Shown one piece after another: positions 1-64,000 of a DNA stretch of 64,000 nucleotides. Under the pieces are notes generated by a model, which saw nothing but the letters and a program-made list of their open reading frames with translations, had not been told where the DNA came from and searched no databases. The translations under genes and the position numbers were made by a program. This stretch comes from an uncultured Candidatus Poseidoniales archaeon. GTDB lineage: Archaea; Thermoplasmatota; Poseidoniia; Poseidoniales; Poseidoniaceae. How positions within the stretch are numbered: position 1 is the stretch's first letter; every line of letters begins with the position of its first letter. Where the stretch lies: positions 40,996-104,995 of the forward strand of contig CAZPME010000003.1 of NCBI GenBank assembly GCA_964587885.1, given 5' to 3'.

Positions 1-25
1 AACAGAAAATATTGAGCGAGTTCAC

Positions 26-310
26 GTGGATGACCAATATTGGAAATATAGAGAATACTTGGTACCAGAACCGCCACCACCTCCAGAACCACCCTATGGG
101 GTTGAATATCTTGGAACGGTAGAGGATTTCCTCCAAGATGAATCATTCCAAATTGCTGGAATGACCTTCCTCGTATTACTATGTTTAAATTTGATCGGAC
201 TCCCCTTACTTCGTCGCAGAGTTAAGAGTTTCAAACGCAAAATGGGTGTCTATTCTGACGATGATGCTGATGACGAATTCGCTGATGACTTTGCAGAATT
301 CTTCAGTTGA
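26..310 (+). CDS. hypothetical small protein (Pro-rich N-terminus, one hydrophobic helix, acidic C-terminus)
   Basis: ORF of 94 aa with PEPPPPPEPP stretch, one predicted TM (MTFLVLLCLNLIGLPLL) and a D/E-rich tail. No family recognised. Confidence 0.3.
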   Translation: MDDQYWKYREYLVPEPPPPPEPPYGVEYLGTVEDFLQDESFQIAGMTFLVLLCLNLIGLPLLRRRVKSFKRKMGVYSDDDADDEFADDFAEFFS

Positions 311-315
311 TTAAG

Positions 316-398
316 CGCGGTCAGAGGGATTCGAACCCTCGTGGGTAGACCCACCGGATTAGCAATCCGGCGCAATGGCCAGGCTATGCGATGACCGC
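316..398 (-). tRNA. tRNA-Ser (anticodon GCU)
   Basis: Reverse complement gives 7-bp acceptor GCGGTCA/TGACCGC, anticodon stem CCGGA/TCCGG with loop TTGCTAA (anticodon GCT), long variable arm GGG-TCTA-CCC, and T-arm GAGGG-TTCGAAT-CCCTC. CCA is not encoded. Confidence 0.8.
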
Positions 399-451
399 AG
401 TAACTCGCCGAATCGTGATTCCATCATAAAGCGAGCGGTATTACATAGAGG

Positions 452-1432
452 CTAGAATGGAAGAAGCGTTACACCAACAAGGCCGAAGAACATCAATGCG
501 AGATATTTCAAGGATGCCATAAATGAAGAAAATGCTGTGGGTAATCTGTCATTTTCATCCAAGCCCTCTTCAGGGTTTATTCGCCACACTGTGAGTGAAT
601 ACCAGACTCCCAAACCAATTGTTACAACTGATGCTGATAGGCCTAGACCGTAATTCGACCAGATAATTGGAATCGCTCCAAGGGAAATTAGTAAAACACA
701 ATAAATTTTTGCTTCAATCAAGGTTCTTTTCGCTCCCTTAGCATCAGGCATCATCGGTACCCCGACTTTGCCATATTCTCCGCCGCGATATAGAGCCAAG
801 GCCCAAAAATGTGGAGGAGTCCATAAGAAAATTAGCAGAAATAACATCCATGGAATGGGAGAGGCAAGGTCGAAGATATTGCCTTGGGACAATGTCTCGC
901 TGGCCGCAGCAGCCCAACCGATGAGAGGAGGTGTCGCACCTGCTATACCACCAATGACTATGTTTTGAGGAGTTCTTCGCTTCAGCCAAATAGTGTATAT
1001 GACTACATAGAATGCAACTGAAAAAGCACTCCAAAATCCTGCCTTCCAGTGTATTTGCCAAAGTACACCAATGCCAAGAACTGCAATCACGATTCCGAAA
1101 ATCAATGCATGTATCGGTGAGACTTCCCCCATTGGTATGGGGCGCTTTGAGGTGCGATTCATATGAGCATCAATATCACGGTCATACCACATATTGATGG
1201 CATTGGCTCCACCTGCAGAAAGCGTCCCACCGATTATTACCATGACAGAAGTATATGCGGTATCAAGCCATGACCGTTGAACGCTTTCAATCGCCCCTTT
1301 TCGAGCGAGAATATCATGCATCAATATGGCACATATTGCGGTTACTTGCAACAATATAATTACACGTAATTTCATCAATCGCATCCATATATTTAGCAAA
1401 TTTGCTGACGTATTACTGGATTCAGTCATCAT
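452..1432 (-). CDS. ctaB: protoheme IX farnesyltransferase (heme O synthase), UbiA prenyltransferase family
   Basis: 326 aa polytopic membrane protein with the UbiA-type Asp-rich motif (NMWYDRDIDAHMNRTSKRPIP). Overlaps ctaA by 4 nt. Confidence 0.75.
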   Translation of the reverse strand: MMTESSNTSANLLNIWMRLMKLRVIILLQVTAICAILMHDILARKGAIESVQRSWLDTAYTSVMVIIGGTLSAGGANAINMWYDRDIDAHMNRTSKRPIPMGEVSPIHALIFGIVIAVLGIGVLWQIHWKAGFWSAFSVAFYVVIYTIWLKRRTPQNIVIGGIAGATPPLIGWAAAASETLSQGNIFDLASPIPWMLFLLIFLWTPPHFWALALYRGGEYGKVGVPMMPDAKGAKRTLIEAKIYCVLLISLGAIPIIWSNYGLGLSASVVTIGLGVWYSLTVWRINPEEGLDENDRLPTAFSSFMASLKYLALMFFGLVGVTLLPF

Positions 1433-2478
1433 TCATCCTCCAAAGGTTCTGGATTCATAGCCAAATCAATCTGCATTGCAGCAAATGCGAGAGCTAAGAA
1501 AGAAGAGATTCCGACAATGAGATGGAGTAATGAGAGCCATTCGATAAAACCGTCACTAGCGGTAAAAAGGTATAGTCCACCCACCACTACATTCATGGCC
1601 CATAGATGAAATGATGATGAAATGGATTTGCTTAGTACCCTTCCAGATTCCGATATGTTTGCACGGGCATTTCGATATCCTAAAAATAATATCACTCCGA
1701 CTATTATTACTGCTATTCTGTGAGCCATTTGTACAAGGATTGGAATTTCTCCAGTATCGGGAATAATCTCACCTTGACATAAGGGCCATGCTTCTGTTCC
1801 CACTCCACATGCCTGATTGTAATTACCACCCGCAGTTGATGAAACCCAAGCCCCCAATATCAACAGAAGCAATGACCCCAGTAACATCGTCAGCACCGGC
1901 TTTCGCATAACCTCAGCCTGCGCCGGAGACAAAGAGTGGAAAATAGAATTTGGATTTAGACGGCGATGCCAACAAAGCCACTGCCACATCACAACCGCGA
2001 TAAATGATGATGCCAAGACCAAGTGTAAGGCTACAGTCCAATCTGCATTGTCAAAACGAACGGTAACATAGCCGGCGACGGCTTGAATAAGAAGTAATAT
2101 TGCTGCAGAGATAGCGAGTGTGCGGTTTTTTTCGCCCAATTTTGAACGGTTTTTATTGGCCACAATTAGGTTAACAACTATTGGTATTGCAATTATTCCG
2201 ACCAAAAATCGATGCAACCATTCGGTGAATATCTCAAAGGTTGTATAACGATGGTTAGCGCCGCGAGAATCAATCTCTTCAGGGTTTTCATTCCACCATA
2301 ATTCCTGCTGATCGGGTGATACATCAAATCCCCATGTACCGAAACAAGTGGGCCAATCAGGGCACGACTCCCCTGCATCATGGATACGAATCGTCCCCCC
2401 TACAATGGTAATGGCAACGGCCATTATTGCAATAATCAGCGGAAGACGGGTTGTGCTAGCCATCCCCTTCTCGTCCAT
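1429..2478 (-). CDS. ctaA: heme A synthase (CtaA/COX15 family)
   Basis: 349 aa, 7-8 TM, conserved Cys pair in the first external loop (ESCPDWPTCFG). Sits immediately upstream of and coupled to ctaB. Confidence 0.6.
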   Translation of the reverse strand: MDEKGMASTTRLPLIIAIMAVAITIVGGTIRIHDAGESCPDWPTCFGTWGFDVSPDQQELWWNENPEEIDSRGANHRYTTFEIFTEWLHRFLVGIIAIPIVVNLIVANKNRSKLGEKNRTLAISAAILLLIQAVAGYVTVRFDNADWTVALHLVLASSFIAVVMWQWLCWHRRLNPNSIFHSLSPAQAEVMRKPVLTMLLGSLLLLILGAWVSSTAGGNYNQACGVGTEAWPLCQGEIIPDTGEIPILVQMAHRIAVIIVGVILFLGYRNARANISESGRVLSKSISSSFHLWAMNVVVGGLYLFTASDGFIEWLSLLHLIVGISSFLALAFAAMQIDLAMNPEPLEDE

Positions 2479-2598
2479 GACTGCTCGTTACTCAACTAAC
2501 GTTTGAGGGTTACTTTGGACGACAAAGCATGGATACCATTGTTGACGGAGGGTTCAATAACGAACCACAAGTCGCCGAGTTCACCGAAGGTGACCAAA

Positions 2599-2847
2599 AT
2601 GGCAAATGAATCCCACACCCGCTTTGAAAGAGCTCGTATTATTGGGGCTCGCGCCCTACAGATTGGAATGGGTGCTCCACTCAATGCTTCAGAAGAAGAA
2701 TTACGCTCGGAATTTAAGGCCGAATTAATTTCATTATTCGGGGTAGAGGAAGCAAATATCCGCTTCGTTTTAGACCCATTGAAGATTGCTCTATACGAGT
2801 ATGAACACAACATGATTCCTATTGATACTGATCCACATTTGGATTGA
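2599..2847 (+). CDS. rpoK: DNA-directed RNA polymerase subunit K (Rpb6/omega homolog)
   Basis: The TRFERARIIGARALQIGMGAP motif is diagnostic of RpoK/Rpb6. Start placed at the internal ATG (MANESH...); the longer ORF from 2503 is possible but less likely. Confidence 0.65.
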   Translation: MANESHTRFERARIIGARALQIGMGAPLNASEEELRSEFKAELISLFGVEEANIRFVLDPLKIALYEYEHNMIPIDTDPHLD

Positions 2848-2850
2848 AAA

Positions 2851-3972
2851 TCATCGCTTGAAGCCATAGGTTTCTGGTTGTGAAACCGGAGCAATATCAC
2901 TCCGTTTGAGCAGAATTGTTCTTACCGCCCACAAATCTGTAAATACTCTCATCTTGGTAGTCATATCAAGGTAGTCGACACCTGATGAGCCACCAGTTCC
3001 CACTCTACGGCCAATCATTCTCTCGACCATTCGGGCATGGTGGGTGCGGAATAATATTATTGATTCCTCTAATTCTACTGTGCTGTCGATTAAAGCGCGT
3101 GGCCATGATAACAAAGGCAATTCTCGATATGATTCAATGAATAATAATCCTGCACGAGAACGCTCAATTTCCCCTTCGGGTAACAGATATTCTCTCGCCC
3201 CTTCAAGGGATGCGGCAAATCTCGACTTTACCGCAGCCAAATCCTGTTGCCCGATTTCCTCAAAATGTGCTAATGCGGTTTCGTGTGTTCGTGCCATTGT
3301 AGCCAAATGTTGCTCGACAAATTCACGCACCACCACTCCATCTCCAGCATCATCGGGCGATGAACCATGAATTGGGGTTCTTCCTAACCAAGTGTGGAGG
3401 GCCTGCTTCAACGATACTTCTTCAGATGCCGCTAATAGTCGCTCATACGATGACTTCGCTGAATCACTCTCATGAGCGAGACGAGAAAAATGCTCAATCG
3501 GATTCATAGCATTTGGACGGTCTGAATACTCAATTCCAAGTAATATCTCTAATTCCCGCATCTGGAATGATTCAAATCCTGAAGCAGTGCCTAATTCATC
3601 ACGAAAATCAAGAAAGCCCTGTGGAGTAAGTGTCTCCATTACTTTCCACTGTGATTGAAAGAGGCGGAAAATCTCAGTAATCCTCTCTAGTCCAGCGACA
3701 ATTTTAGGAATTTCATTTTCGGGTACTTCAGGTTTGTTCAATTTATTTCGGATGTCCCGCATCTCATTGATGATTCGACAAAACCACAATTCAAATGCTT
3801 GGTGAACGACAATGAAATGGTGCTCATCACAACTTATTTCGCGCTCACAATGGCCATCTTGTAACTCAATTAATTGGTGAACATGCAAATAATCGGCATA
3901 TGTTACTCGGCGCTGAGTTGTCCCCATACCCAGAGCAGTGCTGGCTTGCTTTACCAACTTCACCCCGAACAT
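2851..3972 (-). CDS. kynA: tryptophan 2,3-dioxygenase
   Basis: YADYLHVHQLIELQ ... SCDEHHFIVVHQAFELWFCRIINEM matches the TDO signature (Y..YL.L..L...Q ... DEHLFI..HQAYELWFKQIL). Confidence 0.7.
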   Translation of the reverse strand: MFGVKLVKQASTALGMGTTQRRVTYADYLHVHQLIELQDGHCEREISCDEHHFIVVHQAFELWFCRIINEMRDIRNKLNKPEVPENEIPKIVAGLERITEIFRLFQSQWKVMETLTPQGFLDFRDELGTASGFESFQMRELEILLGIEYSDRPNAMNPIEHFSRLAHESDSAKSSYERLLAASEEVSLKQALHTWLGRTPIHGSSPDDAGDGVVVREFVEQHLATMARTHETALAHFEEIGQQDLAAVKSRFAASLEGAREYLLPEGEIERSRAGLLFIESYRELPLLSWPRALIDSTVELEESIILFRTHHARMVERMIGRRVGTGGSSGVDYLDMTTKMRVFTDLWAVRTILLKRSDIAPVSQPETYGFKR

Positions 3973-3975
3973 GGT

Positions 3976-5088
3976 TCAAGATATTAATCCGGATAATTCA
4001 CCTTTTTCAAGGCTATTGCGTATACTACGGGCGATTCTACGTCCTGTCGACATTCTATATTCATTGATATCTGAATATGGTGAGCCACCGACAAAGGGAT
4101 TGGAACCGGCGACAATTCGAGCACTTATTTCGAACACTTTGAATTCTAATTTATCGGTAACAATTGTCTCGAGGCAAAATGGTCCGATCATTCCACGTGC
4201 ATCATCCTCAAGTTCAAACGATGCTGATACCGTACCTTCAGCCAATTCAAATGCCCTAGGCAAAAGACTCTCTCGAATGACAACAGGTTGGTTTCCTGTA
4301 ACAACAAAGGATGGCTCAAAAGCCATTTCACGCAGGTCACGTAGACTTCCTAATTTGTAAAATTCGTCAACATTGCTCTCATCACGACGGTCCATACTCA
4401 ATAATTCCAAACGGCCAAGATATTTTCCAGTATTCTTACCAGTTCCACGAACTTGGTAACCATCGGTCGCGGTAGGGTCAAAGTAGAAATGCATGTAATA
4501 GCGACATCCAAGGACATATTCTTGGATGGTAAAGTCTTCCTCAATATTTGCGTTGCGGCGGAAATCACGATAATCACGAGCGATGAAATAACCACGCCCA
4601 CCTTTGGCTCCAGCGTATTTGACAATTACTGGGCCATCAATGTCATGGGGGTCCGTGATTACAGCTGGCATTGTACAACCGCCAGATTCCAGCCATTTAC
4701 GTTGCGATTCCCGACTTGATTCCCATTTCAAAATATTACGATTACCGAAAGTTGGAACCTCTAGGTTGCGAAAATTTTCAGCGCCTAGATATTCTACTAG
4801 AGATCCATGTGGAATGATAATCACATTGCGTTGTCGCAACCATTCTGCTTGGCTAAGCAATTCTCTATAATCGTCCAACATCAACCATTCGTCAGGTTCG
4901 GCACCCGGAAAGGCAGAATATAATCGGCGGCGGTTGTCGCCAACCGCAATACCAAGAGTTCGAAATCCTTCCTGGCGAGCACCGTGAAGAATTTGCAACG
5001 AGGAATGTGAAGCGACCACACCAATGGTAATTTCTTCGGGATTATACGCGGCCAGCCAGCCCGATACCTCTTTCCTCGATATCCCCAT
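3976..5088 (-). CDS. purP: 5-formaminoimidazole-4-carboxamide ribonucleotide (FAICAR) synthetase, ATP-grasp, archaeal
   Basis: The N-terminal IGVVASHSSLQILHGARQEGFRTLGIAV matches the PurP N-domain (IATLGSHSALQIL.GAK.EGF), followed by an ATP-grasp-like core. Size is 370 aa. Confidence 0.7.
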   Translation of the reverse strand: MGISRKEVSGWLAAYNPEEITIGVVASHSSLQILHGARQEGFRTLGIAVGDNRRRLYSAFPGAEPDEWLMLDDYRELLSQAEWLRQRNVIIIPHGSLVEYLGAENFRNLEVPTFGNRNILKWESSRESQRKWLESGGCTMPAVITDPHDIDGPVIVKYAGAKGGRGYFIARDYRDFRRNANIEEDFTIQEYVLGCRYYMHFYFDPTATDGYQVRGTGKNTGKYLGRLELLSMDRRDESNVDEFYKLGSLRDLREMAFEPSFVVTGNQPVVIRESLLPRAFELAEGTVSASFELEDDARGMIGPFCLETIVTDKLEFKVFEISARIVAGSNPFVGGSPYSDINEYRMSTGRRIARSIRNSLEKGELSGLIS

Positions 5089-5176
5089 TACGAGGGGCTA
5101 CTGTATGCCCCATATGAATGAATCGGCAAAGCAAGAATGATGCTAGTAAATGGTGAAGTGATACCTATGGAGCAAT

Positions 5177-7117
5177 CTATTCTTCAGACTGTTCTTCAGG
5201 CTCTTCAGAGGATACTTCTTGTGGTTCCGAACCTACTAATTTCCCATCACTCAAGTTGAATTCTGCAACCAACATTATTGGCTCACCATGAGACAGTTGC
5301 GAATTATATTCATGGAATGTTCCCTTGACGCCGGTGATTAATTTGAATTGGGTTGGGTCCTTGGTTCGGAACTTCTTATGCTTCTTGTAGTGATGTACGT
5401 AGATTTTGTATAGGCCATCTTGAGAATCACCAATATCCCAAACCACATTTTCGACAGGTTTCTTGGTATCGGGTTTAACGTTGGCATCGACGTCTAATTC
5501 ACCTTTGCACTGTGAGAGTCGGTTACCACCGTGGATTCTCTCACCAGAAGGGCAGACAACATGAAGATCAAGATCATTGTAATTATTCCACATCAATGAG
5601 ATGTTGATATCACCGATTCGACCTCCAGCTTCTTCAAGCCGGCGGCGCAATTCTGCCGCAGTTTCTTCGGCCACCTCTTCGGCACGGATTCTTGCTTGTT
5701 CAGCAGCTTCGGCTTCAAGGCGGGCCGCTTCTTCTTCTGCAGCGGCGATCTCGGCTAGTCTTTGTTCCTCAGCGGCAGCTAGATCTGCTTGCCTTTGTTC
5801 CTCAGCTAAGCGTGCTTCTTCTGCTTCAGCAGCCAATCGTGCTTCTTCTTCGGCTTCTGCAGCCAAACGTGCTTTTTCTTCAGCCTCGGCTTCAGCAGCC
5901 AATCGTGCTTCTTCTTCTGCTCGAGCCTTTTCTTCAGCCTCACGTTCAGCAGCCAATCGTGCTTCTTCTTCTGCTCGAGCCTTTTCTTCAGCCTCACGTT
6001 CAGCAGCAGCAGCAGCTTCCATTTCTGCCAATATTGCCGCTTGCTCTTCTGGTGTTCTCTCTTTCATTTCAAAGTCAGTTACCAACATTATTGGGTCACC
6101 ATTTGATAATTCAGAATTGTATTCGGTAAAGGTTCCACCAGCATTTACGATAACCTTGAACTGTGTAGGATCCTTGGTTCCTCGCTTCTTGTGCTTTTTG
6201 TAATGATGAACATATACCTTGTAAATACCATTAGGAGCACTACCGAAATCCCAAACAACGTTTTCGACAGGCTTTTTAGATTCAGGCTTGACGTTGGCGT
6301 CAACATCCAATTCGCCATCACATTCTGATTTTCGGTTGCCACCGTGTAAGCGTTCACCTGAAGGACATACTACATGGAGATCAAGATCGTTGTAATTATT
6401 CCACATCAGTGACACGTTTACATCACCTATTCGACCACCTGCTGCCTCAAGACGGGAACGTAATTCAGCAGTAGTATCTTCGTCAACCTCTTGGGCTTCG
6501 AGCATTGCTTCAGCCTCGGCCAAGGCAGCTAATTCCGCTTGACGCTGCTCTTCTAGAGCGGCCAATTCCTCTTGGCGGATTCTCTCAGCCTCATCAGCGA
6601 GTCTTTGTAATTCGGCTGCTTCAGCAGCTAAACGCTCCTCTTCCTCAAGACGCAGGCGCTCTTCTTCAAGGCGGGCAGCTTCGGCTTCAGCCTCACGCTT
6701 CTGACGCTCTTCTTCGAGTTTGGCACGCTCTTCAGCTAATTCCATCTCCTTGAGACGTGCTGCTTCAGCTCGAATTGCCGCTTCTTCAGCCTCAATTCGT
6801 CGTTGACGAGCTAATTCAGCCTCAGCAATTCTCATTTGCGCTTGAGAACGTGCGCGATTACGACGCGAAACTAATGCTAAACGCTGCTCAATTTCCTTAC
6901 GAGCCTCGCGAAATTCAGGACCGGTTCGGCGCTTACTAAAACGTGAATAATCGTTAGCGTCAAGCCTGCGACGTTCGGAAGCAGGTACATCACCGCGCAC
7001 CAATAATACCCAGACTCCACCTAAAAATGAAAGCCCGAGTAAACCAATCATCATCCACTCGCCAGTCTCCACCATGTTCAACCCACCATCACCAAGTATG
7101 TTTAGACTATTGCCCAC
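5177..7117 (-). CDS. N-terminally membrane-anchored coiled-coil protein carrying two copies of a conserved ~125-aa module (WNNYNDLDLH / CPSGE / GELDVD / VHHY / TKDPT)
   Basis: 646 aa with one TM near the N-terminus (IGLLGLSFLGGVWVLLV) followed by R-rich stretch. Long E/A/R/L heptad-like segments precede module copy 1 (aa ~227-353) and copy 2 (aa ~498-624), then an acidic tail. Start codon lies 6 nt after the FtsX permease stop. Confidence 0.6.
   Translation of the reverse strand: MGNSLNILGDGGLNMVETGEWMMIGLLGLSFLGGVWVLLVRGDVPASERRRLDANDYSRFSKRRTGPEFREARKEIEQRLALVSRRNRARSQAQMRIAEAELARQRRIEAEEAAIRAEAARLKEMELAEERAKLEEERQKREAEAEAARLEEERLRLEEEERLAAEAAELQRLADEAERIRQEELAALEEQRQAELAALAEAEAMLEAQEVDEDTTAELRSRLEAAGGRIGDVNVSLMWNNYNDLDLHVVCPSGERLHGGNRKSECDGELDVDANVKPESKKPVENVVWDFGSAPNGIYKVYVHHYKKHKKRGTKDPTQFKVIVNAGGTFTEYNSELSNGDPIMLVTDFEMKERTPEEQAAILAEMEAAAAAEREAEEKARAEEEARLAAEREAEEKARAEEEARLAAEAEAEEKARLAAEAEEEARLAAEAEEARLAEEQRQADLAAAEEQRLAEIAAAEEEAARLEAEAAEQARIRAEEVAEETAAELRRRLEEAGGRIGDINISLMWNNYNDLDLHVVCPSGERIHGGNRLSQCKGELDVDANVKPDTKKPVENVVWDIGDSQDGLYKIYVHHYKKHKKFRTKDPTQFKLITGVKGTFHEYNSQLSHGEPIMLVAEFNLSDGKLVGSEPQEVSSEEPEEQSEE
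5246..5626. repeat. intragenic direct repeat copy B (encodes module copy 2), partner of 6059..6439
   Basis: Encoded peptides are ~80% identical over ~125 aa. DNA is visibly similar (e.g. ccacatcaatgagatgttgatatcaccgattcgacc vs ccacatcagtgacacgtttacatcacctattcgacc). Confidence 0.7.
5828..6001. repeat. in-frame tandem repeat with two perfect 54-bp units (5894-5947, 5948-6001) plus a degenerate upstream unit
   Basis: Unit agcagccaatcgtgcttcttcttctgctcgagccttttcttcagcctcacgttc is repeated exactly. It encodes the 18-aa coiled-coil repeat AEREAEEKARAEEEARLA. Confidence 0.85.
6059..6439. repeat. intragenic direct repeat copy A (encodes module copy 1)
   Basis: See partner 5246..5626. The 54-bp tandem repeats lie between the two copies. 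Confidence 0.7.
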
Positions 7118-7123
7118 ATATTC

Positions 7124-9586
7124 TCAGTTTGAAAACTCCTTTACTTTGTCAACTAAGTTCATTTTCTTGATTCTCCAAACCCCAATCGGGGTCAACAATA
7201 ACGAGATAGTCACGACGATTCCAATCAATAGTAAGATCACAGATGAATCAGCCTGCACTGTAAAGAAAAACGACCATTGAACCATTTCTGCGATTAACAT
7301 TTTTGTTCCGACAATGGTAATGATGCAACCAAATATTCCACCCACTAAACCAATCGCAAAGTGCTCCCCTAGCATCATTTTGCCAAGACTATTGGTCGAT
7401 GCCCCTAATACTCGCAGGGTTGCCAATTCACTATCTCGCTCGGCTAAATTCATCATCAAAGTATTGAATAATACTGCTGCTGCGATTACAATACCTAATA
7501 GTAAAATGGCGTCGAAAATTTGTTTTTGTGTTTCCATTAAGGCATTAAAGGAGTCGAGAAAATCCTCTTTCATACTAATGCCGACCGACATTTCTCCTAA
7601 TTCCGTATCAATCTCAACCCCAGTTGGTAATTGTAATAATACCGATGTCGCTTCTAATCCAGTCAATTCTGCTAATTCGGCTCGATGGAAGTACACAGTT
7701 CGAGATATCTCACCGGTGGTTATTCCTGAAATTTCGACGACTTGCTCCTTCGAGCCTATTACTATAGTTTGGTACTGTCCGACCTGCCAATCAAGAAAAT
7801 GTGCTGTGCCTTCATCTATCAGTACTTGAGGCGGATTTTGGCCGGATTTAGGTAATTCTCCTTCATCTAAATTCAATAAAATCATCGCTGATTCACCTTG
7901 AGTCGCAAAATTATCCATTCCAAAAGCGGTCATCTGCCTTGCATCATCAGCAGGATTTACCGGGAATTGGAGCAAATATTCGTAATCTGCACCGTTCTCT
8001 TGCGCCCATTCTCCCACCGCCGCCTCACCAGCAAAGGGAACGAAAACTTGAGCCTCCCAATTTTGATTTTCATCATAATCACGGACCATTACTTCTTCCA
8101 TCGAATCCATCATAAGAAACATCGACCCAAATATCAGCATCGACATACCGACTGCAATAAAGGTGAAAGCGATACGGAAGGGTTTGCGAATACTTGAACG
8201 CAAGGTCAAGCCAACCGAAGCAGGTAACTTGGCGGTCAATTTCTGAATACGTCGGGAGGAGAGGCGTACTTCGTGTTGGCCTCGTAAAACTTTGAGCGGG
8301 TCGAGGCGTGAAGCCTGCCAAGCCGGTCTAATTCCTGATAATAATATTACGACCATGGCAATAGAAACATTTGACAATACTAGAGAATAATCAATAGAAT
8401 CATCAATTGCTGGTATACCAATCACATTTTCATACATCTTCACCATTGCTGGCGCACCGACATACACGCCTAACAATACTCCAATGGTACAACCGATGAA
8501 ACCTATTACGATTGGAGCAAGAATGTATGCTGGCATTATCTTCCTGCGAGATACCCCAAGGGTTCGCATTACTGCGATTTCTTTGGCCTGCGATTGTATC
8601 AATCGTTGGAGGCTGAGAAATATCGTAATTCCAGCAACCATCGCCAACATTCCGGTGATGAATCCGTACGATTTCTGTGCTCCTTCAGCATCAGCCCGCA
8701 AAAATTCAACCGAGTCAATTCCCGAACGGTCATAGACCATCGCTTTAATCTCCTCATCTTGCGAAATAATTGTGGCGACCTGAGTCATTGCTTTGCCCAT
8801 TTTTTCACCTTCGTTGATCTCGGTCGAAAGCAAATCATATTCCGGTGTGCCTTCCAAATCGAGAAGCAACCGGTTAGTTGAACCGGAACTCAAGTTTGCT
8901 AGTTTATTCAGACCCTGTTCAGTAAGATATCCGGAGGCAAAGGTACCGGCTTGAGCCGGCATCAATTCACCTTCAATAGTGAAATACAGGTGCTGAGAAT
9001 GGAATCCTATTCCAACGACAGTGAAATTCATCCTGCCATGACCAGCCCCAATAGAAATGACGTCTCCAATGCCTATTCCCATACCATCTGCAGCATGTGA
9101 GTCAAGTACTATTTCATTATCAGTTTGGGCCATCCTGCCTGCACAACATTCATCTTCGGGTATCCAAACACGGTCTATTCCGCCTTCATCAATGCCGTGC
9201 CAAACCGAGACCACCATATTCTCATTACCAGAATCTGATTGATGATACAATACTCCATCGAGAATTAATCGAGCCTCGCACTCATCCAAAGTTAATTCTT
9301 GGTTATCCCATTGCGAAAATAGTTCATCGCACAGCTTCATACTTGTGGATTGATTCCATACTTCACTCGGGTTTTCCACCCAAATATCTGCCAGATTCAT
9401 GGTCTCTGGAGTATCCGAATATGCGTATTCATAGATATTTGTAGCAGTATTAGCATAATATCCTAATGAAATCCCGCCGAAAACTCCGATTGCAATCATC
9501 AACCAAACCGCGGAAAGACGAAGTTTGGTGCGCCATAGGCTCCGAGCAAGGCGCTTTGTCAGCAATCTTGACACTGTATCACTCAC
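7124..9586 (-). CDS. ABC transporter permease, duplicated FtsX/MacB-type (8 TM, two large extracytoplasmic domains)
   Basis: 820 aa with two FtsX-like halves. Each has an N-terminal TM, a large external domain and three C-terminal TMs (..IRPAWQASRLDPLKVLRG..). Overlaps the ATPase gene by 8 nt. Confidence 0.75.
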   Translation of the reverse strand: MSDTVSRLLTKRLARSLWRTKLRLSAVWLMIAIGVFGGISLGYYANTATNIYEYAYSDTPETMNLADIWVENPSEVWNQSTSMKLCDELFSQWDNQELTLDECEARLILDGVLYHQSDSGNENMVVSVWHGIDEGGIDRVWIPEDECCAGRMAQTDNEIVLDSHAADGMGIGIGDVISIGAGHGRMNFTVVGIGFHSQHLYFTIEGELMPAQAGTFASGYLTEQGLNKLANLSSGSTNRLLLDLEGTPEYDLLSTEINEGEKMGKAMTQVATIISQDEEIKAMVYDRSGIDSVEFLRADAEGAQKSYGFITGMLAMVAGITIFLSLQRLIQSQAKEIAVMRTLGVSRRKIMPAYILAPIVIGFIGCTIGVLLGVYVGAPAMVKMYENVIGIPAIDDSIDYSLVLSNVSIAMVVILLSGIRPAWQASRLDPLKVLRGQHEVRLSSRRIQKLTAKLPASVGLTLRSSIRKPFRIAFTFIAVGMSMLIFGSMFLMMDSMEEVMVRDYDENQNWEAQVFVPFAGEAAVGEWAQENGADYEYLLQFPVNPADDARQMTAFGMDNFATQGESAMILLNLDEGELPKSGQNPPQVLIDEGTAHFLDWQVGQYQTIVIGSKEQVVEISGITTGEISRTVYFHRAELAELTGLEATSVLLQLPTGVEIDTELGEMSVGISMKEDFLDSFNALMETQKQIFDAILLLGIVIAAAVLFNTLMMNLAERDSELATLRVLGASTNSLGKMMLGEHFAIGLVGGIFGCIITIVGTKMLIAEMVQWSFFFTVQADSSVILLLIGIVVTISLLLTPIGVWRIKKMNLVDKVKEFSN

Positions 9587-10265
9587 TCAATTTTTCATCT
9601 GCGATAATCTTGCCACTGTCTAGACGTACCACTCGAGTTGCAAATCTTGTTAAAGATTCATCATGTGTGACCATTATCGTGGTAATTCCTTCTCGTTCAC
9701 AGACTTCCCCTAATACTTCCATCACCATGGCCGAGGTCGTAGAATCAAGATTGCCAGTTAATTCATCACCGAGTAATAATTTCGGGCTTTTGGCTAGGCT
9801 ACGGGCGATTGCAACTCGTTGTTGCTGACCACCACTGATTTCGGCGGGAAAACGATCTACTTCACCCTCTAGGCCAACCATCAATAGCAATTCACGTGCT
9901 CGCTGTTCATCTCGTTGCCCAGACATTTCTTGTATCAATAATACATTCTCTAGTACCGTTAAGTCTTGTAAGAGGTTAAAAAATTGGAAAACATATCCGA
10001 TATTTTCTCGCCGAAAAGTAGTCATCACCTCGGATTCATTTCGGGGCACATCACGCATATTGAAGGAGTAATCACCAGCTGTAGGATTATCCAATGCCGC
10101 GATACAATTCAAGAGCGTTGTCTTACCAGAACCTGAGGGTCCAAGCAAGATTACTCTCTCACCAACCTCAATTTCCAAGTCGACACCATCGAGAGCTTTA
10201 ATTGTCTCAGAAGCCATTTCATAGTGCCGTGTTATCCCTTGCATTTGCAGCAATGAGTTAGACAT
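9579..10265 (-). CDS. ABC transporter ATP-binding protein (MacB/LolD/FtsE-like)
   Basis: Walker A LLGPSGSGKTTLLN, signature LSGGQQQRVAIARSL, Walker B LLLGDELTGNLD. Confidence 0.85.
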   Translation of the reverse strand: MSNSLLQMQGITRHYEMASETIKALDGVDLEIEVGERVILLGPSGSGKTTLLNCIAALDNPTAGDYSFNMRDVPRNESEVMTTFRRENIGYVFQFFNLLQDLTVLENVLLIQEMSGQRDEQRARELLLMVGLEGEVDRFPAEISGGQQQRVAIARSLAKSPKLLLGDELTGNLDSTTSAMVMEVLGEVCEREGITTIMVTHDESLTRFATRVVRLDSGKIIADEKLSE

Positions 10266-10352
10266 GGCAGTCCGTTTACGCCGATGCTACTAAACATTTC
10301 TTTGAGCCTTGATAATAAAATGGTTTGAAAGGAGGAAAGGATTCGCAATGTT

Positions 10353-11141
10353 GTGAGCGCCAATTTAAGCAAGCAAGCACGGTTGAATGAGCTACTTCCT
10401 AACGGCAGAGGTGTTTGGATTCCTGTCGACCACGGAGCCTCTCAATTTCCAAGTTCTGGCTTGGAAAACATGACTGATTTATACAGCAAATTAGGCGCGG
10501 CAGATGCTGTCGTGGCCCAAAAAGGAGTCGTTAGCTATTTGTCAACATTTACTGGCCCCCCACTTATCGCTCATCTTTCGGTTTCGACGGTGCATGGCGG
10601 CGAACATAGCGATAACAAAGTCTTGGTCGGTAGTGTCGAAGAGGCAGTAGCACGTGGTGCGCTTGCAGTAAGTGCTCAAGTAAATCTTGGATCAATTCAC
10701 GAAAACGAGATGATTGCTAGAATGGGAGAATTGAGTCGCCAATGCCATCTTCAAGGAATTCCTTTGCTTGGGATGATGTATGCTCGAGGTCCTAATCTTC
10801 AAACAGATGGCGACCCTACTTTGGGAATCGCCCATGCAGTACGACTCGGGTGGGAATTGGGTTGTGATGTCGTAAAGACTTCATGGACTGGTTCGATGGA
10901 AACCTTTGAAATCGTTACTTCTGGAGTACCCATTCCAGTATTAATCGCAGGTGGAGAAAGTGATGGTAACGTAGTGGGATTGCTGAAAATGGTCAAGCAA
11001 TCTATTCTTGCAGGTGGAGCCGGAATTTGTATGGGTCGTCAAGTCTTTGCCAGCAATGATGTAGCCGGCCTAGCAAAGGCATTGCACCAAGTTGTCCATG
11101 CCGGAATTGGTCCTCTCGTAGCAGCGGAAAAAATGAGGTGA
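10353..11141 (+). CDS. class I (DhnA-type) aldolase family; likely 2-amino-3,7-dideoxy-D-threo-hept-6-ulosonate synthase (AroA') / fructose-bisphosphate aldolase
   Basis: 262 aa with VWIPVDHGAS motif of the archaeal DhnA aldolase family. Lies immediately upstream of a DHQ synthase II-like gene. GTG start with GGAGGA 14-20 nt upstream. Confidence 0.6.
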   Translation: MSANLSKQARLNELLPNGRGVWIPVDHGASQFPSSGLENMTDLYSKLGAADAVVAQKGVVSYLSTFTGPPLIAHLSVSTVHGGEHSDNKVLVGSVEEAVARGALAVSAQVNLGSIHENEMIARMGELSRQCHLQGIPLLGMMYARGPNLQTDGDPTLGIAHAVRLGWELGCDVVKTSWTGSMETFEIVTSGVPIPVLIAGGESDGNVVGLLKMVKQSILAGGAGICMGRQVFASNDVAGLAKALHQVVHAGIGPLVAAEKMR

Positions 11142-11145
11142 ATAA

Positions 11146-12165
11146 GTGGAATTGTGGCTTGATGCGGAATCAGCATCGGGTAAAGGCCAAATTGAATCAT
11201 CCGAATTTGTTGATTCAATCGACCAAAGAATCGGAATTGATATCTTCATTGATGAAGGAAAACTGCTCGATAATGAAGGAAAAATCATCGGTGCTCATGT
11301 CATTATTGATGATGAGCACGGTCAAACATTAGCAAGAAGCACGATTGGTTCGGTCCAATGGCTACTGGTAGAATGCCGAAATTGGACGATAATCCCCCTT
11401 GAAAATCTCATCGCTGATGCAGATTCTACCCCCACATCAATCGCAGTAAAAATTAACGATTCGAAACTGATTTCGGGAGCCGCATTTGCATTAGAAATTG
11501 GAGTCGATGCAATCGTTTTAAGCGATGACCTCGAATTATGGGAACAAGCGGCGATTTGTAAAGCACATCGATTATCTAAATCTACAGCACCAATAATCCA
11601 CGATAAATCTGAGCAATCATCTCCTCTCCAAGCGGTTAAAATTATTGAAATCCAGCGCTCAATTACTGGTGATCGCGTCTGTGTCGATTTTACCACATTA
11701 TTGCGGCAAGGCGAAGGAATGCTGGTAGGGTCATCTTCGAGCATGATGGCATTGATACATGGTGAGACCTTAGAAAGTGGATATGTACCTCCTCGCCCAT
11801 TTAGGGTAAACGCAGGAGCGGTGCATTCCTATTGCATTATGGGTGATGGGAAAACCAAATATCTCTCCGAAGTTCATGCAGGAGACAATTTGAGGGTTCA
11901 CGATTCACAAGGAAATTTTCGCATTCTAACCGTTGGCAGAGTTAAAATAGAACACCGTCCATTAATAATATTGAAAATGTCTAATGAAAATGCTCATACA
12001 GGTTCCGTGTGCCTACAACAAGCGGAGACGGTAAGGCTAGTCGTAATGAATGGCCAAACGCAGGGGGTAAACGAATTGATGATTGATGATTTGGTTATGG
12101 CTAGATTTGATTCATCTGGACGCCATGTGGGTAGTAAAATCTCCGCCAAAGTTACTGAGAGGTGA
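11146..12165 (+). CDS. 3-dehydroquinate synthase II (archaeal type, AroB')
   Basis: 339 aa, size and position (between the ADH-synthase-like aldolase and the GHMP shikimate kinase) fit the archaeal DHQS-II. Assignment rests mainly on context. Confidence 0.5.
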   Translation: MELWLDAESASGKGQIESSEFVDSIDQRIGIDIFIDEGKLLDNEGKIIGAHVIIDDEHGQTLARSTIGSVQWLLVECRNWTIIPLENLIADADSTPTSIAVKINDSKLISGAAFALEIGVDAIVLSDDLELWEQAAICKAHRLSKSTAPIIHDKSEQSSPLQAVKIIEIQRSITGDRVCVDFTTLLRQGEGMLVGSSSSMMALIHGETLESGYVPPRPFRVNAGAVHSYCIMGDGKTKYLSEVHAGDNLRVHDSQGNFRILTVGRVKIEHRPLIILKMSNENAHTGSVCLQQAETVRLVVMNGQTQGVNELMIDDLVMARFDSSGRHVGSKISAKVTER

Positions 12166-13058
12166 GAATGATGGCGGTATTAGGAAAAGGCAAAGCACAC
12201 GGAGCATGTAGTTTATTACACGCCGCAGGCTTAGGCATGGGAGCAAGTTTAGCTCTCGACATTAATGCGGTAGCGATGGTTCGTGATGATGAACCGAAAT
12301 CACCACCATCAGACCCAGATGGCTTACTTGATGCAGTGGTTGCCGCTTGGCAAGCAGCCGGGCATGAACTCCCCGCAGAGGAAATCTATTGGACAATCCG
12401 TTCGAAAATTCCCCAAGGACAAGGTCTGAAATCTAGTGCTGCTATTGCAGTCGCTGCATTACGTGCTTTGGCCGATGCAACCAATTCTTCAATTCAGATT
12501 ACCCAAATAATAGATATGGCTGTAGCCGCACAATCCACGGCTGGAGTTAGTTTGACCGGAAGTGTCGATGATGCTTGGGCCGCAGCCGAAGAAGGATGGA
12601 AAGTCGTTGATGTGAATGTCCCTGCTGAACAAGGAGTACTATTGGCTGGAGATGGACCCCCAAGTGAAGCATGGACGGTGTTATTGGTATTACGCGGCAG
12701 GCGCTCAGAAACTCCGGAAAGTGATGCTTTTGCTTGGCATCAACAAGGCTTCCAGCAAGCACTAAATGCGATTCAAAGTGGGCGTGAATTGGTTGCAGTG
12801 ACCTCGAATGGCCGAGCAATGGCAGGAGTATTGAATGATTCAATCGGTCGACGAATCGCTAACGAAGCGACCATGTTTGGTGCTAGGGCGGCTGGTATTT
12901 CGGGCTCGGGGCCTGCGATCGTAATTTTTGTTCCTGCAGTAAGTACACCAATTGTTGAACACCTAACCAATCATTTCCAAAATTCTGATGATGTTGAAGA
13001 TGTGATGATAACCAAAGTTCTCAACCCTAAAGCCGAAAATGAGGAAGAATTAGAATAG
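12162..13058 (+). CDS. shikimate kinase, archaeal GHMP-kinase type
   Basis: GHMP motif PQGQGLKSSAAIAVAALRAL and N-terminal GKAHGACSLLHAAGLGMGASLALDI, typical of archaeal shikimate kinase. Overlaps the upstream gene by 4 nt. Confidence 0.7.
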   Translation: MRMMAVLGKGKAHGACSLLHAAGLGMGASLALDINAVAMVRDDEPKSPPSDPDGLLDAVVAAWQAAGHELPAEEIYWTIRSKIPQGQGLKSSAAIAVAALRALADATNSSIQITQIIDMAVAAQSTAGVSLTGSVDDAWAAAEEGWKVVDVNVPAEQGVLLAGDGPPSEAWTVLLVLRGRRSETPESDAFAWHQQGFQQALNAIQSGRELVAVTSNGRAMAGVLNDSIGRRIANEATMFGARAAGISGSGPAIVIFVPAVSTPIVEHLTNHFQNSDDVEDVMITKVLNPKAENEEELE

Positions 13059-13069
13059 TTCACTAACCT

Positions 13070-14389
13070 TCAACTAGCGATTAATCCGAACGTTCCAGTA
13101 AGAAAGGTGACAAATTCAATTAATTCATTATGGTCGATTAGGAAATGAAGGGACGGACTAACATTTGCAGTAATTTGCAATCTCCGGGCAATAAATCCAT
13201 GTGGTGAATTTACCATCAAATCTTCACGACTAATGTTGGATATACCATTTCCAATTAATGAAACCAAAGACGAAACTTCACCGATAGAAAATCCCAAACC
13301 CGTAGTCATCAACTTTTGTAATGCGGATTGAGGGTAAGCATCATCAACCACCATCTCGATTCTGCCGGAAATAGTCTGGAGAAACCAAGTCTTGATATCA
13401 TGCTGCTCAAATAATTGCAATATTTCTCTTGTTAACGATGATGCGCTCTGCGCAGAAGGTGTAGTGATAGTCACCATCCTCACTGGATGAGTGCAAACAA
13501 TTGCCTTTACCTGTGGTTGCTCAAGATTCAAATCCGGGCCGATGACCGTACCATTTCCCTCTCCGTGAAGAGGTCTCAATTCAAGTGCGACACCAACGTT
13601 GGCAACCGGTTCAATGCATTGTGAGTGAAGAATCGAAGTGCCTAGGCGAGCCAATTCACTCGCTTCAGAGTACCCGAGATAAGGGATTTTCTTACCCTTA
13701 ATCCCGTGCAATGGATTAATTGATAAGATACCATCAATGTCTTTCCACAATACAACTTTTCTAGCTTGGAGGACGGCACCTATTGCTGAAGCAGTAACAT
13801 CACTACCACCTCTTTCAAGTACGGCAATTTTCCCATCTTCGTTGATTCCATACCAACCGGTAATGATGGGGATATTTTTCATTGATAACATCTCATTTAG
13901 AACTGGAAGTGCCGGCTCAATCTTGAGATGACGGTGGCGGCCACCTCCTTGAATCACAACACCTATTTCCTCAGCCCAAACTGCAACCGCTTGATGAAAT
14001 TGCATCTTAAGATATTCAGCGATTAAAACGCTCGCCATTTTTTCCCCATATGATAAAATTCTATGTTCAATGGAATCATCAATTCTGTTCTCTTCCAATT
14101 GGGCAGCATCTTCAGCAAGTTGGACGAGTAAATTAGAAAACCTCTCTGAATTAACGATATTAGCCGTTGTCGAGGAAATATCAGCATGAATCGCACGGAT
14201 TTTAGAAATTATTGAAGAAGGATTCTGCTTACAATTGATGGCCTCTAATAGAAGATTGGTTACTCCACCAAATGCTGATACTACAACTACAGGTTTTCCA
14301 TGTGAATTACCAATAATCTCAGATATCCTCTCAAGATCCTGTATACTCTTCAAACACGAACCGCCGAACTTGTAGACAATTAAACTCAA
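13070..14389 (-). CDS. lysC: aspartate kinase (amino-acid kinase family with C-terminal ACT domains)
   Basis: N-terminus LIVYKFGGSCL...KPVVVVSAFGGVTNLLLEA is the aspartokinase signature. C-terminal ACT-like repeats. 439 aa. Confidence 0.7.
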   Translation of the reverse strand: MSLIVYKFGGSCLKSIQDLERISEIIGNSHGKPVVVVSAFGGVTNLLLEAINCKQNPSSIISKIRAIHADISSTTANIVNSERFSNLLVQLAEDAAQLEENRIDDSIEHRILSYGEKMASVLIAEYLKMQFHQAVAVWAEEIGVVIQGGGRHRHLKIEPALPVLNEMLSMKNIPIITGWYGINEDGKIAVLERGGSDVTASAIGAVLQARKVVLWKDIDGILSINPLHGIKGKKIPYLGYSEASELARLGTSILHSQCIEPVANVGVALELRPLHGEGNGTVIGPDLNLEQPQVKAIVCTHPVRMVTITTPSAQSASSLTREILQLFEQHDIKTWFLQTISGRIEMVVDDAYPQSALQKLMTTGLGFSIGEVSSLVSLIGNGISNISREDLMVNSPHGFIARRLQITANVSPSLHFLIDHNELIEFVTFLTGTFGLIAS

Positions 14390-15466
14390 CTACATCCCTC
14401 CCCGCAAGGCAAGATCGCAAATGACCAATATTCCTGTTGCCTCTACTACCGCAGTTGCACGTGGTGCAATCACTGGATCGTGACGACCCTCAATCTGCAA
14501 TGATTCTTGCTCCCCACTACTCAGATTGAGTGTCATTTGAGGTTGACCAATACTGCTGGGAGGTTTGAAAGTAACTTTGATTGAAAGTGGCGAACCAGTG
14601 GCCAATCCACCGAGAGCACCATCGCTATTCCGACCCTGTGGTTGGGGTCCTGATTCAGTCAATTCCCAAGGATCGTTATGTTCGCTACCTCGCATTGTTG
14701 CAGCATTTTTCCCTCGACCAAATTCGACTGCTCTTGCCGCCGGAATAGCCATCAATGCCCGCGCAAGAGCTGGCTCAATTCCATCGTACCATGGTTCACC
14801 AATTCCTAATGGTAAACCGGAAATTTGCATCTCAACACAACTGCCAATCGAATCTGAATCGGTGATAAGGCTTTCAACCAAAGCCACCATTTCCGTGGCG
14901 GCATTTGAATCTCGACATCGCATTCGGCGACAGTCGTCATCACCCTCTATATCGTTAACACACTGAGCAATCGGAATGGATTCTACCGTACCAATTGAGG
15001 AAGTATGAGCGATAACCTGCACTCCCCACTTTTCTAATAATGGTGCACACAATGCCGCAGCTGCGACTATCCCCACAGTTAATCTGCCAGAGGTACTTCC
15101 ACCGCCACGCAAATCTGCATTTCCTTCAGTGCGCTCGATTACTGGAAGATCGGCATGACCAGGACGTGGATGATTGGGCAAAAATGAATAATCTGACGAA
15201 TGGGCATCTTTGTTTTTAACCACGATTAGGATTGGCCAGCCTGTCGTCTTTCCTTGGTGTACTCCCGAAATAATCTCGCAAGAGTCATCCTCTTTTCTTG
15301 CCGATGCTAATGACCCACCTGGGCGGCGAGTATCTAATGCAACTTGGATTGCTGAATGATCGACATTGATACCACTAGGCATCCCTTCGACTAATGCTCC
15401 TACGGCTTGACCATGACTTTCTCCAAACAAAGTGACACGCAATTTCTCGCCAAATCCCATTTGCAC
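14390..15466 (-). CDS. aroC: chorismate synthase
   Basis: N-terminal FGEKLRVTLFGESHGQAVGALVEGMPSG signature. 358 aa. Confidence 0.85.
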   Translation of the reverse strand: MQMGFGEKLRVTLFGESHGQAVGALVEGMPSGINVDHSAIQVALDTRRPGGSLASARKEDDSCEIISGVHQGKTTGWPILIVVKNKDAHSSDYSFLPNHPRPGHADLPVIERTEGNADLRGGGSTSGRLTVGIVAAAALCAPLLEKWGVQVIAHTSSIGTVESIPIAQCVNDIEGDDDCRRMRCRDSNAATEMVALVESLITDSDSIGSCVEMQISGLPLGIGEPWYDGIEPALARALMAIPAARAVEFGRGKNAATMRGSEHNDPWELTESGPQPQGRNSDGALGGLATGSPLSIKVTFKPPSSIGQPQMTLNLSSGEQESLQIEGRHDPVIAPRATAVVEATGILVICDLALRGGM

Positions 15467-15524
15467 GATTATCCATCCATGTAGTTAAGGTGGACTTCTA
15501 AGCCTTATTACCGGCCTATTTTTT

Positions 15525-16490
15525 CTATTCCTTATTTTCGCGCCAGCGTTGAACTCTCAATGGTATATTTGCGGCGAAAACTGTGCCAACCAGTAAGAAG
15601 ACAATGAGAGAGCCAAGGGCAACTCCATAAACGGAAATTAACTCAACACTGGCTTCCATCCTAAGGGCCGTCTCGGCACTAAATGGACGAATAAACATCG
15701 GCAGTATTTGATTAACAGACAATACTATGAAGGCTAAACCACCGGCAATAATTGGATTAACTAGTAGGCTACGGTGATACTTGCCAATTACCCGCTTCAC
15801 ATTCATCACGTAGACTTCATTAGTCCGAATACTGGTATCAAGCATGCTGAAACGAATGACGCCATTGGTTAGTTCGAAATACATCACCAAAATAACCGCA
15901 TACATTACCACTAAGACCGTGAGCATCATCGGGTTGTCGGCAAAGCCGAACCAATCGTTAGATAAACTGACCTTACTACTTGCGAAGCGAAGTGCTGAAA
16001 CTATGAATAAAATGTAAGAACTTAGTAACCAACGTGGATCACGGCGAAAGGTTCCCCAAAAACCAGTTCCTACTGCACTGGCTACAAATAAGGTCTGAAT
16101 CAACTCGGCAAAGCCAGCACTGCCGAAAATCCAATACCACATCGTACCTTGTGGAGGAGTCACAATGTAGGTCAATATTCCCAATGCCACTAGGAGTGCA
16201 TAGGCCGCTAATTGCAACGTTTGTACCATCTTGTCAGCAGGTAGAAATTTCACCTTAGGAACTAGTGGACCGCCAAGTAAACTCTCAATGAATGAAGGAA
16301 TTTGAACTTGAGGAATCGCGTCCTTGGGTATCTCTCCACCAGCAGAAGACATCTTGCCTGCCAATTTCTTGCGGCTTGGTGCTGCAGCACGAACGGTTTT
16401 TCCATCGTATAGATGTGAAGTATCTGCAGATTTACCTTTACCTGCCGTAGGAACGGCAGGTCTTGCGGGAGCGGGTGGTGGTGCTACCAT
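15525..16490 (-). CDS. polytopic membrane protein with Pro/Ala-rich N-terminus (last gene of MoxR cluster)
   Basis: 321 aa with ~6 predicted TM helices and N-terminal APPPAPARPAVPTAGKGK. No family assigned. Confidence 0.4.
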   Translation of the reverse strand: MVAPPPAPARPAVPTAGKGKSADTSHLYDGKTVRAAAPSRKKLAGKMSSAGGEIPKDAIPQVQIPSFIESLLGGPLVPKVKFLPADKMVQTLQLAAYALLVALGILTYIVTPPQGTMWYWIFGSAGFAELIQTLFVASAVGTGFWGTFRRDPRWLLSSYILFIVSALRFASSKVSLSNDWFGFADNPMMLTVLVVMYAVILVMYFELTNGVIRFSMLDTSIRTNEVYVMNVKRVIGKYHRSLLVNPIIAGGLAFIVLSVNQILPMFIRPFSAETALRMEASVELISVYGVALGSLIVFLLVGTVFAANIPLRVQRWRENKE

Positions 16491-16499
16491 GATAATCCC

Positions 16500-17825
16500 T
16501 CAAAATCCCCTTGCACCAGCAAGTGCAGTAGATAGGAGCATATCTGGCTCCCAATCCATAATATGGACGCCAAGACCACGTAACTCACTAATTAGAATAT
16601 CACGTTCTGTCTTGAGAACTTCGTAACCTGTACGGTCGAGTCGGCGAGCATCGAATTCAAATTCTAAACTCGATGGTGATAGAACGGTTACATCAAACTC
16701 ACGGGCTCTAAAGTCGCGCAAAGCATTGACCGCAGTTGGATCATCCTCAAGATTTGATAAGACGATAATTGGACTTCCCTTGTTGATGTGCGGCAAAATT
16801 CGATTGACAACTACCTGTAAGGGTATGTTTCCACGAGCCATGGCACCAGCAAGTTTGGTCAGTAAGACGTAGAGTTGTTTCTTACCAGTATCACGGTCAA
16901 CACTCATTACTTCATCACCATAGACGATTAATCCAACAGAATCACGACGCGAAAGGAAGTATCGGGCAAGGCTTGCTGCAGCACGAGTCGAATATACCAA
17001 GGCATTACGAGAAACTGGGCCAGTCTCACTAACTGAGCGTCCATCGACAATCAAGATGATGTCGCTAACCGCATCTCGCTCTCTTTCATTGACCATCAAC
17101 TCGCCTGAACGTGCGTATGCATTCCAGTTAATTTGGCGAAATGAGTCGCCGTCAATGTAATTGCGCAGGCTGTAAAATTCACTACCTGGTCCTGGCTGAC
17201 GAATATTTACCGCACCGGTAAAGATTTTTGGCACCTTACTCTTAACGAAGGTGTCTTTGAGATCTTCCATCTTCGGGAATACTAAGAAATCACTGTAAAC
17301 CTGTAGTTCCTTTTCCTTGTGGAATAGGCCAAATGTATCCTGAATTCTTACGGTAACCGGCCCAATACTGTAAAACCCACGCAATGGGCATTCGACCGCA
17401 TACTCAATATGAGTCTCTCGGTTTGGACCTAATTCCATCAAAATGTAATTTGCACCTTCCTTGATTCTCATTACTTCAGGTACGCGATCACGAACTTCGA
17501 GAACTTTAGGTATTGAACTATGGTTTTGGCACCTTAATGTTACTTGAAAGTCACCATCTTCGAATATTCTTGCAGAAGATAATTTACGCATTGCAGTGAC
17601 ACTAGAGAGAGCAACCCCTTCCTCTCCCTGCCACTCTTCTGCGCGCCTTCCAGTACTGGCAACGTCAGCGTGATTGGTGAATAACGCGGCATAAGTCAAG
17701 AATACAAATATGACTACTGCTACAGTTACTAGTTGTGAATTACGCAAAGTCAAGCCTAGGAGATACAAGGCTACAGCAAGGCTACCAAGCATTGCTGACT
17801 TCCGACTCCACATCGTTTTCACCAC
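16500..17825 (-). CDS. DUF58 (vWA-like) protein, MoxR partner
   Basis: Two N-terminal TMs then a DUF58-like core (FRQINWNAYARSGELMVNERERDAVSDIILIVDGRSVS). Confidence 0.7.
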   Translation of the reverse strand: MVKTMWSRKSAMLGSLAVALYLLGLTLRNSQLVTVAVVIFVFLTYAALFTNHADVASTGRRAEEWQGEEGVALSSVTAMRKLSSARIFEDGDFQVTLRCQNHSSIPKVLEVRDRVPEVMRIKEGANYILMELGPNRETHIEYAVECPLRGFYSIGPVTVRIQDTFGLFHKEKELQVYSDFLVFPKMEDLKDTFVKSKVPKIFTGAVNIRQPGPGSEFYSLRNYIDGDSFRQINWNAYARSGELMVNERERDAVSDIILIVDGRSVSETGPVSRNALVYSTRAAASLARYFLSRRDSVGLIVYGDEVMSVDRDTGKKQLYVLLTKLAGAMARGNIPLQVVVNRILPHINKGSPIIVLSNLEDDPTAVNALRDFRAREFDVTVLSPSSLEFEFDARRLDRTGYEVLKTERDILISELRGLGVHIMDWEPDMLLSTALAGARGF

Positions 17826-17850
17826 TCAATCGATTGTTGATTATTGATGC

Positions 17851-19020
17851 TCAAACAGTTGGTACTGGAACTTCTCGCAGAATGGTCTGAATGATTTCTT
17901 CGCATTCTAAGCCTTTAATTTGATGTTCTGGCTTGAGAATAATCCTGTGGGAAAGCGCAAGCGCGGCAACCGACTTAACATCGTCAGGAGTGACGAAATC
18001 ACGACCACGCAATGCTGCTGCAGCGCGGCCAGTCTTGAGCAAAGCTTGCGAACCACGTGGTGAAGCACCTACAAGAACACGTGGATCTTCACGGGTTCTT
18101 GATACGACTTCAACCATGTACATACGTAGCGCTGGGTCGACGTAAACATCTTCACAGGCCTGTTGCATAGCGATAACTCGTTGTGGATCGGTAATAACTT
18201 CGACATCGACGGCATCCTTTCGTCGAGTAATACGACGGGCGAGGATTTCATCTTCATCGGCACGGTCAGGGTATCCGACACTCATCTTGAACATGAAACG
18301 GTCCAACTGAGCTTCTGGTAAAGGATATGTTCCCTCTTGCTCAACAGGATTTTGCGTTGCCATTACAATAAATGGTGCTGGTAATTTGTGGGTTACAGTT
18401 CCGATAGTAACCTGCTTCTCTTGCATAGCCTCCAAAAGAGCAGCTTGTGTCTTTGGTGGAGCACGGTTTATTTCGTCAGCAAGTAGCAGATTACAGAATA
18501 GTGGACCTGGTTTGAAAGTAAACTCACCTTTCTTAGCGTCATAGACGTTAGTTCCGGTGATATCAGCAGGTAGCAAATCCGGTGTAAACTGAACACGCTT
18601 GAAATCACAACCGAGGGCATCGGCGAAAGTATTGGTCATCAAGGTCTTCGCAAGACCTGGATAATCCTCGAACAGTAGGTTACCGTTTGAGAGGATGTTG
18701 ATCATCACGTTATCAATAACGTGCGCTTTTCCAATAATCACTTTCTGAACTTCGGCACTGATTGCTGCGGCAATAGCGCCGACTGCGTTCAGTTTCTCAC
18801 GTACTTCGGGTGTGCTTTGGTGCTTAGGCTGGGCTGGAGCAGCTTGCGCCGGTGCTGGCATTGGTGCGGCCGGTGCTGCTGGTGCAGGCGGAGCTGCGGC
18901 GGCTGGCATCGGTGCGGCTGGCATTGGTGCGGCCGGTGCTGGCGCGGCTGGCATAGGTGCTGGCGCGGCTGGCATCGGCGGTGCTGCTGGGTTGTTCGTT
19001 GGTTGGGCTGGGGGTTGCAT
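17851..19020 (-). CDS. MoxR-family AAA+ ATPase with N-terminal Pro/Ala-rich low-complexity extension
   Basis: AAA core: GLAKT motif region, LLLADEINRAPPKTQAALLEAMQE, ...YPLPEAQLDRF. The N-terminal ~65 aa are PAAPAPMPAAPAP repeats. Confidence 0.85.
   Translation of the reverse strand: MQPPAQPTNNPAAPPMPAAPAPMPAAPAPAAPMPAAPMPAAAAPPAPAAPAAPMPAPAQAAPAQPKHQSTPEVREKLNAVGAIAAAISAEVQKVIIGKAHVIDNVMINILSNGNLLFEDYPGLAKTLMTNTFADALGCDFKRVQFTPDLLPADITGTNVYDAKKGEFTFKPGPLFCNLLLADEINRAPPKTQAALLEAMQEKQVTIGTVTHKLPAPFIVMATQNPVEQEGTYPLPEAQLDRFMFKMSVGYPDRADEDEILARRITRRKDAVDVEVITDPQRVIAMQQACEDVYVDPALRMYMVEVVSRTREDPRVLVGASPRGSQALLKTGRAAAALRGRDFVTPDDVKSVAALALSHRIILKPEHQIKGLECEEIIQTILREVPVPTV
18812..18990. repeat. imperfect short tandem repeats (gctggcatyggtgcggcyggtgc...) encoding the Pro/Ala-rich N-terminus of MoxR
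   Basis: Visible reiteration of GGC/TGG/TGC-rich ~27-30-bp units. Confidence 0.6.
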
Positions 19021-19052
19021 TCTATTTTTTCCTCCTTATTTTTTCATTTTTT

Positions 19053-20681
19053 TCACTTACCCCAACGGCGAATCATTTGCATGAGTTCCCTCAATTCTTT
19101 TTCATCGTAGTTGCGGTTCTGGCTTTGCGCCAGCTCCACTAAGCGAGGGTCTCGAATCATCGAAAGCACCTCGGCTGGAGTTTTCAAAACCATCTGGTCT
19201 CGGGTCAAATCGTAGAATAATCTTACCTTGTTTATCAAGGCTTCACGGACTCGCATCTGGTATTTGCTTGAATCAATCTTAATTGGACGTTCACGGAATC
19301 GAGTCAAATCAAATACGTGACGCCAATTTTCCTTTTCTGGAACAACCATGATGGCAATACTAAGCAAAGCCATTAGATTGAGGACAATTAACCACTTGAG
19401 CCAAACATCTGAGGTCAAGAGTACAATGGCACCCATTGCTTCAGTAAAGGGAGCAGAAAGTGAACCTGTTACGTGACGGCTCTCGTCAAAGACAATGTAA
19501 AACTCGTCATTAAATAGGCGAACTGTATTAGAAATTTCTTCATTATCGTGCTCCATCATATCGCTAATTAATGCTATGAAAAAAGCACTATTGCCCTTCC
19601 AAGTAGTATCAGTAGCAGGATTCAAGCCATCGGCCCCACCATTCCAGCATGAACCCTTACGGTCAGCATAGAATTCCTCAACACAATGGTCGGGATGACC
19701 AGTACGCTCAGCAGTATCTCGATCCCAAAGGAAGTTGGCGAATACATCGTCATTTGCTACAAAAACGATACTGCCAGTAACACTAATCTCATCTTCGCGC
19801 TCTCCGAGTACTTTGTCGGTAGTCTTGATTCCAGGGTAATCAATTCGAATTATCAATTCAGTCTCACCTGGTCCTAATTGCCCGTTTCCAGTGTCAAGAT
19901 TTGCAGTCCCCATCTCATCTAGGAATGAAGATGTAGAAGCGTGAGCAAGAACGTAGGCATTACGACTCAATTCAGGGTCTTCTGGATCCTCAGCCTGTAG
20001 AATTTGCATCGCTGTGGTCTGGCGGAACAAGACTGGCGAGCGACACTTATGCATTTGGCTAAGTGGTGAGCCAGAAGTGGCTAACATTTCCGAGGTACAA
20101 CCAACAGTACGAGAAGCGGCATCCATATCACGAACATCACTATTTATTGAGGACAAGGCCCAAAGATTTCGCATATCGGTGCCTTGCTTATTGGTCGGCT
20201 CATTTGGTGTGTGAGTCTCGTAATGATTTAGATCGTCAAGAACTGGCGCAGTGAAATAAGATACTCCGAATTTGGCCGCCACTCTTTGAGCATTAGATGA
20301 ATCGGAAGCCAAAATTACCTTGCCACCATGCTTGGTGACGAATTCGTGAATAGCAGTAGCTTCAGCATCATCGAATGGTTTCTCTGGTGAAATCATCACC
20401 AACAGAGTTCTATGTGGTTCACGCCAATCGTTTACCAACATCGGTGTAGACATTGTATTGGCGACGGTGTAAAGTGCACCATCATCTCCCAAATCTCCTG
20501 CCATCAAATTGATTTGTTGATATTGATAATCACCCTCGGCATCAGTGATGTAAGCACTGTAAACTGGGTTCTTGTCAGCACTAACTACTACGATAAGAAC
20601 AGTAGACAATAAAAGCGCCACTACAAAGCCTACTAGAAGCCATGTCTCCAGACGAATCTTGCCCTCTTTCTCTTCTACCAT
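19053..20681 (-). CDS. DUF4350-like membrane protein (N- and C-terminal TM, ThuA/GATase-like central region)
   Basis: 542 aa with N-terminal TM (WLLVGFVVALLLSTVLIVVV), segment HRTLLVMISPEKPFDDAEATAIHEFVTKHGGKVILASD and a second TM near aa 430. Typical partner of MoxR/DUF58. Confidence 0.45.
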   Translation of the reverse strand: MVEEKEGKIRLETWLLVGFVVALLLSTVLIVVVSADKNPVYSAYITDAEGDYQYQQINLMAGDLGDDGALYTVANTMSTPMLVNDWREPHRTLLVMISPEKPFDDAEATAIHEFVTKHGGKVILASDSSNAQRVAAKFGVSYFTAPVLDDLNHYETHTPNEPTNKQGTDMRNLWALSSINSDVRDMDAASRTVGCTSEMLATSGSPLSQMHKCRSPVLFRQTTAMQILQAEDPEDPELSRNAYVLAHASTSSFLDEMGTANLDTGNGQLGPGETELIIRIDYPGIKTTDKVLGEREDEISVTGSIVFVANDDVFANFLWDRDTAERTGHPDHCVEEFYADRKGSCWNGGADGLNPATDTTWKGNSAFFIALISDMMEHDNEEISNTVRLFNDEFYIVFDESRHVTGSLSAPFTEAMGAIVLLTSDVWLKWLIVLNLMALLSIAIMVVPEKENWRHVFDLTRFRERPIKIDSSKYQMRVREALINKVRLFYDLTRDQMVLKTPAEVLSMIRDPRLVELAQSQNRNYDEKELRELMQMIRRWGK

Positions 20682-20872
20682 CCCATTCCCTCTAATGCGA
20701 GTTCAGCCGATAACCTACCAGACAACGTTCCTGCGATTCTCAAGGGCTTGATATATGTTCCCCGAAATTGCACAATTAGCGCCGATATGGTAAGTTGGAA
20801 TATGGTGAATAAATCAAACCGTAATTGTATGTATTCTAACGTAATTACTTACATCACCAATTTAAAAATTAC
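20682..20872. promoter_or_regulatory. AT-rich 190-bp intergenic spacer inside a co-oriented gene string; candidate internal promoter
   Basis: Marked drop in GC. TATA-like boxes on the coding (minus) strand: RC of ccaatttaaaaattac and of gaacatatatcaag. Confidence 0.3.
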
Positions 20873-21856
20873 TCACCTCAAAATGGATTGGCGGCGACTG
20901 ACAAATGCAGCAAACAAAATAATCATTAATGTGTAATACATACTGAGAAAAGGAACATAACCTGTGGTAATCTCTGACCCATCATCTCCATCTCCGGTTC
21001 CCGATTGGTTAGAATCACCATTGGAATCTCCCGCACCACCACTATTTTCTGAAGATTCGCTAGACTTTATCTCAACTTCTTGGGTAGAAATTGAAGTTCC
21101 ACCACCACCATCGGAAACTACTGCGATTTCAATTGTGCATTTTTTGCTCGGATGACTAGAAGCTGGAGAAAGGGTGATTTCGGTTGTAGTCTCAGGGTTT
21201 TTGGATCCGTCGTGTTCCGAATCGACGACTAAGTTGTCTAAGTTATCAATACCGCTCAAACTCAATTGTGGGCAACCATTGGCGATTAACGTAGGCGATA
21301 CAACCTTATCGCGCATATTTCCATTATTGGTTAATATGACTTCCATAGTAGTAGTTGAGCCAGCGGTAACGGTGAAGCCGAGGTCAACTAGTTCAACTTG
21401 TAAATCAGCGATACGTGGAATTTCTATTTGCCCTTCAAGTCGTGAGTTCTGAGGGTCAACCGTAACATCGCTACCATCAATTGGGCTAGCACGAGTTGCT
21501 ATAACTGCAAAATCACCAAGGGTTCCAGCAAGATGGTCGAGTACAGTAACGTTTTCAACTTCAATTTCAGTAGTAGTATTTGATTGGGCGCCGATGTTGA
21601 TTGTTTCAGGCATATCGATTGAAGCATTCAACTCAGCTTCAAAATCCAAGTTTATCTCAATCGGAAATGGATCATTATTTTCGGCCCAAAATTCTAGAAG
21701 CAATTTACCATTTTCACTTAGTTTCCATGGACCTTCGCCAAATTCTTCTTCCCAACCAATGCTCCAACCTGTATCAGGTCCATCTTGTGCCATTGCTGGA
21801 AGTGGAAATATACTTATCAATAGCACGATTGTGAGCAATAGGTTCATGTTTTTCAT
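20873..21856 (-). CDS. secreted cell-surface protein with Ser/Gly/Asp-rich linker and PGF-CTERM-like C-terminal anchor
   Basis: Sec-type signal peptide (LLLTIVLLISIFPLPAMA|QD), ~250-aa probable β-rich domain, low-complexity SESSENSGGAGDSNGDSNQSGTGDGDD linker. C-terminus TTGYVPFLSMYYTLMIILFAAFVSRRQ. Overlaps coxM-like gene by 4 nt. Confidence 0.5.
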   Translation of the reverse strand: MKNMNLLLTIVLLISIFPLPAMAQDGPDTGWSIGWEEEFGEGPWKLSENGKLLLEFWAENNDPFPIEINLDFEAELNASIDMPETINIGAQSNTTTEIEVENVTVLDHLAGTLGDFAVIATRASPIDGSDVTVDPQNSRLEGQIEIPRIADLQVELVDLGFTVTAGSTTTMEVILTNNGNMRDKVVSPTLIANGCPQLSLSGIDNLDNLVVDSEHDGSKNPETTTEITLSPASSHPSKKCTIEIAVVSDGGGGTSISTQEVEIKSSESSENSGGAGDSNGDSNQSGTGDGDDGSEITTGYVPFLSMYYTLMIILFAAFVSRRQSILR

Positions 21857-22848
21857 ATGTATTCCCCACTATTCATTTGTCGTAGTGCTCGCTGACACAA
21901 AACCTTGGTCATCTTCTTCCGGTAATTAGGGGGGAAAGCGGTATTATTCACAGGCTTAACGGTCATTTGTATCGCTTCAGATAAAGAAATAATGCTTTTC
22001 TCCCCTTCCCAGCCTTGATTCATTACAGAAGCGACTTCGGTTTCATGAAGGCGCGGGATTGATTCAAGGGCAGTGGTTGCGACTCGTAATTCTGCAAGGC
22101 TGCCATCGGCATTTTTCCGCCACGCTACTGCGACCCCAGCCTCGGGAAAATCCCAAGACTCGCGTAGACTTAATTTTTGATACGAACCATGCCACTGGTC
22201 GGCGTCTTCAGGCAAAGTAACCTTGACCACCATTTCACCCCGTTGCAAGACATTACGAGTGATGCCATCAAGTTGAAAAAACTTGCTTATCGGCATTTGT
22301 CTCTCACCTTCGGGACCAGCCAAATGGATTGTTGCATTCAGTACCATTAATGTCGGTGCAATATCAGCTTGGTAAGTGGCGACACATAATTCGTTTTGAT
22401 TTGGAATAACTCGGCAATCAGCCGATGTTCCGCAATCACATTTGAGGCACCAGTCTATACTGGAACGCCAATCCTCTCCTTGATTAAACCAAAAACATCG
22501 AGTGTCGAGGCAAATATTACCACCCAAAGTTGCGTTATTGCGAATTAGACTACTGGCTACTTGACCAGCAGCAGAGGCAATCAACGGATGAGTCTCATCC
22601 GCTTGCGAAATTGTAGAAAGGCGTACCATTGCACCGATTTCAGTTGCGCTATTCACCGCCAAATCGGCGACATTGGAAAGCGAGATAACATCGTTTTTGG
22701 GATTCAAATGCCATTTGTAATTAGGCAACAAATCGGTTCCCCCCGCAATCCAATCGCTATCCTTGCCTTGAGAAAAAAGGTCTGCGGAGATTTGCACCGC
22801 TTCAGCAACTGTGGTCGGTGAGTGGAGATTGAATGGTGGACTGCGCAT
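21853..22848 (-). CDS. molybdopterin dehydrogenase FAD-binding (medium) subunit, CoxM/XdhB-like
   Basis: AGGTDLLP...KWH... and ATLGGNI motifs of the CO-dehydrogenase flavoprotein family. 331 aa. Confidence 0.75.
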   Translation of the reverse strand: MRSPPFNLHSPTTVAEAVQISADLFSQGKDSDWIAGGTDLLPNYKWHLNPKNDVISLSNVADLAVNSATEIGAMVRLSTISQADETHPLIASAAGQVASSLIRNNATLGGNICLDTRCFWFNQGEDWRSSIDWCLKCDCGTSADCRVIPNQNELCVATYQADIAPTLMVLNATIHLAGPEGERQMPISKFFQLDGITRNVLQRGEMVVKVTLPEDADQWHGSYQKLSLRESWDFPEAGVAVAWRKNADGSLAELRVATTALESIPRLHETEVASVMNQGWEGEKSIISLSEAIQMTVKPVNNTAFPPNYRKKMTKVLCQRALRQMNSGEYI

Positions 22849-22850
22849 TT

Positions 22851-25616
22851 CTATTCCTCTCTATGTCGTCTTTCAATATGCTTCCATGCACTTCCTGCAG
22901 GACGAGGGGATGAGAGGTAATCCTCACTTGGAGTAACCGAAATTACCCAATCATCCACTTGCGATTCTGGAACTTCAGTAGGCTCAAGCCCGAATAAAGC
23001 ACCATTGTGATAGGGTGCACGTTCAGAATTGAGTTTACGCTTGTTGTCGCGTTGTCCATGGGAGTTAGCACGCGCCACCAATTTATCCTGCAATTCGCTA
23101 TATTGAAGGCTTGGATTAGGCAATTGCAATGGTCCTGTTAACCCCTCCGACTTTACCTTGCGCTCAATTTTCTTGTACAATCGATCTGGTGTAACCGGTA
23201 ACTCATCAACTCTTATTCCACTGGCGTCATATATCGCATTTACAACCGCTGGAAGGATTGGTAGTAGAGGGCCTTCGCCGGCTTCTTTTGCACCAAATGG
23301 ACCCTCTGGATCATTTGATTCTACGATAATAGGGGTAACTTTGGGCATCTCATGTATTGTCGGGATTTTGTATTCTAACAAGTTCGCATTACGCAGATTT
23401 CCACTCCGCCCATAGACCATCTCTTCACTGAGAACTTGCCCCATCCCCATATGACACGAACCGATGATTTGGCCTTCGACTGCAAGCGGGTTGAGCGCCC
23501 GACCACAATCATGTGCAGCCCAAACTTCAACCACTTTAGTTTGACCAGTTTCAACATCAACCTCAACTTCAGCAACATAGGCCGAAAAAGAATAGGCTGG
23601 TGCTAGACCTGCAGCCGCACCTTTGTGAGTATTGCCCATCGGGGGGGTGCGATATGCACCGGATGAAACCAAGGCACCGATATCTTCCTGTGCCTTGTGT
23701 AGTGCTTCTAGATACGATACTCCTACCGCAGGGTCATTGCGAGCATAGATTCGACGGTCGCCGATAACCAATGAATCACTTGAAGCAGAAGTGATTTCGG
23801 CTGCAGCCTCGATTAATGATGAACGTATTTTCATCGCCGCCGAAATCGCTGCGTTGGCATTCATGAAAGTGACACGACTACTGTATGAGCCAAGGTCAAC
23901 TGGAGAAGTATCACTTTCGCGACTTCGAACTCGAATCATCTCAATTGGAAGCCCGAGCACTTCGGCAACACTCTGGGCAACTACAGTATCAGAGCCTTGA
24001 CCAATGTCGGCAGCTCCAGTGTGAACGGTAACTCCACCATCCATGTCTATTTTCAAATGAACAGTCGCATGAGGGAATTTATTCGGGTCCCAATGAATGG
24101 GTAATCCACTACCTGAAATGAAAAATCCACACCCAATACCGATACCTCTACCCAAAGGCATTTTGCGAAATTTGTCTTCCCAACCACTGGCCTCTCGAAC
24201 CCTTTCCAAACACTCTCGCATTCCAATACTTGTGATGCGAAATCCGGTAATCGTAGCCGAATGTGGAGGAAGGAGATTAGCCAAACGAAAGGCAATAGGA
24301 TCAACCTGTAATTGGTCACAAATATCATCGATGCCTGATTCGACTGCACAGCGGCTATTTACCGCACCATGACCGCGCATTGCCCCAGAAGCGGGCTTAT
24401 TTGTCCACACTCTGGCACCAGTATAGTGGAAGGCTCCCAATTCATAGGGAGCGGTATGCAATACTCCATTGTAATATGTGGTTACATGTCCGAAACTTGC
24501 AAAGGCCCCGCCATCAATTAGAGCATCGGTCTCAATTCCGCATAACCGACCTTCAACATCCGCGTGTAAGACCATTTCAAGGCGCGAAGGATGACGACCC
24601 CGATTGGTCCAAAATACTTCTTCGCGATCGAATGTAATGCGAACCGGTTTACCAGTTTCACGCGCCATTATTGCGGCACACATTTCGTGAGGGAATGGAT
24701 CGGATTTTCCACCAAATCCACCACCGACGAAAGTCCGAAAAACATTGATTTGATGCATAGGGATCTCAAGCACATCAGCGAGCGAACGATGCACATAATG
24801 TGGCACTTGTTGAGGTGTATACAGAGTCAAACGACCATTAGGGTCCCAATAACCAACCACTGCATGAGGTTCGGTAAAACCATGATTTACTCCTGCAAAT
24901 TTCCATTTCGCACTAGAAGTGGCCGCTGAATCGCGCATCGAATCAATGCGACCGAATTCCTGGAACACTCGCTTTTGCACATTCGACTCACCGATGTGAT
25001 ACTTACCTCGGTCATGGATTGGATTGGCACTATCCTCAATGGCCTTCGTCATATTGTGAACCGGATCCAAGAGTTCATAATCGACTTTGATTAGGCGTAA
25101 TGCTTCGAGGGCTGTCGCCTCATCAACCGCCGCTACTGCGGCGACTAAATCGCCGACATGACGCACTTTCTCAACCGCTAATGCGTGCTCATCTTTAGTG
25201 ACTGGCAACACTCCGAAGACCTTGTCATGACCTTGCCCCGTTAGTACATATTCAACACCGTCTAACGCTTTGGCAGCAGTAGTATCAATGCTACGAATTT
25301 TGGCATAGTGATGCGGGGAGCGTAGAATACGGCCAATCAATTCACCAGAAAGGCGGATGTCGTCACCGTATTGGGCTTGTCCGGTTACTTTCCAGCGACC
25401 ATCAACCAAAGGAATGCGGCGACCAATACTACTGCTGGTCAATAATTCATCATGGCGATTTGGTCCTCGTGGTTGAGCGCGGTTTCCACCTTGACTCTCT
25501 GGGATGTAATCCATGTCACGCAATTCACTGAACTGCCTACTACCCCCACTACCCGGCTTTTTGAACGGAAGTTTACCGGGTTGTTGGCGATACCCTTTCA
25601 TCTGTTCATTGCCCAT
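22851..25616 (-). CDS. molybdopterin-binding large subunit, xanthine dehydrogenase/CoxL family (aldehyde oxidase a/b hammerhead + MoCo domains)
   Basis: 921 aa. The region aligning to the CODH active-site loop reads GAMRGHG, which is form-II/XDH-like and not VAYRCSFR. N-terminal ~60 aa is low complexity. Confidence 0.8.
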   Translation of the reverse strand: MGNEQMKGYRQQPGKLPFKKPGSGGSRQFSELRDMDYIPESQGGNRAQPRGPNRHDELLTSSSIGRRIPLVDGRWKVTGQAQYGDDIRLSGELIGRILRSPHHYAKIRSIDTTAAKALDGVEYVLTGQGHDKVFGVLPVTKDEHALAVEKVRHVGDLVAAVAAVDEATALEALRLIKVDYELLDPVHNMTKAIEDSANPIHDRGKYHIGESNVQKRVFQEFGRIDSMRDSAATSSAKWKFAGVNHGFTEPHAVVGYWDPNGRLTLYTPQQVPHYVHRSLADVLEIPMHQINVFRTFVGGGFGGKSDPFPHEMCAAIMARETGKPVRITFDREEVFWTNRGRHPSRLEMVLHADVEGRLCGIETDALIDGGAFASFGHVTTYYNGVLHTAPYELGAFHYTGARVWTNKPASGAMRGHGAVNSRCAVESGIDDICDQLQVDPIAFRLANLLPPHSATITGFRITSIGMRECLERVREASGWEDKFRKMPLGRGIGIGCGFFISGSGLPIHWDPNKFPHATVHLKIDMDGGVTVHTGAADIGQGSDTVVAQSVAEVLGLPIEMIRVRSRESDTSPVDLGSYSSRVTFMNANAAISAAMKIRSSLIEAAAEITSASSDSLVIGDRRIYARNDPAVGVSYLEALHKAQEDIGALVSSGAYRTPPMGNTHKGAAAGLAPAYSFSAYVAEVEVDVETGQTKVVEVWAAHDCGRALNPLAVEGQIIGSCHMGMGQVLSEEMVYGRSGNLRNANLLEYKIPTIHEMPKVTPIIVESNDPEGPFGAKEAGEGPLLPILPAVVNAIYDASGIRVDELPVTPDRLYKKIERKVKSEGLTGPLQLPNPSLQYSELQDKLVARANSHGQRDNKRKLNSERAPYHNGALFGLEPTEVPESQVDDWVISVTPSEDYLSSPRPAGSAWKHIERRHREE

Positions 25617-25625
25617 TGCTACACC

Positions 25626-26204
25626 TCAGATATTCTCGCCGCCAAACCCGGTATGAGGATCTGCCTGAGCAGTAGTTCCATCCTTGCGAGCATTCTCATC
25701 ACGAAGTAATTCTGCGGCAGCTTGCACTGATTCTACTATTTGCTGATATCCAGTACAGCGACATAAATTACCATCTAATGCTGATTTCACTTCTGCATCG
25801 GTTGGGGAATCATTCAAATCGAGTAGAGCAGAACTGGAGAGCAGGAATCCAGGGGTGCAAAAACCACATTGGCTCCCACCGCATTCAGTAAACATTTCTT
25901 GAATCGGATGAAGGTGATGGCCCTCAGCAAGTCCTTCAACAGTAGTTATTTCTTGGCCTGCAACCTGGCCGGCCAAGGTAAGACAAGAAAGGCGTGGAAC
26001 GCCATCGATTAGAACAGTACAGCAGCCGCAAGTCCCCATATCACATCCTCTCTTTACTCCCAATGTACCAACTTGGTCTCGCAAAACATCGAGCAATACT
26101 GCACATGATTCAATCTCAATTGCTAGAGCCTGACCATTGACCAAAGCCGACCAATTGTTCCTAGGTGCAGAGGGTATCATCGAAACGTGTTCAACTCCAA
26201 CCAT
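25626..26204 (-). CDS. [2Fe-2S]-binding small subunit, CoxS/XdhC-small family
   Basis: CDMGTCGCCTV (ferredoxin-type) and CGFCTPGF ... NLCRCTGYQQI cluster motifs. Confidence 0.85.
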   Translation of the reverse strand: MVGVEHVSMIPSAPRNNWSALVNGQALAIEIESCAVLLDVLRDQVGTLGVKRGCDMGTCGCCTVLIDGVPRLSCLTLAGQVAGQEITTVEGLAEGHHLHPIQEMFTECGGSQCGFCTPGFLLSSSALLDLNDSPTDAEVKSALDGNLCRCTGYQQIVESVQAAAELLRDENARKDGTTAQADPHTGFGGENI

Positions 26205-26344
26205 TCGCCCTCACCATATCCTTCGTAGAGAATACCCTTCTTCATGCTTCGCCCTAGACCCTTCGGGTCTATTGGGGTGAAGTGGTGATTTTCAAAGACC
26301 CGTTGAATTATGCCTCACAATATGTATTTCGCTCGTTGCTTTAA

Positions 26345-29300
26345 GTGCCTAATGCACTAGGGCTTCACATGAGTCAGCCGCCACCAAGAAAATCTTCTGC
26401 ACCTCCTAGAGAGAATACATCAGCAGAAACCATAGTAATTGGTAATAGCAACAATATGCCGATTAGTGGGGCTCAGCGTCTTGGTCAATTGTGGCTTTGG
26501 GGGGTCGCGATTCTCGCGATTTGGAGTGGTTTGTTTACCATCGCATACTCACAAGGAGATTCCAATAATCGCTTTGCATTGCTCGGCCTAGGCGGGATAA
26601 TATCTGGCCTAGTATTCTTCGTCAGCGTCGATATGCAAAGGCGCAAGCATGGGGTCATTACCGATCTTCACGATTACATGATGGCGATGAGTTTCTTCTT
26701 TACCGCAGCCGGAATGTTCTGGGGAGTTCGCTATGCAGTTGCTCTGTTCTCAAGTGTTGATTTCACCTACTTCATCCACCCCGATCGTCCTTTCACTGGG
26801 ATGTCTTCGGTTGGATGGTACCCTAATGCCAATGCAATCTATGCTCAGGCCGCAGCTGCGGCATTATTAGCAGCATTGCAATGGCTATATCTGAAACCCA
26901 TGCAAAATGACGAACGCAACACAACTACAGTGAGTTGGTTTGTGGTCTGTATTACCCCTTTTGCACTTCTATTGGTTGGATTGGGAACTTGGGTCGATTG
27001 GTCGGATGGCTTTGTCAGTTACGAAATCGGCGTTGCCATGGTAACCCTCAGTTCAATTGCAATGATGTTATCAGTTGAAAGTAATAACAATCTCGTCTTT
27101 GCAATTACTGCCAATGTCGCTTCATTCATGACACTGATTTACGAAATTGTCCACTCCCCACCCAGCGGTTCTTCAAGTGGGGGGGCATTGTCCCTAATGG
27201 CCTTCATTATCATCGCCCAAGGACTACTGGCGGCCTCACCAAAACTGGAACGAAAAATGGTCGAAAAAGCCAGCATGGGACTCGTTTTCGCCGCTCTAAT
27301 TGCGATGATTTTTGCTGTTTCAACAGAGATGACTCTGCATCTTGGCCCGTCTAAATTTTCCGCAACCGATTCATATCTCACATTGCCAACGATGATTTGG
27401 ATCACTCTTCTTGTCGCCTATTTACCCGCAGTCCACGATAATCGAATCCCGTGGATGCCGATCGGATTGGCTGGTGCATTGGTTCTCTTACCCGACCCCT
27501 CAAACATTATTCCATGGAGCATTTGCTTGGTGATGATTCCATACATGTTATGGAATAAAAAGACCCGGGAATGGGTGGCGAACTGGACCTTTGGATTATT
27601 TGCCGCTTCATTCTTTGTTGTCGGCTGGCTAACATGGATACGTAGTGTCGAAGGAGATGCTGATACGTGGACGGCATTCCCTCAATATTTTGATCTGATT
27701 ATCGCCATTGTCATTATCGCAGTAGGTGAATTAGCCTCAAGGAATGCTAAACTCAACCGCAATGTATTCCGCTTTGCACTCTTTTGTGTAGTCGGTTCAC
27801 CGGCAACAATGATTGCTAATGATTCATTGATGCCATGGTTGGTCGCCTTGTACCTTCTCGGCTCGGTTATCATTGAACAGCAAGAGTACGATGAGAATGG
27901 TGGTTTCGCCGCACGTAAAGATATGTCACTCACTATGGCAACCAGTTTGACCTTAACTGTAATCTTGGCTATGTTAGGGCGTCTTTCTTTGAGTGACACC
28001 CCTTTAGCAGCTATTGAAAGTCAATTGATGGGCTTCAATCTCCTATTAGCGATAATTGCTGTGACCTATTTCGTTGTCGGCAGTAGAATGTCTCATGCTG
28101 AATTTGACCTCGGAATAATGCTGAAAATGATATCCAAAAATGCTGCCCAATCTGCTTCATTTGACCCTACCACTGGAACGTGGGTTGTCGATGAAAAAGA
28201 ATTCGACGAAATCGAAGAGGCCTTGGAATCATCTTGGGGTCAAATCGCTCGTTTCAGCCTCTTTGGTCCTCTAATCTTGTTCACAACGGCTATGGTGTCG
28301 ATACAAAACTCAGAATTAAGCGACAATCCATTTTTGATGCTTCTTTTTGCTATTCCTGTTGGCGTACTGGTAAGAGAGGTCTTACAAGTCGAAGGAGCAG
28401 GAAGTCGTGAACGGGCTGTCGGCGTATGGTCGATGGTGGCGATTTCATTACCTTTGAGTTTCAAAATGGATGATATCGGATTCTCAACTGCAGCAATATT
28501 TTTCGACCTGATAATGATTAACGGTCCGTTAATTGTCCACTTTGTATTACTGAAGCGTGGATTAGCAGAAAAGCAAGAGTTGTCGAAAAGTGCTGATGAT
28601 TGGACCTTACTGGGTATGGTCGCACTCGGAATGCTAGATGCAACAGGAGGTTTGGCACTAACAGTGATGTTTGCTATCGTATTGTGGCGTGCTATTTTGC
28701 ACCGTAGCAAAGTAGCATTGTATGCCCTGCCATTGATGTGGCTATTTTTCCCATCACGACTTGACAAATCTGATAATATCTTGAATCTAATATTGTCCGA
28801 ATTAGGTTCTTTTGGTGACACCTTGCTAGGAACTGAGAGGATACTGGAAATACCCTACGTGCGTTATGCTGGATTGATGTGGCTTATCTATGCTGCATTG
28901 GCGCTCGGTAAATCGGCAGGGGATGTGCAACTGCGAAAGCGTAGCGATGAGGAAATTGAGACATTACCATTCATCTATCCGGGAATCTTCCTGTTTTTGG
29001 GCCTTGATCTACTCCTCGTGCAAGACGCATGGTTGCTGTGTGCCGTCACGACGATATTGCTACTATTCGGTTGGAGTTCTGGCCGTATGGAAGGTTTCTC
29101 TTTCGCACCACCAGCCTACTTCTTTTCATTCCTTATCGGCTTTGATTCTGAGGGTTATTCCGGTTTTGAATTGTTTAGTATTAGTTGCTTTGGCTCTGGT
29201 TTAGTGAGTTTTGCCTTATGGATTGCCGCAAACAAAGGATTGCTCTATCGGTGGGCGAAAGAAACCATAACTGCTGCTGAATTAAATGAAGGAGTAGATA

Positions 29301-30388
29301 CTAATTTACTTGGAATGGAAAAATTACCATCACTACTTCGGTGTGCAACACAAGAAGGACGTGAGAAATTAGAAAATTACCTCCGACTATGGGGAATGGC
29401 TCTGCTGTTATTCTCGTTTGATGAAGTATATGGCCTGTCTACTTTATTTGTCGCAATTTGGGTGACCTGGGAGGCTTGGGTGAAGCAAGAAAGAACCCTA
29501 TTTTTACTAACACCAATGCTTCATGCAATTGCATTATGGAATATCGAGCGAGTGGCGGAAATCCAAGGTAATGAATTGGCGGGATGGCTGCTGATTCTTG
29601 AAGGTGCGATTCTATCGTATCTGTCAGCGATAAAATGGTATCCCGACTGGAATTGGTCAGAAGATGGGGAAGAATACTGGCACTGGAACGACATGCTGGG
29701 AATATTTGGAGCGACCTACGGGGTCGTAGGAATACTATGGGCGCTCTGGGATTTGACCGATATCGGCGCTTCGCTACTAATTATCCTCTATTGTGGTATG
29801 CAGGCCGCCGCCGATTTCGAAACTACCTGGCGCAGAATAACCAGTCTTGTTGGGACTTCATTGGGGACATTTTTGGTGTTTTTCTCCGATGTCGGCACAA
29901 CTTTTGCCGGCATCTCCTTGATTGTTGGTGGCCTAGCAGCATTTGCTCAAGCCGTTCTCTACTTCCGAGTTTGGGGAATTGAAGAAGGTACTCTGAAACT
30001 CGAGACTGTTTCCACCCAAGTATCCACAATAACTGCAGAAAGTAGTGAGGAAGAAATAGAGGTAAAAGAAAAGATGGAGCCGGTAATTGAAAGCTCACAA
30101 GTAGAAGATGATGATACTGATGAAATTGAAGATTTCCTTGATTCTTTAGAGGATGAAACGAGCGGAGATGGCGATTTAGACGAAGGTCAAGATGATGATG
30201 TGGCTATTCCAACTGCAATCCTAAATCGAGTCACAACCTCGCAAGGTTTCGACATTGAATTACCACCACAAGTAATGCAAAATATTCTTCAAACACTAGA
30301 AAATACCGATACTGAAGGATTCCAGCCGGTTATTGGATTTGACCAATTCGGCCGAATAATTATGAATTTTGAGCCGGCCGATTCGTAA
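26345..30388 (+). CDS. giant polytopic integral membrane protein (~30+ predicted TM helices) with acidic C-terminal tail; family unknown
   Basis: 1347-aa ORF that is hydrophobic along nearly its whole length with no recognisable soluble domain. Last ~130 aa acidic (EDDDTDEIEDFLDSLEDETSGDGDLDEGQDDD). Confidence 0.55.
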   Translation: MPNALGLHMSQPPPRKSSAPPRENTSAETIVIGNSNNMPISGAQRLGQLWLWGVAILAIWSGLFTIAYSQGDSNNRFALLGLGGIISGLVFFVSVDMQRRKHGVITDLHDYMMAMSFFFTAAGMFWGVRYAVALFSSVDFTYFIHPDRPFTGMSSVGWYPNANAIYAQAAAAALLAALQWLYLKPMQNDERNTTTVSWFVVCITPFALLLVGLGTWVDWSDGFVSYEIGVAMVTLSSIAMMLSVESNNNLVFAITANVASFMTLIYEIVHSPPSGSSSGGALSLMAFIIIAQGLLAASPKLERKMVEKASMGLVFAALIAMIFAVSTEMTLHLGPSKFSATDSYLTLPTMIWITLLVAYLPAVHDNRIPWMPIGLAGALVLLPDPSNIIPWSICLVMIPYMLWNKKTREWVANWTFGLFAASFFVVGWLTWIRSVEGDADTWTAFPQYFDLIIAIVIIAVGELASRNAKLNRNVFRFALFCVVGSPATMIANDSLMPWLVALYLLGSVIIEQQEYDENGGFAARKDMSLTMATSLTLTVILAMLGRLSLSDTPLAAIESQLMGFNLLLAIIAVTYFVVGSRMSHAEFDLGIMLKMISKNAAQSASFDPTTGTWVVDEKEFDEIEEALESSWGQIARFSLFGPLILFTTAMVSIQNSELSDNPFLMLLFAIPVGVLVREVLQVEGAGSRERAVGVWSMVAISLPLSFKMDDIGFSTAAIFFDLIMINGPLIVHFVLLKRGLAEKQELSKSADDWTLLGMVALGMLDATGGLALTVMFAIVLWRAILHRSKVALYALPLMWLFFPSRLDKSDNILNLILSELGSFGDTLLGTERILEIPYVRYAGLMWLIYAALALGKSAGDVQLRKRSDEEIETLPFIYPGIFLFLGLDLLLVQDAWLLCAVTTILLLFGWSSGRMEGFSFAPPAYFFSFLIGFDSEGYSGFELFSISCFGSGLVSFALWIAANKGLLYRWAKETITAAELNEGVDTNLLGMEKLPSLLRCATQEGREKLENYLRLWGMALLLFSFDEVYGLSTLFVAIWVTWEAWVKQERTLFLLTPMLHAIALWNIERVAEIQGNELAGWLLILEGAILSYLSAIKWYPDWNWSEDGEEYWHWNDMLGIFGATYGVVGILWALWDLTDIGASLLIILYCGMQAAADFETTWRRITSLVGTSLGTFLVFFSDVGTTFAGISLIVGGLAAFAQAVLYFRVWGIEEGTLKLETVSTQVSTITAESSEEEIEVKEKMEPVIESSQVEDDDTDEIEDFLDSLEDETSGDGDLDEGQDDDVAIPTAILNRVTTSQGFDIELPPQVMQNILQTLENTDTEGFQPVIGFDQFGRIIMNFEPADS

Positions 30389-30455
30389 GCCAACTCCAGT
30401 GATAGTGGTTGGTCAAGGCTGTGGTTTATGGGGCGTCACCTTTACCAAGTCAAAT

Positions 30456-30998
30456 ATGAGCGAAGCCAGCGACTTGATGGTATGGATTGACCTTGAGATG
30501 ACTGGTCTCAATATTGAGGACTGCTCAATTATTGAAATCGCCACCATCATCACCGATGGAGAACTAAATATTGTAGCAAGTGGACCAAACCTCGCCATCA
30601 AGGTCGCCGATGAATTACTCGATGCTATGGATGAATGGAATACAACTCATCACAATCGCAGCGGCTTGGTTTCTCGGGTCCAAGAAAGCGAGATAGACCA
30701 TGCTGAAGCTGAACGATTAACCCTGGAGTTCATCTCCCAGTATGTAGAGCCGGGGATGGCTCCATTATGCGGAAATAGTGTTTGGAACGACCGCAAATTC
30801 ATGGAAAAAGAAATGCCGGCGGTTACCGATTACCTCCACTATAGGATGGTAGATGTGTCGTCGATCAAAGAATTAGCCGACCGGTGGTATCCTGAAGTTC
30901 CCCGCTATCGCAAAAAAGCATCACATCTCGCTCTTGACGATATCGTTGAATCGGTCGAAGAATTACGCTACTATCGGCAAAAAATCTTCACTAAATAG
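30456..30998 (+). CDS. orn: oligoribonuclease (DEDDh 3'-5' exonuclease)
   Basis: LMVWIDLEMTGL ... CGNSVWNDRKFMEKEMPAVTDYLHYRMVDVSSIKELADRWYPE closely matches bacterial/eukaryotic Orn. Start set at ATG 30456 (181 aa), not the TTG ORF start at 30369 which overlaps the upstream gene. Confidence 0.8.
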   Translation: MSEASDLMVWIDLEMTGLNIEDCSIIEIATIITDGELNIVASGPNLAIKVADELLDAMDEWNTTHHNRSGLVSRVQESEIDHAEAERLTLEFISQYVEPGMAPLCGNSVWNDRKFMEKEMPAVTDYLHYRMVDVSSIKELADRWYPEVPRYRKKASHLALDDIVESVEELRYYRQKIFTK

Positions 30999-31842
30999 AC
31001 TGTCGCCAAGTGCCCTGAGTTGGATCTACTCCTTTGCTAGAGGCGATAATCTCGGCAATTACAGAAATAGCAATTTCGGCTGGTGTTTCAGCACCGAGAG
31101 CAATTCCAATTGGACAGGTTACTTGTTCTATCGAAGATTGAGAAATCCCATTGTCTAAACAGGTCTTGGAAAAACTCTGCCATTTGCTCCGACTACCGAT
31201 TACTCCAATGCGAGCAGGATGTGGCATTTCATCAGATAATTCCAACAATGATTGTAATCGTTCCTCATCTTCCTTCCAATCATGACCCAAGAGCAAAATA
31301 TCGCTGAAACGAGAAAGACTGGAAAAATCTTCATCAGCAAAAAATGATTTGACCGAACCGGCGTGTAGTTCACGAGCATTAGGGTACGCAAGTTCGCCAG
31401 CATATTCTTCGCGGGTATCATGTACGCTGTGATCCCAACCCATGCCATGAGAGATACTTGCAATTGCTGCGGCAACATGACCACCACCCATTAGCAAGAT
31501 GTGAGGTGTTGGTTCGATTACTTCTAGAGACACGGTAAGACGACCCCCACAGAGACTATCCAAGGGTGTGACTTCATAGCCCTTAGCCCCTTTATTTAAG
31601 CCAAATGTGATGACTTCACCTCCGACAGTGGAGGTAGTGAGTAATTCTTGCAATCGGGAGATTATGGTCATCTCCAATCCTGCACCCCCTACTGTCCCAC
31701 AGCGGTCATTTTTCGAGGTCAAGGCTAATCTCGCCCCCGGCTTACCCGGAACTGAACCTGAGGCTGATAGAACCGTCGCCGAAGCGACCCGCAAGCCCAT
31801 GTTAAGGCGACTACCAATCCATTCAAGGACGCGTTGGGTCAT
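30991..31842 (-). CDS. XdhC/CoxI-family molybdenum cofactor insertion/sulfuration accessory protein
   Basis: Rossmann-like core LLMGGGHVAAAIASISHGMGWDHSVHDTREEYA typical of XdhC. Confidence 0.65.
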   Translation of the reverse strand: MTQRVLEWIGSRLNMGLRVASATVLSASGSVPGKPGARLALTSKNDRCGTVGGAGLEMTIISRLQELLTTSTVGGEVITFGLNKGAKGYEVTPLDSLCGGRLTVSLEVIEPTPHILLMGGGHVAAAIASISHGMGWDHSVHDTREEYAGELAYPNARELHAGSVKSFFADEDFSSLSRFSDILLLGHDWKEDEERLQSLLELSDEMPHPARIGVIGSRSKWQSFSKTCLDNGISQSSIEQVTCPIGIALGAETPAEIAISVIAEIIASSKGVDPTQGTWRQSI

Positions 31843-31858
31843 GAAACGGCCACTCCGA

Positions 31859-32458
31859 CTACCGAGATAAACCGTCGCTTGAAGCAGCCCAGCGGGCTAA
31901 TTCAGCAATGTCTTCTGGGGTATCGATATTAATGTGCAGAAACATATCTTCGACTTGAATCCGAGATGGATTTACCAATTCGTGTAATGGTCGATTGCGA
32001 GTGGCCGACATTATTGCAATAATCTCATCCTTGCCAATTAGCAAAGGATGTGCCCCTCTACCATCTTGACTTGGGCAAGTACAAGACTCGGCTGAAAGAA
32101 TTTTTTGCAAAGTCGAAACCGACCATCCCGGTCTATCAATGGGTACAATTAGGGCCGATTCGGAAAGTCGACCATTTTCTTCCCCTATTGCAAGGAGTCC
32201 ATCTTGAACCGAGCCTGTTCGACCATCCTCGGGACGATTATTGATGACTACATTGCATTCGGGCGCTACGGACAAGCATGACAACGCTAACTCAGCACGA
32301 GTGACTATGATGATAGGATGACAAGACTGACTGGCAAGACGCTGGGAGATGATACTGAGCAATGATTGCCCCTCAACTTCTAGTAAGGCTTTGGGCTGGC
32401 CGAGACGTTCACTAGCACCAGCAGCCAATATTATGGCGGGAATTGTATTCTTGCCCAT
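31859..32458 (-). CDS. molybdenum cofactor cytidylyl/guanylyl-transferase (MobA/MocA-like)
   Basis: N-terminal IPAIILAAGASERLGQPKALLEV, the MobA-like NTP transferase motif. 199 aa. Confidence 0.7.
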   Translation of the reverse strand: MGKNTIPAIILAAGASERLGQPKALLEVEGQSLLSIISQRLASQSCHPIIIVTRAELALSCLSVAPECNVVINNRPEDGRTGSVQDGLLAIGEENGRLSESALIVPIDRPGWSVSTLQKILSAESCTCPSQDGRGAHPLLIGKDEIIAIMSATRNRPLHELVNPSRIQVEDMFLHINIDTPEDIAELARWAASSDGLSR

Positions 32459-32469
32459 TTCGGCACCCG

Positions 32470-33618
32470 CTAAAGGCCACGGGTAATCTCGCGTCCGATA
32501 ATCATCCTCTGGACTTGACTACTACCCTCATAAATCTGGATTACTTTTGCACCGCGCATCAATCGAGCAACCGGATATTCCTCAGAGTAACCATAGCCGC
32601 CGAATACTTGTACCGCATCGGTAGTAACCTCCATCGCAATATCGGCGGCAAAGCGTTTGGCGTGGGCAGCAGCTTCGGTATTTTTCTCTCCTTTATCTGC
32701 CAAAAATGCCGCCTTCCAAGTTAGTAAACGAGCGGCTTCAATTTTTGTCTTCATGTCAGTCAACATGAATTGCATGGCTTGATGCTGATGCAACTTCTTA
32801 CCAAAGGTCATACGCTCGTCGGAATATTGCATGGAATGGTCAAAGGCGGACTGGGCTAATCCAACTGCATGAGCGGCAATATTTGGACGACTCATATCAA
32901 AGGCAGACATGGCATTGAACCATCCGGCACCGTCGCCACCACCGACCATATTGCTGGCTGGGATTCTAACATCATTGAAAGTAACCGCTCGGGTATCGGA
33001 ACAGCGCTGACCCATATTCGATTCCTTCTTACCTAATTCGACCCCATCTCGGTCGGACTCAACAATGAATCCAGTCATACCTTTGTAGCCGGCTTCAGGA
33101 TCGGTATATCCCAAAACAAAGAACCAATCTGCATGTCCCGCTCCAGTGATGAACATTTTTTGCCCATTTATGATATATTCATCACCATCTGCGGTAGCCT
33201 GAGTTTTGATACCTTGAACATCAGAACCAGCGCCAGGCTCAGTTACAGCATAAGATGCCAGTTTACCCTGTTCAGCAACACCTCGCAAAAATTTGTCTTT
33301 TTGCTCAGGCGTTCCTCCAGTAATTATCGGTGCACATGCTAATGCTGTAGCATAAGCAGCGGTAGCAAAACCTGGGTCGCCCCAACCAAGTGCTTCGTTG
33401 ACAATTACCTCTTCCATACTCCCTAATCCTGCCCCACCATACTCCTCTGGGATGTGGAGATTTAACAATCCGAGTTCATTGGCCGCCTTGATTGTCTCAA
33501 GCGGATAGGTTGAATTCGCATCCCAATCTGCCGCATGAGGTCTAATTTCTGCATTAGCAAATTCCATCGCCAAATCACGCAACATCTCCTGCATTTCTGA
33601 TAACGACAGGTCGACCAT
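32470..33618 (-). CDS. acyl-CoA dehydrogenase
   Basis: 382 aa. Typical ACAD segments (YAVTEPGAGSDV..., GGYGYSEEYPVARLMRGAKVIQIYEGSSQVQRMII). Confidence 0.85.
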   Translation of the reverse strand: MVDLSLSEMQEMLRDLAMEFANAEIRPHAADWDANSTYPLETIKAANELGLLNLHIPEEYGGAGLGSMEEVIVNEALGWGDPGFATAAYATALACAPIITGGTPEQKDKFLRGVAEQGKLASYAVTEPGAGSDVQGIKTQATADGDEYIINGQKMFITGAGHADWFFVLGYTDPEAGYKGMTGFIVESDRDGVELGKKESNMGQRCSDTRAVTFNDVRIPASNMVGGGDGAGWFNAMSAFDMSRPNIAAHAVGLAQSAFDHSMQYSDERMTFGKKLHQHQAMQFMLTDMKTKIEAARLLTWKAAFLADKGEKNTEAAAHAKRFAADIAMEVTTDAVQVFGGYGYSEEYPVARLMRGAKVIQIYEGSSQVQRMIIGREITRGL

Positions 33619-33678
33619 GCTTGGCTCAAGCCACCTTCGGTCAAGAGCCTTGCCTATGCCGGATAGCCGAATGGGCCA

Positions 33679-34839
33679 TTACCACCAAGGGTTGAGATAG
33701 CCTTGCCTTAATAGATAAAGCAAGAATACGAATAGTAAGTAAAAACAACACAAGAGTGCCCCCTCTTTGCGGTCGAAAGTAAATCCAGAATACATGAATA
33801 ATAGACATATCCCAATACCAAGAATTGTTACCGGTGCGATTACATTGAGAATCAATCCACTCGGTTCCGATAGTACCAACGGGTTTATCGTGGCAGCTAA
33901 TCCAATAGACAATAATGGATCGGTGATATTTGAACCGATTAAGGTCCCGAGAGCAACTCCTTGCGAACGCTTAGCGGCCATAAGCCCGACCACCAGTTCA
34001 GGCAAGGAAGTACCAACTGCGGTCAAAGTGGTACCTATTACTGATGGTGGGACATCCATCGCATAAGCGAGTTTAGTCGATACTGTAATCAATTCATTGG
34101 CCGCGTAAATTGCGAAGGTCAATCCGGTCACAATCATCACAATATAGGCCGAAGCAGCCCAACTAATTTCCATTTCCGAATCACCAGATTCTTCAGCAAT
34201 TTCATCCTCTTCAGCGCGAATTTTCTCCCGATTTTTAAGCAACCATCCGATGTAAAAGACATAAATCAAACATAGAACAATACCTTCCCAGCGCTCAAGT
34301 GTACCACCGGTCCAAATAAAGAAAGTGAGCAATAATACCGACCCTAACATCAGCATCCCATCACGATGTAACCAAGATGGCCTTACCTTCAGGGGATTGG
34401 TCAAAACAACCAAACCCAAAATGAGGGTGATTTGAACAAGCACTGAACCATAAATATTGCCGATTGCAAAATCGGCTAATTCTGCATCCCCACCTGAATT
34501 CCATGAAGCCGTTGTCGAAACCAAAATTTCAGGCAACGAAGTACCGATTGAAACAATTGTAAGTCCGATAATGACTTCGGCTATTCCTGCTCGGCGAGCC
34601 AATCCTTTGGCTCCTTCGACAAAGAAATCTGCAGAGGTAATCAGGCTACCTATTGCCAGTACCATTAGGAGAACACTTACCCACGCATTAGTCACTCCAC
34701 TCGTATGGACGAAGGTAGAGATTGAGACCAGAGCAATGAATAATGCTCCGGTGATTAGTAATGCATTCCAATGAATAAGTTCAAGCATTCCCAATTCTCG
34801 GTGCGAGGGAGATTTTACTTGGAAATCATCCCCCGTCAT
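33679..34839 (-). CDS. Na+/Ca2+ exchanger (CaCA family, YrbG-like)
   Basis: Two α-repeats with GTSLPE motifs (SIGTSLPEILVS and AVGTSLPELVVG), ~10 TM. Confidence 0.8.
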   Translation of the reverse strand: MTGDDFQVKSPSHRELGMLELIHWNALLITGALFIALVSISTFVHTSGVTNAWVSVLLMVLAIGSLITSADFFVEGAKGLARRAGIAEVIIGLTIVSIGTSLPEILVSTTASWNSGGDAELADFAIGNIYGSVLVQITLILGLVVLTNPLKVRPSWLHRDGMLMLGSVLLLTFFIWTGGTLERWEGIVLCLIYVFYIGWLLKNREKIRAEEDEIAEESGDSEMEISWAASAYIVMIVTGLTFAIYAANELITVSTKLAYAMDVPPSVIGTTLTAVGTSLPELVVGLMAAKRSQGVALGTLIGSNITDPLLSIGLAATINPLVLSEPSGLILNVIAPVTILGIGICLLFMYSGFTFDRKEGALLCCFYLLFVFLLYLLRQGYLNPWW

Positions 34840-34969
34840 ATGCCCTCGTCATCTTCTTCACTCAAGACCATTTGGATTAGAAACCCCCCCCCCTAATTTA
34901 CGAAAACGTTTCCAATTTGGAAAAAGGACTGAGAGTGCATTCATCAAGGGCATTCCTTGAGCACTATTC

Positions 34970-35344
34970 ATGGGCGGAAAGTGGCGGGCCAAGGATTTCT
35001 TTATCCTGACTGCGATTGGACTTGCCGGATTAGTCTTTGAAATAATTCAGTACAATGATGCAGTGGCAATGTGGACTGAGCATTGTAGCGATGCTCTCAG
35101 TTACGAACAATTATCGCAAGAATGTAAGGATTTCAGTGACGACATGGATTGGGTTCTATACGAATTAATCGCCATCAGTGTCCTCACAGTTTTCTCACTG
35201 ATAATGGGTTTTCTAAAGATAGGTGGTGAATCAAGTCGTGGGGATGGTGAGGGATTTGGAGTCATCAAAACATTCGCTGTCGTGACCTTTCTAACTCTAA
35301 TATTCTTATTCATTTACGCCTTTGTTATTCGGTCTCAAGCCTAG
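34970..35344 (+). CDS. small hypothetical membrane protein (3 TM)
   Basis: 124-aa ORF with three hydrophobic helices. No family. Confidence 0.35.
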   Translation: MGGKWRAKDFFILTAIGLAGLVFEIIQYNDAVAMWTEHCSDALSYEQLSQECKDFSDDMDWVLYELIAISVLTVFSLIMGFLKIGGESSRGDGEGFGVIKTFAVVTFLTLIFLFIYAFVIRSQA

Positions 35345-35580
35345 TTCAGTCTTGCAACATTATGTGTATTCAAGTACAAAAGGATTAATTTACTAAATAC
35401 CAAAAAATCAGTTTGTGTCTGGATGGGTTTCTGCAATCATTGCTTCGATATTTGGAGCCGGAGAAGAAGTAGAACTTATTCTCGAAGAAGAATAGAGTGC
35501 ACAAGAGTATGGACGCACAAGGGTTTGAAGCATTATGCCTCTCGGAAATGTTTGAATAACAGGTTGAAAAATTTCGTTGC

Positions 35581-36159
35581 ATGGCGGATGATGTAAAATA
35601 TAGAAGATTGTCAGTTGATGGCACATTGAATGCAGGATTAAGTATTATTATAGTGACGTTTCTCATAATGTTGCTATGTGGATCTTTTGTTGCATTGGCC
35701 TTTATGTTACAGGAAAACACGGAAAGTGCGACTGAATTTACATGCAATTCTGGTGAAACAGTCGAAGCTGAATGGGTTCAAGATGGCACAAGTGATTGTG
35801 TGGATGGTTCAGATGAAACTGAGGCTGCGGAGGAGGAAATAGCGGGTGAGAAAACTTTCGGTTTCCTTTCATATATCATGTTTGGAATTGCCGGTGTAGT
35901 ATTGGTTTCAGGAATATTGGGGTTATCAACAAAAATATTAGCGGATTCAATAAGTGCAGGTTTAGCACTACATGCTGCTAATGAGGCACTTAATCCAGAT
36001 ATTGAAGTCAAGGTTCTTCCTACTCAAGTGGCCCCAGTTCAAGTTGCTCAATCTGCACAGGCGACTACGCCACAACAGCATCAACAACCTACTGCTCAGC
36101 AACATACTCAGCAGGTAGTACACCAGCCGTTGCCACCCCCTCAAAATCCGCATCAATGA
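35581..36159 (+). CDS. membrane protein with LDL-receptor class A-like Ca2+-binding motif and Q/P-rich tail
   Basis: Two TMs flank the external segment FTCNSGETVEAEWVQDGTSDCVDGSDE, which matches the C-terminal half of the LDLa consensus (W.CDG..DC.DGSDE). C-terminal QATTPQQHQQPTAQQHTQQ low complexity. Confidence 0.5.
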   Translation: MADDVKYRRLSVDGTLNAGLSIIIVTFLIMLLCGSFVALAFMLQENTESATEFTCNSGETVEAEWVQDGTSDCVDGSDETEAAEEEIAGEKTFGFLSYIMFGIAGVVLVSGILGLSTKILADSISAGLALHAANEALNPDIEVKVLPTQVAPVQVAQSAQATTPQQHQQPTAQQHTQQVVHQPLPPPQNPHQ

Positions 36160-36192
36160 ACGCACAAGCGTCTACCCAACTTACACTAGGGC

Positions 36193-38874
36193 TTAGGCAT
36201 CATTGCAAAGAAGTAATATTGACTCGACTACCAAATCAACATCGGGAATGGTATAGTCTTCTAACGGTGGCGAAAATGGTACTGGAGTATCCAAGGCACC
36301 AATGACCATCGGTGCTGATTCAAGTCCAAAGAATGCTTCCTCCAATATTCGACTTTGAATGGTATGTCCTAAACCTCCACACCACTGACCTTCTTGTAAG
36401 ACGATTAGCCGACCTGTGCGTTGTACACTAGCAACGCAGGTTTCTGCATCAAAAGGAAGTATTGTTCGCAAGTCGATTATCTCGACTTGAACCCCTTCAT
36501 CGGCGACGATGTCCGCCGCTTTGAGGGCAACATGAGTCATCGCCCCCCAAGTGACTATTGTCAAATCCGTGCCGCCACGTATCGTTTGTGCCTTACCAAT
36601 GGCATAACGCTCACCTGATTCAACCGCAGAATTGACCGCATCAACCTCGACAATTTGATTGATATCATCACCCCAAGCAGTTTTTCCTCCCCTTAGCCCA
36701 TAGAGGCCGATGTGTTCTAAGAAAAGTACTGGGTCATCGAGTGCCGCGGCCTCGACCAATATGTCATAGGCATCTTGCGGGGTCGAAGGAGTGCAGACAA
36801 TTAACCCACAATCATTAGCAAACCACGTCTCAATCATATTGGCATGGAACGGACCTGAACGGGTCTTACCACCAAGTGGAATACGTACCGTTAATGGAAC
36901 TTTAGCGCCCCAGCGCCAACGTAGCATAGACGCGTTATTGACTAACGCGTTGAATGCTAGTGCGGCAAATCCACCAAACTGTATTTCTGCCATTGGCCGC
37001 ATTCCTGAAAGGGCAGCTCCTGTGGCTGAGTTGATGATGATTGATTCGGACAACGGCATATCGAGTAAGAGGTTTTCATAACCAGCATTTTTGAGTGGAA
37101 TATTCATCCCAAATGCGCCAGCAACTTCCATGTCTTCACCCATGAATACAGTGTTTTCTCCATATCTGTCGGCGATTTTAACCATCGCTTGTTGAATCGC
37201 CCTAGAGTAGGTCCATGATCCCTTTGTCGTGCCGAATTCATTCAAGGTTTCACCACTACCAAGTGGTGCTTGGATTGGCACACTTGAATCTTGTAAATAA
37301 CGGTCAAGATGCTGGCGATGAGTCTGAGCGTCGGAGATGCTGGTGACACCTTTGGTTACGGTGCTTGGGTCAGGCCAAGGCATAGCTTCGACCGCAGCAA
37401 TGGCCGCGTCGGCTTCCTCTTGCGCAAGTTGCTCAATACCTGTAATCTCTGATTCGTCAACTCCTAATTCTAGCAATAATTTGTGATTCAATACCAACGG
37501 GTCTTTTTCTTTCCAGTAGGAAAGCAAATCGCGATCGACATAACCTGGAGGATTCCCCGATTCGGCACCGAGGTACAAATCATCATGGTGGTGAGCGTGG
37601 CCACAGCCACGCATTGTCTCGACATGCATCAATGTCGCTCCGCCACCGCTGAGAGAAAATTCTCGTGCGGTGGCTGAAGCAGCATACCATGCCGCAGGGT
37701 CAGAGCCGTCGATTGTCCACGACGGCATGCCCATCGCAACCGCTTTATCAGCCCATAATTCAACCGCGGATTGATTACTAGCCACAGTATCAAGAGCGAT
37801 TTGATTATTTTGCAAGATGTACATTACCGGCAATCCGCGTACACCTGCTAAATTTAGCGATTCCCACCATTCACCACTACTACTTGCACCCTCACCAATA
37901 CAAGCAACATGGAAGCGCTCTTGTTCAGTTAATTTGGCGGCCAATGCTAATCCGGTAATCGTCGCTGAAGCAATCGGAAGTGGCGCAGTTGGCGGTAAGA
38001 CGCCGTGATTCCATGCCCCAACGTGGAGATCTCTACCACCGGCTGCTAATTCTGACCAGCCACCATCTTGGTTAGAGCCGGATTTACCCAATTGTGCCGC
38101 CATTATTCCTTGGATTGTATCGCCCATAGCTAGGCACAAACCAGCATCGCGAATCATAGGCCCTACAATATCACCTGAATATCCATTGATTGGACTCGCA
38201 TCTTTAGGAGATTGTAAATCTCGATTGAGCGCACTGGCAACAGCAACCACAGCTTCTTGCCAAGTTGAACGAAAGCCCTTGCCACCAAAACTTCCTCCAT
38301 CGGGAGTTGGTAATCCTTCCATGAATATCCGTTTCAAATGCTCATCCATGGCCCTTGTCCTCAACATCATCTCTTGCCACTCTAAGCGCAATTGCTTATC
38401 GATGGTCATGTAGTGAGCCACTCGCCGCAGTGCTAATCGTAAATCGATTAGGAAACGACTAGTACGGCGCTGTAAATGGAGGGTGAAATCACGTCGAGGA
38501 ATTACTTCCTCCGTTGATGAATCAGCATGTCCAACTGATTCTAATCGGGCTGACAAACCCTGTTCGATGGTTTGGCACAATCGACTGGAGAATTCATGCC
38601 ATTGTTGGCCATCCCAAGACTCGGGTTTTTCCTCGCCAACTAGGTGTTCCCATGCTGCACAAAATACTTGCAAGTGGCCATCGTGACGCTCAACGATAAA
38701 GCGCAGCACCTCATTTTTTGCCAATTCCGGACTCAATGGCTGACAAAAATCAAGAGCATTCTCTGGGTCCCATTCAGCCCCATGAATACGAGGAAGGTCG
38801 ATACGTTCCAATGACTCCACCAAAGCCAGCGAAGGGTTTGAGTTGTTTAAGTTCGCGATTGCAAAAATACTCAT
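36193..38874 (-). CDS. 2-oxoacid dehydrogenase E1 component, fused α and β subunits, with ~150-aa N-terminal extension
   Basis: 893 aa. The middle has E1α/TPP-binding features (...RGCGHAHHHDDLYL...). The C-terminal half has E1β/transketolase-C features (MAEIQFGGFAALAFNALVNNASMLRWRWGAKVPLTVRIPLGG). Confidence 0.7.
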   Translation of the reverse strand: MSIFAIANLNNSNPSLALVESLERIDLPRIHGAEWDPENALDFCQPLSPELAKNEVLRFIVERHDGHLQVFCAAWEHLVGEEKPESWDGQQWHEFSSRLCQTIEQGLSARLESVGHADSSTEEVIPRRDFTLHLQRRTSRFLIDLRLALRRVAHYMTIDKQLRLEWQEMMLRTRAMDEHLKRIFMEGLPTPDGGSFGGKGFRSTWQEAVVAVASALNRDLQSPKDASPINGYSGDIVGPMIRDAGLCLAMGDTIQGIMAAQLGKSGSNQDGGWSELAAGGRDLHVGAWNHGVLPPTAPLPIASATITGLALAAKLTEQERFHVACIGEGASSSGEWWESLNLAGVRGLPVMYILQNNQIALDTVASNQSAVELWADKAVAMGMPSWTIDGSDPAAWYAASATAREFSLSGGGATLMHVETMRGCGHAHHHDDLYLGAESGNPPGYVDRDLLSYWKEKDPLVLNHKLLLELGVDESEITGIEQLAQEEADAAIAAVEAMPWPDPSTVTKGVTSISDAQTHRQHLDRYLQDSSVPIQAPLGSGETLNEFGTTKGSWTYSRAIQQAMVKIADRYGENTVFMGEDMEVAGAFGMNIPLKNAGYENLLLDMPLSESIIINSATGAALSGMRPMAEIQFGGFAALAFNALVNNASMLRWRWGAKVPLTVRIPLGGKTRSGPFHANMIETWFANDCGLIVCTPSTPQDAYDILVEAAALDDPVLFLEHIGLYGLRGGKTAWGDDINQIVEVDAVNSAVESGERYAIGKAQTIRGGTDLTIVTWGAMTHVALKAADIVADEGVQVEIIDLRTILPFDAETCVASVQRTGRLIVLQEGQWCGGLGHTIQSRILEEAFFGLESAPMVIGALDTPVPFSPPLEDYTIPDVDLVVESILLLCNDA

Positions 38875-40154
38875 TCTTCGTTTGCACGGTTCTCCATTTC
38901 AGAGAAATAACACTCTCTAAGGATATCTCCATAATACATGGTGATGAATAATCCTATGAGACATGGAGTTGCTAATGCTGCGAAAGTAACCGACCACGAA
39001 CCACTCAAATCAAGCATTATTCCTACTATTATAGGTCCAACTATCGTTCCTGCTGCCCACGCGGTTCCCGCCGCACCAAAGGCCAGACCTGCGCCACCTC
39101 GACCATAGGCTTGACAAGTTGCTGTATCTATCATTGGCAATACCGGAACTTGGGCGGCAGCAACCGAAAATTGGAATATCGCCAATAGTGCTATTGCAGA
39201 ATAAACCATCATCAGATTACTGGAATCTCCGCGCAAAATAATACTCGAGCCAAATAATCCTATACAGACTCCTATCCAACCCATTATCATATATCTAACA
39301 GGTCCTTTTTTGTCGACCAAACGCCCCCACCACCAACTACCGATGCCCTGGAGTAGTACCATTAGCAAGATTGTCGCACCTATCCACTCAACGGATAGAG
39401 AAAGAGGTTCAGCGGCTAAGAATAGTGGGCCGCCAGCCTCTAAGGCACCGGTAACTAATGTTGTCAAAAATACCAATGTACCTATCCTGAACAATACTGG
39501 ATTTTCAAAGAACATCCGTAATGGAACTTTCTCAATCGATTGCACAGTACTACGGTCAGCAAATTTACCACCGTCGATATCTCGCCACGCATAGGCTACC
39601 AATGGTATCGCCAAAGCATTCAATCCTGCTAGTATCAAAAAAGCCAAATCTTGACCCCAAGCAAATGCGAAGCCACCGACTGCTGGGCCTAACAGCCCAC
39701 CAATCATCGCAACTCCAAGCAATTTTCCTGACTGTTCGCCGAAATTATTCGGCCATAATATCGAACTTGCAGCAAATCCTGCGGTAACTATTGCGGCTCC
39801 CGAAAGACCATGCAATAATCTTGCCAATGCCAGTAGAATGAAGGCATTACCAAATATTTCACGAGTCGCCACCAAATATACCAATGAGGTAATTGATAGC
39901 ATGATTACCGAGGCAAGTATTACCCGTCCTGGGCCATATCTGTCGGTTAATCTACCAGTATAGGGTCCCAAAATGAATAATGGCACCGCCCAAAGACTGA
40001 CCAAAGCAGTCGCTTGGGTATTTGAAAGGTCGAATTGTGCTTGCCATTCTGGCAAAATCGGGACGATGAAAGCGTAGCCTAGAAAATCTACGAGAAAGGC
40101 CGACGTAAGGGCCCAGAATGCAAGATTGGGGCGTAGATTATTTGTATCCGACAT
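38871..40154 (-). CDS. MFS transporter
   Basis: 427 aa, 12 TM. MFS-like loop motif GRLTDRYGPGRVI. Confidence 0.75.
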   Translation of the reverse strand: MSDTNNLRPNLAFWALTSAFLVDFLGYAFIVPILPEWQAQFDLSNTQATALVSLWAVPLFILGPYTGRLTDRYGPGRVILASVIMLSITSLVYLVATREIFGNAFILLALARLLHGLSGAAIVTAGFAASSILWPNNFGEQSGKLLGVAMIGGLLGPAVGGFAFAWGQDLAFLILAGLNALAIPLVAYAWRDIDGGKFADRSTVQSIEKVPLRMFFENPVLFRIGTLVFLTTLVTGALEAGGPLFLAAEPLSLSVEWIGATILLMVLLQGIGSWWWGRLVDKKGPVRYMIMGWIGVCIGLFGSSIILRGDSSNLMMVYSAIALLAIFQFSVAAAQVPVLPMIDTATCQAYGRGGAGLAFGAAGTAWAAGTIVGPIIVGIMLDLSGSWSVTFAALATPCLIGLFITMYYGDILRECYFSEMENRANEE

Positions 40155-40163
40155 TTCATTACC

Positions 40164-41240
40164 TCACTCTTCTTCGGAATCATCTCCAGCGTCCTCTTCA
40201 TCATCATCTAAATCTAAGTCAGAAATACTTGCTAATGCATCTCCCATCATTTCAGTTGCATCTTCAAGTTGAGTCAGTAAGGTGATGTCTGCTACGGCAT
40301 CTGGTCTTCCTAAAGCCCATAATAATTCGTAAGTGAAATCGATTGAAGATTTAGTCATCTTCAATAATTCTGGGTCAACAGGAATGAGGTCTTCTTCGGC
40401 TGCATAAGTAATCCGGTCGGGGAGGTCATCAAGGACCGCATCAAGACGCCCTTCAATTTCCATCTCAATTGCATCTGCTTGGTTCTGCAGAACTTCTTCC
40501 ATCGTTCCACCTTTAGCCATCCGTTTACCTTTTTCTGAAGGTGTCGCTCCTTCACCAAGTTTCGGTGATGATTTCATTGAATCGTAGGTTGTTCCCCCGC
40601 CTGAAGAATCAAGGCCATCACCCATCAATAGCAAATCCAATACTATGCGTAATACCTCAGCAAGAACTGAATTATCAACTTCCTGACCGAAATCGATGTT
40701 ATCCTCTTCAAGTTGGGCCTTTAATTTCTCAACGAATTCTTCGTTTATGGATTCTGGACCGAGCAAACTTTGCAACATCGGTAAGGCAATGGAGCCATCT
40801 TGGGTGTTGACTGAAAGGCTGAATCCACCCTCGTCTCCACCGCGTGAGATATCAGCAGGTGGGGGGACAAATTGTTTCTTACTATGTTTCCACAACTGCT
40901 CAATCAATTTGGTCATGTTAAGTGGTTTTCCTAATACTTCGTGTACTCCGGCTTTAGCAGCAGCCACCAAATTTTCATTACCAGTATTACGTGATAGCAT
41001 GACGATACGGCATTTGAAGGCAAACTCCGGGTCCGACATCAGATTTGTTGCAGTATCTAAGGCATCGCCATTCTTCCATTCATCATCAATAACCACTACT
41101 TCTGGCATGGTCGCCAATGCAGTTCCCTCTGTTAATTTAAGGGTTGAGCCACGGGTTACATCAAAGCCCTCGCGCTCCAAAGTATTAGCGAGGAGGTTAC
41201 GTCGACCTTCGTTTTCATCGGAGATGATAATCTTCGCCAA
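40164..41240 (-). CDS. response-regulator receiver (REC) domain protein with long acidic disordered C-terminus
   Basis: N-terminus: IIISDENEGRRNLL...FDV...VVIDDEW..GDALD...IVMLS...AAKAGVHEVLGKP (CheY-like). C-terminal ~200 aa D/E/G-rich ending DLDDDEEDAGDDSEEE. No histidine kinase adjacent. Confidence 0.55.
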   Translation of the reverse strand: MAKIIISDENEGRRNLLANTLEREGFDVTRGSTLKLTEGTALATMPEVVVIDDEWKNGDALDTATNLMSDPEFAFKCRIVMLSRNTGNENLVAAAKAGVHEVLGKPLNMTKLIEQLWKHSKKQFVPPPADISRGGDEGGFSLSVNTQDGSIALPMLQSLLGPESINEEFVEKLKAQLEEDNIDFGQEVDNSVLAEVLRIVLDLLLMGDGLDSSGGGTTYDSMKSSPKLGEGATPSEKGKRMAKGGTMEEVLQNQADAIEMEIEGRLDAVLDDLPDRITYAAEEDLIPVDPELLKMTKSSIDFTYELLWALGRPDAVADITLLTQLEDATEMMGDALASISDLDLDDDEEDAGDDSEEE

Positions 41241-41322
41241 ACCAAACCCCCCTCAAACGTCTCGTTTGCAAACGCCAACATGAATGTTCTCGGTGATTTA
41301 GGTTCTAATTAGGGCATTCCAA

Positions 41323-42519
41323 CTAATAGCGTGGAACGCTAGAATCTACCTCAAGCGACCAAGCATTGATGCCACCGGCCAAATTATACAGTCTTGAACC
41401 ATCAATTCCCAAGCCAATCAACATTGTAATCGCCATCATTGAGCGGCCACCATGGTGGCAATGAACCACAATATCCCCTTCTGCGGGCAACAATTCCAAT
41501 GCTTGGTCAATGGAATTATGAGGGATCAGTGCATCAACTCTCTCAAGTTTGGCAATTTCTGATTCCGCTGTGCTGCGAACATCGAGAACAAAGGGTTGCC
41601 AACCTTGTTTCATTTTCTCAGCGACTTCGGTAGGAGTAATCTCACTAAACATTGTTTCATCTCCCTCCTCATCTAGTCCATCAACTTGTTCACTGCTCGA
41701 CTTAGAAGAATTACTGGCACAAAACTCCTCTACATCACTAAGTTCTGTTACCGCTTGACGGTTTGGGTCACGACTAATTTGTAGACCTCTAAATCGGGTT
41801 TCCAATGCATCGTAGACCAATAGGATCCCAGAAATTGAATCTCCTATTCCCAAGATTGTTTTTACCACTTCATTGGCTTGTAGACTCCCAATTACTGCTG
41901 GAAGAACTCCGAGAACTCCGCCTTCAGCACATGAAGGTACCATTTCACTAGGAGGGGGAGTGGGGAATAAGTCGCGATAATTTGGTCCATTTTGAAAATT
42001 GAAAAGTGAAAGGTGTCCTTCAAAACGATATATTGACCCATAGACCCATGGTATTCCGATTATTTCACAAGCATCACTAATGAGGTAACGTGTGGGAAGA
42101 TTGTCGGTGCCATCGACTACAATATCATAACCGCCAAGTATGTCAAATGCATTGCTGATATCTAGCCGTGTAATGTGAGGTTCGATAGCGATATTGGGGT
42201 TCAATGACTCAAGACGAGCAACAGCACTAGCGACTTTGGAAATTCCAATCTGAGAAGATGAGTGGATTACTTGACGTTGCAGATTTGATTCTTCGACCAC
42301 ATCGTCATCGATAATACCGATTCTACCAACTCCGGCGGCAGCGAGATACATCAATACTGGACTGCCAAGACCACCAGCACCAACTACACAAACCGAAGCT
42401 GAGCGTAACTTTTTTTGTCCATCTGCACCTACTTCTGGTAGAATTAGATGACGGGCGTAGCGACGCTTTTCCGCCTCGGACAATTCCACGCTCATGCCCC
42501 TCGCATAGAAGAGGCGCAC
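41323..42519 (-). CDS. E1-like adenylyltransferase (MoeB/ThiF/UbaA family) fused to C-terminal rhodanese domain
   Basis: RYARHLILPEVGADGQKKLRSASVCVVGAGGLGSP... (ThiF NAD/ATP fold). C-terminal rhodanese with catalytic CHHGGRS loop. Confidence 0.8.
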   Translation of the reverse strand: MRLFYARGMSVELSEAEKRRYARHLILPEVGADGQKKLRSASVCVVGAGGLGSPVLMYLAAAGVGRIGIIDDDVVEESNLQRQVIHSSSQIGISKVASAVARLESLNPNIAIEPHITRLDISNAFDILGGYDIVVDGTDNLPTRYLISDACEIIGIPWVYGSIYRFEGHLSLFNFQNGPNYRDLFPTPPPSEMVPSCAEGGVLGVLPAVIGSLQANEVVKTILGIGDSISGILLVYDALETRFRGLQISRDPNRQAVTELSDVEEFCASNSSKSSSEQVDGLDEEGDETMFSEITPTEVAEKMKQGWQPFVLDVRSTAESEIAKLERVDALIPHNSIDQALELLPAEGDIVVHCHHGGRSMMAITMLIGLGIDGSRLYNLAGGINAWSLEVDSSVPRY

Positions 42520-42534
42520 ATCAATTGCACTGCG

Positions 42535-43464
42535 TCAATGCCCGTCTTCTTCAATCCAGCGCTCGGCATCAATTGCCGCTTGACAACCTTGACCGGCGGC
42601 GGTAATTGCTTGACGATATCGTTTGTCTACAACATCACCAGCAGCAAAAATTCCGGGAACATTTGTCATGGTGTCTTGATGATGTAGGATATAACCTTCA
42701 TCATCGGTTTCAACCTGACCATCAAGAAACGCGGTAATCGGCTTATGACCGATGGCGATGAAAGCACCTGTCACGGCTAATTCTTCGCTTGAGCCGTCGC
42801 GCGGGTCTTCTAAGACCGCCCCAGTTAAACCGCTTTCATCTGAAAGCCAAGATTTGACTTGCCGATTGGTCTTAATCTCAATTTTTGGATGTTTTTGCGC
42901 TCGGTCAAGCATCACTTTGCTAGCGCGAAATACCTCGCGCCGATGGACAACTGTTACCTTACTGGCAAAACGGGTCAAGAATGTCGCTTCCTCCATTGCT
43001 GAATCGCCACCACCAACAACCATGATTTCTTGCTCGCGGAAGAAAGCCCCATCGCAGGTTGCGCAAGTGGAAATACCGCGCCCTTTTTGACCCTCTTCAT
43101 TTTCCGCTCCGAGCCAAATCGCTTCAGCACCGGTACAGATAATCAATGACTGAGCCAAGAATTCTTCACCCTCGACATACACTTTGAAGGGACGCTCACT
43201 CGCATCAATGCGCTCGACATTTTTGTCCTCCACCCGCAAGCCAAATCGCTCAGCCTGTTGGCGTAATTGCATCATCATTTCTGGACCACCAATTCCTTCT
43301 GGATAGCCAGGGAAATTTTCAATATCACTAGTCAGCATCAGTTGACCCCCGGACATATATCCGGCAAACATAAGTGGATCAAGCATTGCTCTTGCTGAAT
43401 AGAGTCCAGCAGTATATCCAGCCGGGCCACTGCCGATGATGATTACATTGTTGATTTGTGACAT
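42535..43464 (-). CDS. trxB: thioredoxin-disulfide reductase
   Basis: VIIIGSGPAGYTAGLY (FAD), redox CATCDG, GGGDSAMEEA (NADPH). Confidence 0.85.
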   Translation of the reverse strand: MSQINNVIIIGSGPAGYTAGLYSARAMLDPLMFAGYMSGGQLMLTSDIENFPGYPEGIGGPEMMMQLRQQAERFGLRVEDKNVERIDASERPFKVYVEGEEFLAQSLIICTGAEAIWLGAENEEGQKGRGISTCATCDGAFFREQEIMVVGGGDSAMEEATFLTRFASKVTVVHRREVFRASKVMLDRAQKHPKIEIKTNRQVKSWLSDESGLTGAVLEDPRDGSSEELAVTGAFIAIGHKPITAFLDGQVETDDEGYILHHQDTMTNVPGIFAAGDVVDKRYRQAITAAGQGCQAAIDAERWIEEDGH

Positions 43465-43565
43465 GGTGGTCTCCTAAAGCGGTGTATTAAGACGCATACT
43501 TTCAATGTTTACTTGAACAAAGCAGGTGTAACAAAGCCCATAATCAACCTCCTTTTCGCCGGTAC

Positions 43566-44126
43566 ATGGATGTCATCTCGCATTGGTTTTGGGGGATGGC
43601 ACTAACCCGAGGAAAAGTCAAGGGAAGATATGCTGGTTTGATGGGAGTCTTACCCGACCTGTGTGCCTTTATCCCTTCAACCATCTATATCATTGCAACT
43701 GGAAGAGAACGAACCAATGTAGACGATGATACTGTAACTGCAGATTTCCCTGAAATAGCTTGGCAGTTGTACCAAATTAGCCATAGCGCGATTTGGGCAA
43801 TACTGGCAATGCTCTCATGCTGGGCTTGGTTTCACTATCGAGGAGTGCCCAAATGGATGTCTACTGTTTTCATTTCCGAAAATGATGCCAAGGGATATGC
43901 TTGGTTGCTTTGGTTACCGTGGCTGGCGCACATAGCAGTAGATATCCCGACACATACACGGAGATTTTTTCCCACTCCCTTTTTGATGCCAATTAGTGAT
44001 TGGACCTTTGATGGAATTCGTTGGTCGACACCGATTATTTTCTTCACCAATGTTACTCTGCTAGTAATCACATGGGCGTTTATTATTGCCCGTGAGAGGA
44101 AAAAAATAGTGGACTTAGAGCATTGA
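43566..44126 (+). CDS. membrane-bound metal-dependent hydrolase-like protein (DUF457/YdjM-like)
   Basis: 186 aa, 4-5 TM, N-terminal ISHWFWG and a ..HIAVDIPTHTRRF motif (D..TH) like the YdjM family. Confidence 0.4.
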   Translation: MDVISHWFWGMALTRGKVKGRYAGLMGVLPDLCAFIPSTIYIIATGRERTNVDDDTVTADFPEIAWQLYQISHSAIWAILAMLSCWAWFHYRGVPKWMSTVFISENDAKGYAWLLWLPWLAHIAVDIPTHTRRFFPTPFLMPISDWTFDGIRWSTPIIFFTNVTLLVITWAFIIARERKKIVDLEH

Positions 44127-44513
44127 TGCGATGGCTGAAATCGCAGCAATGGAATGACTATCTAAGCGCGGTTCAATATGCTGAGGCTCAGCCCCAGGGC
44201 CAATGATTCCCAAGCCAACGGGCTTATCGTGAATCAATTGTAATTCAACGATGGTCTTGATTACAGCATTCCCCATTGCATTACCGTGCTGGGTTTCACC
44301 TTTTTCGATAATTCCTAAACAAGCAACGGCATCAATATCATCACGTGTAAGGAGGCGGTCTATGGCTAAAGGAGTCTCCATTGCTCCAGGAACCCAAATG
44401 ACCTCTGCGACTGCTAAATCATGTTCAGTAGCCGAAACTTCGGCGGTTGCCAACATTCGCTCGACAAAGTCGCGATGGAATGATCCACACACGATTCCGA
44501 TATTAGCGCTCAA
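44115..44513 (-). CDS. ribH: 6,7-dimethyl-8-ribityllumazine synthase
   Basis: 132 aa. IGIVCGSFHRDFVERM ... VPGAMETP ... GIIEKGETQHGNAMGN pattern of lumazine synthase. Last gene of rib operon. Confidence 0.65.
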   Translation of the reverse strand: MSANIGIVCGSFHRDFVERMLATAEVSATEHDLAVAEVIWVPGAMETPLAIDRLLTRDDIDAVACLGIIEKGETQHGNAMGNAVIKTIVELQLIHDKPVGLGIIGPGAEPQHIEPRLDSHSIAAISAIASML

Positions 44514-45121
44514 TTTCTCGCCTCCATATATCTCTCAACAGTGTCGACAATCGCTTGGGTCTTTGCATCTATTTCAAGATTCACAGTAGCACCTATAGCA
44601 CGTTGAGAAAAGCAGGTGCGTTGTAGTGTTTCGGGAATCAGCCAAACCGAGAATGTTCCGGCTGGATTGGTGCTTGCAACGGTTAGAGAAGCACCATCCA
44701 ATCCGATGAAACCTTTTGGCAATATGTATCGCATCCATTCTGGAGACACCGAGAAAGTTAGCACGTAATTGTTATCGGGATGAGAGATTTCTACCACTTC
44801 AGCAATTGTGCTGATATGACCTGACATTTCGTGACCGCCGATTTCACTTCCGAATGTCGCAGCGCGTTCAAAATTTACCTTATCGCCACAACGTCGGTCA
44901 CCCAATGTGGTTTTTGCAAGGGTTTCACCAACTAAATCAAACTCGACTACTGTCGCGGAAATTTGAGCCGCAGTAAGACATACTCCATCAATTGCAATAC
45001 TTGCACCAACTTCAATTCCAGCCAATCCCTCGGCTGGAAATTTAACGTGTAATTTACTACTGCCGTCAGCAATTTCGTGTACGGAAATTTCGGCTGTACC
45101 TTGTACGATTCCACTAAACAT
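44510..45121 (-). CDS. ribE: riboflavin synthase (eubacterial-type α subunit, two lumazine-binding repeats)
   Basis: MFSGIVQGTAEI...GASIAIDGVCLTAAQI...VEFDLVGETL...GGHEMSGHI...GFIGLDGASLTVAS...IPETLQRT closely parallels bacterial RibC/RibE. Confidence 0.85.
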   Translation of the reverse strand: MFSGIVQGTAEISVHEIADGSSKLHVKFPAEGLAGIEVGASIAIDGVCLTAAQISATVVEFDLVGETLAKTTLGDRRCGDKVNFERAATFGSEIGGHEMSGHISTIAEVVEISHPDNNYVLTFSVSPEWMRYILPKGFIGLDGASLTVASTNPAGTFSVWLIPETLQRTCFSQRAIGATVNLEIDAKTQAIVDTVERYMEARN

Positions 45122-45567
45122 TACTGATCCACCTCACGTAACTCAATGATTCGTGCAATAATTTTACGAGTTCCATCAAGGTCTTCGGTCAATCCTTCCA
45201 CTCGACATAGTTCAATATGTTTCATATTGCGCTCATCCAAAGATTTCCGGATCCCAGCTTCAGCGTGCTCTTGGTCGTATCCCAGGGCGATAATATCTGG
45301 CTGTAAATCGGGTAAAATATCGAATATCGAAATCTCTGGAGGATTGCCAATTACCGCAACGTCAACCGGTTTGAGGCCCGCTACCATTCGGCAACGGAGG
45401 TCTTGAGGAGTTACTGGCTCGTGCTTACGCTTGCGGACTGTATCGTCGTGGGCGATGATGACAGTTAGGTGCTCACCCAAGGCTTTCGCCTGTTCCAAAT
45501 AATGTAGATGCCCAGCGTGCAATAGGTCAAAGACCCCAACCGCAAGTACTCTCTTCATCTTCCTCAC
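45121..45567 (-). CDS. ribL: FAD synthetase, archaeal cytidylyltransferase-like (RibL)
   Basis: 148 aa. (H/T)xGH nucleotidyltransferase motif VGVFDLLHAGHLHYLEQAK. Embedded in rib operon. Confidence 0.6.
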   Translation of the reverse strand: MRKMKRVLAVGVFDLLHAGHLHYLEQAKALGEHLTVIIAHDDTVRKRKHEPVTPQDLRCRMVAGLKPVDVAVIGNPPEISIFDILPDLQPDIIALGYDQEHAEAGIRKSLDERNMKHIELCRVEGLTEDLDGTRKIIARIIELREVDQ

Positions 45568-45584
45568 CCTGCCTAAGACTCATG

Positions 45585-46316
45585 CTATTTATCTGCGGCG
45601 GACAATACCGTTTTGATGTCATCACCGGAAAGAAACGGTATTCCTCTCTCTTGAGCCCAAATTCTTGCATCTGAGACCGAGAGAGCTTTGTCGCCATCCG
45701 GCTGCAACATTTCCGCACCCATCACCACCGGTAGTGTACCGGCCAGTCGAGCAAGTCCTACGGCTAACTCGGTATGTCCTTCTCGAACTGTTAGTCCACC
45801 CTCTGACTCCCGACAAATCGGTATATGTCCCGGTGTGCGGAATTCATTTCCCAACGCCGCAATACTGGATTCTACTGTAGATTGAGAGTCATATAACTCA
45901 CCAAATAATTCCGCAAAACGCCGCGCTGTAAGACACCTGTCAGCGTCGGTGATCCCAGTGAAAGTATCTCGATGATTTAGCGAGAGAGTGAAAGCACTTC
46001 GGGCATCATATTGCAAATCATTAGTAATTAATGCAGCCAGCACGGGATTTGTTTTCACCAATGTAGCATCTGTATGCAAATCTTGGAGAAATGGTAAAGC
46101 GAATTGTTCGCCAACTTCGTGGCCAATTGCCAAGAATAGTAGCCCGCCACAGTCACTGCGCAATTGACGTATTTTCTCAGCATTGAGTGACTCGGCCGAG
46201 AATAACAAATCGGTTTCACCTTCACGAAACTCAGAATCGAATACACAGACCGGGTCACCATTGCGGAAGGCAGTGATTGCGGCGTTTGCATCTCCCATGG
46301 TATTGCGACCAGCCAT
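45585..46316 (-). CDS. ribB: 3,4-dihydroxy-2-butanone 4-phosphate synthase
   Basis: VCVFDSEFREGETDLLFSAE matches the DHBP synthase motif (V.DDE.RENEGDLI). 243 aa. Confidence 0.8.
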   Translation of the reverse strand: MAGRNTMGDANAAITAFRNGDPVCVFDSEFREGETDLLFSAESLNAEKIRQLRSDCGGLLFLAIGHEVGEQFALPFLQDLHTDATLVKTNPVLAALITNDLQYDARSAFTLSLNHRDTFTGITDADRCLTARRFAELFGELYDSQSTVESSIAALGNEFRTPGHIPICRESEGGLTVREGHTELAVGLARLAGTLPVVMGAEMLQPDGDKALSVSDARIWAQERGIPFLSGDDIKTVLSAADK

Positions 46317-46437
46317 TCCCCTTTGAATACTGCTAAGTGCTCAAGCGCATAGTTAAAGGCAGACGGAATACAATGTTCTTATTCGGAGTCAAGAAAATGG
46401 ACAAATTCACATTAAAGAAAGAGAATCCAACAGCATA

Positions 46438-47703
46438 TTGTTTTCAAGGGGTAGCCATTGGGCGCAAAGGTCACAGAGGGGGGATGTGCTCTTGCCAATC
46501 AGATTAGGACCAGCAGGCGTGCCATTATCGTGTAAAGGAAGAACTGTCGTCGAGGGTATTGATGACATTATTGCACTAGGCCTAGATACTATGGAATTAC
46601 AGACCGTTCGCATGGTCGCACCACAGCATTTTGAGCAATATTGGCAAGCCGGAGTGCTCGCTAATAAGGCGGACTTTGAGATGAATATTCATGGCCCATA
46701 TTATGCTGAATTACTCGGCGATAAAATGCAGAGGACTCGTACTTTGGCAAAATATGAAGCCGCTCTGCAAGCAGGCAAAACAATCAATGCTCGTCACATC
46801 ACATGTCACGTCGGTGGATATGGAGAATATGGCCGTGGAACCGAAGCAAACGAGCAAGTCGCCAATGTATTTGCTGGAATCGTTGAGCGAGCCGGAGAAT
46901 TGTGGAATGATGATGAAGAATATCCGGTCTTCCCATGGCTCGCTGAGGGTACACCGATGAAGGTTGGAGTTGAGACCAGCGGCAGTCAGGAACTTTGGGG
47001 CTCCCTTGAGGAAGTTCTCGAAGTAGTAAATCACGTTGAAGGTACAATTCCAGTATTGAATATCGCTCACATTCATTCTCGCGGCCATGGTTGTATGCGA
47101 ACCTCGGAAGATTATGGCGAAATGTTTGACGAAGTTAGAAATGCAATCGGCACCAAAGAATTCTATTGCCACTTCTCGGGTATATCTCACCGCACCGGAA
47201 ATGCTCTGCATTATACCCAAATCAAGAAAAGCGACCTCAATTTTGAGCCATTAGCAGAGTTCCTTATCGAAGATGGTGATTGGCTAGATGTAACTATCAT
47301 TTCCGATTCTCCATTGCTTGAGCACGATGCTATGTACATGTATCAACAACTTGAGAAGAGCAGGCACCGACAACTTGAGCGCAAGGCCTTAGAAGAGCGC
47401 CGGCGTGTTTTGGCGGCCTCGGCTGGACTTTCTGAAGAGGAATTAGCAGCCCGTGAGAAGGAGCAGGAACTCGCTAGTAAGGCAGCTCAAGATGCTTCAG
47501 CAAAGGCCAAACTAGATGCCGCTACAGCCAGCAATGAAGCCGCTCAAGAAGCCGAAAAGAAAGAAGGCACTGGCGATTCTAAGAAGCCGACAAAGGCAAG
47601 TAAAGCGAAACCCAAGAAGGGTGATGACAAAGATGCAGAGGATAAAAAATCCGATACTGATGTCTTTGAAGACATCACCGACGAAGATGATGACCTCTTC
47701 TGA
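46438..47703 (+). CDS. xylose-isomerase-like TIM-barrel protein, likely AP endonuclease family 2 (endonuclease IV-like), with Lys/Ala/Glu-rich C-terminal tail
   Basis: RLGPAGVPLS near N-terminus, ...NIHGPYYAELLGDK..., ...ARHITCHVGGYGEYGRGTEANEQ... parallels Nfo (IHAPY.INL ... HPGS). Last ~110 aa lysine-rich and low complexity. Confidence 0.5.
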   Translation: MFSRGSHWAQRSQRGDVLLPIRLGPAGVPLSCKGRTVVEGIDDIIALGLDTMELQTVRMVAPQHFEQYWQAGVLANKADFEMNIHGPYYAELLGDKMQRTRTLAKYEAALQAGKTINARHITCHVGGYGEYGRGTEANEQVANVFAGIVERAGELWNDDEEYPVFPWLAEGTPMKVGVETSGSQELWGSLEEVLEVVNHVEGTIPVLNIAHIHSRGHGCMRTSEDYGEMFDEVRNAIGTKEFYCHFSGISHRTGNALHYTQIKKSDLNFEPLAEFLIEDGDWLDVTIISDSPLLEHDAMYMYQQLEKSRHRQLERKALEERRRVLAASAGLSEEELAAREKEQELASKAAQDASAKAKLDAATASNEAAQEAEKKEGTGDSKKPTKASKAKPKKGDDKDAEDKKSDTDVFEDITDEDDDLF

Positions 47704-47770
47704 GGAGATGATTCTCCGGAATTATTGACGCAAGGCTTGAAATGTTGAGCGGATTCGGTTGGCTTTAGAG

Positions 47771-47843
47771 GGGACAGTAACTCAGCAGGGAGAGTGCCAG
47801 ACTGAAGATCTGGAAGTCGCCAGTTCGAGCCTGGCCTGTCCCA
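47771..47843 (+). tRNA. tRNA-Phe (anticodon GAA)
   Basis: Acceptor GGGACAG/CTGTCCC, D-arm ACTC-AGCAGGGA-GAGT, anticodon arm CCAGA-CTGAAGA-TCTGG (GAA), T-arm GCCAG-TTCGAGC-CTGGC, discriminator A. No encoded CCA. Confidence 0.85.
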
Positions 47844-47851
47844 CTCTCTAC

Positions 47852-48676
47852 TTATTCAATAGAATCAAGAGTTGATTTTTGGATTTGTTGAATTTGAGCG
47901 AGGCCAATCTCCGCCATATCAATCATTGAATTGAGTTGTTCTCGCGTGAATGTCGATTCCTCACCAGTTCCCTGTACTTCGACTAAAGTGCCATCATTGA
48001 GCATGACAATATTTAGGTCGACATCAGCATTGCTATCAAGTAAATAATCTAAGTCAAGATAGGTTTCACCATCTATCAAACCTACACTCAATGCAGATAC
48101 ATCGTTTGGAATAACCATCGCCTCATGTGCAGCCTGCTGTTCAGGAGTTAACTGAGGGGGAGTCCAACCTGCCTTGCGTTCCTCAAAGGTTGGTCTGAGA
48201 TCTTCGGGCAAGCAATCTCCACTGGCGATTAGCCGACGAACCGCCAATCGCATGGCAATAGCGGCAGCTGTGATTGAAGCACAGCGTGTACCACCATCGG
48301 CGTTGAGAATGTCACAATCGACATTCAATGCAAGAGGACCCAATTGTTGCAAATCTATGCTGCCGCGCAATGAGCGAGCTACTAAACGTTCAATTTCTGC
48401 GGTTCGCCCTTTCGGGCCACGACGTTCACGGCGGAAACGACTATTGGTAGAACCGGGTAATAGACTGTATTCTGAATTCACCCATCCTTTGGTAGCATCG
48501 CGTGGGAACCAACTCGGCAAGCGAGATTCTTTGGTAGCACAAGCGAGTACAACGGTTTCACCTTGGCGATATAGTACCGAGGCCAAGGCATTGTTAGTAA
48601 AATCTAATTCTACGCTAATTTCACGCATTTGGTCTTTGGCTCGGCTTGGTTCAAATTCAGTCTTGCTCTTGCCCAT
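47852..48676 (-). CDS. rph: ribonuclease PH (bacterial type) with C-terminal extension
   Basis: GWVNSEYSLLPGST..R.RRE...GPKGRTAEIERLVARSLRGSIDL..LG..AL.VDCDILNADGGTRCASITAAAIAM matches Rph (GRT.EIQRLI, CDV.QADGGTR), not archaeal Rrp41. Confidence 0.75.
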   Translation of the reverse strand: MGKSKTEFEPSRAKDQMREISVELDFTNNALASVLYRQGETVVLACATKESRLPSWFPRDATKGWVNSEYSLLPGSTNSRFRRERRGPKGRTAEIERLVARSLRGSIDLQQLGPLALNVDCDILNADGGTRCASITAAAIAMRLAVRRLIASGDCLPEDLRPTFEERKAGWTPPQLTPEQQAAHEAMVIPNDVSALSVGLIDGETYLDLDYLLDSNADVDLNIVMLNDGTLVEVQGTGEESTFTREQLNSMIDMAEIGLAQIQQIQKSTLDSIE

Positions 48677-48773
48677 AATTCACGGTGAAGGTGGACTCTT
48701 CTTCAATTATTCTGCCCTCCAACAGCAAGACTATACAGGCACAGGTTCAAGTCGTATACTCAAGTCGAAGTTC

Positions 48774-49964
48774 ATGGCTGATTCAGAGGTAGTAATCTGT
48801 GCTGTCGCCCGAACCCCAATCGGTAGGTTTCGAGGAGCACTACGAGAATACAGCGCAATAGAACTCGGCGTGATGGCGGTCAAGGAATTACTTGAGCGAG
48901 CGAGCATCGACCCTGCCAGTGGAATAATCGATGAAGTCCTCTTTGGCCAAGTACTCCAAGCAGGTTCTGGTCAAGCGCCTGCACGACAAGTGGCACTCGG
49001 TGCTGGATTACCCGATAGCATACCTGCAACTACCATCAACAAGGTGTGCGGGTCGGGACTGAAGACGGTAATGCTAGCCGCAAATAGCATCCGCGCCGGC
49101 GAATATAAGGTAATAGTCTGCGGGGGAATGGAATCGATGACCAATGCTCCACATTTGGTATGGGGGCCAAAGCGCGGCGAGGATGTAGCATACGGCGAAC
49201 TCGCTCATTCAATGATTCACGACGGTCTATGGGATGTCTACAATGATGAACACATGGGAATGACTGGTGAGACCGTGGCCAGCGAGTTTGAAATTGAACG
49301 CTCTACCAGTGACGAATTTGCCGCTCGCTCTCATCACTTGGCTCAACAAGCTTGGGATAGTGGCTGGATGGAATGGGAATCATTTCCGGTCGCCGGCATT
49401 GATAGAGAAGGCAATCCAATTACATTAACTCAAGACGAAGGAATCCGTGCTCAAACCTCACTTGAAAGTTTGAGTGAACTCAAACCTGCATTTACTGAAA
49501 CCGGACAAGTTACCGCCGGAAATGCCAGTCAATTATCGGATGGTGCTGCGGCTCTATTGGTCGCCAGTGCAACGACTGCCAAGAAAAACGGCTGGCCCAT
49601 TTTGGCAACAGTTGTCGACCAATTCACTTCCGGACTTGAACCTGCACGAGTGATGGCTGCACCTGTACCTGCAGTCGAAGCACTACTTACCCGAAATTCA
49701 CTTCATGTGGATGACCTTGTCTACATTGAACACAATGAAGCCTTCGCGGTCGCATCATGTGCGGTCGCCAAAGGAGTGGGTATATCCGATGAAAAATTCA
49801 ATCCTCATGGTGGAGCAGTGGCGATTGGTCACCCACTTGGGGCAACTGGGGCTCGTTGCTTGATGACTTTAATCAGTGCAATTACAAGGAAGGGTGGTGG
49901 CAAAGGAATCGTAACCCTCTGTTTGGGTGGCGGTAATGCTGTTGCCATGCTCATCAAAATTTAA
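48774..49964 (+). CDS. acetyl-CoA C-acetyltransferase (thiolase)
   Basis: VVICAVARTPIGRFRG..., NKVCGSGLKTVMLAANSI (active Cys), ...GGAVAIGHPLGATGAR..., CLGGGNAVAM. Start at ATG 48774; upstream part of the ORF (from 48174) overlaps rph on the other strand. Confidence 0.85.
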   Translation: MADSEVVICAVARTPIGRFRGALREYSAIELGVMAVKELLERASIDPASGIIDEVLFGQVLQAGSGQAPARQVALGAGLPDSIPATTINKVCGSGLKTVMLAANSIRAGEYKVIVCGGMESMTNAPHLVWGPKRGEDVAYGELAHSMIHDGLWDVYNDEHMGMTGETVASEFEIERSTSDEFAARSHHLAQQAWDSGWMEWESFPVAGIDREGNPITLTQDEGIRAQTSLESLSELKPAFTETGQVTAGNASQLSDGAAALLVASATTAKKNGWPILATVVDQFTSGLEPARVMAAPVPAVEALLTRNSLHVDDLVYIEHNEAFAVASCAVAKGVGISDEKFNPHGGAVAIGHPLGATGARCLMTLISAITRKGGGKGIVTLCLGGGNAVAMLIKI

Positions 49965-50600
49965 TCACAATAATACTGTACCATGTGAACTATCGTGTAC
50001 TCGGAAAACTTCATGGGTAGAATAACCACCATTGATATGAAACCAAAGGTTTCCTTCAACTCCTTGATTCTGAAGGAATGATGGTCGACAATTGGTGGCC
50101 AACATATTATTAGGGTCACCATCAAGGCGAATAAAGTAACTTTGTCCCGGTTCAAGAGTGGCTGTATTTCCTGATGTAGGATCGGCAGAAATCTCCCAAA
50201 TATCAAGTCCGCCGTATCCATATGTGCCAGGATTAGTGCCTCCGGTAGTGGGGTCTGCGATGGGGGTGGAAAAATATCGGAAAACACCAGTATTACTAAT
50301 ACAATAAAATTGAACTTCGACTTCTGTAGGTGAAATTGAAGTCCCTGCTGGATGATATTTTATCATTATCAAATAATCATCTACACTATCGCCAATCCAA
50401 ATTTTCTCTACGATGATTTTGCTTGAGCCGTCTTTGTCCGAATCAGCACTAGTCTTCTGGGTTTGCTGAGAAATTTGTTCTGTCAACATGACAATTGTCG
50501 AGCCGATCAAAACTGCCAATATTACTACTGCAACAAAAACGATCATTGCCCCTAGGCCAATCGCTCCAGAATCTTCAACACGTATTTTTCTGCCACGCAT
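49965..50600 (-). CDS. archaeal type IV pilin-like / archaellin-family protein (class III signal peptide)
   Basis: N-terminus ..DSGAIGLGAMIVFVAVVILAVLIGSTIV resembles archaellin/pilin prepilin segment (IG.GTLIVFIAMVLVAAV). 211 aa. Confidence 0.5.
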   Translation of the reverse strand: MRGRKIRVEDSGAIGLGAMIVFVAVVILAVLIGSTIVMLTEQISQQTQKTSADSDKDGSSKIIVEKIWIGDSVDDYLIMIKYHPAGTSISPTEVEVQFYCISNTGVFRYFSTPIADPTTGGTNPGTYGYGGLDIWEISADPTSGNTATLEPGQSYFIRLDGDPNNMLATNCRPSFLQNQGVEGNLWFHINGGYSTHEVFRVHDSSHGTVLL

Positions 50601-51197
50601 TTACATCAAATCCTGATTTGCCGATGGGTTCGGACCATAATCTATTACTTTGGTAATCGTATTGGAACCATCTACTGAGATAAGAAGAAAATGAGTTTCG
50701 CTAGGTTCAACATCACAATTATTTAAATTTAAGATCAAATAATATACCTTGTCATTTTCAATTATTGAGACTGCTGCTGCAGTAGCGCCATCACCATCGA
50801 GTTCAGTTACATCTGAAAAATCACCTCTATCAAAATAAAATCCATGATCATTGGAGTTGGCATCTAATGCTGGACAAGCCACTACCCACGAAACGGATGT
50901 ATCAGAAACAATGTTTTGTAAATACGGAAAATCTACATTCAACATCAATGAATCTGTAGCCACATTGGTTGGGTCATAGTCGATTACTTCTAATCTAATA
51001 ATCTGTGCCATTGCTCCTGTATTTGCTGTTGAACGTTCGGATGTTGTTTCTTTATTATCAAACGCAACTTCAGCAATGCGCACGATAATGCTAGAAATGA
51101 CCGCTGCCGCTATCATGATGGCGATGAACATTACTAATGACCCAGTCCCAAATTCGGCCTTTTCATCCCTTGTAATTGAGGTACAAGGCTTCATCAT
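50601..51197 (-). CDS. archaeal type IV pilin-like / archaellin-family protein (class III signal peptide)
   Basis: N-terminus ..AEFGTGSLVMFIAIMIAAAVISSIIV. 198 aa. Tandem with the previous gene. Confidence 0.5.
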   Translation of the reverse strand: MMKPCTSITRDEKAEFGTGSLVMFIAIMIAAAVISSIIVRIAEVAFDNKETTSERSTANTGAMAQIIRLEVIDYDPTNVATDSLMLNVDFPYLQNIVSDTSVSWVVACPALDANSNDHGFYFDRGDFSDVTELDGDGATAAAVSIIENDKVYYLILNLNNCDVEPSETHFLLISVDGSNTITKVIDYGPNPSANQDLM

Positions 51198-51227
51198 AGA
51201 TAGTCCATGAGTGGTCTAGTTCAATAA

Positions 51228-53378
51228 TCATTCTTCTTCGCGAGCATGCATTTCGATTAGTCCATGGTCGGCAATCATTTCCGAATTACCAGGAATTACG
51301 GGAACAATGTCATCGATACGCAAACCGGTAGTGGTGCTAATTTTTCTCGCCATTGCTTCTCTCTTAACTCTCCCTGGGCCAATTTCAGCCCAACGCAAAC
51401 ACAGCGATTCAACTAACTTAGGCACCCCTGCTAATAGCAATGGAATACCATTGATGCTGACTAATCCTAGACCTAGCCGTAAACGCAAATCCTTGTGCCA
51501 ATTTCTCTGGCCTCGCACGATAAAGGCTCCTTTGGCAACATATTCTCCGGTCTCGGCCTGCTTACTTACTTGACTTGGGCGCACCCAAAATGCAGTTCCA
51601 GCACCCCCACCACCATTCCATCCCCGACTCCAACAGAGCGCCATCGTCGCTGCTTGGAGGGCGGAAGCGTCACTGAAATTTGCCACCTCAATATTGTCAC
51701 TGAGTTTGAATGCAGGAATACCAGGTGGTAGATTTACTGGTGGGTGTGGGTCGGCAATGAATCCCTGCTGAAATTTCACCGCACAGGAAGGGGCTCCATG
51801 CAAGTCGGCGTGAAAGTAACGGTCATCGCCTTTGAGATGCTTTTTGACAACGGAATCATTACCTTTTGCATCTCGACCACCAATCATCAAATGCATTCCA
51901 TCGACAATAGTCCAACGATGATTTTCAAACCAAAGTCGTTTAGTCCGTTTCACACTAACGACTTGCCCACTTTTCTCAAGTTTAGATTCCTTTTTCTTGG
52001 CTCTTGCCAACATGGCTTCGGTATCAGCAACTGCCGTTTTAGCACCTTTGCTCTTTTCTTTGTGCTTACTGGCAATTTCAAAATATCTCTGAGCATTTTG
52101 ATGAACGCTCATTTCAATAAATAAAGTGACCTTCATCCCCTTTGCCTCACCTTGGTCATCGGGCAATATCGCCACGATAGAACCCTCGGCTGAGTTACCA
52201 GATTCAATCCAAGGAATTTCCTTAAAACGGCGCTTGGTTTCAGCCCATCCTGCGCTTGAAACCGCGCTATTCACTTGGCTAAGAATATCTTGAATATGAG
52301 TCCAATTATTTTGAATTGCGTGGCCAATTTTTTGTTGCTTTTCGACTTTTTCTGCGAAACCATCTAACGAAGATTCTTGTTGCTTTAGACGTCGTTCAAG
52401 TTTTTCTGCATCACTACTAGGAGAATGTCCAGACACCGTCTTTGATGCTTCACTTTGACGCCGTGAAAGAGCCCCAGCATCGTGATGGCCCTTCCAAGCA
52501 TCGACCGCATCGACAAAACGTGGATACGCAATTTGATGTAAGCCCAAATGTGCTGGCATTAACACAGGTGTCGCTTCAATAGCATGGGTAGCAACCTCTA
52601 TCTCATCATCACTAGAAAGTGCGGAATAATCATCATCAAGAATCAACCACCCCCCCTCATCCGTATTCTCCGTGATGGCTAACTGAGACAATAAATCGGA
52701 TAGTGCTGCTGCAATATTGCCTAACGCCTCATTATTTTGAGCCAATTCTTTAGCCTCCATATCAGCGCTGATTCCAGTCGAATGAAGGACTGCGTTAGCC
52801 AATGGCCCACCCATACTGGCTCGGCCTGCCAATGTCCTGACGACATTGCGGTCTGATTGAGAAAGTAAGTTCCCAAGTTTTTCAGCATCCAAGTCATGAA
52901 GATCTAGGGCTTCAGGTGGGAAGAGATAGGGTTCTCCTTTTTTCAGGACTCGTGCAGAATATTTTGCGTGAGTCAATGGTTGGATAATCGTAAAGGTAGA
53001 ATCAGTCAAGATTACATTTCCATCGCGGAAGCATTCTATTATCACATGCTTAGGACCATCTTTACTGTCTAAATCCAAAGTGATTATTCGGTCGAATCCA
53101 TGTTGAGAAATTCCAGTTAATCGAGCATTACTCAGATGCTTGCGTAATAACATCGCAAATGGTGATGGTTGAGTCGGCATCGGGCGTTCACGCTGAGATA
53201 GATAGACTCGCTTTCCGCGTACGATAACAATATCCTGCTGGGGAGAATCACGGGGTTTCACTCGTAGGACCAATTGCTCATGATGTGGCTGGTAGATTTT
53301 CTTACAATGCGCACCCTGTAACTGCGACATTTCAGCAACGATGCGACGGAGGTCAAATCCCGACATCTCGTCTCGCAT
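51228..53378 (-). CDS. NFACT-family protein (Rqc2/NEMF/FbpA homolog; NFACT-N + coiled coil + NFACT-R/DUF814)
   Basis: N-terminus MSGFDLRRIVAEMSQLQGAHCKKIYQP..EQLVLRV (NFACT-N). C-terminus LWFENHRWTIVDGMHLMIGGRDAKGNDSVVKKHLKGDDRYFHADLHGAPSCAVK (DUF814). Confidence 0.8.
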   Translation of the reverse strand: MRDEMSGFDLRRIVAEMSQLQGAHCKKIYQPHHEQLVLRVKPRDSPQQDIVIVRGKRVYLSQRERPMPTQPSPFAMLLRKHLSNARLTGISQHGFDRIITLDLDSKDGPKHVIIECFRDGNVILTDSTFTIIQPLTHAKYSARVLKKGEPYLFPPEALDLHDLDAEKLGNLLSQSDRNVVRTLAGRASMGGPLANAVLHSTGISADMEAKELAQNNEALGNIAAALSDLLSQLAITENTDEGGWLILDDDYSALSSDDEIEVATHAIEATPVLMPAHLGLHQIAYPRFVDAVDAWKGHHDAGALSRRQSEASKTVSGHSPSSDAEKLERRLKQQESSLDGFAEKVEKQQKIGHAIQNNWTHIQDILSQVNSAVSSAGWAETKRRFKEIPWIESGNSAEGSIVAILPDDQGEAKGMKVTLFIEMSVHQNAQRYFEIASKHKEKSKGAKTAVADTEAMLARAKKKESKLEKSGQVVSVKRTKRLWFENHRWTIVDGMHLMIGGRDAKGNDSVVKKHLKGDDRYFHADLHGAPSCAVKFQQGFIADPHPPVNLPPGIPAFKLSDNIEVANFSDASALQAATMALCWSRGWNGGGGAGTAFWVRPSQVSKQAETGEYVAKGAFIVRGQRNWHKDLRLRLGLGLVSINGIPLLLAGVPKLVESLCLRWAEIGPGRVKREAMARKISTTTGLRIDDIVPVIPGNSEMIADHGLIEMHAREEE

Positions 53379-53440
53379 CTTCGCACCTACCTTGATGTGA
53401 AACCATGTTGCTCAAGAGACCATCGCTTGCTAATTCACTA

Positions 53441-54964
53441 TTAGCAACAATACCAGCCACTTACCCCGTTCTCGACTTTACCTGCGCGATGATGCGACAA
53501 TAAATGCGATAGAGTCTGTTGTTGCGCCAATATCGGGTTGGCTTCTGGCGAATCATCATAGGCGATTGTGGCGATTTCGTCAAGAGATGTAATTCCGGAT
53601 TTTACCGCCTCAAGCACCTTCTCATGGCGTAACATACGGTGAGATATGTAATGCTCAAGGGTCGTCTGTGGTAGCGGTAAAATGACACCATGGCTAGGAA
53701 ACATTAGGTGAGGTTGCAAACTTTTTAGCCGCCCTAACTGCTCAAGATAATCTTCCATACTACCCTCTTGTGGCGGAATGAGAATAGTACCGATTCCAGC
53801 AACCATATCTCCTGCAACTAATCCAGCCTTGCTGAGCAAACATATGTGCCCGTCACAATGACCAGGGGTAACTAATACTTGCCACTCTATATCTCCTTCA
53901 GGACTGGCCAAAGTAATCGTATCTCCATCGACCAATATCCTGTCAATTCTACCACTGATTGCTGCGGCGGTCTCACTACTCGCCATTATTGGAAATGGCC
54001 CCAATTTCTGTAATTCACCTATATCGCCAACATGGTCAAGATGTCTATGAGTGAAAAGAAGACCGACAATCCTACCCCCCTGTAACTCTATTCGAGTGAT
54101 TGCTCGAGAAATTTTCTCCAGCCCTATACGGGTTCGGGCCGCAGCATCGACAATAATGTGGTCTCCACCCGCACCGATAATGTAGGTATTAGTCGTTGAA
54201 GCTGGCGGCAAGGTATGGGTCGGCACTGGCACGCATTCAACTCCATGAGCAAATAGAATGCTACGCTCAGAGGTATTATTGGAAATATCCTCAATCGTCT
54301 TCGACATATCTCCAGAGTGAATTTCTAGTCCTTGCTGTAATTCCTGAAGAATTGTGATGATCGGCGGAGGGATTTTGATTGCGTGTTGGCGCCATTCGGC
54401 AAGAAAATTACTCGGCCTATCCCAGCGGTATGCATCAAATTCGGTCTGTCCTGATAGAATAGGCTCTGGAACATTTGCACCAGCATGAAAATGCATGAAG
54501 CGATTAGCAAAACGCATTGGAGAGAAATTAGGGGTCGTACGCATACAAATCGTATTAATCGCACTACTACAGGGTAAATTCCCGGCTGTATTTTCTTCGA
54601 ACCAACCTTCCTTGGCCTGTAAAACCCTATCACGTGAAGAGTCATTGGCCATCTCAAGTTTTCCCGAATTAATCACAAATCCTAATTCCTCACATAATTC
54701 ACGTTGCATTCCAATGAGACTTGCAGCCAAGTCTCGGTCACTCATTTCAGGAAATATTTCATCAGCAGCTGCTCTATCGACTCGACTAATTCCTCCACCC
54801 GAAAAGGCCCAGTAGCCTGGAAAGGCAGGCAATTCCTCCACTCTATGGCAAAGCAATACCTCAAGGCCATTGGGTGAGTCACGAGTCAGCATCAATGAAG
54901 CCGACGGACGGACTGGTCGAGAGTTAGTAGCCGCAACTTCCAGCCCCTCTGGTACTTCGCTCAT
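53441..54964 (-). CDS. NUDIX hydrolase fused to metallo-β-lactamase-fold domain
   Basis: Nudix box GMQRELCEELGFV near aa 85-100. C-terminal half has the MBL motif LLFTHRHLDHVGD and a downstream TPGHCDGHICL. Confidence 0.6.
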   Translation of the reverse strand: MSEVPEGLEVAATNSRPVRPSASLMLTRDSPNGLEVLLCHRVEELPAFPGYWAFSGGGISRVDRAAADEIFPEMSDRDLAASLIGMQRELCEELGFVINSGKLEMANDSSRDRVLQAKEGWFEENTAGNLPCSSAINTICMRTTPNFSPMRFANRFMHFHAGANVPEPILSGQTEFDAYRWDRPSNFLAEWRQHAIKIPPPIITILQELQQGLEIHSGDMSKTIEDISNNTSERSILFAHGVECVPVPTHTLPPASTTNTYIIGAGGDHIIVDAAARTRIGLEKISRAITRIELQGGRIVGLLFTHRHLDHVGDIGELQKLGPFPIMASSETAAAISGRIDRILVDGDTITLASPEGDIEWQVLVTPGHCDGHICLLSKAGLVAGDMVAGIGTILIPPQEGSMEDYLEQLGRLKSLQPHLMFPSHGVILPLPQTTLEHYISHRMLRHEKVLEAVKSGITSLDEIATIAYDDSPEANPILAQQQTLSHLLSHHRAGKVENGVSGWYCC

Positions 54965-55188
54965 ATCGACTGCTCAGGGGCAAAGGGCTTCAAGGCTATG
55001 GAGATGATGGCCTGCTATGAGCCGAGATGACCCACTTGGTCCGTTGCAGGAACACATGGATGAAATCGCTCAACAACGAGCCTCAAGGCAAGCAAGAATG
55101 AGATTGACCTTAGGTTGGTTCATGACCTTATTGATGCTTGGTTGGGTATCGAAATATGCCTATGGCTTTGTCTAAGCATCCACATTGT

Positions 55189-55197
55189 ATTGAAATA
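55189..55197 (+). promoter_or_regulatory. TATA-like box TTGAAATAT at -33 of tRNA-Gln
   Basis: Same motif/spacing as TTGAAATGT at 47737..47745 (-34 of tRNA-Phe). Confidence 0.35.
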
Positions 55198-55221
55198 TGG
55201 TTAGTGGTTAGGACGGTCGAT

Positions 55222-55297
55222 AGTCCCTTAGTGTAGCGGTCCATCATGGGGGGTTCTGGTCCCCCCGACCACGGTTCGAATCCGTGAGGGACTACCA
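55222..55297 (+). tRNA. tRNA-Gln (anticodon CUG), CCA encoded
   Basis: Acceptor AGTCCCT/AGGGACT, anticodon arm GGGGG-TTCTGGT-CCCCC (CTG), T-arm CACGG-TTCGAAT-CCGTG, discriminator A + CCA. Confidence 0.8.
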
Positions 55298-55326
55298 CCG
55301 CATTGGGACTTTGACTGCAAATAAGT

Positions 55327-56256
55327 TCAATCTTCAGCCCAAGCATCTTTCTTTTGATCGGGATGACTTGAAATTGTGAATGTATTTATCGTCTTCATTG
55401 GATCACCTTTGGAAATTTTTCCTTTGTATTGTTTCACCTTTTCACCAATCCGAACACGGACTTTGAACTTGGTCGGGTCTTTGGTTTTCCAACGCCGATG
55501 TTTTGCATAGTGGTGCACACAAATTCGATAATCGCCAACTGGTGGCATCACTTCCCAATACACATTTTCAATAGGTTTGCGAGAACCAGGCTTGATATTC
55601 ATATCTATGTCGAGTTCGCCCCCACATTCTGAGTTTCTATTATTGAAATAAATACGCTCTCCCGATGGACAAAATAAGTGTAGGTCAAGGTCATTGTAAT
55701 TATTCCAAAGAAGCGTGACTTGAACTTCTCCAGTCTTGGCACCTTCACGCTCAATTCGCTCAGCAAAATCACCTTCTTGGTCATCATTTTCGTCCACTAT
55801 ATCAATGTCATCTGGGGTTTCATTATTGACATTGACCGAGTTTGCTGCTCGGTCCAATTCGGCTTCTTTATCCCTTATCCACTCGGAACGTAAATCTTCT
55901 AATTCATTTCGACCTTCTTCAGCAACCACAGCATCCTCGCCTTCAGGAGGTTCTTGGGATGGGGGTTTGGTAAGTGGCCTGGTGGGGTCTGGTAAACTCA
56001 ATGTTCGCCATTCAATTTCTGCGCGTGATTGGTTTGGGTCTTCTAACATCTCAACCTGTTCTGGGCGAAAGGTTTCTTGTTGCTGAGACCTCTCAAGTAG
56101 GATATTACGCATTTTCCTTGAACGACGAAACAATAATACTCGAAAAAACCCAAGAGTAAAACCTCCGCCAAGGATTCCCAAATACACTAGAGATAGCGGG
56201 TCCACATTCCCGCGTATAAGAATTAACGTATAGCACCAACGGTGGAGAAATCTCAA
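55327..56256 (-). CDS. membrane-anchored paralog carrying one copy of the WNNYNDLDLH/CPSGE/GELDID/VHHY/TKDPT module
   Basis: 309 aa with N-terminal TM (LSLVYLGILGGGFTLGFFRVLLF + RRSRK), acidic linker, then ~120-aa module. The module is ~55% identical to the two copies in 5177..7117. Confidence 0.55.
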   Translation of the reverse strand: MRFLHRWCYTLILIRGNVDPLSLVYLGILGGGFTLGFFRVLLFRRSRKMRNILLERSQQQETFRPEQVEMLEDPNQSRAEIEWRTLSLPDPTRPLTKPPSQEPPEGEDAVVAEEGRNELEDLRSEWIRDKEAELDRAANSVNVNNETPDDIDIVDENDDQEGDFAERIEREGAKTGEVQVTLLWNNYNDLDLHLFCPSGERIYFNNRNSECGGELDIDMNIKPGSRKPIENVYWEVMPPVGDYRICVHHYAKHRRWKTKDPTKFKVRVRIGEKVKQYKGKISKGDPMKTINTFTISSHPDQKKDAWAED

Positions 56257-57281
56257 CCTATAAGGTTGGAAATCAAGTCATCATGTTTGGCCTTATTAGG
56301 CCGCATCAATTCTGCTGGTAAACTGGCTAAAGGAATATCAACTAAACCTTGCACTTCATCAGCAGTAGGGATGCTTGGGTCATAATACAGAAGACCTGTA
56401 ACATGCTTCTTGTCTTGCTCGGCATTATGGATTGCGGATTGAGCGGCGACTGCATCGGTTGGGTCAAATGATGCAGCAACGGTTTCTAAACGTAGAACGC
56501 TACCATCGAACATTTCAATATCTTGAAATTCTCCTTCCGGAATATCTACTTCTTCAAGTGGAGAAAAATGCGGAATGTAATCCACTCCATGCAATGGTTC
56601 ATCATTTCCTTTTACGTAACCGTATGAGCGATATGAATCATCGTTGTTGGCGAAAGTGACGCAAGGACTAATCACATCGATAATTGCCATACCTTTGTGA
56701 CTCATTGCTGCCTTGATCAAGGCAGTCAGTTGCTTCTTTGCTCCACTAAATGAACGGGCGACGAAACTACATCCTAGATTGATGGCCATCTTGCACAGGT
56801 CGATTGGTGGTTGTTCATTTGCAGCACCTTTGCGCTTCTTAGATCCAAGTTCCATAGTGGCACTATACTGACCTTTCGTCAAGCCATATACTCCATTATT
56901 CTCAATGATGTAAACCATATTCAAATTACGGCGGATGGCGTGAATAAATTGACCAATTCCAATACTAGCACTATCTCCGTCTCCTGATACTCCAATATAC
57001 ATGAGATTCTTGTTTGCCATTGCGGCACCTGTCGTCACCGAAGGCATACGGCCATGCACTGTATTGAAACCATGTGACTGGCCAAGGAAATAAGCCGGAG
57101 TTTTGGATGAACATCCGATTCCACTCATCTTTGCAATTCCCTCAGGGGCAATACCATTTTCCCAGGCAGCTTGGATTATAACTTTGGAAATTTGGTCATG
57201 GCCACATCCTGGACAAAGCGAGGATTTACCCCCCGTGTAATCTGATTTCTCTCTGTTTATTACGTTCAATTTTATACTCAT
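56253..57281 (-). CDS. 2-oxoacid:ferredoxin oxidoreductase β subunit (TPP-binding)
   Basis: CPGCGH..., GIGCSS..., YIGVSGDGDSASIGIGQFIHAIRRNLNMVYIIENNGVYGLTKGQ motifs. Confidence 0.85.
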   Translation of the reverse strand: MSIKLNVINREKSDYTGGKSSLCPGCGHDQISKVIIQAAWENGIAPEGIAKMSGIGCSSKTPAYFLGQSHGFNTVHGRMPSVTTGAAMANKNLMYIGVSGDGDSASIGIGQFIHAIRRNLNMVYIIENNGVYGLTKGQYSATMELGSKKRKGAANEQPPIDLCKMAINLGCSFVARSFSGAKKQLTALIKAAMSHKGMAIIDVISPCVTFANNDDSYRSYGYVKGNDEPLHGVDYIPHFSPLEEVDIPEGEFQDIEMFDGSVLRLETVAASFDPTDAVAAQSAIHNAEQDKKHVTGLLYYDPSIPTADEVQGLVDIPLASLPAELMRPNKAKHDDLISNLIG

Positions 57282-59065
57282 ATTACCAACTCCTTCAAAG
57301 TGCGTAAAATTCTATCGGCAAAGAAGCGCGCACGCGGTGGCATTCCATCGCTATATGCAACACTCAATACCTTAGGTACTAAATGAATCGGTAATTCCTT
57401 TCGTAAGACACCATACATTTGGCCATCACGATTAATCTCTAGAACGATGACCTTCTCATGACGTTCGACAAAGGCCTCAACTTCTGGGTGTAACGGTAAT
57501 GCACGTACTCTGCATTGTGAAACTTTGACACCGGTATCCTCTATGATATCATCAATTTCTTGAATCGTTGTTTCCATTGAACCGAAATAGATAATCCCAA
57601 TTTCCAATTCTTCTTCTTCGCGTAGGATTGGAGAGGGCAATTCCACTCGAGCATTGTTGATTTTGCGCTTTAGACGCTTCATAGTCTGCCGATATACTTG
57701 TGGGTCTTCCGAATAAACTCCATCTTCATCGTGACCTGTGCCACGGTAAAGTATCGGCGCCAAACCTGAACCGGGTAAAGTTCGGTAAGGTACGCCATCG
57801 CCATCAACATCACGGTAACGGCCGAAATTTTCAATCGCGTCAAATTCCTCCTGATTTCGAAGAACTTTTCCACGATCTATCGGCTCATCTGGGTATTCAA
57901 AACCATTGCAAACCCAATTATTCATCCCTAAATCCAAGTCACTGAATCCAAATACCAGAGTTTGGTAGCGCTCTGCATATTCAAAGGCTCGCCAAGCAAA
58001 TTCAAAACATTCTTCGACATTTCCGGGAATTAATACAATATGATCTGTGTCTCCATGGCTTGCTTCGCGCAATAGATTAAGATCGCCTTGCTGAGTTCGA
58101 GTTGGTAAACCAGTCGAAGGACCGACTCGGTTTACATCCCAAATTACACCAGGTATTTCAGCGAAATAGGCCAAACCAATGAACTCAGACATTAGAGAAA
58201 TCCCTGGACCAGAAGTGCAGGTCATGGCTCTTGAGCCACCCCATCCTGCACCAACTACCATTCCGGCAGCAGCTAATTCATCTTCGGCTTGGATAACTGC
58301 ACAAGTTGATTCTCCTGCATCAGTATCTCGTAAACTTGGTAACCACTTGATTATCCCTTCTGCCATCGAAGATGAAGGTGTGATTGGATACCAAGAAAGC
58401 ATTGTTACTCCACCATAAATAGAGCCGAGAGCAGCGGCTTCATTACCATCGATGAGGAATTGACCCTCGATTTTTTCACGTTCTTCGATGCGATATGGTT
58501 GAGGATTGGCAAAATTTTCCTCTGCATAAGCCCGACCTTCTTCGATTGCTTGCATATTCAATTCAATCGCACTTTGCTTACCCTTGAATTGTTTTTCTAG
58601 CAGTGCCTGAACTTTAGCAATATCAATTTGTAAGAAGTGAACCAAAGCACCTACATAATACATATTTGCAATCATGCGAGCTAATTTCGGGTTGATTTTT
58701 CTCGCCATTGAAGTCATCGGCAGTCCAAGAACAGTGCAGTCATCGCGCTCAACAGGCATTTTTACATCGGTATTGTAGATGATTACAGTACCTTCTTCAC
58801 ATTCATCAATATCCTTCTGCCAAGTATCTGAATTCATTAGAATCTTAATGTGAGTTCGGTCACCTGGTGCCTGATATCCAGCATCTGAGACGCGAATAAT
58901 ATACCAAGTCGGTAATCCAGAAATATTGCTGGGGAAGAGATTCTTTCCACTTACAGGGACGCCCATGTCAAACATGGTCTTGAGTAGCACCAAGTTCGCC
59001 GACTGAGAACCTGTTCCGTTGGCTGTTGCGATATTTATTGTGAAGTCGTTAACGATGGTTTCCAT
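57278..59065 (-). CDS. 2-oxoacid:ferredoxin oxidoreductase α subunit (fused α/γ-type)
   Basis: 595 aa. N-terminal γ-like and central pyruvate-flavodoxin-OR core (GYPITPSS...). Overlaps β by 4 nt. Confidence 0.85.
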   Translation of the reverse strand: METIVNDFTINIATANGTGSQSANLVLLKTMFDMGVPVSGKNLFPSNISGLPTWYIIRVSDAGYQAPGDRTHIKILMNSDTWQKDIDECEEGTVIIYNTDVKMPVERDDCTVLGLPMTSMARKINPKLARMIANMYYVGALVHFLQIDIAKVQALLEKQFKGKQSAIELNMQAIEEGRAYAEENFANPQPYRIEEREKIEGQFLIDGNEAAALGSIYGGVTMLSWYPITPSSSMAEGIIKWLPSLRDTDAGESTCAVIQAEDELAAAGMVVGAGWGGSRAMTCTSGPGISLMSEFIGLAYFAEIPGVIWDVNRVGPSTGLPTRTQQGDLNLLREASHGDTDHIVLIPGNVEECFEFAWRAFEYAERYQTLVFGFSDLDLGMNNWVCNGFEYPDEPIDRGKVLRNQEEFDAIENFGRYRDVDGDGVPYRTLPGSGLAPILYRGTGHDEDGVYSEDPQVYRQTMKRLKRKINNARVELPSPILREEEELEIGIIYFGSMETTIQEIDDIIEDTGVKVSQCRVRALPLHPEVEAFVERHEKVIVLEINRDGQMYGVLRKELPIHLVPKVLSVAYSDGMPPRARFFADRILRTLKELVI

Positions 59066-59231
59066 CTATTCATTCCCCATATTCCGCTGTGGTTTCCGGC
59101 ATGTTTGTTTCGCGGTATCAACCAGCCATACCTCTGCGGCATTTACTGCCCCTTGAATACGCTCTTTCAAGGTATTGCCCTTGCATCCTGAATAGTGTCG
59201 TCCTTGCGTCGATTTCAAAACGGGTGCACTT

Positions 59232-60329
59232 GTGGGCGGGTCGATGGCGAGCGAAGAACAGAAACAATCTTGGGAAAAGGCTGAGAAATTCATCGAGAAA
59301 GGGAAGCACGATGAAGCATTGCAGTTATTACGTGACGTTGATTCATCGGGTTCAAATGCAGAGACATGGAAATTGGCAGGTGATGCAAAACTTGGATTAG
59401 CGCGTAATTCAGAGGCATCTAAGCCTAAAGCGCTGTATCGTCAATCCCGTGCTCACTATTATCAATCGTTGAAAATTAACCCGGGCAATAAGAAAACCCG
59501 ATCATCGCTCGACACCCTACTAAATGAAATGCAAAATCGAGGTATTAGTGAGACCTCTTTACCGCAATTATTCAAAGATGGTACTCCAACCCTTTACGGC
59601 ATAGTAGCCATCCCAGTTGCATTCCTAATCGTTTTGGCTGGAATCAAATATGTAGTTGCTGAAGAAAGCACCGAATTAGCCGGTGATGTTGAATTGACGA
59701 TTACATGGACTGACAAAAGCGGTAATGCTCATATCGGTACGATTACTATTGAATTGGACGATGCCAACACTCCAATTCACGCCAAGAATTTCCGTCTTCA
59801 CGCCAGCCAAGGAAATTATGATACTACGGTATTTCATCGGATTGTAGATAATTTCATGGTTCAAGGAGGCGATGTTGAACATAAATCTGGAAGCGGGGGG
59901 TACGCTGCAGAATACTTTGGCTACTGTATGGACGGAAGTACCATCGCCGCCGCCGAAAATTGCCCAGAACAAGTCAATTGGAAAGTACCTGCCGAATTTG
60001 GCGAGCCACATATTGCCGGCGCTATTGCCGCGGCTCGAAGTCAAGATGACAATTCAGCTGGTAGCCAATTCTACATGGTTGATACTAACGGAGCTGCCTC
60101 TCTAGATGGCAAGTACACCGCCTTCGGGTTTGCTCATTCAGGAACTATTGACGGGATTGCTGTTGATGGTATTGATGTGATAGATGCAATTTCTGAGGTG
60201 GAGTGCCAAACTGCAGATGGTATTTGTGTTGATGGAGCGGGTAGTAAATCAGTCCATCCAGTAACCCTGACTCAAGCCAAATTGGTCGATGAACAAAGTG
60301 GCGGCATTCTAAGTTGGCTGGGATTGTAA
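59232..60329 (+). CDS. cyclophilin-type peptidyl-prolyl cis-trans isomerase with N-terminal TPR-like segment and one TM
   Basis: C-terminal domain FHRIVDNFMVQGGD...GSQFYMV (cyclophilin). TM LYGIVAIPVAFLIVLAGI near aa 120. Confidence 0.75.
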   Translation: MGGSMASEEQKQSWEKAEKFIEKGKHDEALQLLRDVDSSGSNAETWKLAGDAKLGLARNSEASKPKALYRQSRAHYYQSLKINPGNKKTRSSLDTLLNEMQNRGISETSLPQLFKDGTPTLYGIVAIPVAFLIVLAGIKYVVAEESTELAGDVELTITWTDKSGNAHIGTITIELDDANTPIHAKNFRLHASQGNYDTTVFHRIVDNFMVQGGDVEHKSGSGGYAAEYFGYCMDGSTIAAAENCPEQVNWKVPAEFGEPHIAGAIAAARSQDDNSAGSQFYMVDTNGAASLDGKYTAFGFAHSGTIDGIAVDGIDVIDAISEVECQTADGICVDGAGSKSVHPVTLTQAKLVDEQSGGILSWLGL

Positions 60330-60379
60330 CCCAACCTCTTTGAGCGCATGCTTCATGGTGGGGTTGTGCTTGGGTAGTA

Positions 60380-63082
60380 ATGGAGAGGTTATTCGTGTCC
60401 GAATCCAACCCGTTTAACGCCCGTCAAGAATTCAATTTGAGTGATGGGGGGGTCTCTCGACTGGCGGCAATTTCAGCGCTTGAGCAGGCTGGACATTGCA
60501 ACATTGCTGAATTGCCTTTCACCATACGTATTTTACTTGAGGCAGCACTGCGAAAATGTGATGGTTTTCTAGTCACCAAAGAAGACGTTATTCGCATTGC
60601 TGGGTGGAAACCAAATGATGAACGTGAGGAGATTCCTTTCACTCCTTCAAGAGTAATTCTGCAAGACTTTACCGGGGTTCCAGCAGTAGTAGATTTAGCC
60701 GCACTTCGTAATGCAGTAGTAGATTTAGGCGGTAAACCAGAGAAAGTAAACCCACAAGTCCCAGTCGATTTGGTAATAGACCACAGCGTTCAAGTTGATT
60801 TCTCCGGTATATTTGAAGATGCTCAAGAACGCAATCTTGAAATTGAATACCAAAGAAATATGGAGCGTTATAAATTCCTTAAATGGGGACAAAAAAACCT
60901 CGAAAAATTCAGAGCTGTACCGCCGGGTAGAGGAATTGTCCATCAAGTAAATCTTGAGTGGATTGCCAACGTTGCTAGGGAAGAAGATGGCTGCTGGTTG
61001 GCCGATACTCTTGTCGGAACTGATAGCCACACGACCATGATAAATGGCCTTGGAGTACTTGGTTGGGGGGTCGGAGGTATTGAAGCAGAAGCGGTAATGC
61101 TCGGGCAACCAATTTACATGCTCGCTCCTGATGTAATTGGCTTTGAATTGACCGGTAGTCTTGCTACAGGAGTAACTGCTACCGACATGACTTTGCGGAT
61201 TGTTGAAATGTTGCGTGAACATGGTGTTGTAGGAAAATTCGTCGAATTTTTTGGCTCAGGAATGTCCGCATTATCACTTCCCGATCGAGCAACTATTGCA
61301 AATATGGCACCAGAATATGGCGCCACTTGTGGGTTTTTCCCAGTCGATGAAGTGACTCTTGAGTACTTACTACTGTCTGGACGAGATAAGAATCACGTCG
61401 CCAATGTAGAAGCCTATTGCAAAGCAAACAACTTGTGGTATTCACCCGAACAAGAAAGACCACAATTTACCGCAACTCTCAATCTCGACCTTTCTGAAGT
61501 CAAGCCCGCTCTCGCAGGACCAAAGCGACCACAAGACCGAGTGGATTTAGCCGCAATGAAACAACATTGGCATGACAGTCTGTCTGCCCCTGTTGGCTTA
61601 CAAGGACATGGTATTGCGGCCGAAAATCTTGATGTAAAGGCTGAAGTTGAAGGAGAAGAATTTTGTTTGCAGCATGGTGATGTTGTTATCGCAGCAATCA
61701 CTTCATGCACTAATACAAGCAATCCAAGTGTGATGCTATCTGCAGGACTGGTTGCACGTAATGCTAGAGCAAAGGGGTTGCAGGTCAAACCTTGGGTCAA
61801 GACTTCTTTAGCACCGGGTTCTCGAGTGGTAACAGATTATTACAAGGCCTCTGGTTTAGACCAAGATTTGTCAGCTCTCGGATTCAACAATGTTGGCTAT
61901 GGATGCACAACCTGCATCGGTAATTCCGGCCCATTACAAACCGAAATTGAAGCAGCCATAGACGAAAGGGGAATTGTCGCCGGTTCCGTAATCTCAGGTA
62001 ATAGGAATTTCGAAGGAAGAGTTCATCAAAAAGTGAAGGCATCTTATCTCTCAAGTCCCCCATTGGTAGTGGCCTACGCAATTGCGGGAACTCTGGATAT
62101 CGACATGAAGAATGAACCTTTAGGAAACGATACGCAGGGAAAACCGGTAATGCTCGCAGATATTTGGCCCAGTGACGACGAAATCAAACAAACCATCAGA
62201 GAATCAATTTCTCCTGAGATGTTCAAGCAACGATATTCTACTGCAATGCAGGAGGAACGCTGGGATGCTATCCCTGTCGAAGCCAGCGATCTCTACTCAT
62301 GGGAAGATGATTCAACTTACATCCGCCTACCAACATTTTTTTCTGGTATTACCCCTACAATCAACCCAATTAGGCCGATTAACGGAGCTCGTACATTGTT
62401 GAAATTGGGTGATTCAATTACAACCGACCACATCTCTCCAGCTGGAGCGTTTCCACATTCCGGCTCTGCCGGACAATATTTGATGGCCAATGGTGTTGAG
62501 CCACGAAATTTCAACTCCTTTGGTAGTCGACGCGGCAATCATGAAGTAATGATGCGAGGTACTTTCGCCAATGTCCGAATCCGTAACCAACTCGCACCTA
62601 ATACCGAAGGTGGTTTCACAACACACTTCCCAAGTGGAGAAATAATGTCAATATATGACGCCGCGCAAAAATATATCGCAAGTAGCACACCACTAGTGGT
62701 GCTAGCAGGTTCGCAATACGGCACCGGATCATCTCGTGATTGGGCGGCAAAGGGGACTCTATTACTGGGAGTAAAAGCCGTAATCACCACTTCGTTTGAA
62801 CGCATTCACCGCTCAAATTTGGTCGGCATGGGAGTTCTGCCGCTTTGTTTTGATGACGGTGACTCAGCCCAATCTCTAGGACTCGATGGTAGCGAACATT
62901 TCGATATTCCAATCGGTGATGATATCTCGCCTATGGATTGGCTGAACGTTTCTGCAACAAATGCTGCTGGTCAAGTTACAGAATTTCGAGTTCAAGTCAG
63001 ACTTGATACACCAGTTGAAGTTGAATATTATCGAAATGGCGGCATCCTCCATACGGTTGTCCGAAAACTCGCAAAAGAATGA
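60380..63082 (+). CDS. acnA: aconitate hydratase (AcnA/IRP type)
   Basis: 900 aa. Fe-S ligand contexts ITSCTNTSNP and GCTTCIGNSGP; C-terminal swivel domain. Confidence 0.9.
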   Translation: MERLFVSESNPFNARQEFNLSDGGVSRLAAISALEQAGHCNIAELPFTIRILLEAALRKCDGFLVTKEDVIRIAGWKPNDEREEIPFTPSRVILQDFTGVPAVVDLAALRNAVVDLGGKPEKVNPQVPVDLVIDHSVQVDFSGIFEDAQERNLEIEYQRNMERYKFLKWGQKNLEKFRAVPPGRGIVHQVNLEWIANVAREEDGCWLADTLVGTDSHTTMINGLGVLGWGVGGIEAEAVMLGQPIYMLAPDVIGFELTGSLATGVTATDMTLRIVEMLREHGVVGKFVEFFGSGMSALSLPDRATIANMAPEYGATCGFFPVDEVTLEYLLLSGRDKNHVANVEAYCKANNLWYSPEQERPQFTATLNLDLSEVKPALAGPKRPQDRVDLAAMKQHWHDSLSAPVGLQGHGIAAENLDVKAEVEGEEFCLQHGDVVIAAITSCTNTSNPSVMLSAGLVARNARAKGLQVKPWVKTSLAPGSRVVTDYYKASGLDQDLSALGFNNVGYGCTTCIGNSGPLQTEIEAAIDERGIVAGSVISGNRNFEGRVHQKVKASYLSSPPLVVAYAIAGTLDIDMKNEPLGNDTQGKPVMLADIWPSDDEIKQTIRESISPEMFKQRYSTAMQEERWDAIPVEASDLYSWEDDSTYIRLPTFFSGITPTINPIRPINGARTLLKLGDSITTDHISPAGAFPHSGSAGQYLMANGVEPRNFNSFGSRRGNHEVMMRGTFANVRIRNQLAPNTEGGFTTHFPSGEIMSIYDAAQKYIASSTPLVVLAGSQYGTGSSRDWAAKGTLLLGVKAVITTSFERIHRSNLVGMGVLPLCFDDGDSAQSLGLDGSEHFDIPIGDDISPMDWLNVSATNAAGQVTEFRVQVRLDTPVEVEYYRNGGILHTVVRKLAKE

Positions 63083-63141
63083 CCGCCAATGCCTTGAAAA
63101 AATAGCGATGGGTTCATGGCCTATCCCAACCGCCAATATTC

Positions 63142-63837
63142 ATGGCCGAGAAAATACGTGGACCCGTGCGCTTTCTTTTTCGGCATCCTGAAGAGGAAAT
63201 TGATATCCGCATCGAAGGTGATTCAGAGTGGGTCGCATCGCTACGCGATGAATTGGGATTGAATGAAATCGGTTGGCTACAACCTTTGGCTTCACAGTCG
63301 GTGAGATTGAACCGAGTTAGTAATCGAGAACTTGACGACGAAGATGGTGATTCAGAGCAAGAATTGGAACTCGGCCACGAAGGTGAATTACTAACTAACA
63401 AACCAACCGATATGGGACCTCCCCCTGACCCGAGCCGCATTCCTGTGGTGCGACGACCAATAGGTTCACTCGACATTAATGCTGAATTGATTAAACTTGG
63501 TCTTGTTGTTCCAGAAAAACCCGACTCCGCCCAATTAGCCATGGATTTGGAAGGCTTAGAAACACCATTTCCTGCAGAAGGGCCATTGGTTTCAGATCCG
63601 ATGGCTGAGGCTTGGTTACGTGAATTATTACGAATTGCTGTGCGCAATTATGGACTGAGTGCTTTGGCGATTGAAGCGATTGAAAATTCGGCGTCTTCCT
63701 TGCTCGGTGACCGCACCGGAATGGAATTGGAATTGTGGTTGGAAGGACTATTTCGTCAAGGTAAATTGGTCAAGTTACACGGCGGCGATAGAACTGGTTA
63801 TGGCCCCAACCCAAAATGGCTAGAATCACGCATGTAA
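63142..63837 (+). CDS. hypothetical acidic protein
   Basis: 231-aa ORF directly downstream of acnA. No recognisable family. Confidence 0.35.
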   Translation: MAEKIRGPVRFLFRHPEEEIDIRIEGDSEWVASLRDELGLNEIGWLQPLASQSVRLNRVSNRELDDEDGDSEQELELGHEGELLTNKPTDMGPPPDPSRIPVVRRPIGSLDINAELIKLGLVVPEKPDSAQLAMDLEGLETPFPAEGPLVSDPMAEAWLRELLRIAVRNYGLSALAIEAIENSASSLLGDRTGMELELWLEGLFRQGKLVKLHGGDRTGYGPNPKWLESRM

Positions 63838-64000
63838 ATCGTTTGATAATAAGACTGACGCAAACGCAAGACTGAACGCCATTCTCGCACGCGCTATGCT
63901 CACGCGTGAGGGGAGAGATTTAATACATCGGTGAAGTCCGAAGCGATTGATGATGATGATGTTGACGAAGAACGAACTGATTACCAAGCGCGCTCGAAGT

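Follow-up and report, generated by a model that had tools for sequence, protein, structure and literature searches.

The YfaP_C/DUF2135 domain (PF09906) defines a family for no member of which a function is experimentally known (PMC12356324), and our literature search for 'DUF2135' yielded no papers; those retrieved on YfaP were uninformative. Its E. coli representative, YfaP (PF09906, COG4676), is a periplasmic protein that carries a signal peptide and is encoded in the yfaS alpha-2-macroglobulin operon. Among solved structures, the C-terminal domains of the subtilases KP-43, SubHal, and Tk-SP resemble the modules described here in both sequence profile and fold, and that of Tk-SP binds two Ca2+ ions and stabilises the enzyme (PMC3599501, PMC12664993). 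TerD (PDB 2kxt and 2qz7) is a Ca2+-binding β-sandwich as well.

Poseidoniales rank with the most abundant planktonic archaea, and we know of no cultured member. In a 64,000-nucleotide stretch of DNA from an uncultured Poseidoniales archaeon (the window), a first-pass annotation had noticed a module of about 125 residues, which it left unassigned, in three copies across two genes. A six-frame scan of the window with a module HMM yielded three copies and no more, every one on the minus strand, and both open reading frames were as described (Table 1). The span originally reported, 5246-6439, runs from the end of module B to the start of module A. By BLASTP, A and B share 76% identity over 136 aa (E of 2e-83) and A and C share 52% over 130 aa (E of 9e-52), while B and C are 49% identical. 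These similarities are far beyond chance, although the first two values are slightly lower than the initial estimates of about 80% and 55%. The motifs that had drawn attention to the module (WNNYNDLDLH, CPSGE, CxGELD[VI]DxN, VHHY, and TKDPT) each occur in A, B, and C, and the suspected β-rich fold was borne out by an AF2 model with one helix and nine strands (pLDDT of 89.5).

Table 1. Coordinates of the two genes and their features within the window
Feature	Position	Strand	Remarks
Gene 1, 646-aa ORF	5177..7117	(-)	Probable true start ATG 7075, giving 632 aa
Gene 1 transmembrane anchor	6995..7057	(-)	WMMIGLLGLSFLGGVWVLLV; aa ~21-41
Spacer 1	6470..6982	(-)	aa 46-216; E 25%, A 21%, R 18%; one Gly, one Pro
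Module A	6056..6469	(-)	Gene 1; YfaP_C-like β-sandwich with N-terminal capping helix
Acidic signature, module A	6293..6403	(-)	WNNYN-DLDLH ... CPSGE ... C-x-G-E-L-D-V-D-x-N; then PVEN at 6257-6271
Polybasic loop, module A	6164..6208	(-)	HHY-KKHKKRGTK-DPT; Poseidoniales-specific, 9 residues
Spacer 2	5657..6055	(-)	aa 355-487; A 36%, E 33%
54-bp tandem repeat	5853-6028		Inside spacer 2
Module B	5240..5656	(-)	Gene 1
Acidic-signature motifs, module B	5444-5590	(-)	
Polybasic-loop stretch, module B	5351-5395	(-)	
Gene 1 C-terminal tail	5180..5239	(-)	Acidic, Ser/Glu-rich
Gene 2, 309-aa ORF	55327..56256	(-)	Probable true start GTG 56205, giving 292 aa
Gene 2 transmembrane anchor	56128..56196	(-)	aa ~21-43, then RRSRKMR
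Module C	55360..55776	(-)	Gene 2
Acidic-signature motifs, module C	55561-55707	(-)	
Polybasic-loop stretch, module C	55471-55515	(-)	

The product of gene 1, whose exact sequence is already in NCBI and for which most gene callers give the shorter form, consists of a short acidic N-terminus, a transmembrane (TM) helix, an E/A/R-rich spacer, module A, an E/A-rich spacer, module B, and an acidic tail. The sequence of the TM helix is nearly invariant between species; it is preceded by no Lys or Arg residue and followed by RGDVPASERRR. Spacer 1 is predicted to form a long helix of the ER/K type or a weak coiled coil. Since a heptad-periodicity test found no clear 3.5-residue peak in the spacers, we do not claim a canonical coiled coil. 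In gene 2, a TM helix is followed by an acidic Pro-rich linker and the single module C, and orthologs such as P0110 start with M-A-D-V. The single hydrophobic helix near its N-terminus agrees with the earlier description of this paralog as membrane anchored.

To place the module, we built a profile from nine Poseidoniales sequences, comprising the three window modules and six close metagenome homologs, with YfaP itself excluded. Aligned by hhalign to E. coli YfaP, it gave a probability of 96.7% and an E value of 4e-10, with module positions 18-94 matching YfaP 143-214, and BLASTP matched E. coli YfaP at 32% identity (E of 2e-9). The significant alignment covers the DLDLHV...GxLDxD...GxYxVY core. 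An alignment made with another profile, which includes YfaP, does not count as independent support. The two are homologous over the whole module and have LxW..DLDLHV.P.GE...G.LD.D....PE...P.G.Y.VY..Y in common; YfaP differs from the modules in lacking both Cys residues, the HH pair, the N61 and N72 positions, and the polybasic loop. Pfam itself responded only marginally: PF09906 reached 23.4 bits on whole gene 1, where the cut-off is 22, but only as the sum of two stretches that each fall short of it, and no PF09906 match at an E value of 1 or less was found on gene 2. The PF09906 model spans 48 positions and covers the second half of the domain only (YfaP 199-244), and therefore the single modules stay below the cut-off (15.6, 14.2, and 13.1 bits for A, B, and C, respectively). 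The same model scored 66.4 bits on E. coli YfaP as a control and exceeded the cut-off on the relatives P0089 (29.6) and P0090 (24.5). Neither NCBIfam nor PADLOC gave a relevant match. Public labels agree with our placement: IMG lists members of the 90% cluster of gene 1 as 'uncharacterized protein YfaP (DUF2135 family)', and a relative with 70% identity appears in NCBI as 'YfaP family protein [Candidatus Poseidonia sp.]'. The module is thus a β-sandwich of about 125-135 residues and a divergent member of the YfaP_C/DUF2135 family. As that family is already named, with its function still uncharacterised, the assignment is a clarification and not a surprise.

A broader profile of 28 sequences matched the C-domains of SubHal (5fax, E of 2.3e-4), KP-43 (1wmd, E of 6.5e-4), and Tk-SP (E of about 0.01). 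This sequence similarity is only marginally significant (E of 2e-4 to 1e-2). YfaP_C/DUF2135 probably represents a branch of the P-domain/jelly-roll group that includes the subtilase C-domains of the KP-43 and Tk-SP type. The pattern LxW...NDLDLx[VI]..P.G....N.VENV....P..G.Y.[VI].V..Y is common to both sides, whereas the subtilase domains have no GxLDVDxN motif, no hairpin flanked by Cys residues, and no capping helix at the N-terminus, and genes 1 and 2 lack a protease domain. The P_proprotein model scored 15.2 and 14.4 bits on the window proteins, under its cut-off of 21, which leaves them outside the P-domain Pfam families (PF01483 and PF04151); it exceeded the cut-off on relatives only (34.8 on P0082 and 30.2 on P0085), and PPC scored 27.3, also above its cut-off, on P0082. 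Sequence searches of the PDB with a single module or the narrow profile returned only chance-level matches, to PKD domains and AglB, and Foldseek found nothing significant in the PDB. Homology to TerD was rejected: the hhalign probability was 12.7%, the Pfam TerD model (PF02342) gave no match at an E value of 1 or less on the window proteins, and sequence identity was just 10-16%. The TerD Ca motif, GDN(R/L)TGxGxGDDE, has no counterpart in the modules. Synaptotagmin provides an analogy only, as homology to its C2 domains is undetectable and they were not among the significant matches. Like gene 1, it has no signal peptide but an N-terminal TM helix, which is followed by a charged linker and β-sandwiches in tandem, and each sandwich in both carries a polybasic patch and an Asp cluster that would lie at one pole.

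The module family comprises 7,260 clusters, and in species-representative genomes 548 loci were confirmed to hold a module relative. Gene 1 occupies the same locus in 79 species-level genomes, flanked by DeoC and PurP/TDO, and gene 2 was met again at two related loci and lies downstream of the OFOR alpha/beta genes in L005 and L006. We found no functional clue in the gene neighbourhood at four metagenome and 79 genome loci, and the context of the bacterial relatives was uninformative, their contigs being short. An ABC/FtsX pair lies next to gene 1 at just 30-31 of the 79 loci, and a functional link to this transporter was therefore rejected. In relatives, the module is combined with Lectin_C, NPCBM, CarboxypepD_reg, or PD40 and OmpA, or arranged as GYF_2-TM-module. 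It also occurs, capping helix included, at positions 412-535 (E of 4.4e-24) of phrog_1735, a conserved phage protein of about 676 aa present in about 550 phage genomes (Ackermannviridae, Vequintavirinae, and phiCbK-like, Bacillus, and Microcystis phages). There, unlike in genes 1 and 2, the module lies between unrelated N- and C-terminal regions and is found without a TM helix, the Cys pair, or the polybasic loop. The phage gene sits among replication and nucleotide-metabolism genes. The best Foldseek match in BFVD was likewise a phage protein, from Cellulophaga phage phi4:1 (E of 1.4e-7, TM of 0.73).

Comparison of 184 diverse modules of the wider family separated two classes of residues. D30, D32, D57, D59, N61, E71, and N72 were at least 95% conserved, and the acidic motifs DLDL, GxLDxDxN, and PVEN were kept, whereas Cys37 and Cys52 were present in 31% and 60% and the two His residues of VHHY in 53% and 60%. 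Within Poseidoniales, both Cys residues were kept in 138 of 141 modules, H34, C37, C52, H90, and H95 were nearly invariant, and the polybasic loop was found in all 141. Of the Asp, His, Cys, and Glu positions that the first-pass annotation had listed as invariant, the acidic ones thus stay conserved family-wide, as do the Asn residues. For Cys and His, invariance holds within Poseidoniales but is lost in the wider alignment, an outcome that the annotation itself had named as a refutation. From these positions it had suggested a metal-binding or catalytic fold, and a catalytic or transition-metal centre of His, Cys, Asp, and Glu would fit the near-invariance of the five His and Cys positions in Poseidoniales and the co-occurrence of C52 with H90, H91, and H95 in one subfamily. 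However, the co-occurrence statistics are confounded by subfamily structure and phylogeny, and much of the family has lost the His and Cys residues, examples being YfaP, the phage proteins, and the multi-copy proteins of the Lectin_C type. Side-chain alternation along strand 6 would, in addition, place the two His residues of VHHY on opposite faces. All homologous or structurally similar domains are accessory or binding modules and none is an enzyme domain, so that the catalytic option is unsupported and we regard such a centre as highly improbable.

The metal-binding part of the suggestion is plausible, as the domains closest to the module in fold and in sequence bind Ca2+ (PMC3599501); together with the conservation pattern, they led us to infer that the module itself may bind Ca2+. 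We lean, with modest confidence, towards the modules being non-catalytic, Ca2+-stabilised binding domains displayed on membrane-tethered spacers. Conservation across the family falls on four elements: D-x-D where strand 2 begins, G-x-L-D-x-D-x-N where strand 4 ends, P-V-E-N where strand 5 begins, and G-x-Y in strand 6. Judged from strand order and alternation, these residues would be grouped at one pole of the sandwich. There they most likely make up one or two structural Ca2+ sites that give a ligand-binding pole its shape. In Poseidoniales, the same pole would also bear His residues and the invariant 9-residue polybasic loop (KKHKKRRSK), which makes an anionic ligand probable. The Cys pair flanks 'ERLHGGNRKSE', a probable hairpin that it probably staples through a disulfide or a metal. 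The modules, one in gene 2 and two in gene 1, sit on long charged spacers, either acidic or poor in Gly and Pro and predicted to be helical, behind a single N-terminal membrane helix. This presentation suggests that the proteins serve for membrane-tethered binding or spacing and not as enzymes. Placing the module in YfaP_C/DUF2135, and tying that family to the subtilase jelly-roll that binds Ca2+ and to the TerD-like fold, yields testable predictions: one pole should bind Ca2+, and the polybasic loop should have an anionic ligand. They would extend to a very large family.

By the positive-inside rule, the topology is predicted to be N-out/C-in with cytoplasmic modules: the C-terminal TM flank holds more Lys and Arg than the N-terminal flank in 64 of 72 orthologs, the N-termini being short and acidic. 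A cytoplasmic location, which would mean little free Ca2+ and make a disulfide unlikely, speaks against the Ca2+-stabilised reading and for the Cys and His residues having a transition-metal or a purely structural role. One alternative is a cytoplasmic, membrane-tethered, Ca2+- or metal-responsive module that follows a TerD-like or C2/synaptotagmin-like logic. The N-out/C-in anchor would hold one or two Ca-binding β-sandwiches with their polybasic loop under the membrane, where, depending on cations, they would bind nucleic acid or the head groups of anionic lipids. The charge bias around the TM helix and the invariance of that loop in Poseidoniales are consistent with such a role. Furthermore, phrog_1735, with neither TM helix nor signal peptide and with replication genes around it, argues that the fold is not confined to the cell exterior, and some relatives (P0107 and P0112) are soluble proteins that lack a TM helix and have a coiled-coil-like region at the N-terminus. 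We nevertheless consider this alternative rather unlikely, given that the net charge difference across the TM helix is modest, most bacterial relatives carry the module outside the cytoplasm (as in YfaP, which has a signal peptide, and in the GYF_2-TM-module, zinc ribbon-TM-Lectin_C, and PD40+OmpA arrangements), the Cys pair, nearly invariant and sited at the foot of the probable hairpin, resembles a disulfide, and Ca2+ signalling is not known from experiments in these archaea.

The largely extracytoplasmic and glycan-binding-associated company of the family (Lectin_C, NPCBM, CarboxypepD_reg, OmpA, and YfaP) instead fits an extracellular stalked binding or adhesion protein, whose helix would be a signal anchor despite the charge bias. 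Its spacer would span the sub-S-layer space, and its modules, loaded with Ca2+ and stapled by a disulfide, would have an anionic glycan or a surface partner as their ligand. Ca2+ is plentiful in seawater, the retention of the Cys pair in Poseidoniales suits a disulfide, and the acidic Pro-rich linker of gene 2 resembles a surface stalk. On the other hand, a positively charged n-region is absent from every ortholog, and ER/K-type spacers have been described chiefly in intracellular proteins. Presence of the Cys pair does not follow predicted topology across the family, either; its frequency is no different in predicted-inside than in predicted-outside relatives, and we rejected it as a compartment marker. 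An extracellular adhesin of this kind also appears to us of low probability. Less probable still, in our estimate, is a relocation of the YfaP_C module to the cytoplasmic membrane face in Poseidoniales, as a single or tandem β-sandwich that binds Ca2+ or another metal and carries the invariant polybasic loop. Held on a long tether of the ER/K type, it would sense or tether in a cation-dependent way, with anionic lipid or nucleic acid as its ligand. Were the cytoplasmic-sensor reading true, archaea would have an analogue of TM-linker-tandem-C2 proteins, and a family of more than 7,000 clusters, among them the conserved replication-region protein of large phages, would gain its first functional handle.

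The pairing of modules within gene 1 is old. It had been taken for a recent intragenic duplication from the similarity of A and B. At the DNA level, the two copies are 72% identical, with third codon positions at 45.5%, and dS is saturated. The ortholog P0078 carries the same two copies, and two modules were seen at 62 of the 79 Poseidoniales species loci. It is the saturated dS, together with this distribution, that dates the duplication as old. With dN at 0.16 under saturated dS, both copies in gene 1 are under purifying selection.

A six-frame scan of the window with a module HMM recovered exactly three copies of the roughly 135-residue module in two genes (see table), with no fourth copy, as the first-pass annotation had proposed, and each of the motifs quoted there was found in A, B and C alike. 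Module A was 76% identical to B (136 aa; BLASTP E value of 2e-83) and 52% identical to C (130 aa; E value of 9e-52), and B and C shared 49% identity; the high similarity described earlier was confirmed, but the values given had been slightly too high. The proposal that A and B arose by a recent intragenic duplication was not borne out. At the DNA level the two copies were 72% identical, with only 45.5% identity at third codon positions, dS was saturated at a dN of 0.16, and two modules were present at the loci of 62 of 79 Poseidoniales species. The ortholog P0078 carries the same two copies, its A being 92% identical to our A and its B 86% identical to our B. Copies from the same protein were always nearer one another than copies from other lineages, which points to concerted evolution or repeated duplication and not to one recent event.

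Positions of the module-bearing genes, their modules and associated features, with examples of phage relatives
Feature	Position	Strand	Remarks
Gene 1 (long paralog)	5177..7117	-	646-aa ORF
Gene 2 (short paralog)	55327..56256	-	309-aa ORF
Module A	6056-6469	-	six-frame module-HMM scan; taken as 6062-6472 for the phage comparison
Module B	5240-5656	-	six-frame module-HMM scan
Module C	55360-55776	-	six-frame module-HMM scan
Polybasic loop, module A	6173-6199	-	KKHKKRGTK
Polybasic loop, module B	5360-5386	-	KKHKKFRTK
Polybasic loop, module C	55480-55506	-	AKHRRWKTK
54-bp tandem repeat	5853-6028		inter-module spacer of gene 1; 2.5-2.9 copies, 88-96% matches
phrog_1735 example	L088:3771-5801		Klebsiella phage KpS11
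phrog_1735 example	L089:3771-5801		Brevibacillus phage Sundance

The first-pass annotation had not placed the module in a named family. In Pfam, P_proprotein was sub-threshold on both genes, and PF09906 (DUF2135) matched gene 1 marginally, with 23.4 bits (cut-off, 22) as the sum of two sub-threshold stretches; single modules reached only 13 to 15.6 bits. The 48 positions of this model correspond to YfaP 199-244 only, that is, to the second half of the actual domain. Direct comparison with E. coli YfaP (sequence from NC_000913) was decisive: a nine-sequence profile built without YfaP matched YfaP 143-214 with an hhalign probability of 96.7% (E value of 4e-10), and BLASTP of the module against YfaP gave an E value of 2e-9. 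Public annotation agrees: members of the 90% cluster of gene 1 bear the IMG label 'uncharacterized protein YfaP (DUF2135 family)', and NCBI uses 'YfaP family protein' for a relative with 70% identity. The module can therefore be assigned to YfaP_C/DUF2135 as a divergent member of a family that already has a name and whose function remains uncharacterised, to which it adds a further member. YfaP itself is still uncharacterised (PMC12356324), and a literature search returned no paper mentioning DUF2135.

An exhaustive profile search yielded 7,260 cluster representatives at E ≤ 1e-3 and, with the threshold tightened to E ≤ 1e-10, 4,336; these proteins reach 2,500 aa and have 1 to 12 copies each. 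Their architectures include GYF_2-TM-linker-module, zinc ribbon-TM-...-Lectin_C, PD40+OmpA, CarboxypepD_reg+NPCBM and polytopic proteins whose first loop contains the module, and the contexts are mostly extracytoplasmic. Among species-representative genomes, 548 loci were confirmed, and the best 80 of the 548 were all from Poseidoniales (MGII) or labelled related archaea; the window itself was 92% identical to 'Euryarchaeota archaeon UBA60'. The module also occurs at residues 412-535 (E value of 4.4e-24) of phrog_1735, a conserved phage protein of about 676 aa present in about 550 phage genomes, among them Ackermannviridae, Vequintavirinae, phiCbK-like phages and phages of Bacillus, Microcystis and Xanthomonas. 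This protein has neither a TM helix nor a signal peptide, its gene neighbours serve replication and nucleotide metabolism, and its records are variously named hypothetical, 'YfaP', 'DUF2135 domain-containing protein' or 'DNA-directed RNA polymerase'. In the metagenomic protein P0113 (293 aa), the N-terminal half of a sequence resembling PurC (SAICAR synthetase) by eye is fused to the module, probably as an assembly or frameshift chimera and not as a genuine architecture. In P0127 (387 aa), the module is apparently inserted behind an N-terminal segment that contains a DxSxS motif of vWA type (LICDCSGSM), for which Pfam gave no confirmation of a vWA domain.

AlphaFold2, run on a 12-sequence alignment, confidently predicted an N-terminal helix and nine strands (pLDDT 89.5, pTM 0.86). 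Foldseek found no significant match to this model in the PDB; the best structural match in BFVD was a Cellulophaga phage protein (E value of 1.4e-7, TM 0.73). At the sequence level, a wider profile of 28 sequences matched the C-domains of the subtilases SubHal (E value of 2.3e-4), KP-43 (6.5e-4) and Tk-SP (~0.01), with which the module shares the motif LxW..NDLDL..P.G...N.VENV...G.Y.V.V..Y. Relatives of the module exceed the Pfam cut-offs for P_proprotein, PPC and DUF2135. The link to TerD is restricted to the level of the fold (hhalign probability of only 12.7% against the TerD sequence profile).

Across 184 diverse modules, W25, D30, D32, L33, P38, G54, L56, D57, D59, N61, E71, N72 and G83 were each conserved in at least 95%, followed by P69 (91%), Y85 (89%) and H34 (85%). 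The invariance claimed for Asp and Glu was thus closely approached at D30, D32, D57, D59 and E71. That of Cys and His was nearly so within Poseidoniales but not in the wider family: among 141 modules from 79 Poseidoniales species, the Cys pair was kept in 138, H34, H90 and H95 did not vary, and His or Tyr stood at the second His position of VHHY, whereas in the wider sample Cys37 was kept in only 31%, Cys52 in 60% and the VHHY His residues in 53% and 60%. All 141 Poseidoniales modules have a polybasic loop of 9 residues between VHHY and DPT (KKHKKRRSK; mean of 6.7 K/R), which is shorter and much less basic in the wider family (mean of 2.1 K/R). From the strand order we infer that a single pole of the sandwich bears the conserved acidic residues together with the His residues and this loop, and that the Cys pair closes an ERLH-GG-NRKSE hairpin at its base. 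Collectively, the module is most likely a non-catalytic, Ca2+-stabilised β-sandwich binding module of the YfaP_C/P-domain-like group. Of the metal-binding or catalytic role suggested earlier, metal binding is plausible for Ca2+, since the related Tk-SP jelly-roll binds two Ca2+ (PMC3599501; PMC12664993), but catalysis found no support. The Poseidoniales-specific loop suggests an anionic ligand.

The gene 1 product begins with a short N-terminus with no Lys or Arg and a single hydrophobic helix (aa ~21-41), behind which stands RGDVPASERRR. Next come a spacer of 170 aa (25% E, 21% A and 18% R, Gly/Pro nearly nil), module A, a 137-aa Ala/Glu spacer, module B and an acidic tail. Gene 2 encodes a TM helix and, after an acidic Pro-rich linker, a single module. 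The membrane anchor would display one or two modules through a charged tether. No clear heptad periodicity was seen in the spacers, and we therefore term them charged helical and not proven coiled coils. The tandem repeat encodes 18-aa AEREAEEKARAEEEARLA units; the plus-strand ORFs 5601-6203 and 5692-6129 were rejected as genes, being low-complexity shadows of this region. The true start of gene 1 is probably ATG 7075, which is preceded by GGTGATGGTGGG and gives the 632-aa form chosen by most gene callers. For gene 2, the N-termini of orthologs indicate GTG 56205 as the probable start; it yields M-DPLSLVY..., in agreement with them, and gene 2 then no longer overlaps the OFOR beta gene by 4 bp. 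Acidic C-terminal tails of long-paralog orthologs carry an [AGS]-A-P-[DE]-[LI] motif in 38 of 77 cases (e.g., LPSAPDLDAL), which may be a docking peptide; the tail of gene 1 in the window (5180-5239) lacks it.

Every ortholog opens with a short run of neutral or acidic residues (MDLxSW...), after which come a highly conserved, Gly-rich TM helix and a K/R-rich flank, and K+R was higher in the C-terminal than in the N-terminal flank in 64 of 72 orthologs. The positive-inside rule therefore predicts an N-out/C-in orientation with cytoplasmic modules, a placement toward which we lean slightly. Consistent with it, the fold is also found in phage proteins and in some soluble relatives without export signals; yet bacterial relatives are mostly extracytoplasmic and the Cys pair resembles a disulfide, although among relatives this pair did not track with predicted topology. 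Should the modules indeed form a cytoplasmic, cation-dependent tether, the feature would gain in significance. The long-paralog TM helix (6995-7057) is itself near-invariant across Poseidoniales species and Gly-rich (LM[IV]GFLGGAFLFGIWFMLV), which suggests specific helix-helix contacts within the membrane.

The neighbourhoods compared for either paralog gave no functional hint. The short paralog lies downstream of the OFOR alpha/beta genes in the window and at the related loci L005 and L006, and the long paralog sits between DeoC and PurP/TDO at 67-72 of 79 loci. Directly upstream of gene 1, after a gap of 6 bp, lie the genes for an FtsX-type permease of 820 aa and for an ABC ATPase (7124-10265). 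With neighbours typed by Pfam, only 30-31 of the 79 Poseidoniales species had this pair at the locus, so that it resembles a lineage-variable insertion more than an operon partner of gene 1.

What the first reader, a model, noticed from the sequence alone, without database searches (positions are those of the whole stretch)
26345..30388. 1347-aa nearly all-transmembrane giant protein between molybdoenzyme structural and maturation genes
A single ORF predicted to be hydrophobic helices along ~1200 aa, with more than 30 TM segments, no recognisable soluble or catalytic domain, and an acidic cytoplasmic-looking tail. It sits between coxS/L/M-like genes (divergent promoter at 26205..26344) and the xdhC/mocA maturation genes. 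Proteins of this architecture do not match the common large transporter families by eye.
Basis: seen in the sequence. Interest (0 to 1): 0.65.

Follow-up and report, generated by a model that had tools for sequence, protein, structure and literature searches.

The report
Orphan giant archaeal membrane protein
This is a real, intact gene for a roughly 1,340-residue protein with about 36-38 membrane helices, conserved in the abundant marine archaea Poseidoniales; it matches no known protein family or solved fold, and its position next to molybdenum-enzyme genes reflects inherited gene order, not a shared function.

Summary
The ORF at 26345..30388 (+) is real. Its likely start is the ATG at 26369, giving 1339 aa. 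Collinear full-length homologues of 1250-1390 aa occur in at least 216 species-level genomes, essentially all Poseidoniales (Marine Group II) MAGs, so it is not a fusion or assembly artefact.

AlphaFold2 plus the positive-inside rule give an N-in/C-in protein. About 38 membrane-embedded helices span aa 41-1209. Three of these pairs are short-helix hairpins. A cytoplasmic acidic linker follows (30 D/E against 3 K/R), then a conserved C-terminal mini-domain of about 50 aa.

Nothing known matches: Pfam, NCBIfam, PADLOC, PHROGs, a PDB sequence profile, a profile search of 1.84 billion proteins, and Foldseek against PDB with two models, one of them confident (pTM 0.83). No internal repeats were found.

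The Mo-hydroxylase neighbourhood is a synteny block of part of the family. Most relatives have a subtilase between coxS and this gene, an oligoribonuclease gene lies between it and xdhC, and divergent branches have unrelated neighbours.

The parts
26340..26345 (+). TATA-like hexamer TTTAAG, 24 nt upstream of the ATG at 26369. It would fit a leaderless archaeal transcript. This is inference only.
   Evidence: Sequence read. The start at M9 matches the 1339-aa P0001.
26369..30388 (+). Coding sequence of the giant membrane protein: 1339 aa from the ATG, stop at 30386-30388. The mechanical ORF starts at the GTG at 26345 and gives 1347 aa. Residue numbers in this report use the 1347-aa numbering.
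26465..28144 (+). N-terminal membrane module, aa 41-600, about 18 membrane helices. It is the best conserved part of the family and a compact domain in the model.
   Evidence: AlphaFold2 with 54 sequences gives pLDDT 86.6 and pTM 0.83. Most family-wide invariant residues lie here. The divergent branch aligns best here.
27437..27592 (+). Signature core, aa 365-416: R367-x-P-W-M-P-I-G-L-A, a short helix, the LPDPSN tip, a second short helix (W391, Y400), then R408-x-W-V-A-N-x-T. It is a helical hairpin with both ends on the cytoplasmic side.
   Evidence: Helices of 12 and 16 residues. K/R-rich flanks. R367, P369, P372, W391, Y400, R408, W410 and V411 are invariant across 22-54 divergent members. 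This motif was the pattern that recovered 216 genomes.
28091..28252 (+). Long cytoplasmic loop, aa 583-636, with a small beta hairpin and invariant E586/D588. It links the N module to the middle module.
28253..29233 (+). Middle membrane module, aa 637-963, about 12 membrane helices. Conserved residues include E678, R690 and D721.
28586..28699 (+). Second short-helix hairpin, aa 748-785, with tip L-D765-x-x-G768-G769, followed by H786-R787 on the cytoplasmic side.
   Evidence: Two 16-residue helices. D765 and G769 are invariant family-wide. Hairpin tips are the most conserved class of positions.
29234..29350 (+). Second long cytoplasmic loop, aa 964-1002. It has low model confidence.
29351..29971 (+). 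C-terminal membrane module, aa 1003-1209, 8 membrane helices, with the invariant W1162-R-R1164 motif at a cytoplasmic helix start.
29972..30214 (+). Acidic linker, aa 1210-1290 (30 D/E, 3 K/R). Its sequence and length vary between relatives. It is probably disordered and is predicted to be cytoplasmic.
30215..30385 (+). Conserved C-terminal mini-domain, aa 1291-1347. The sequence pattern suggests beta-alpha-beta-beta. Within the search's reach it occurs only at the end of this family.
   Evidence: Alignment A6. G1336 is invariant family-wide. The profile search returned only short proteins, and the two checked are frameshift fragments of this gene.

Best explanation
The gene encodes the founding example of an uncharacterised family of giant polytopic membrane proteins, inherited vertically and centred on Poseidoniales.

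Shown here:
- It is a single polypeptide with both termini in the cytoplasm.
- About 38 membrane-embedded helices fall into three modules (aa 41-600, 637-963, 1003-1209).
- Extramembrane loops are very short.
- A cytoplasmic acidic tether carries a small conserved terminal domain.

Inferred, with low confidence: it acts inside the membrane as a transporter or translocase. The working site would be built from the conserved short-helix hairpins, the first flanked by invariant R367 and R408 and the second tipped by D765/G769, together with buried or interfacial R129, D721, E678/R690 and W-R-R1164. The invariant arginines and tryptophans at the cytoplasmic leaflet would suit an anionic, possibly phosphate-bearing or lipid-linked, substrate entering from the cytoplasmic side. 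The tethered C-terminal domain would regulate the protein or recruit a cytoplasmic partner.

It is transcribed on its own and has no functional link to the neighbouring Mo-hydroxylase genes.
For: - Real and conserved: 32 close hits, 21 of them full length. A profile search of 1.84 billion representatives found 202 hits, all full-length-like or fragments. 216 species genomes carry it.
- Topology: K/R-rich and D/E-rich loops alternate regularly along 38 helices, with N-in and C-in.
- Models: the full membrane region gives pLDDT 80 and pTM 0.59. The N module gives pLDDT 86.6 and pTM 0.83.
- Conservation is highest inside the membrane: 0.54 for helices against 0.42-0.45 for loops, with hairpin tips at 0.60. 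This pattern is usual for transporters, channels and intramembrane enzymes rather than for anchors of extramembrane domains.
- Family-wide invariant residues are R129, P205, W216, G293, A296, S310, W352, R367, P369, P372, W391, Y400, R408, W410, V411, D765, G769, W1162, R1164 and G1336.
- Short helix-loop-helix hairpins of 12+16, 16+16 and 14+16 residues have both flanks on the cytoplasmic side. From general knowledge, such elements form substrate sites in many channels and carriers.
- No gene partner is conserved across the family.
Against: - No homology or fold match supports any transport mechanism.
- The model coordinates could not be inspected, so no pore, cavity or domain packing was seen.
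- The short-helix pairs could be two short full spans rather than re-entrant hairpins.
- The best Foldseek matches are soluble alpha-solenoids and designed toroids (TM-score 0.2-0.38). That fits a hairpin array and would suit a scaffold equally well.
- Invariant Arg, Trp and Asp residues would fit an intramembrane enzyme just as well.
- There are no expression or substrate data.
Confidence: 0.4

Rival explanations
1. The protein is a membrane scaffold or envelope organiser. A large array of helical hairpins would shape or stiffen the membrane, or dock surface proteins, rather than move a substrate.
For: - Foldseek's best matches for both models are solenoid, TPR and designed circular-repeat proteins. 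That points to a regular hairpin array rather than a classical transporter bundle.
- In several unrelated contexts the adjacent gene encodes a large exported protein: an S8 subtilase in 46/71 loci, a 1261-aa CARDB protein and an LVIVD protein, and a 1997-aa He_PIG protein.
Against: - Extramembrane loops are tiny. The outer loops are at most about 33 aa and are the least conserved class of positions. That leaves little surface for docking external proteins.
- Conservation peaks within the membrane at polar and charged residues.
- Poseidoniales genomes carry many surface-protein genes, so adjacency may be chance. The subtilase flips strand between lineages and is absent in the window.
- TM-scores to solenoids are only 0.2-0.38.
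Confidence: 0.2
2. The protein is an intramembrane enzyme acting on a lipid-linked substrate, for example a glycan or lipid polymerase, transferase or flippase working on polyprenyl phosphate. It would be analogous to GT-C or Wzy-type proteins but not homologous to them.
For: - Invariant Arg residues at the cytoplasmic interface, many invariant Trp and Tyr, and the conserved acidic residues D721, D765 and E678 with H786 would suit binding of a phosphate-sugar-lipid substrate.
- Very large polytopic proteins in archaea are often GT-C-like (general knowledge).
Against: - No member hits any GT-C, Wzy, PMT, STT3 or DUF2298 model, even at E<=1.
- No GT-C structure appears among the listed Foldseek hits.
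- There is no large extracytoplasmic loop or soluble domain.
- The first outer loop is 4 residues long and has no invariant acidic motif.
- No glycosylation genes are linked.
Confidence: 0.2
3. The protein is an accessory of the adjacent Mo-hydroxylase, serving as its membrane anchor, electron acceptor or substrate importer.
For: - The gene lies between coxSLM-like genes and xdhC/mocA-like genes in the window.
- The wider block (cox genes, then this gene, then orn, xdhC, mocA, an acyl-CoA dehydrogenase gene and a Na/Ca exchanger gene) is kept in 47/71 loci.
Against: - The block also contains unrelated genes: oligoribonuclease, subtilase, Na/Ca exchanger and aquaporin. It therefore looks like conserved gene order, not an operon.
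- The giant gene is on the opposite strand to both Mo gene groups.
- Twenty-two of 71 loci, and the divergent branches, have no Mo genes within 7-8 kb.
- There is no conserved Cys or His pair for haem or Fe-S, and no MHYT-type domain.
Confidence: 0.04
4. The long ORF is an artefact: several genes joined by an assembly or frameshift error, or a non-coding open frame.
For: None was found. The only split versions are in long-read assemblies where neighbouring genes are split too.
Against: - Collinear homologues covering 96-99% of the query, at 27-99% identity, come from many independent assemblies.
- No stand-alone modules appear among the 202 profile hits, other than fragments cut at contig ends.
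- Both AlphaFold models are confident.
Confidence: 0.01

Closest known systems
Lineage-specific hypothetical protein families of Poseidoniales (modules 32 and 71 in Méheust et al. 2022, PMC9258230)
   Same: That study reports about 199 protein families tied to Poseidoniales, in lineage-specific modules whose unannotated families are enriched in transmembrane helices. This family fits that description.
   Different: In the passages I read, the paper does not single out or describe this protein. I did not check its supplementary family tables. The paper notes that the hypothetical proteins in its lineage-specific modules are shorter than core-family proteins, whereas this one is exceptionally long.
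Piezo mechanosensitive channels (38 TM helices per subunit; general knowledge)
   Same: The number of membrane helices in one chain is similar, and both are largely built from arrays of helices with short loops.
   Different: No repeated 4-helix units are detectable. No Piezo structure is among the Foldseek hits listed, and none reaches E<=1e-3. There is no cap or extracellular domain. Piezo is eukaryotic.
GT-C glycosyltransferases and related archaeal giants (AglB/STT3, PMT, ArnT, DUF2298)
   Same: Both are large polytopic archaeal membrane proteins, and both have conserved Arg and acidic residues near the membrane interface.
   Different: No HMM match at any threshold. No large extracytoplasmic loop or domain. 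No fold match.
Antiporter-like subunits of Mrp / complex I (MrpA/D, NuoL/M/N)
   Same: Both are long chains of membrane helices with broken or short helices and conserved charged residues inside the membrane. Méheust et al. report that Mrp appears absent from Poseidoniales.
   Different: No Proton_antipo_M match or any other HMM match. No fold match. No internal duplication.
Membrane proteins of carboxidotroph cox clusters (CoxB, CoxC, CoxH, CoxK; MHYT-domain proteins; recalled from memory)
   Same: They are membrane proteins encoded beside Mo-hydroxylase (cox) structural genes.
   Different: No MHYT or other domain match. The protein is several times larger. The linkage to cox genes is not conserved across the family.

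Membership tests
Any curated protein family (Pfam-A, NCBIfam, PADLOC, PHROGs), including the major transporter superfamilies | A match to the family HMM at or above its curated cut-off | tested here: not met
   The window protein's only hit is sub-threshold: DUF1515, 19 bits against a 22.2-bit cut-off. Scanning 22 divergent members at E<=1 found no family hit by more than one member. NCBIfam gave none, PADLOC none, and PHROGs only E=0.037 on the acidic tail.
Any protein with a solved structure | Sequence-profile or fold similarity to a PDB chain | tested here: not met
GT-C glycosyltransferases | A large extracytoplasmic loop or domain, and an acidic motif in the first outer loop | tested here: not met
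   The first outer loop is 4 residues (QGDS) and has no invariant acidic residue. The largest outer loops are 26-33 aa.
Piezo-like repeat-built giants | Tandem repeated helical units | tested here: not met
   hhalign of eight alignment blocks against each other gave significant scores only where blocks overlap. The best non-overlapping pair had probability 12%. This is a sequence-level test only; structural repeats could not be examined without coordinates.
Mo-hydroxylase (cox/xdh) accessory membrane proteins | Linkage to Mo-hydroxylase genes conserved across the family | tested here: not met
   coxS lies within the upstream flank in 47/71 loci but is directly adjacent in only 2. Twenty-two of 71 loci have neither coxS nor the subtilase upstream. 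The divergent branches have unrelated neighbours.
Membrane redox anchors (cytochrome b-like or Fe-S) | Conserved His pairs or Cys clusters as cofactor ligands | tested here: not met
   The family-wide invariant residues contain no Cys and no His. Only H786 is nearly invariant.
Transporters and channels in general (functional class, not a family) | A membrane-embedded translocation path lined by conserved polar residues | tested here: inconclusive
   Conserved charged and polar residues lie in or at the ends of helices, and conservation peaks in the membrane.
Single intact gene (as opposed to an artefactual fusion) | Collinear full-length orthologues in independent assemblies | tested here: met

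The most novel reading that the evidence does not exclude
The protein founds a previously undescribed fold class: a single-chain array of about 38 membrane helices with cytoplasm-facing hairpins, found in many Poseidoniales species. It would carry out a lineage-defining membrane function, such as a new type of transporter or flippase, or a membrane-organising machine, in one of the ocean's most abundant archaeal groups.
Probability: 0.45. Interest if true: 0.75.

Novelty: categorically new. Interest (0 to 1): 0.6.

Why it matters
Poseidoniales are among the most abundant planktonic archaea and have never been cultured. Their biology is therefore inferred almost entirely from annotated genes.

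A protein that takes up 4 kb of a streamlined genome is clearly under strong selection. It is found in hundreds of species and is conserved mainly inside the membrane. Yet it is invisible to every annotation resource tried here.

If it proves to be a new transport or membrane-organising device, it would add a new membrane-protein architecture with one of the highest helix counts known for a single prokaryotic chain. It would also point to an unrecognised aspect of how these cells interact with seawater.

The work also removes a tempting but wrong annotation, as a Mo-enzyme accessory.

Tried and rejected
- **Family scans.** Pfam, NCBIfam, PADLOC and PHROGs scans of the window protein and of up to 22 divergent members found nothing.
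- **PDB sequence profile.** The only matches were low-complexity hits to the acidic tail.
- **Profile search of 1.84 billion representatives.** It was repeated with a trimmed alignment. Only family members and fragments were found, plus one 1812-aa variant.
- **Internal repeats.** hhalign between alignment blocks found none.
- **C-terminal mini-domain.** I asked whether it occurs in other proteins. The profile search returned only short proteins. The two on long contigs that I checked are frameshift fragments of this same gene.
- **Conserved gene partner.** Three candidates were rejected. Mo genes are not family-wide. The subtilase is frequent but flips strand and is missing in the window. The radical SAM gene next to the divergent branch is convergent and has no NCBIfam name.
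- **Literature.** Searches for a description of this protein or of the Poseidoniales envelope found nothing specific.
Full report
**1. Observation**

The window contains an uninterrupted + strand ORF at 26345..30388, 1347 codons from a GTG. At about 46% GC, a random frame stays open this long with a probability near 1e-32 (my arithmetic). A 99%-identical database protein is 1339 aa. That corresponds to the ATG at 26369. This ATG lies 24 nt after a TTTAAG hexamer at 26340-26345, the spacing expected for a leaderless archaeal mRNA; that reading is inference.

The protein is leucine-, alanine- and tryptophan-rich and has few Cys or His residues.

**2. It is a real, single, conserved gene**

- A word-indexed search of 5.8 billion proteins returned 32 relatives. 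Twenty-one cover 90-99% of the query at 27-99% identity and are 1249-1389 aa long. The few that carry names are 'hypothetical protein' from Candidatus Poseidoniales or Poseidonia MAGs.
- A second group of about 1270 aa seemed at first to match only a quarter of the query. It is in fact collinear over the N module, the last about 600 residues and the C-terminal mini-domain.
- An exhaustive HMMER profile search of 1.84 billion cluster representatives found only 202 proteins at E<=1e-3. All were full-length-like or contig-end fragments. One is an 1812-aa version with a large middle insertion, on a 69% GC contig.
- A scan of one genome per GTDB species with the signature [IV]P[WYA]MP[IV]GLA found 216 genomes that encode a relative. 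The 80 best are all Poseidoniales, 'Euryarchaeota' or Thermoplasmatota MAGs, apart from one evidently contaminated bin labelled Salipiger.
- The split versions I looked up occur in long-read assemblies where neighbouring genes are split as well.

Fusion or frameshift artefact is excluded.

**3. Anatomy**

AlphaFold2 on aa 40-1210 with 22 sequences gave mean pLDDT 80 and pTM 0.59. The model is almost entirely helical, with three or four tiny beta hairpins.

I combined the model's helices with alignment-averaged charge. K/R-rich and D/E-rich loops alternate regularly. This gives a cytoplasmic N terminus, 38 membrane-embedded helices between aa 41 and 1209, and a cytoplasmic C terminus. About 69% of those residues sit in the helices.

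Two long cytoplasmic loops (583-636 and 964-1002) divide the chain into three modules. The N module (aa 40-600), modelled alone with 54 sequences, is a confident compact domain with pLDDT 86.6 and pTM 0.83.

Three pairs of unusually short helices have both flanks on the cytoplasmic side:
- 370-381 / 388-403
- 748-763 / 770-785
- 877-890 / 897-912

They are either re-entrant hairpins or pairs of very short spans.

After the last helix comes an acidic segment (aa 1210-1290: 30 D/E, 3 K/R). Its sequence varies between relatives. It is followed by a conserved mini-domain of about 50 aa, whose sequence pattern suggests beta-alpha-beta-beta.

**4. Conservation**

Across 22 members down to 18% identity, the invariant residues are R129, P205, W216, G293, A296, S310, W352, R367, P369, P372, W391, Y400, R408, W410, V411, D765, G769, W1162, R1164 and G1336. 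Eight of these lie in the first hairpin and its arginine flanks. D765 and G769 form the tip of the second hairpin.

Helices are more conserved than loops (0.54 against 0.42-0.45). The hairpin tips are the most conserved positions of all, at 0.60.

There is no conserved Cys and no conserved His pair.

**5. Comparison with everything known**

- No Pfam, NCBIfam, PADLOC or PHROGs family is matched by the window protein or by any of 22 divergent members, even at E<=1.
- A family profile against all PDB sequences matches only through the profile's C-terminal end, mainly the acidic tail.
- hhalign between eight alignment blocks shows no internal duplication.
- Foldseek against 350,542 PDB chains gave no hit at E<=1e-3 for either model.
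- The best-ranked Foldseek entries are soluble helical-repeat proteins: karyopherins, LGN TPR, VPS35, and designed circular tandem repeats and toroids. TM-scores are 0.1-0.38. No membrane protein is listed.

This says the protein is built from regular antiparallel helical hairpins, and nothing more.

**6. Genomic context**

In the window the gene lies between two groups of Mo-related genes, both on the opposite strand.
- Upstream are coxS-, coxL- and coxM-like genes (25626-26204, 22851-25616, 21853-22848).
- Downstream are xdhC (30991-31842) and a MocA-like cytidylyltransferase gene (31859-32458).
- An oligoribonuclease gene lies directly downstream on the same strand (30456-30998; 260 bits against a cut-off of 106).

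Relatives keep a long block: coxMLS, then a variable stretch, then the giant gene, orn, xdhC, mocA, an acyl-CoA dehydrogenase gene and a Na/Ca exchanger gene.

Counts from the informative loci:

| Feature | Loci |
|---|---|
| coxS within the upstream flank | 47 of 71 |
| coxS directly adjacent | 2 of 71 (the window's closest relatives) |
| S8 subtilase immediately upstream | 46 of 71 (26 same strand, 20 opposite) |
| Neither coxS nor the subtilase upstream | 22 of 71 |

Other sublineages and the divergent branches have unrelated neighbours. These include aldehyde dehydrogenase, radical SAM, CARDB, an RNA polymerase subunit, an FkbM methyltransferase, an esterase, MscS, DUF2071 and a cold-shock protein.

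This sample is biased towards the relatives most similar to the query. Even so, it shows that the Mo neighbourhood is inherited gene order in part of the family and not an operon. No gene partner is conserved family-wide.

**7. Interpretation**

*Shown:* this is an intact, vertically inherited, order-wide family of giant N-in/C-in membrane proteins. It has three modules, conserved intramembrane hairpins and a tethered cytoplasmic mini-domain. It has no detectable relatives.

*Inferred:* conservation is concentrated within the membrane. It falls on arginines, tryptophans and a few acidic residues at or near the cytoplasmic leaflet, and on short-helix hairpins. Extramembrane surfaces are minimal. 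I therefore favour a transporter or translocase working on a solute or lipid-linked, probably anionic, substrate, regulated through the C-terminal domain (confidence about 0.4).

The rivals, in order:
- A membrane scaffold or envelope organiser (0.2). It is supported by the solenoid-like fold hits and by recurrent neighbouring genes for large exported proteins.
- A non-homologous analogue of lipid-linked-substrate enzymes (0.2).
- A Mo-enzyme accessory, which is very unlikely (0.04).
- An artefact, which is excluded (0.01).

**8. Novelty and score**

The sequences are already in public databases as hypothetical proteins. Lineage-specific hypothetical families of Poseidoniales have been noted collectively (PMC9258230). 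I found no description of this protein, and no family, domain or fold to file it under.

Interest is 0.6. The protein is a striking, well-supported orphan in an ecologically dominant, uncultured group, but no function is established yet.

Noticed in passing
window 30456-30998 (+): The gene directly downstream of the giant gene is a clear oligoribonuclease (Orn, NCBIfam PRK05359, 260 bits against a cut-off of 106). Its likely start is the ATG at 30456, 67 nt after the giant gene's stop, so the mechanical TTG ORF that overlaps the giant gene is too long. It follows the giant gene in 53 of 68 related loci.
   Followed up: partly
window 21853-26204 (-), 17851-20681 (-), 32470-33618 (-): The large subunit of the 'cox-like' Mo enzyme scores best against 4-hydroxybenzoyl-CoA reductase alpha (818 bits, below the 994-bit cut-off) and xanthine dehydrogenase, and much lower against aerobic CO dehydrogenase. 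A simple motif search found no CODH active-site loop. A MoxR AAA+ gene and a gene with a weak, sub-threshold DUF4350 match lie on one side of the Mo genes, and an acyl-CoA dehydrogenase gene on the other.
   Followed up: partly
window 35581-36159 (+): A 192-aa ORF carries an LDL-receptor class A domain (PF00057, E=1.3e-8). This is an unusual domain for an archaeon.
   Followed up: no
related loci, e.g. L004:6047-7945 (+), L003:5876-7843 (-): A subtilase (S8) gene of about 630-690 aa lies immediately upstream of the giant gene in 46 of 71 informative loci, 26 on the same strand and 20 on the opposite strand. It is missing from the window and from L010 and L032. No S8 gene occurs anywhere in the 64-kb window.
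   Followed up: partly
L058:2649-6434 (-), L072:11682-17675 (-), L022:3920-5929 (-): In sublineages without the Mo/subtilase context, the giant gene still has large predicted surface proteins nearby: a 1261-aa CARDB protein, a 1997-aa He_PIG Ig-repeat protein and an LVIVD-repeat protein. This may be coincidence in genomes rich in surface-protein genes.
   Followed up: no
L090:5381-10819 (+): An 1812-aa homologue on a 69% GC contig carries a large insertion of extra hydrophobic sequence after the N module. The family therefore reaches at least one lineage whose base composition differs sharply from typical Poseidoniales (median 45% GC across the loci).
   Followed up: partly
L077 (CAXQWT010000088.1): A contig in a MAG labelled Salipiger bermudensis carries the complete Poseidoniales gene order (coxMLS, subtilase, giant gene, orn). 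This almost certainly reflects bin contamination or mislabelling.
   Followed up: no
L092, L093 (pilon-polished long-read contigs of 265 kb and 1.14 Mb): These assemblies split the giant gene, the subtilase, mocA and the acyl-CoA dehydrogenase gene into pieces by frameshifts. The short 'C-terminal domain only' proteins I looked up came from these assemblies. The 1.14-Mb contig may be a near-complete Poseidoniales chromosome.
   Followed up: partly
window 28240-28821 (-) and 27682-27999 (-): Antisense ORFs of 193 and 105 aa lie inside the giant gene. They are probably spurious, given how strongly the sense frame is conserved.
   Followed up: no
window 20873-21856 (-): A 327-aa ORF downstream of coxM has no Pfam match and only a weak 'choice-of-anchor T' similarity (E=5e-4, far below the cut-off). 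A gene of similar size occupies the same position in relatives (L004:1-995).
   Followed up: no
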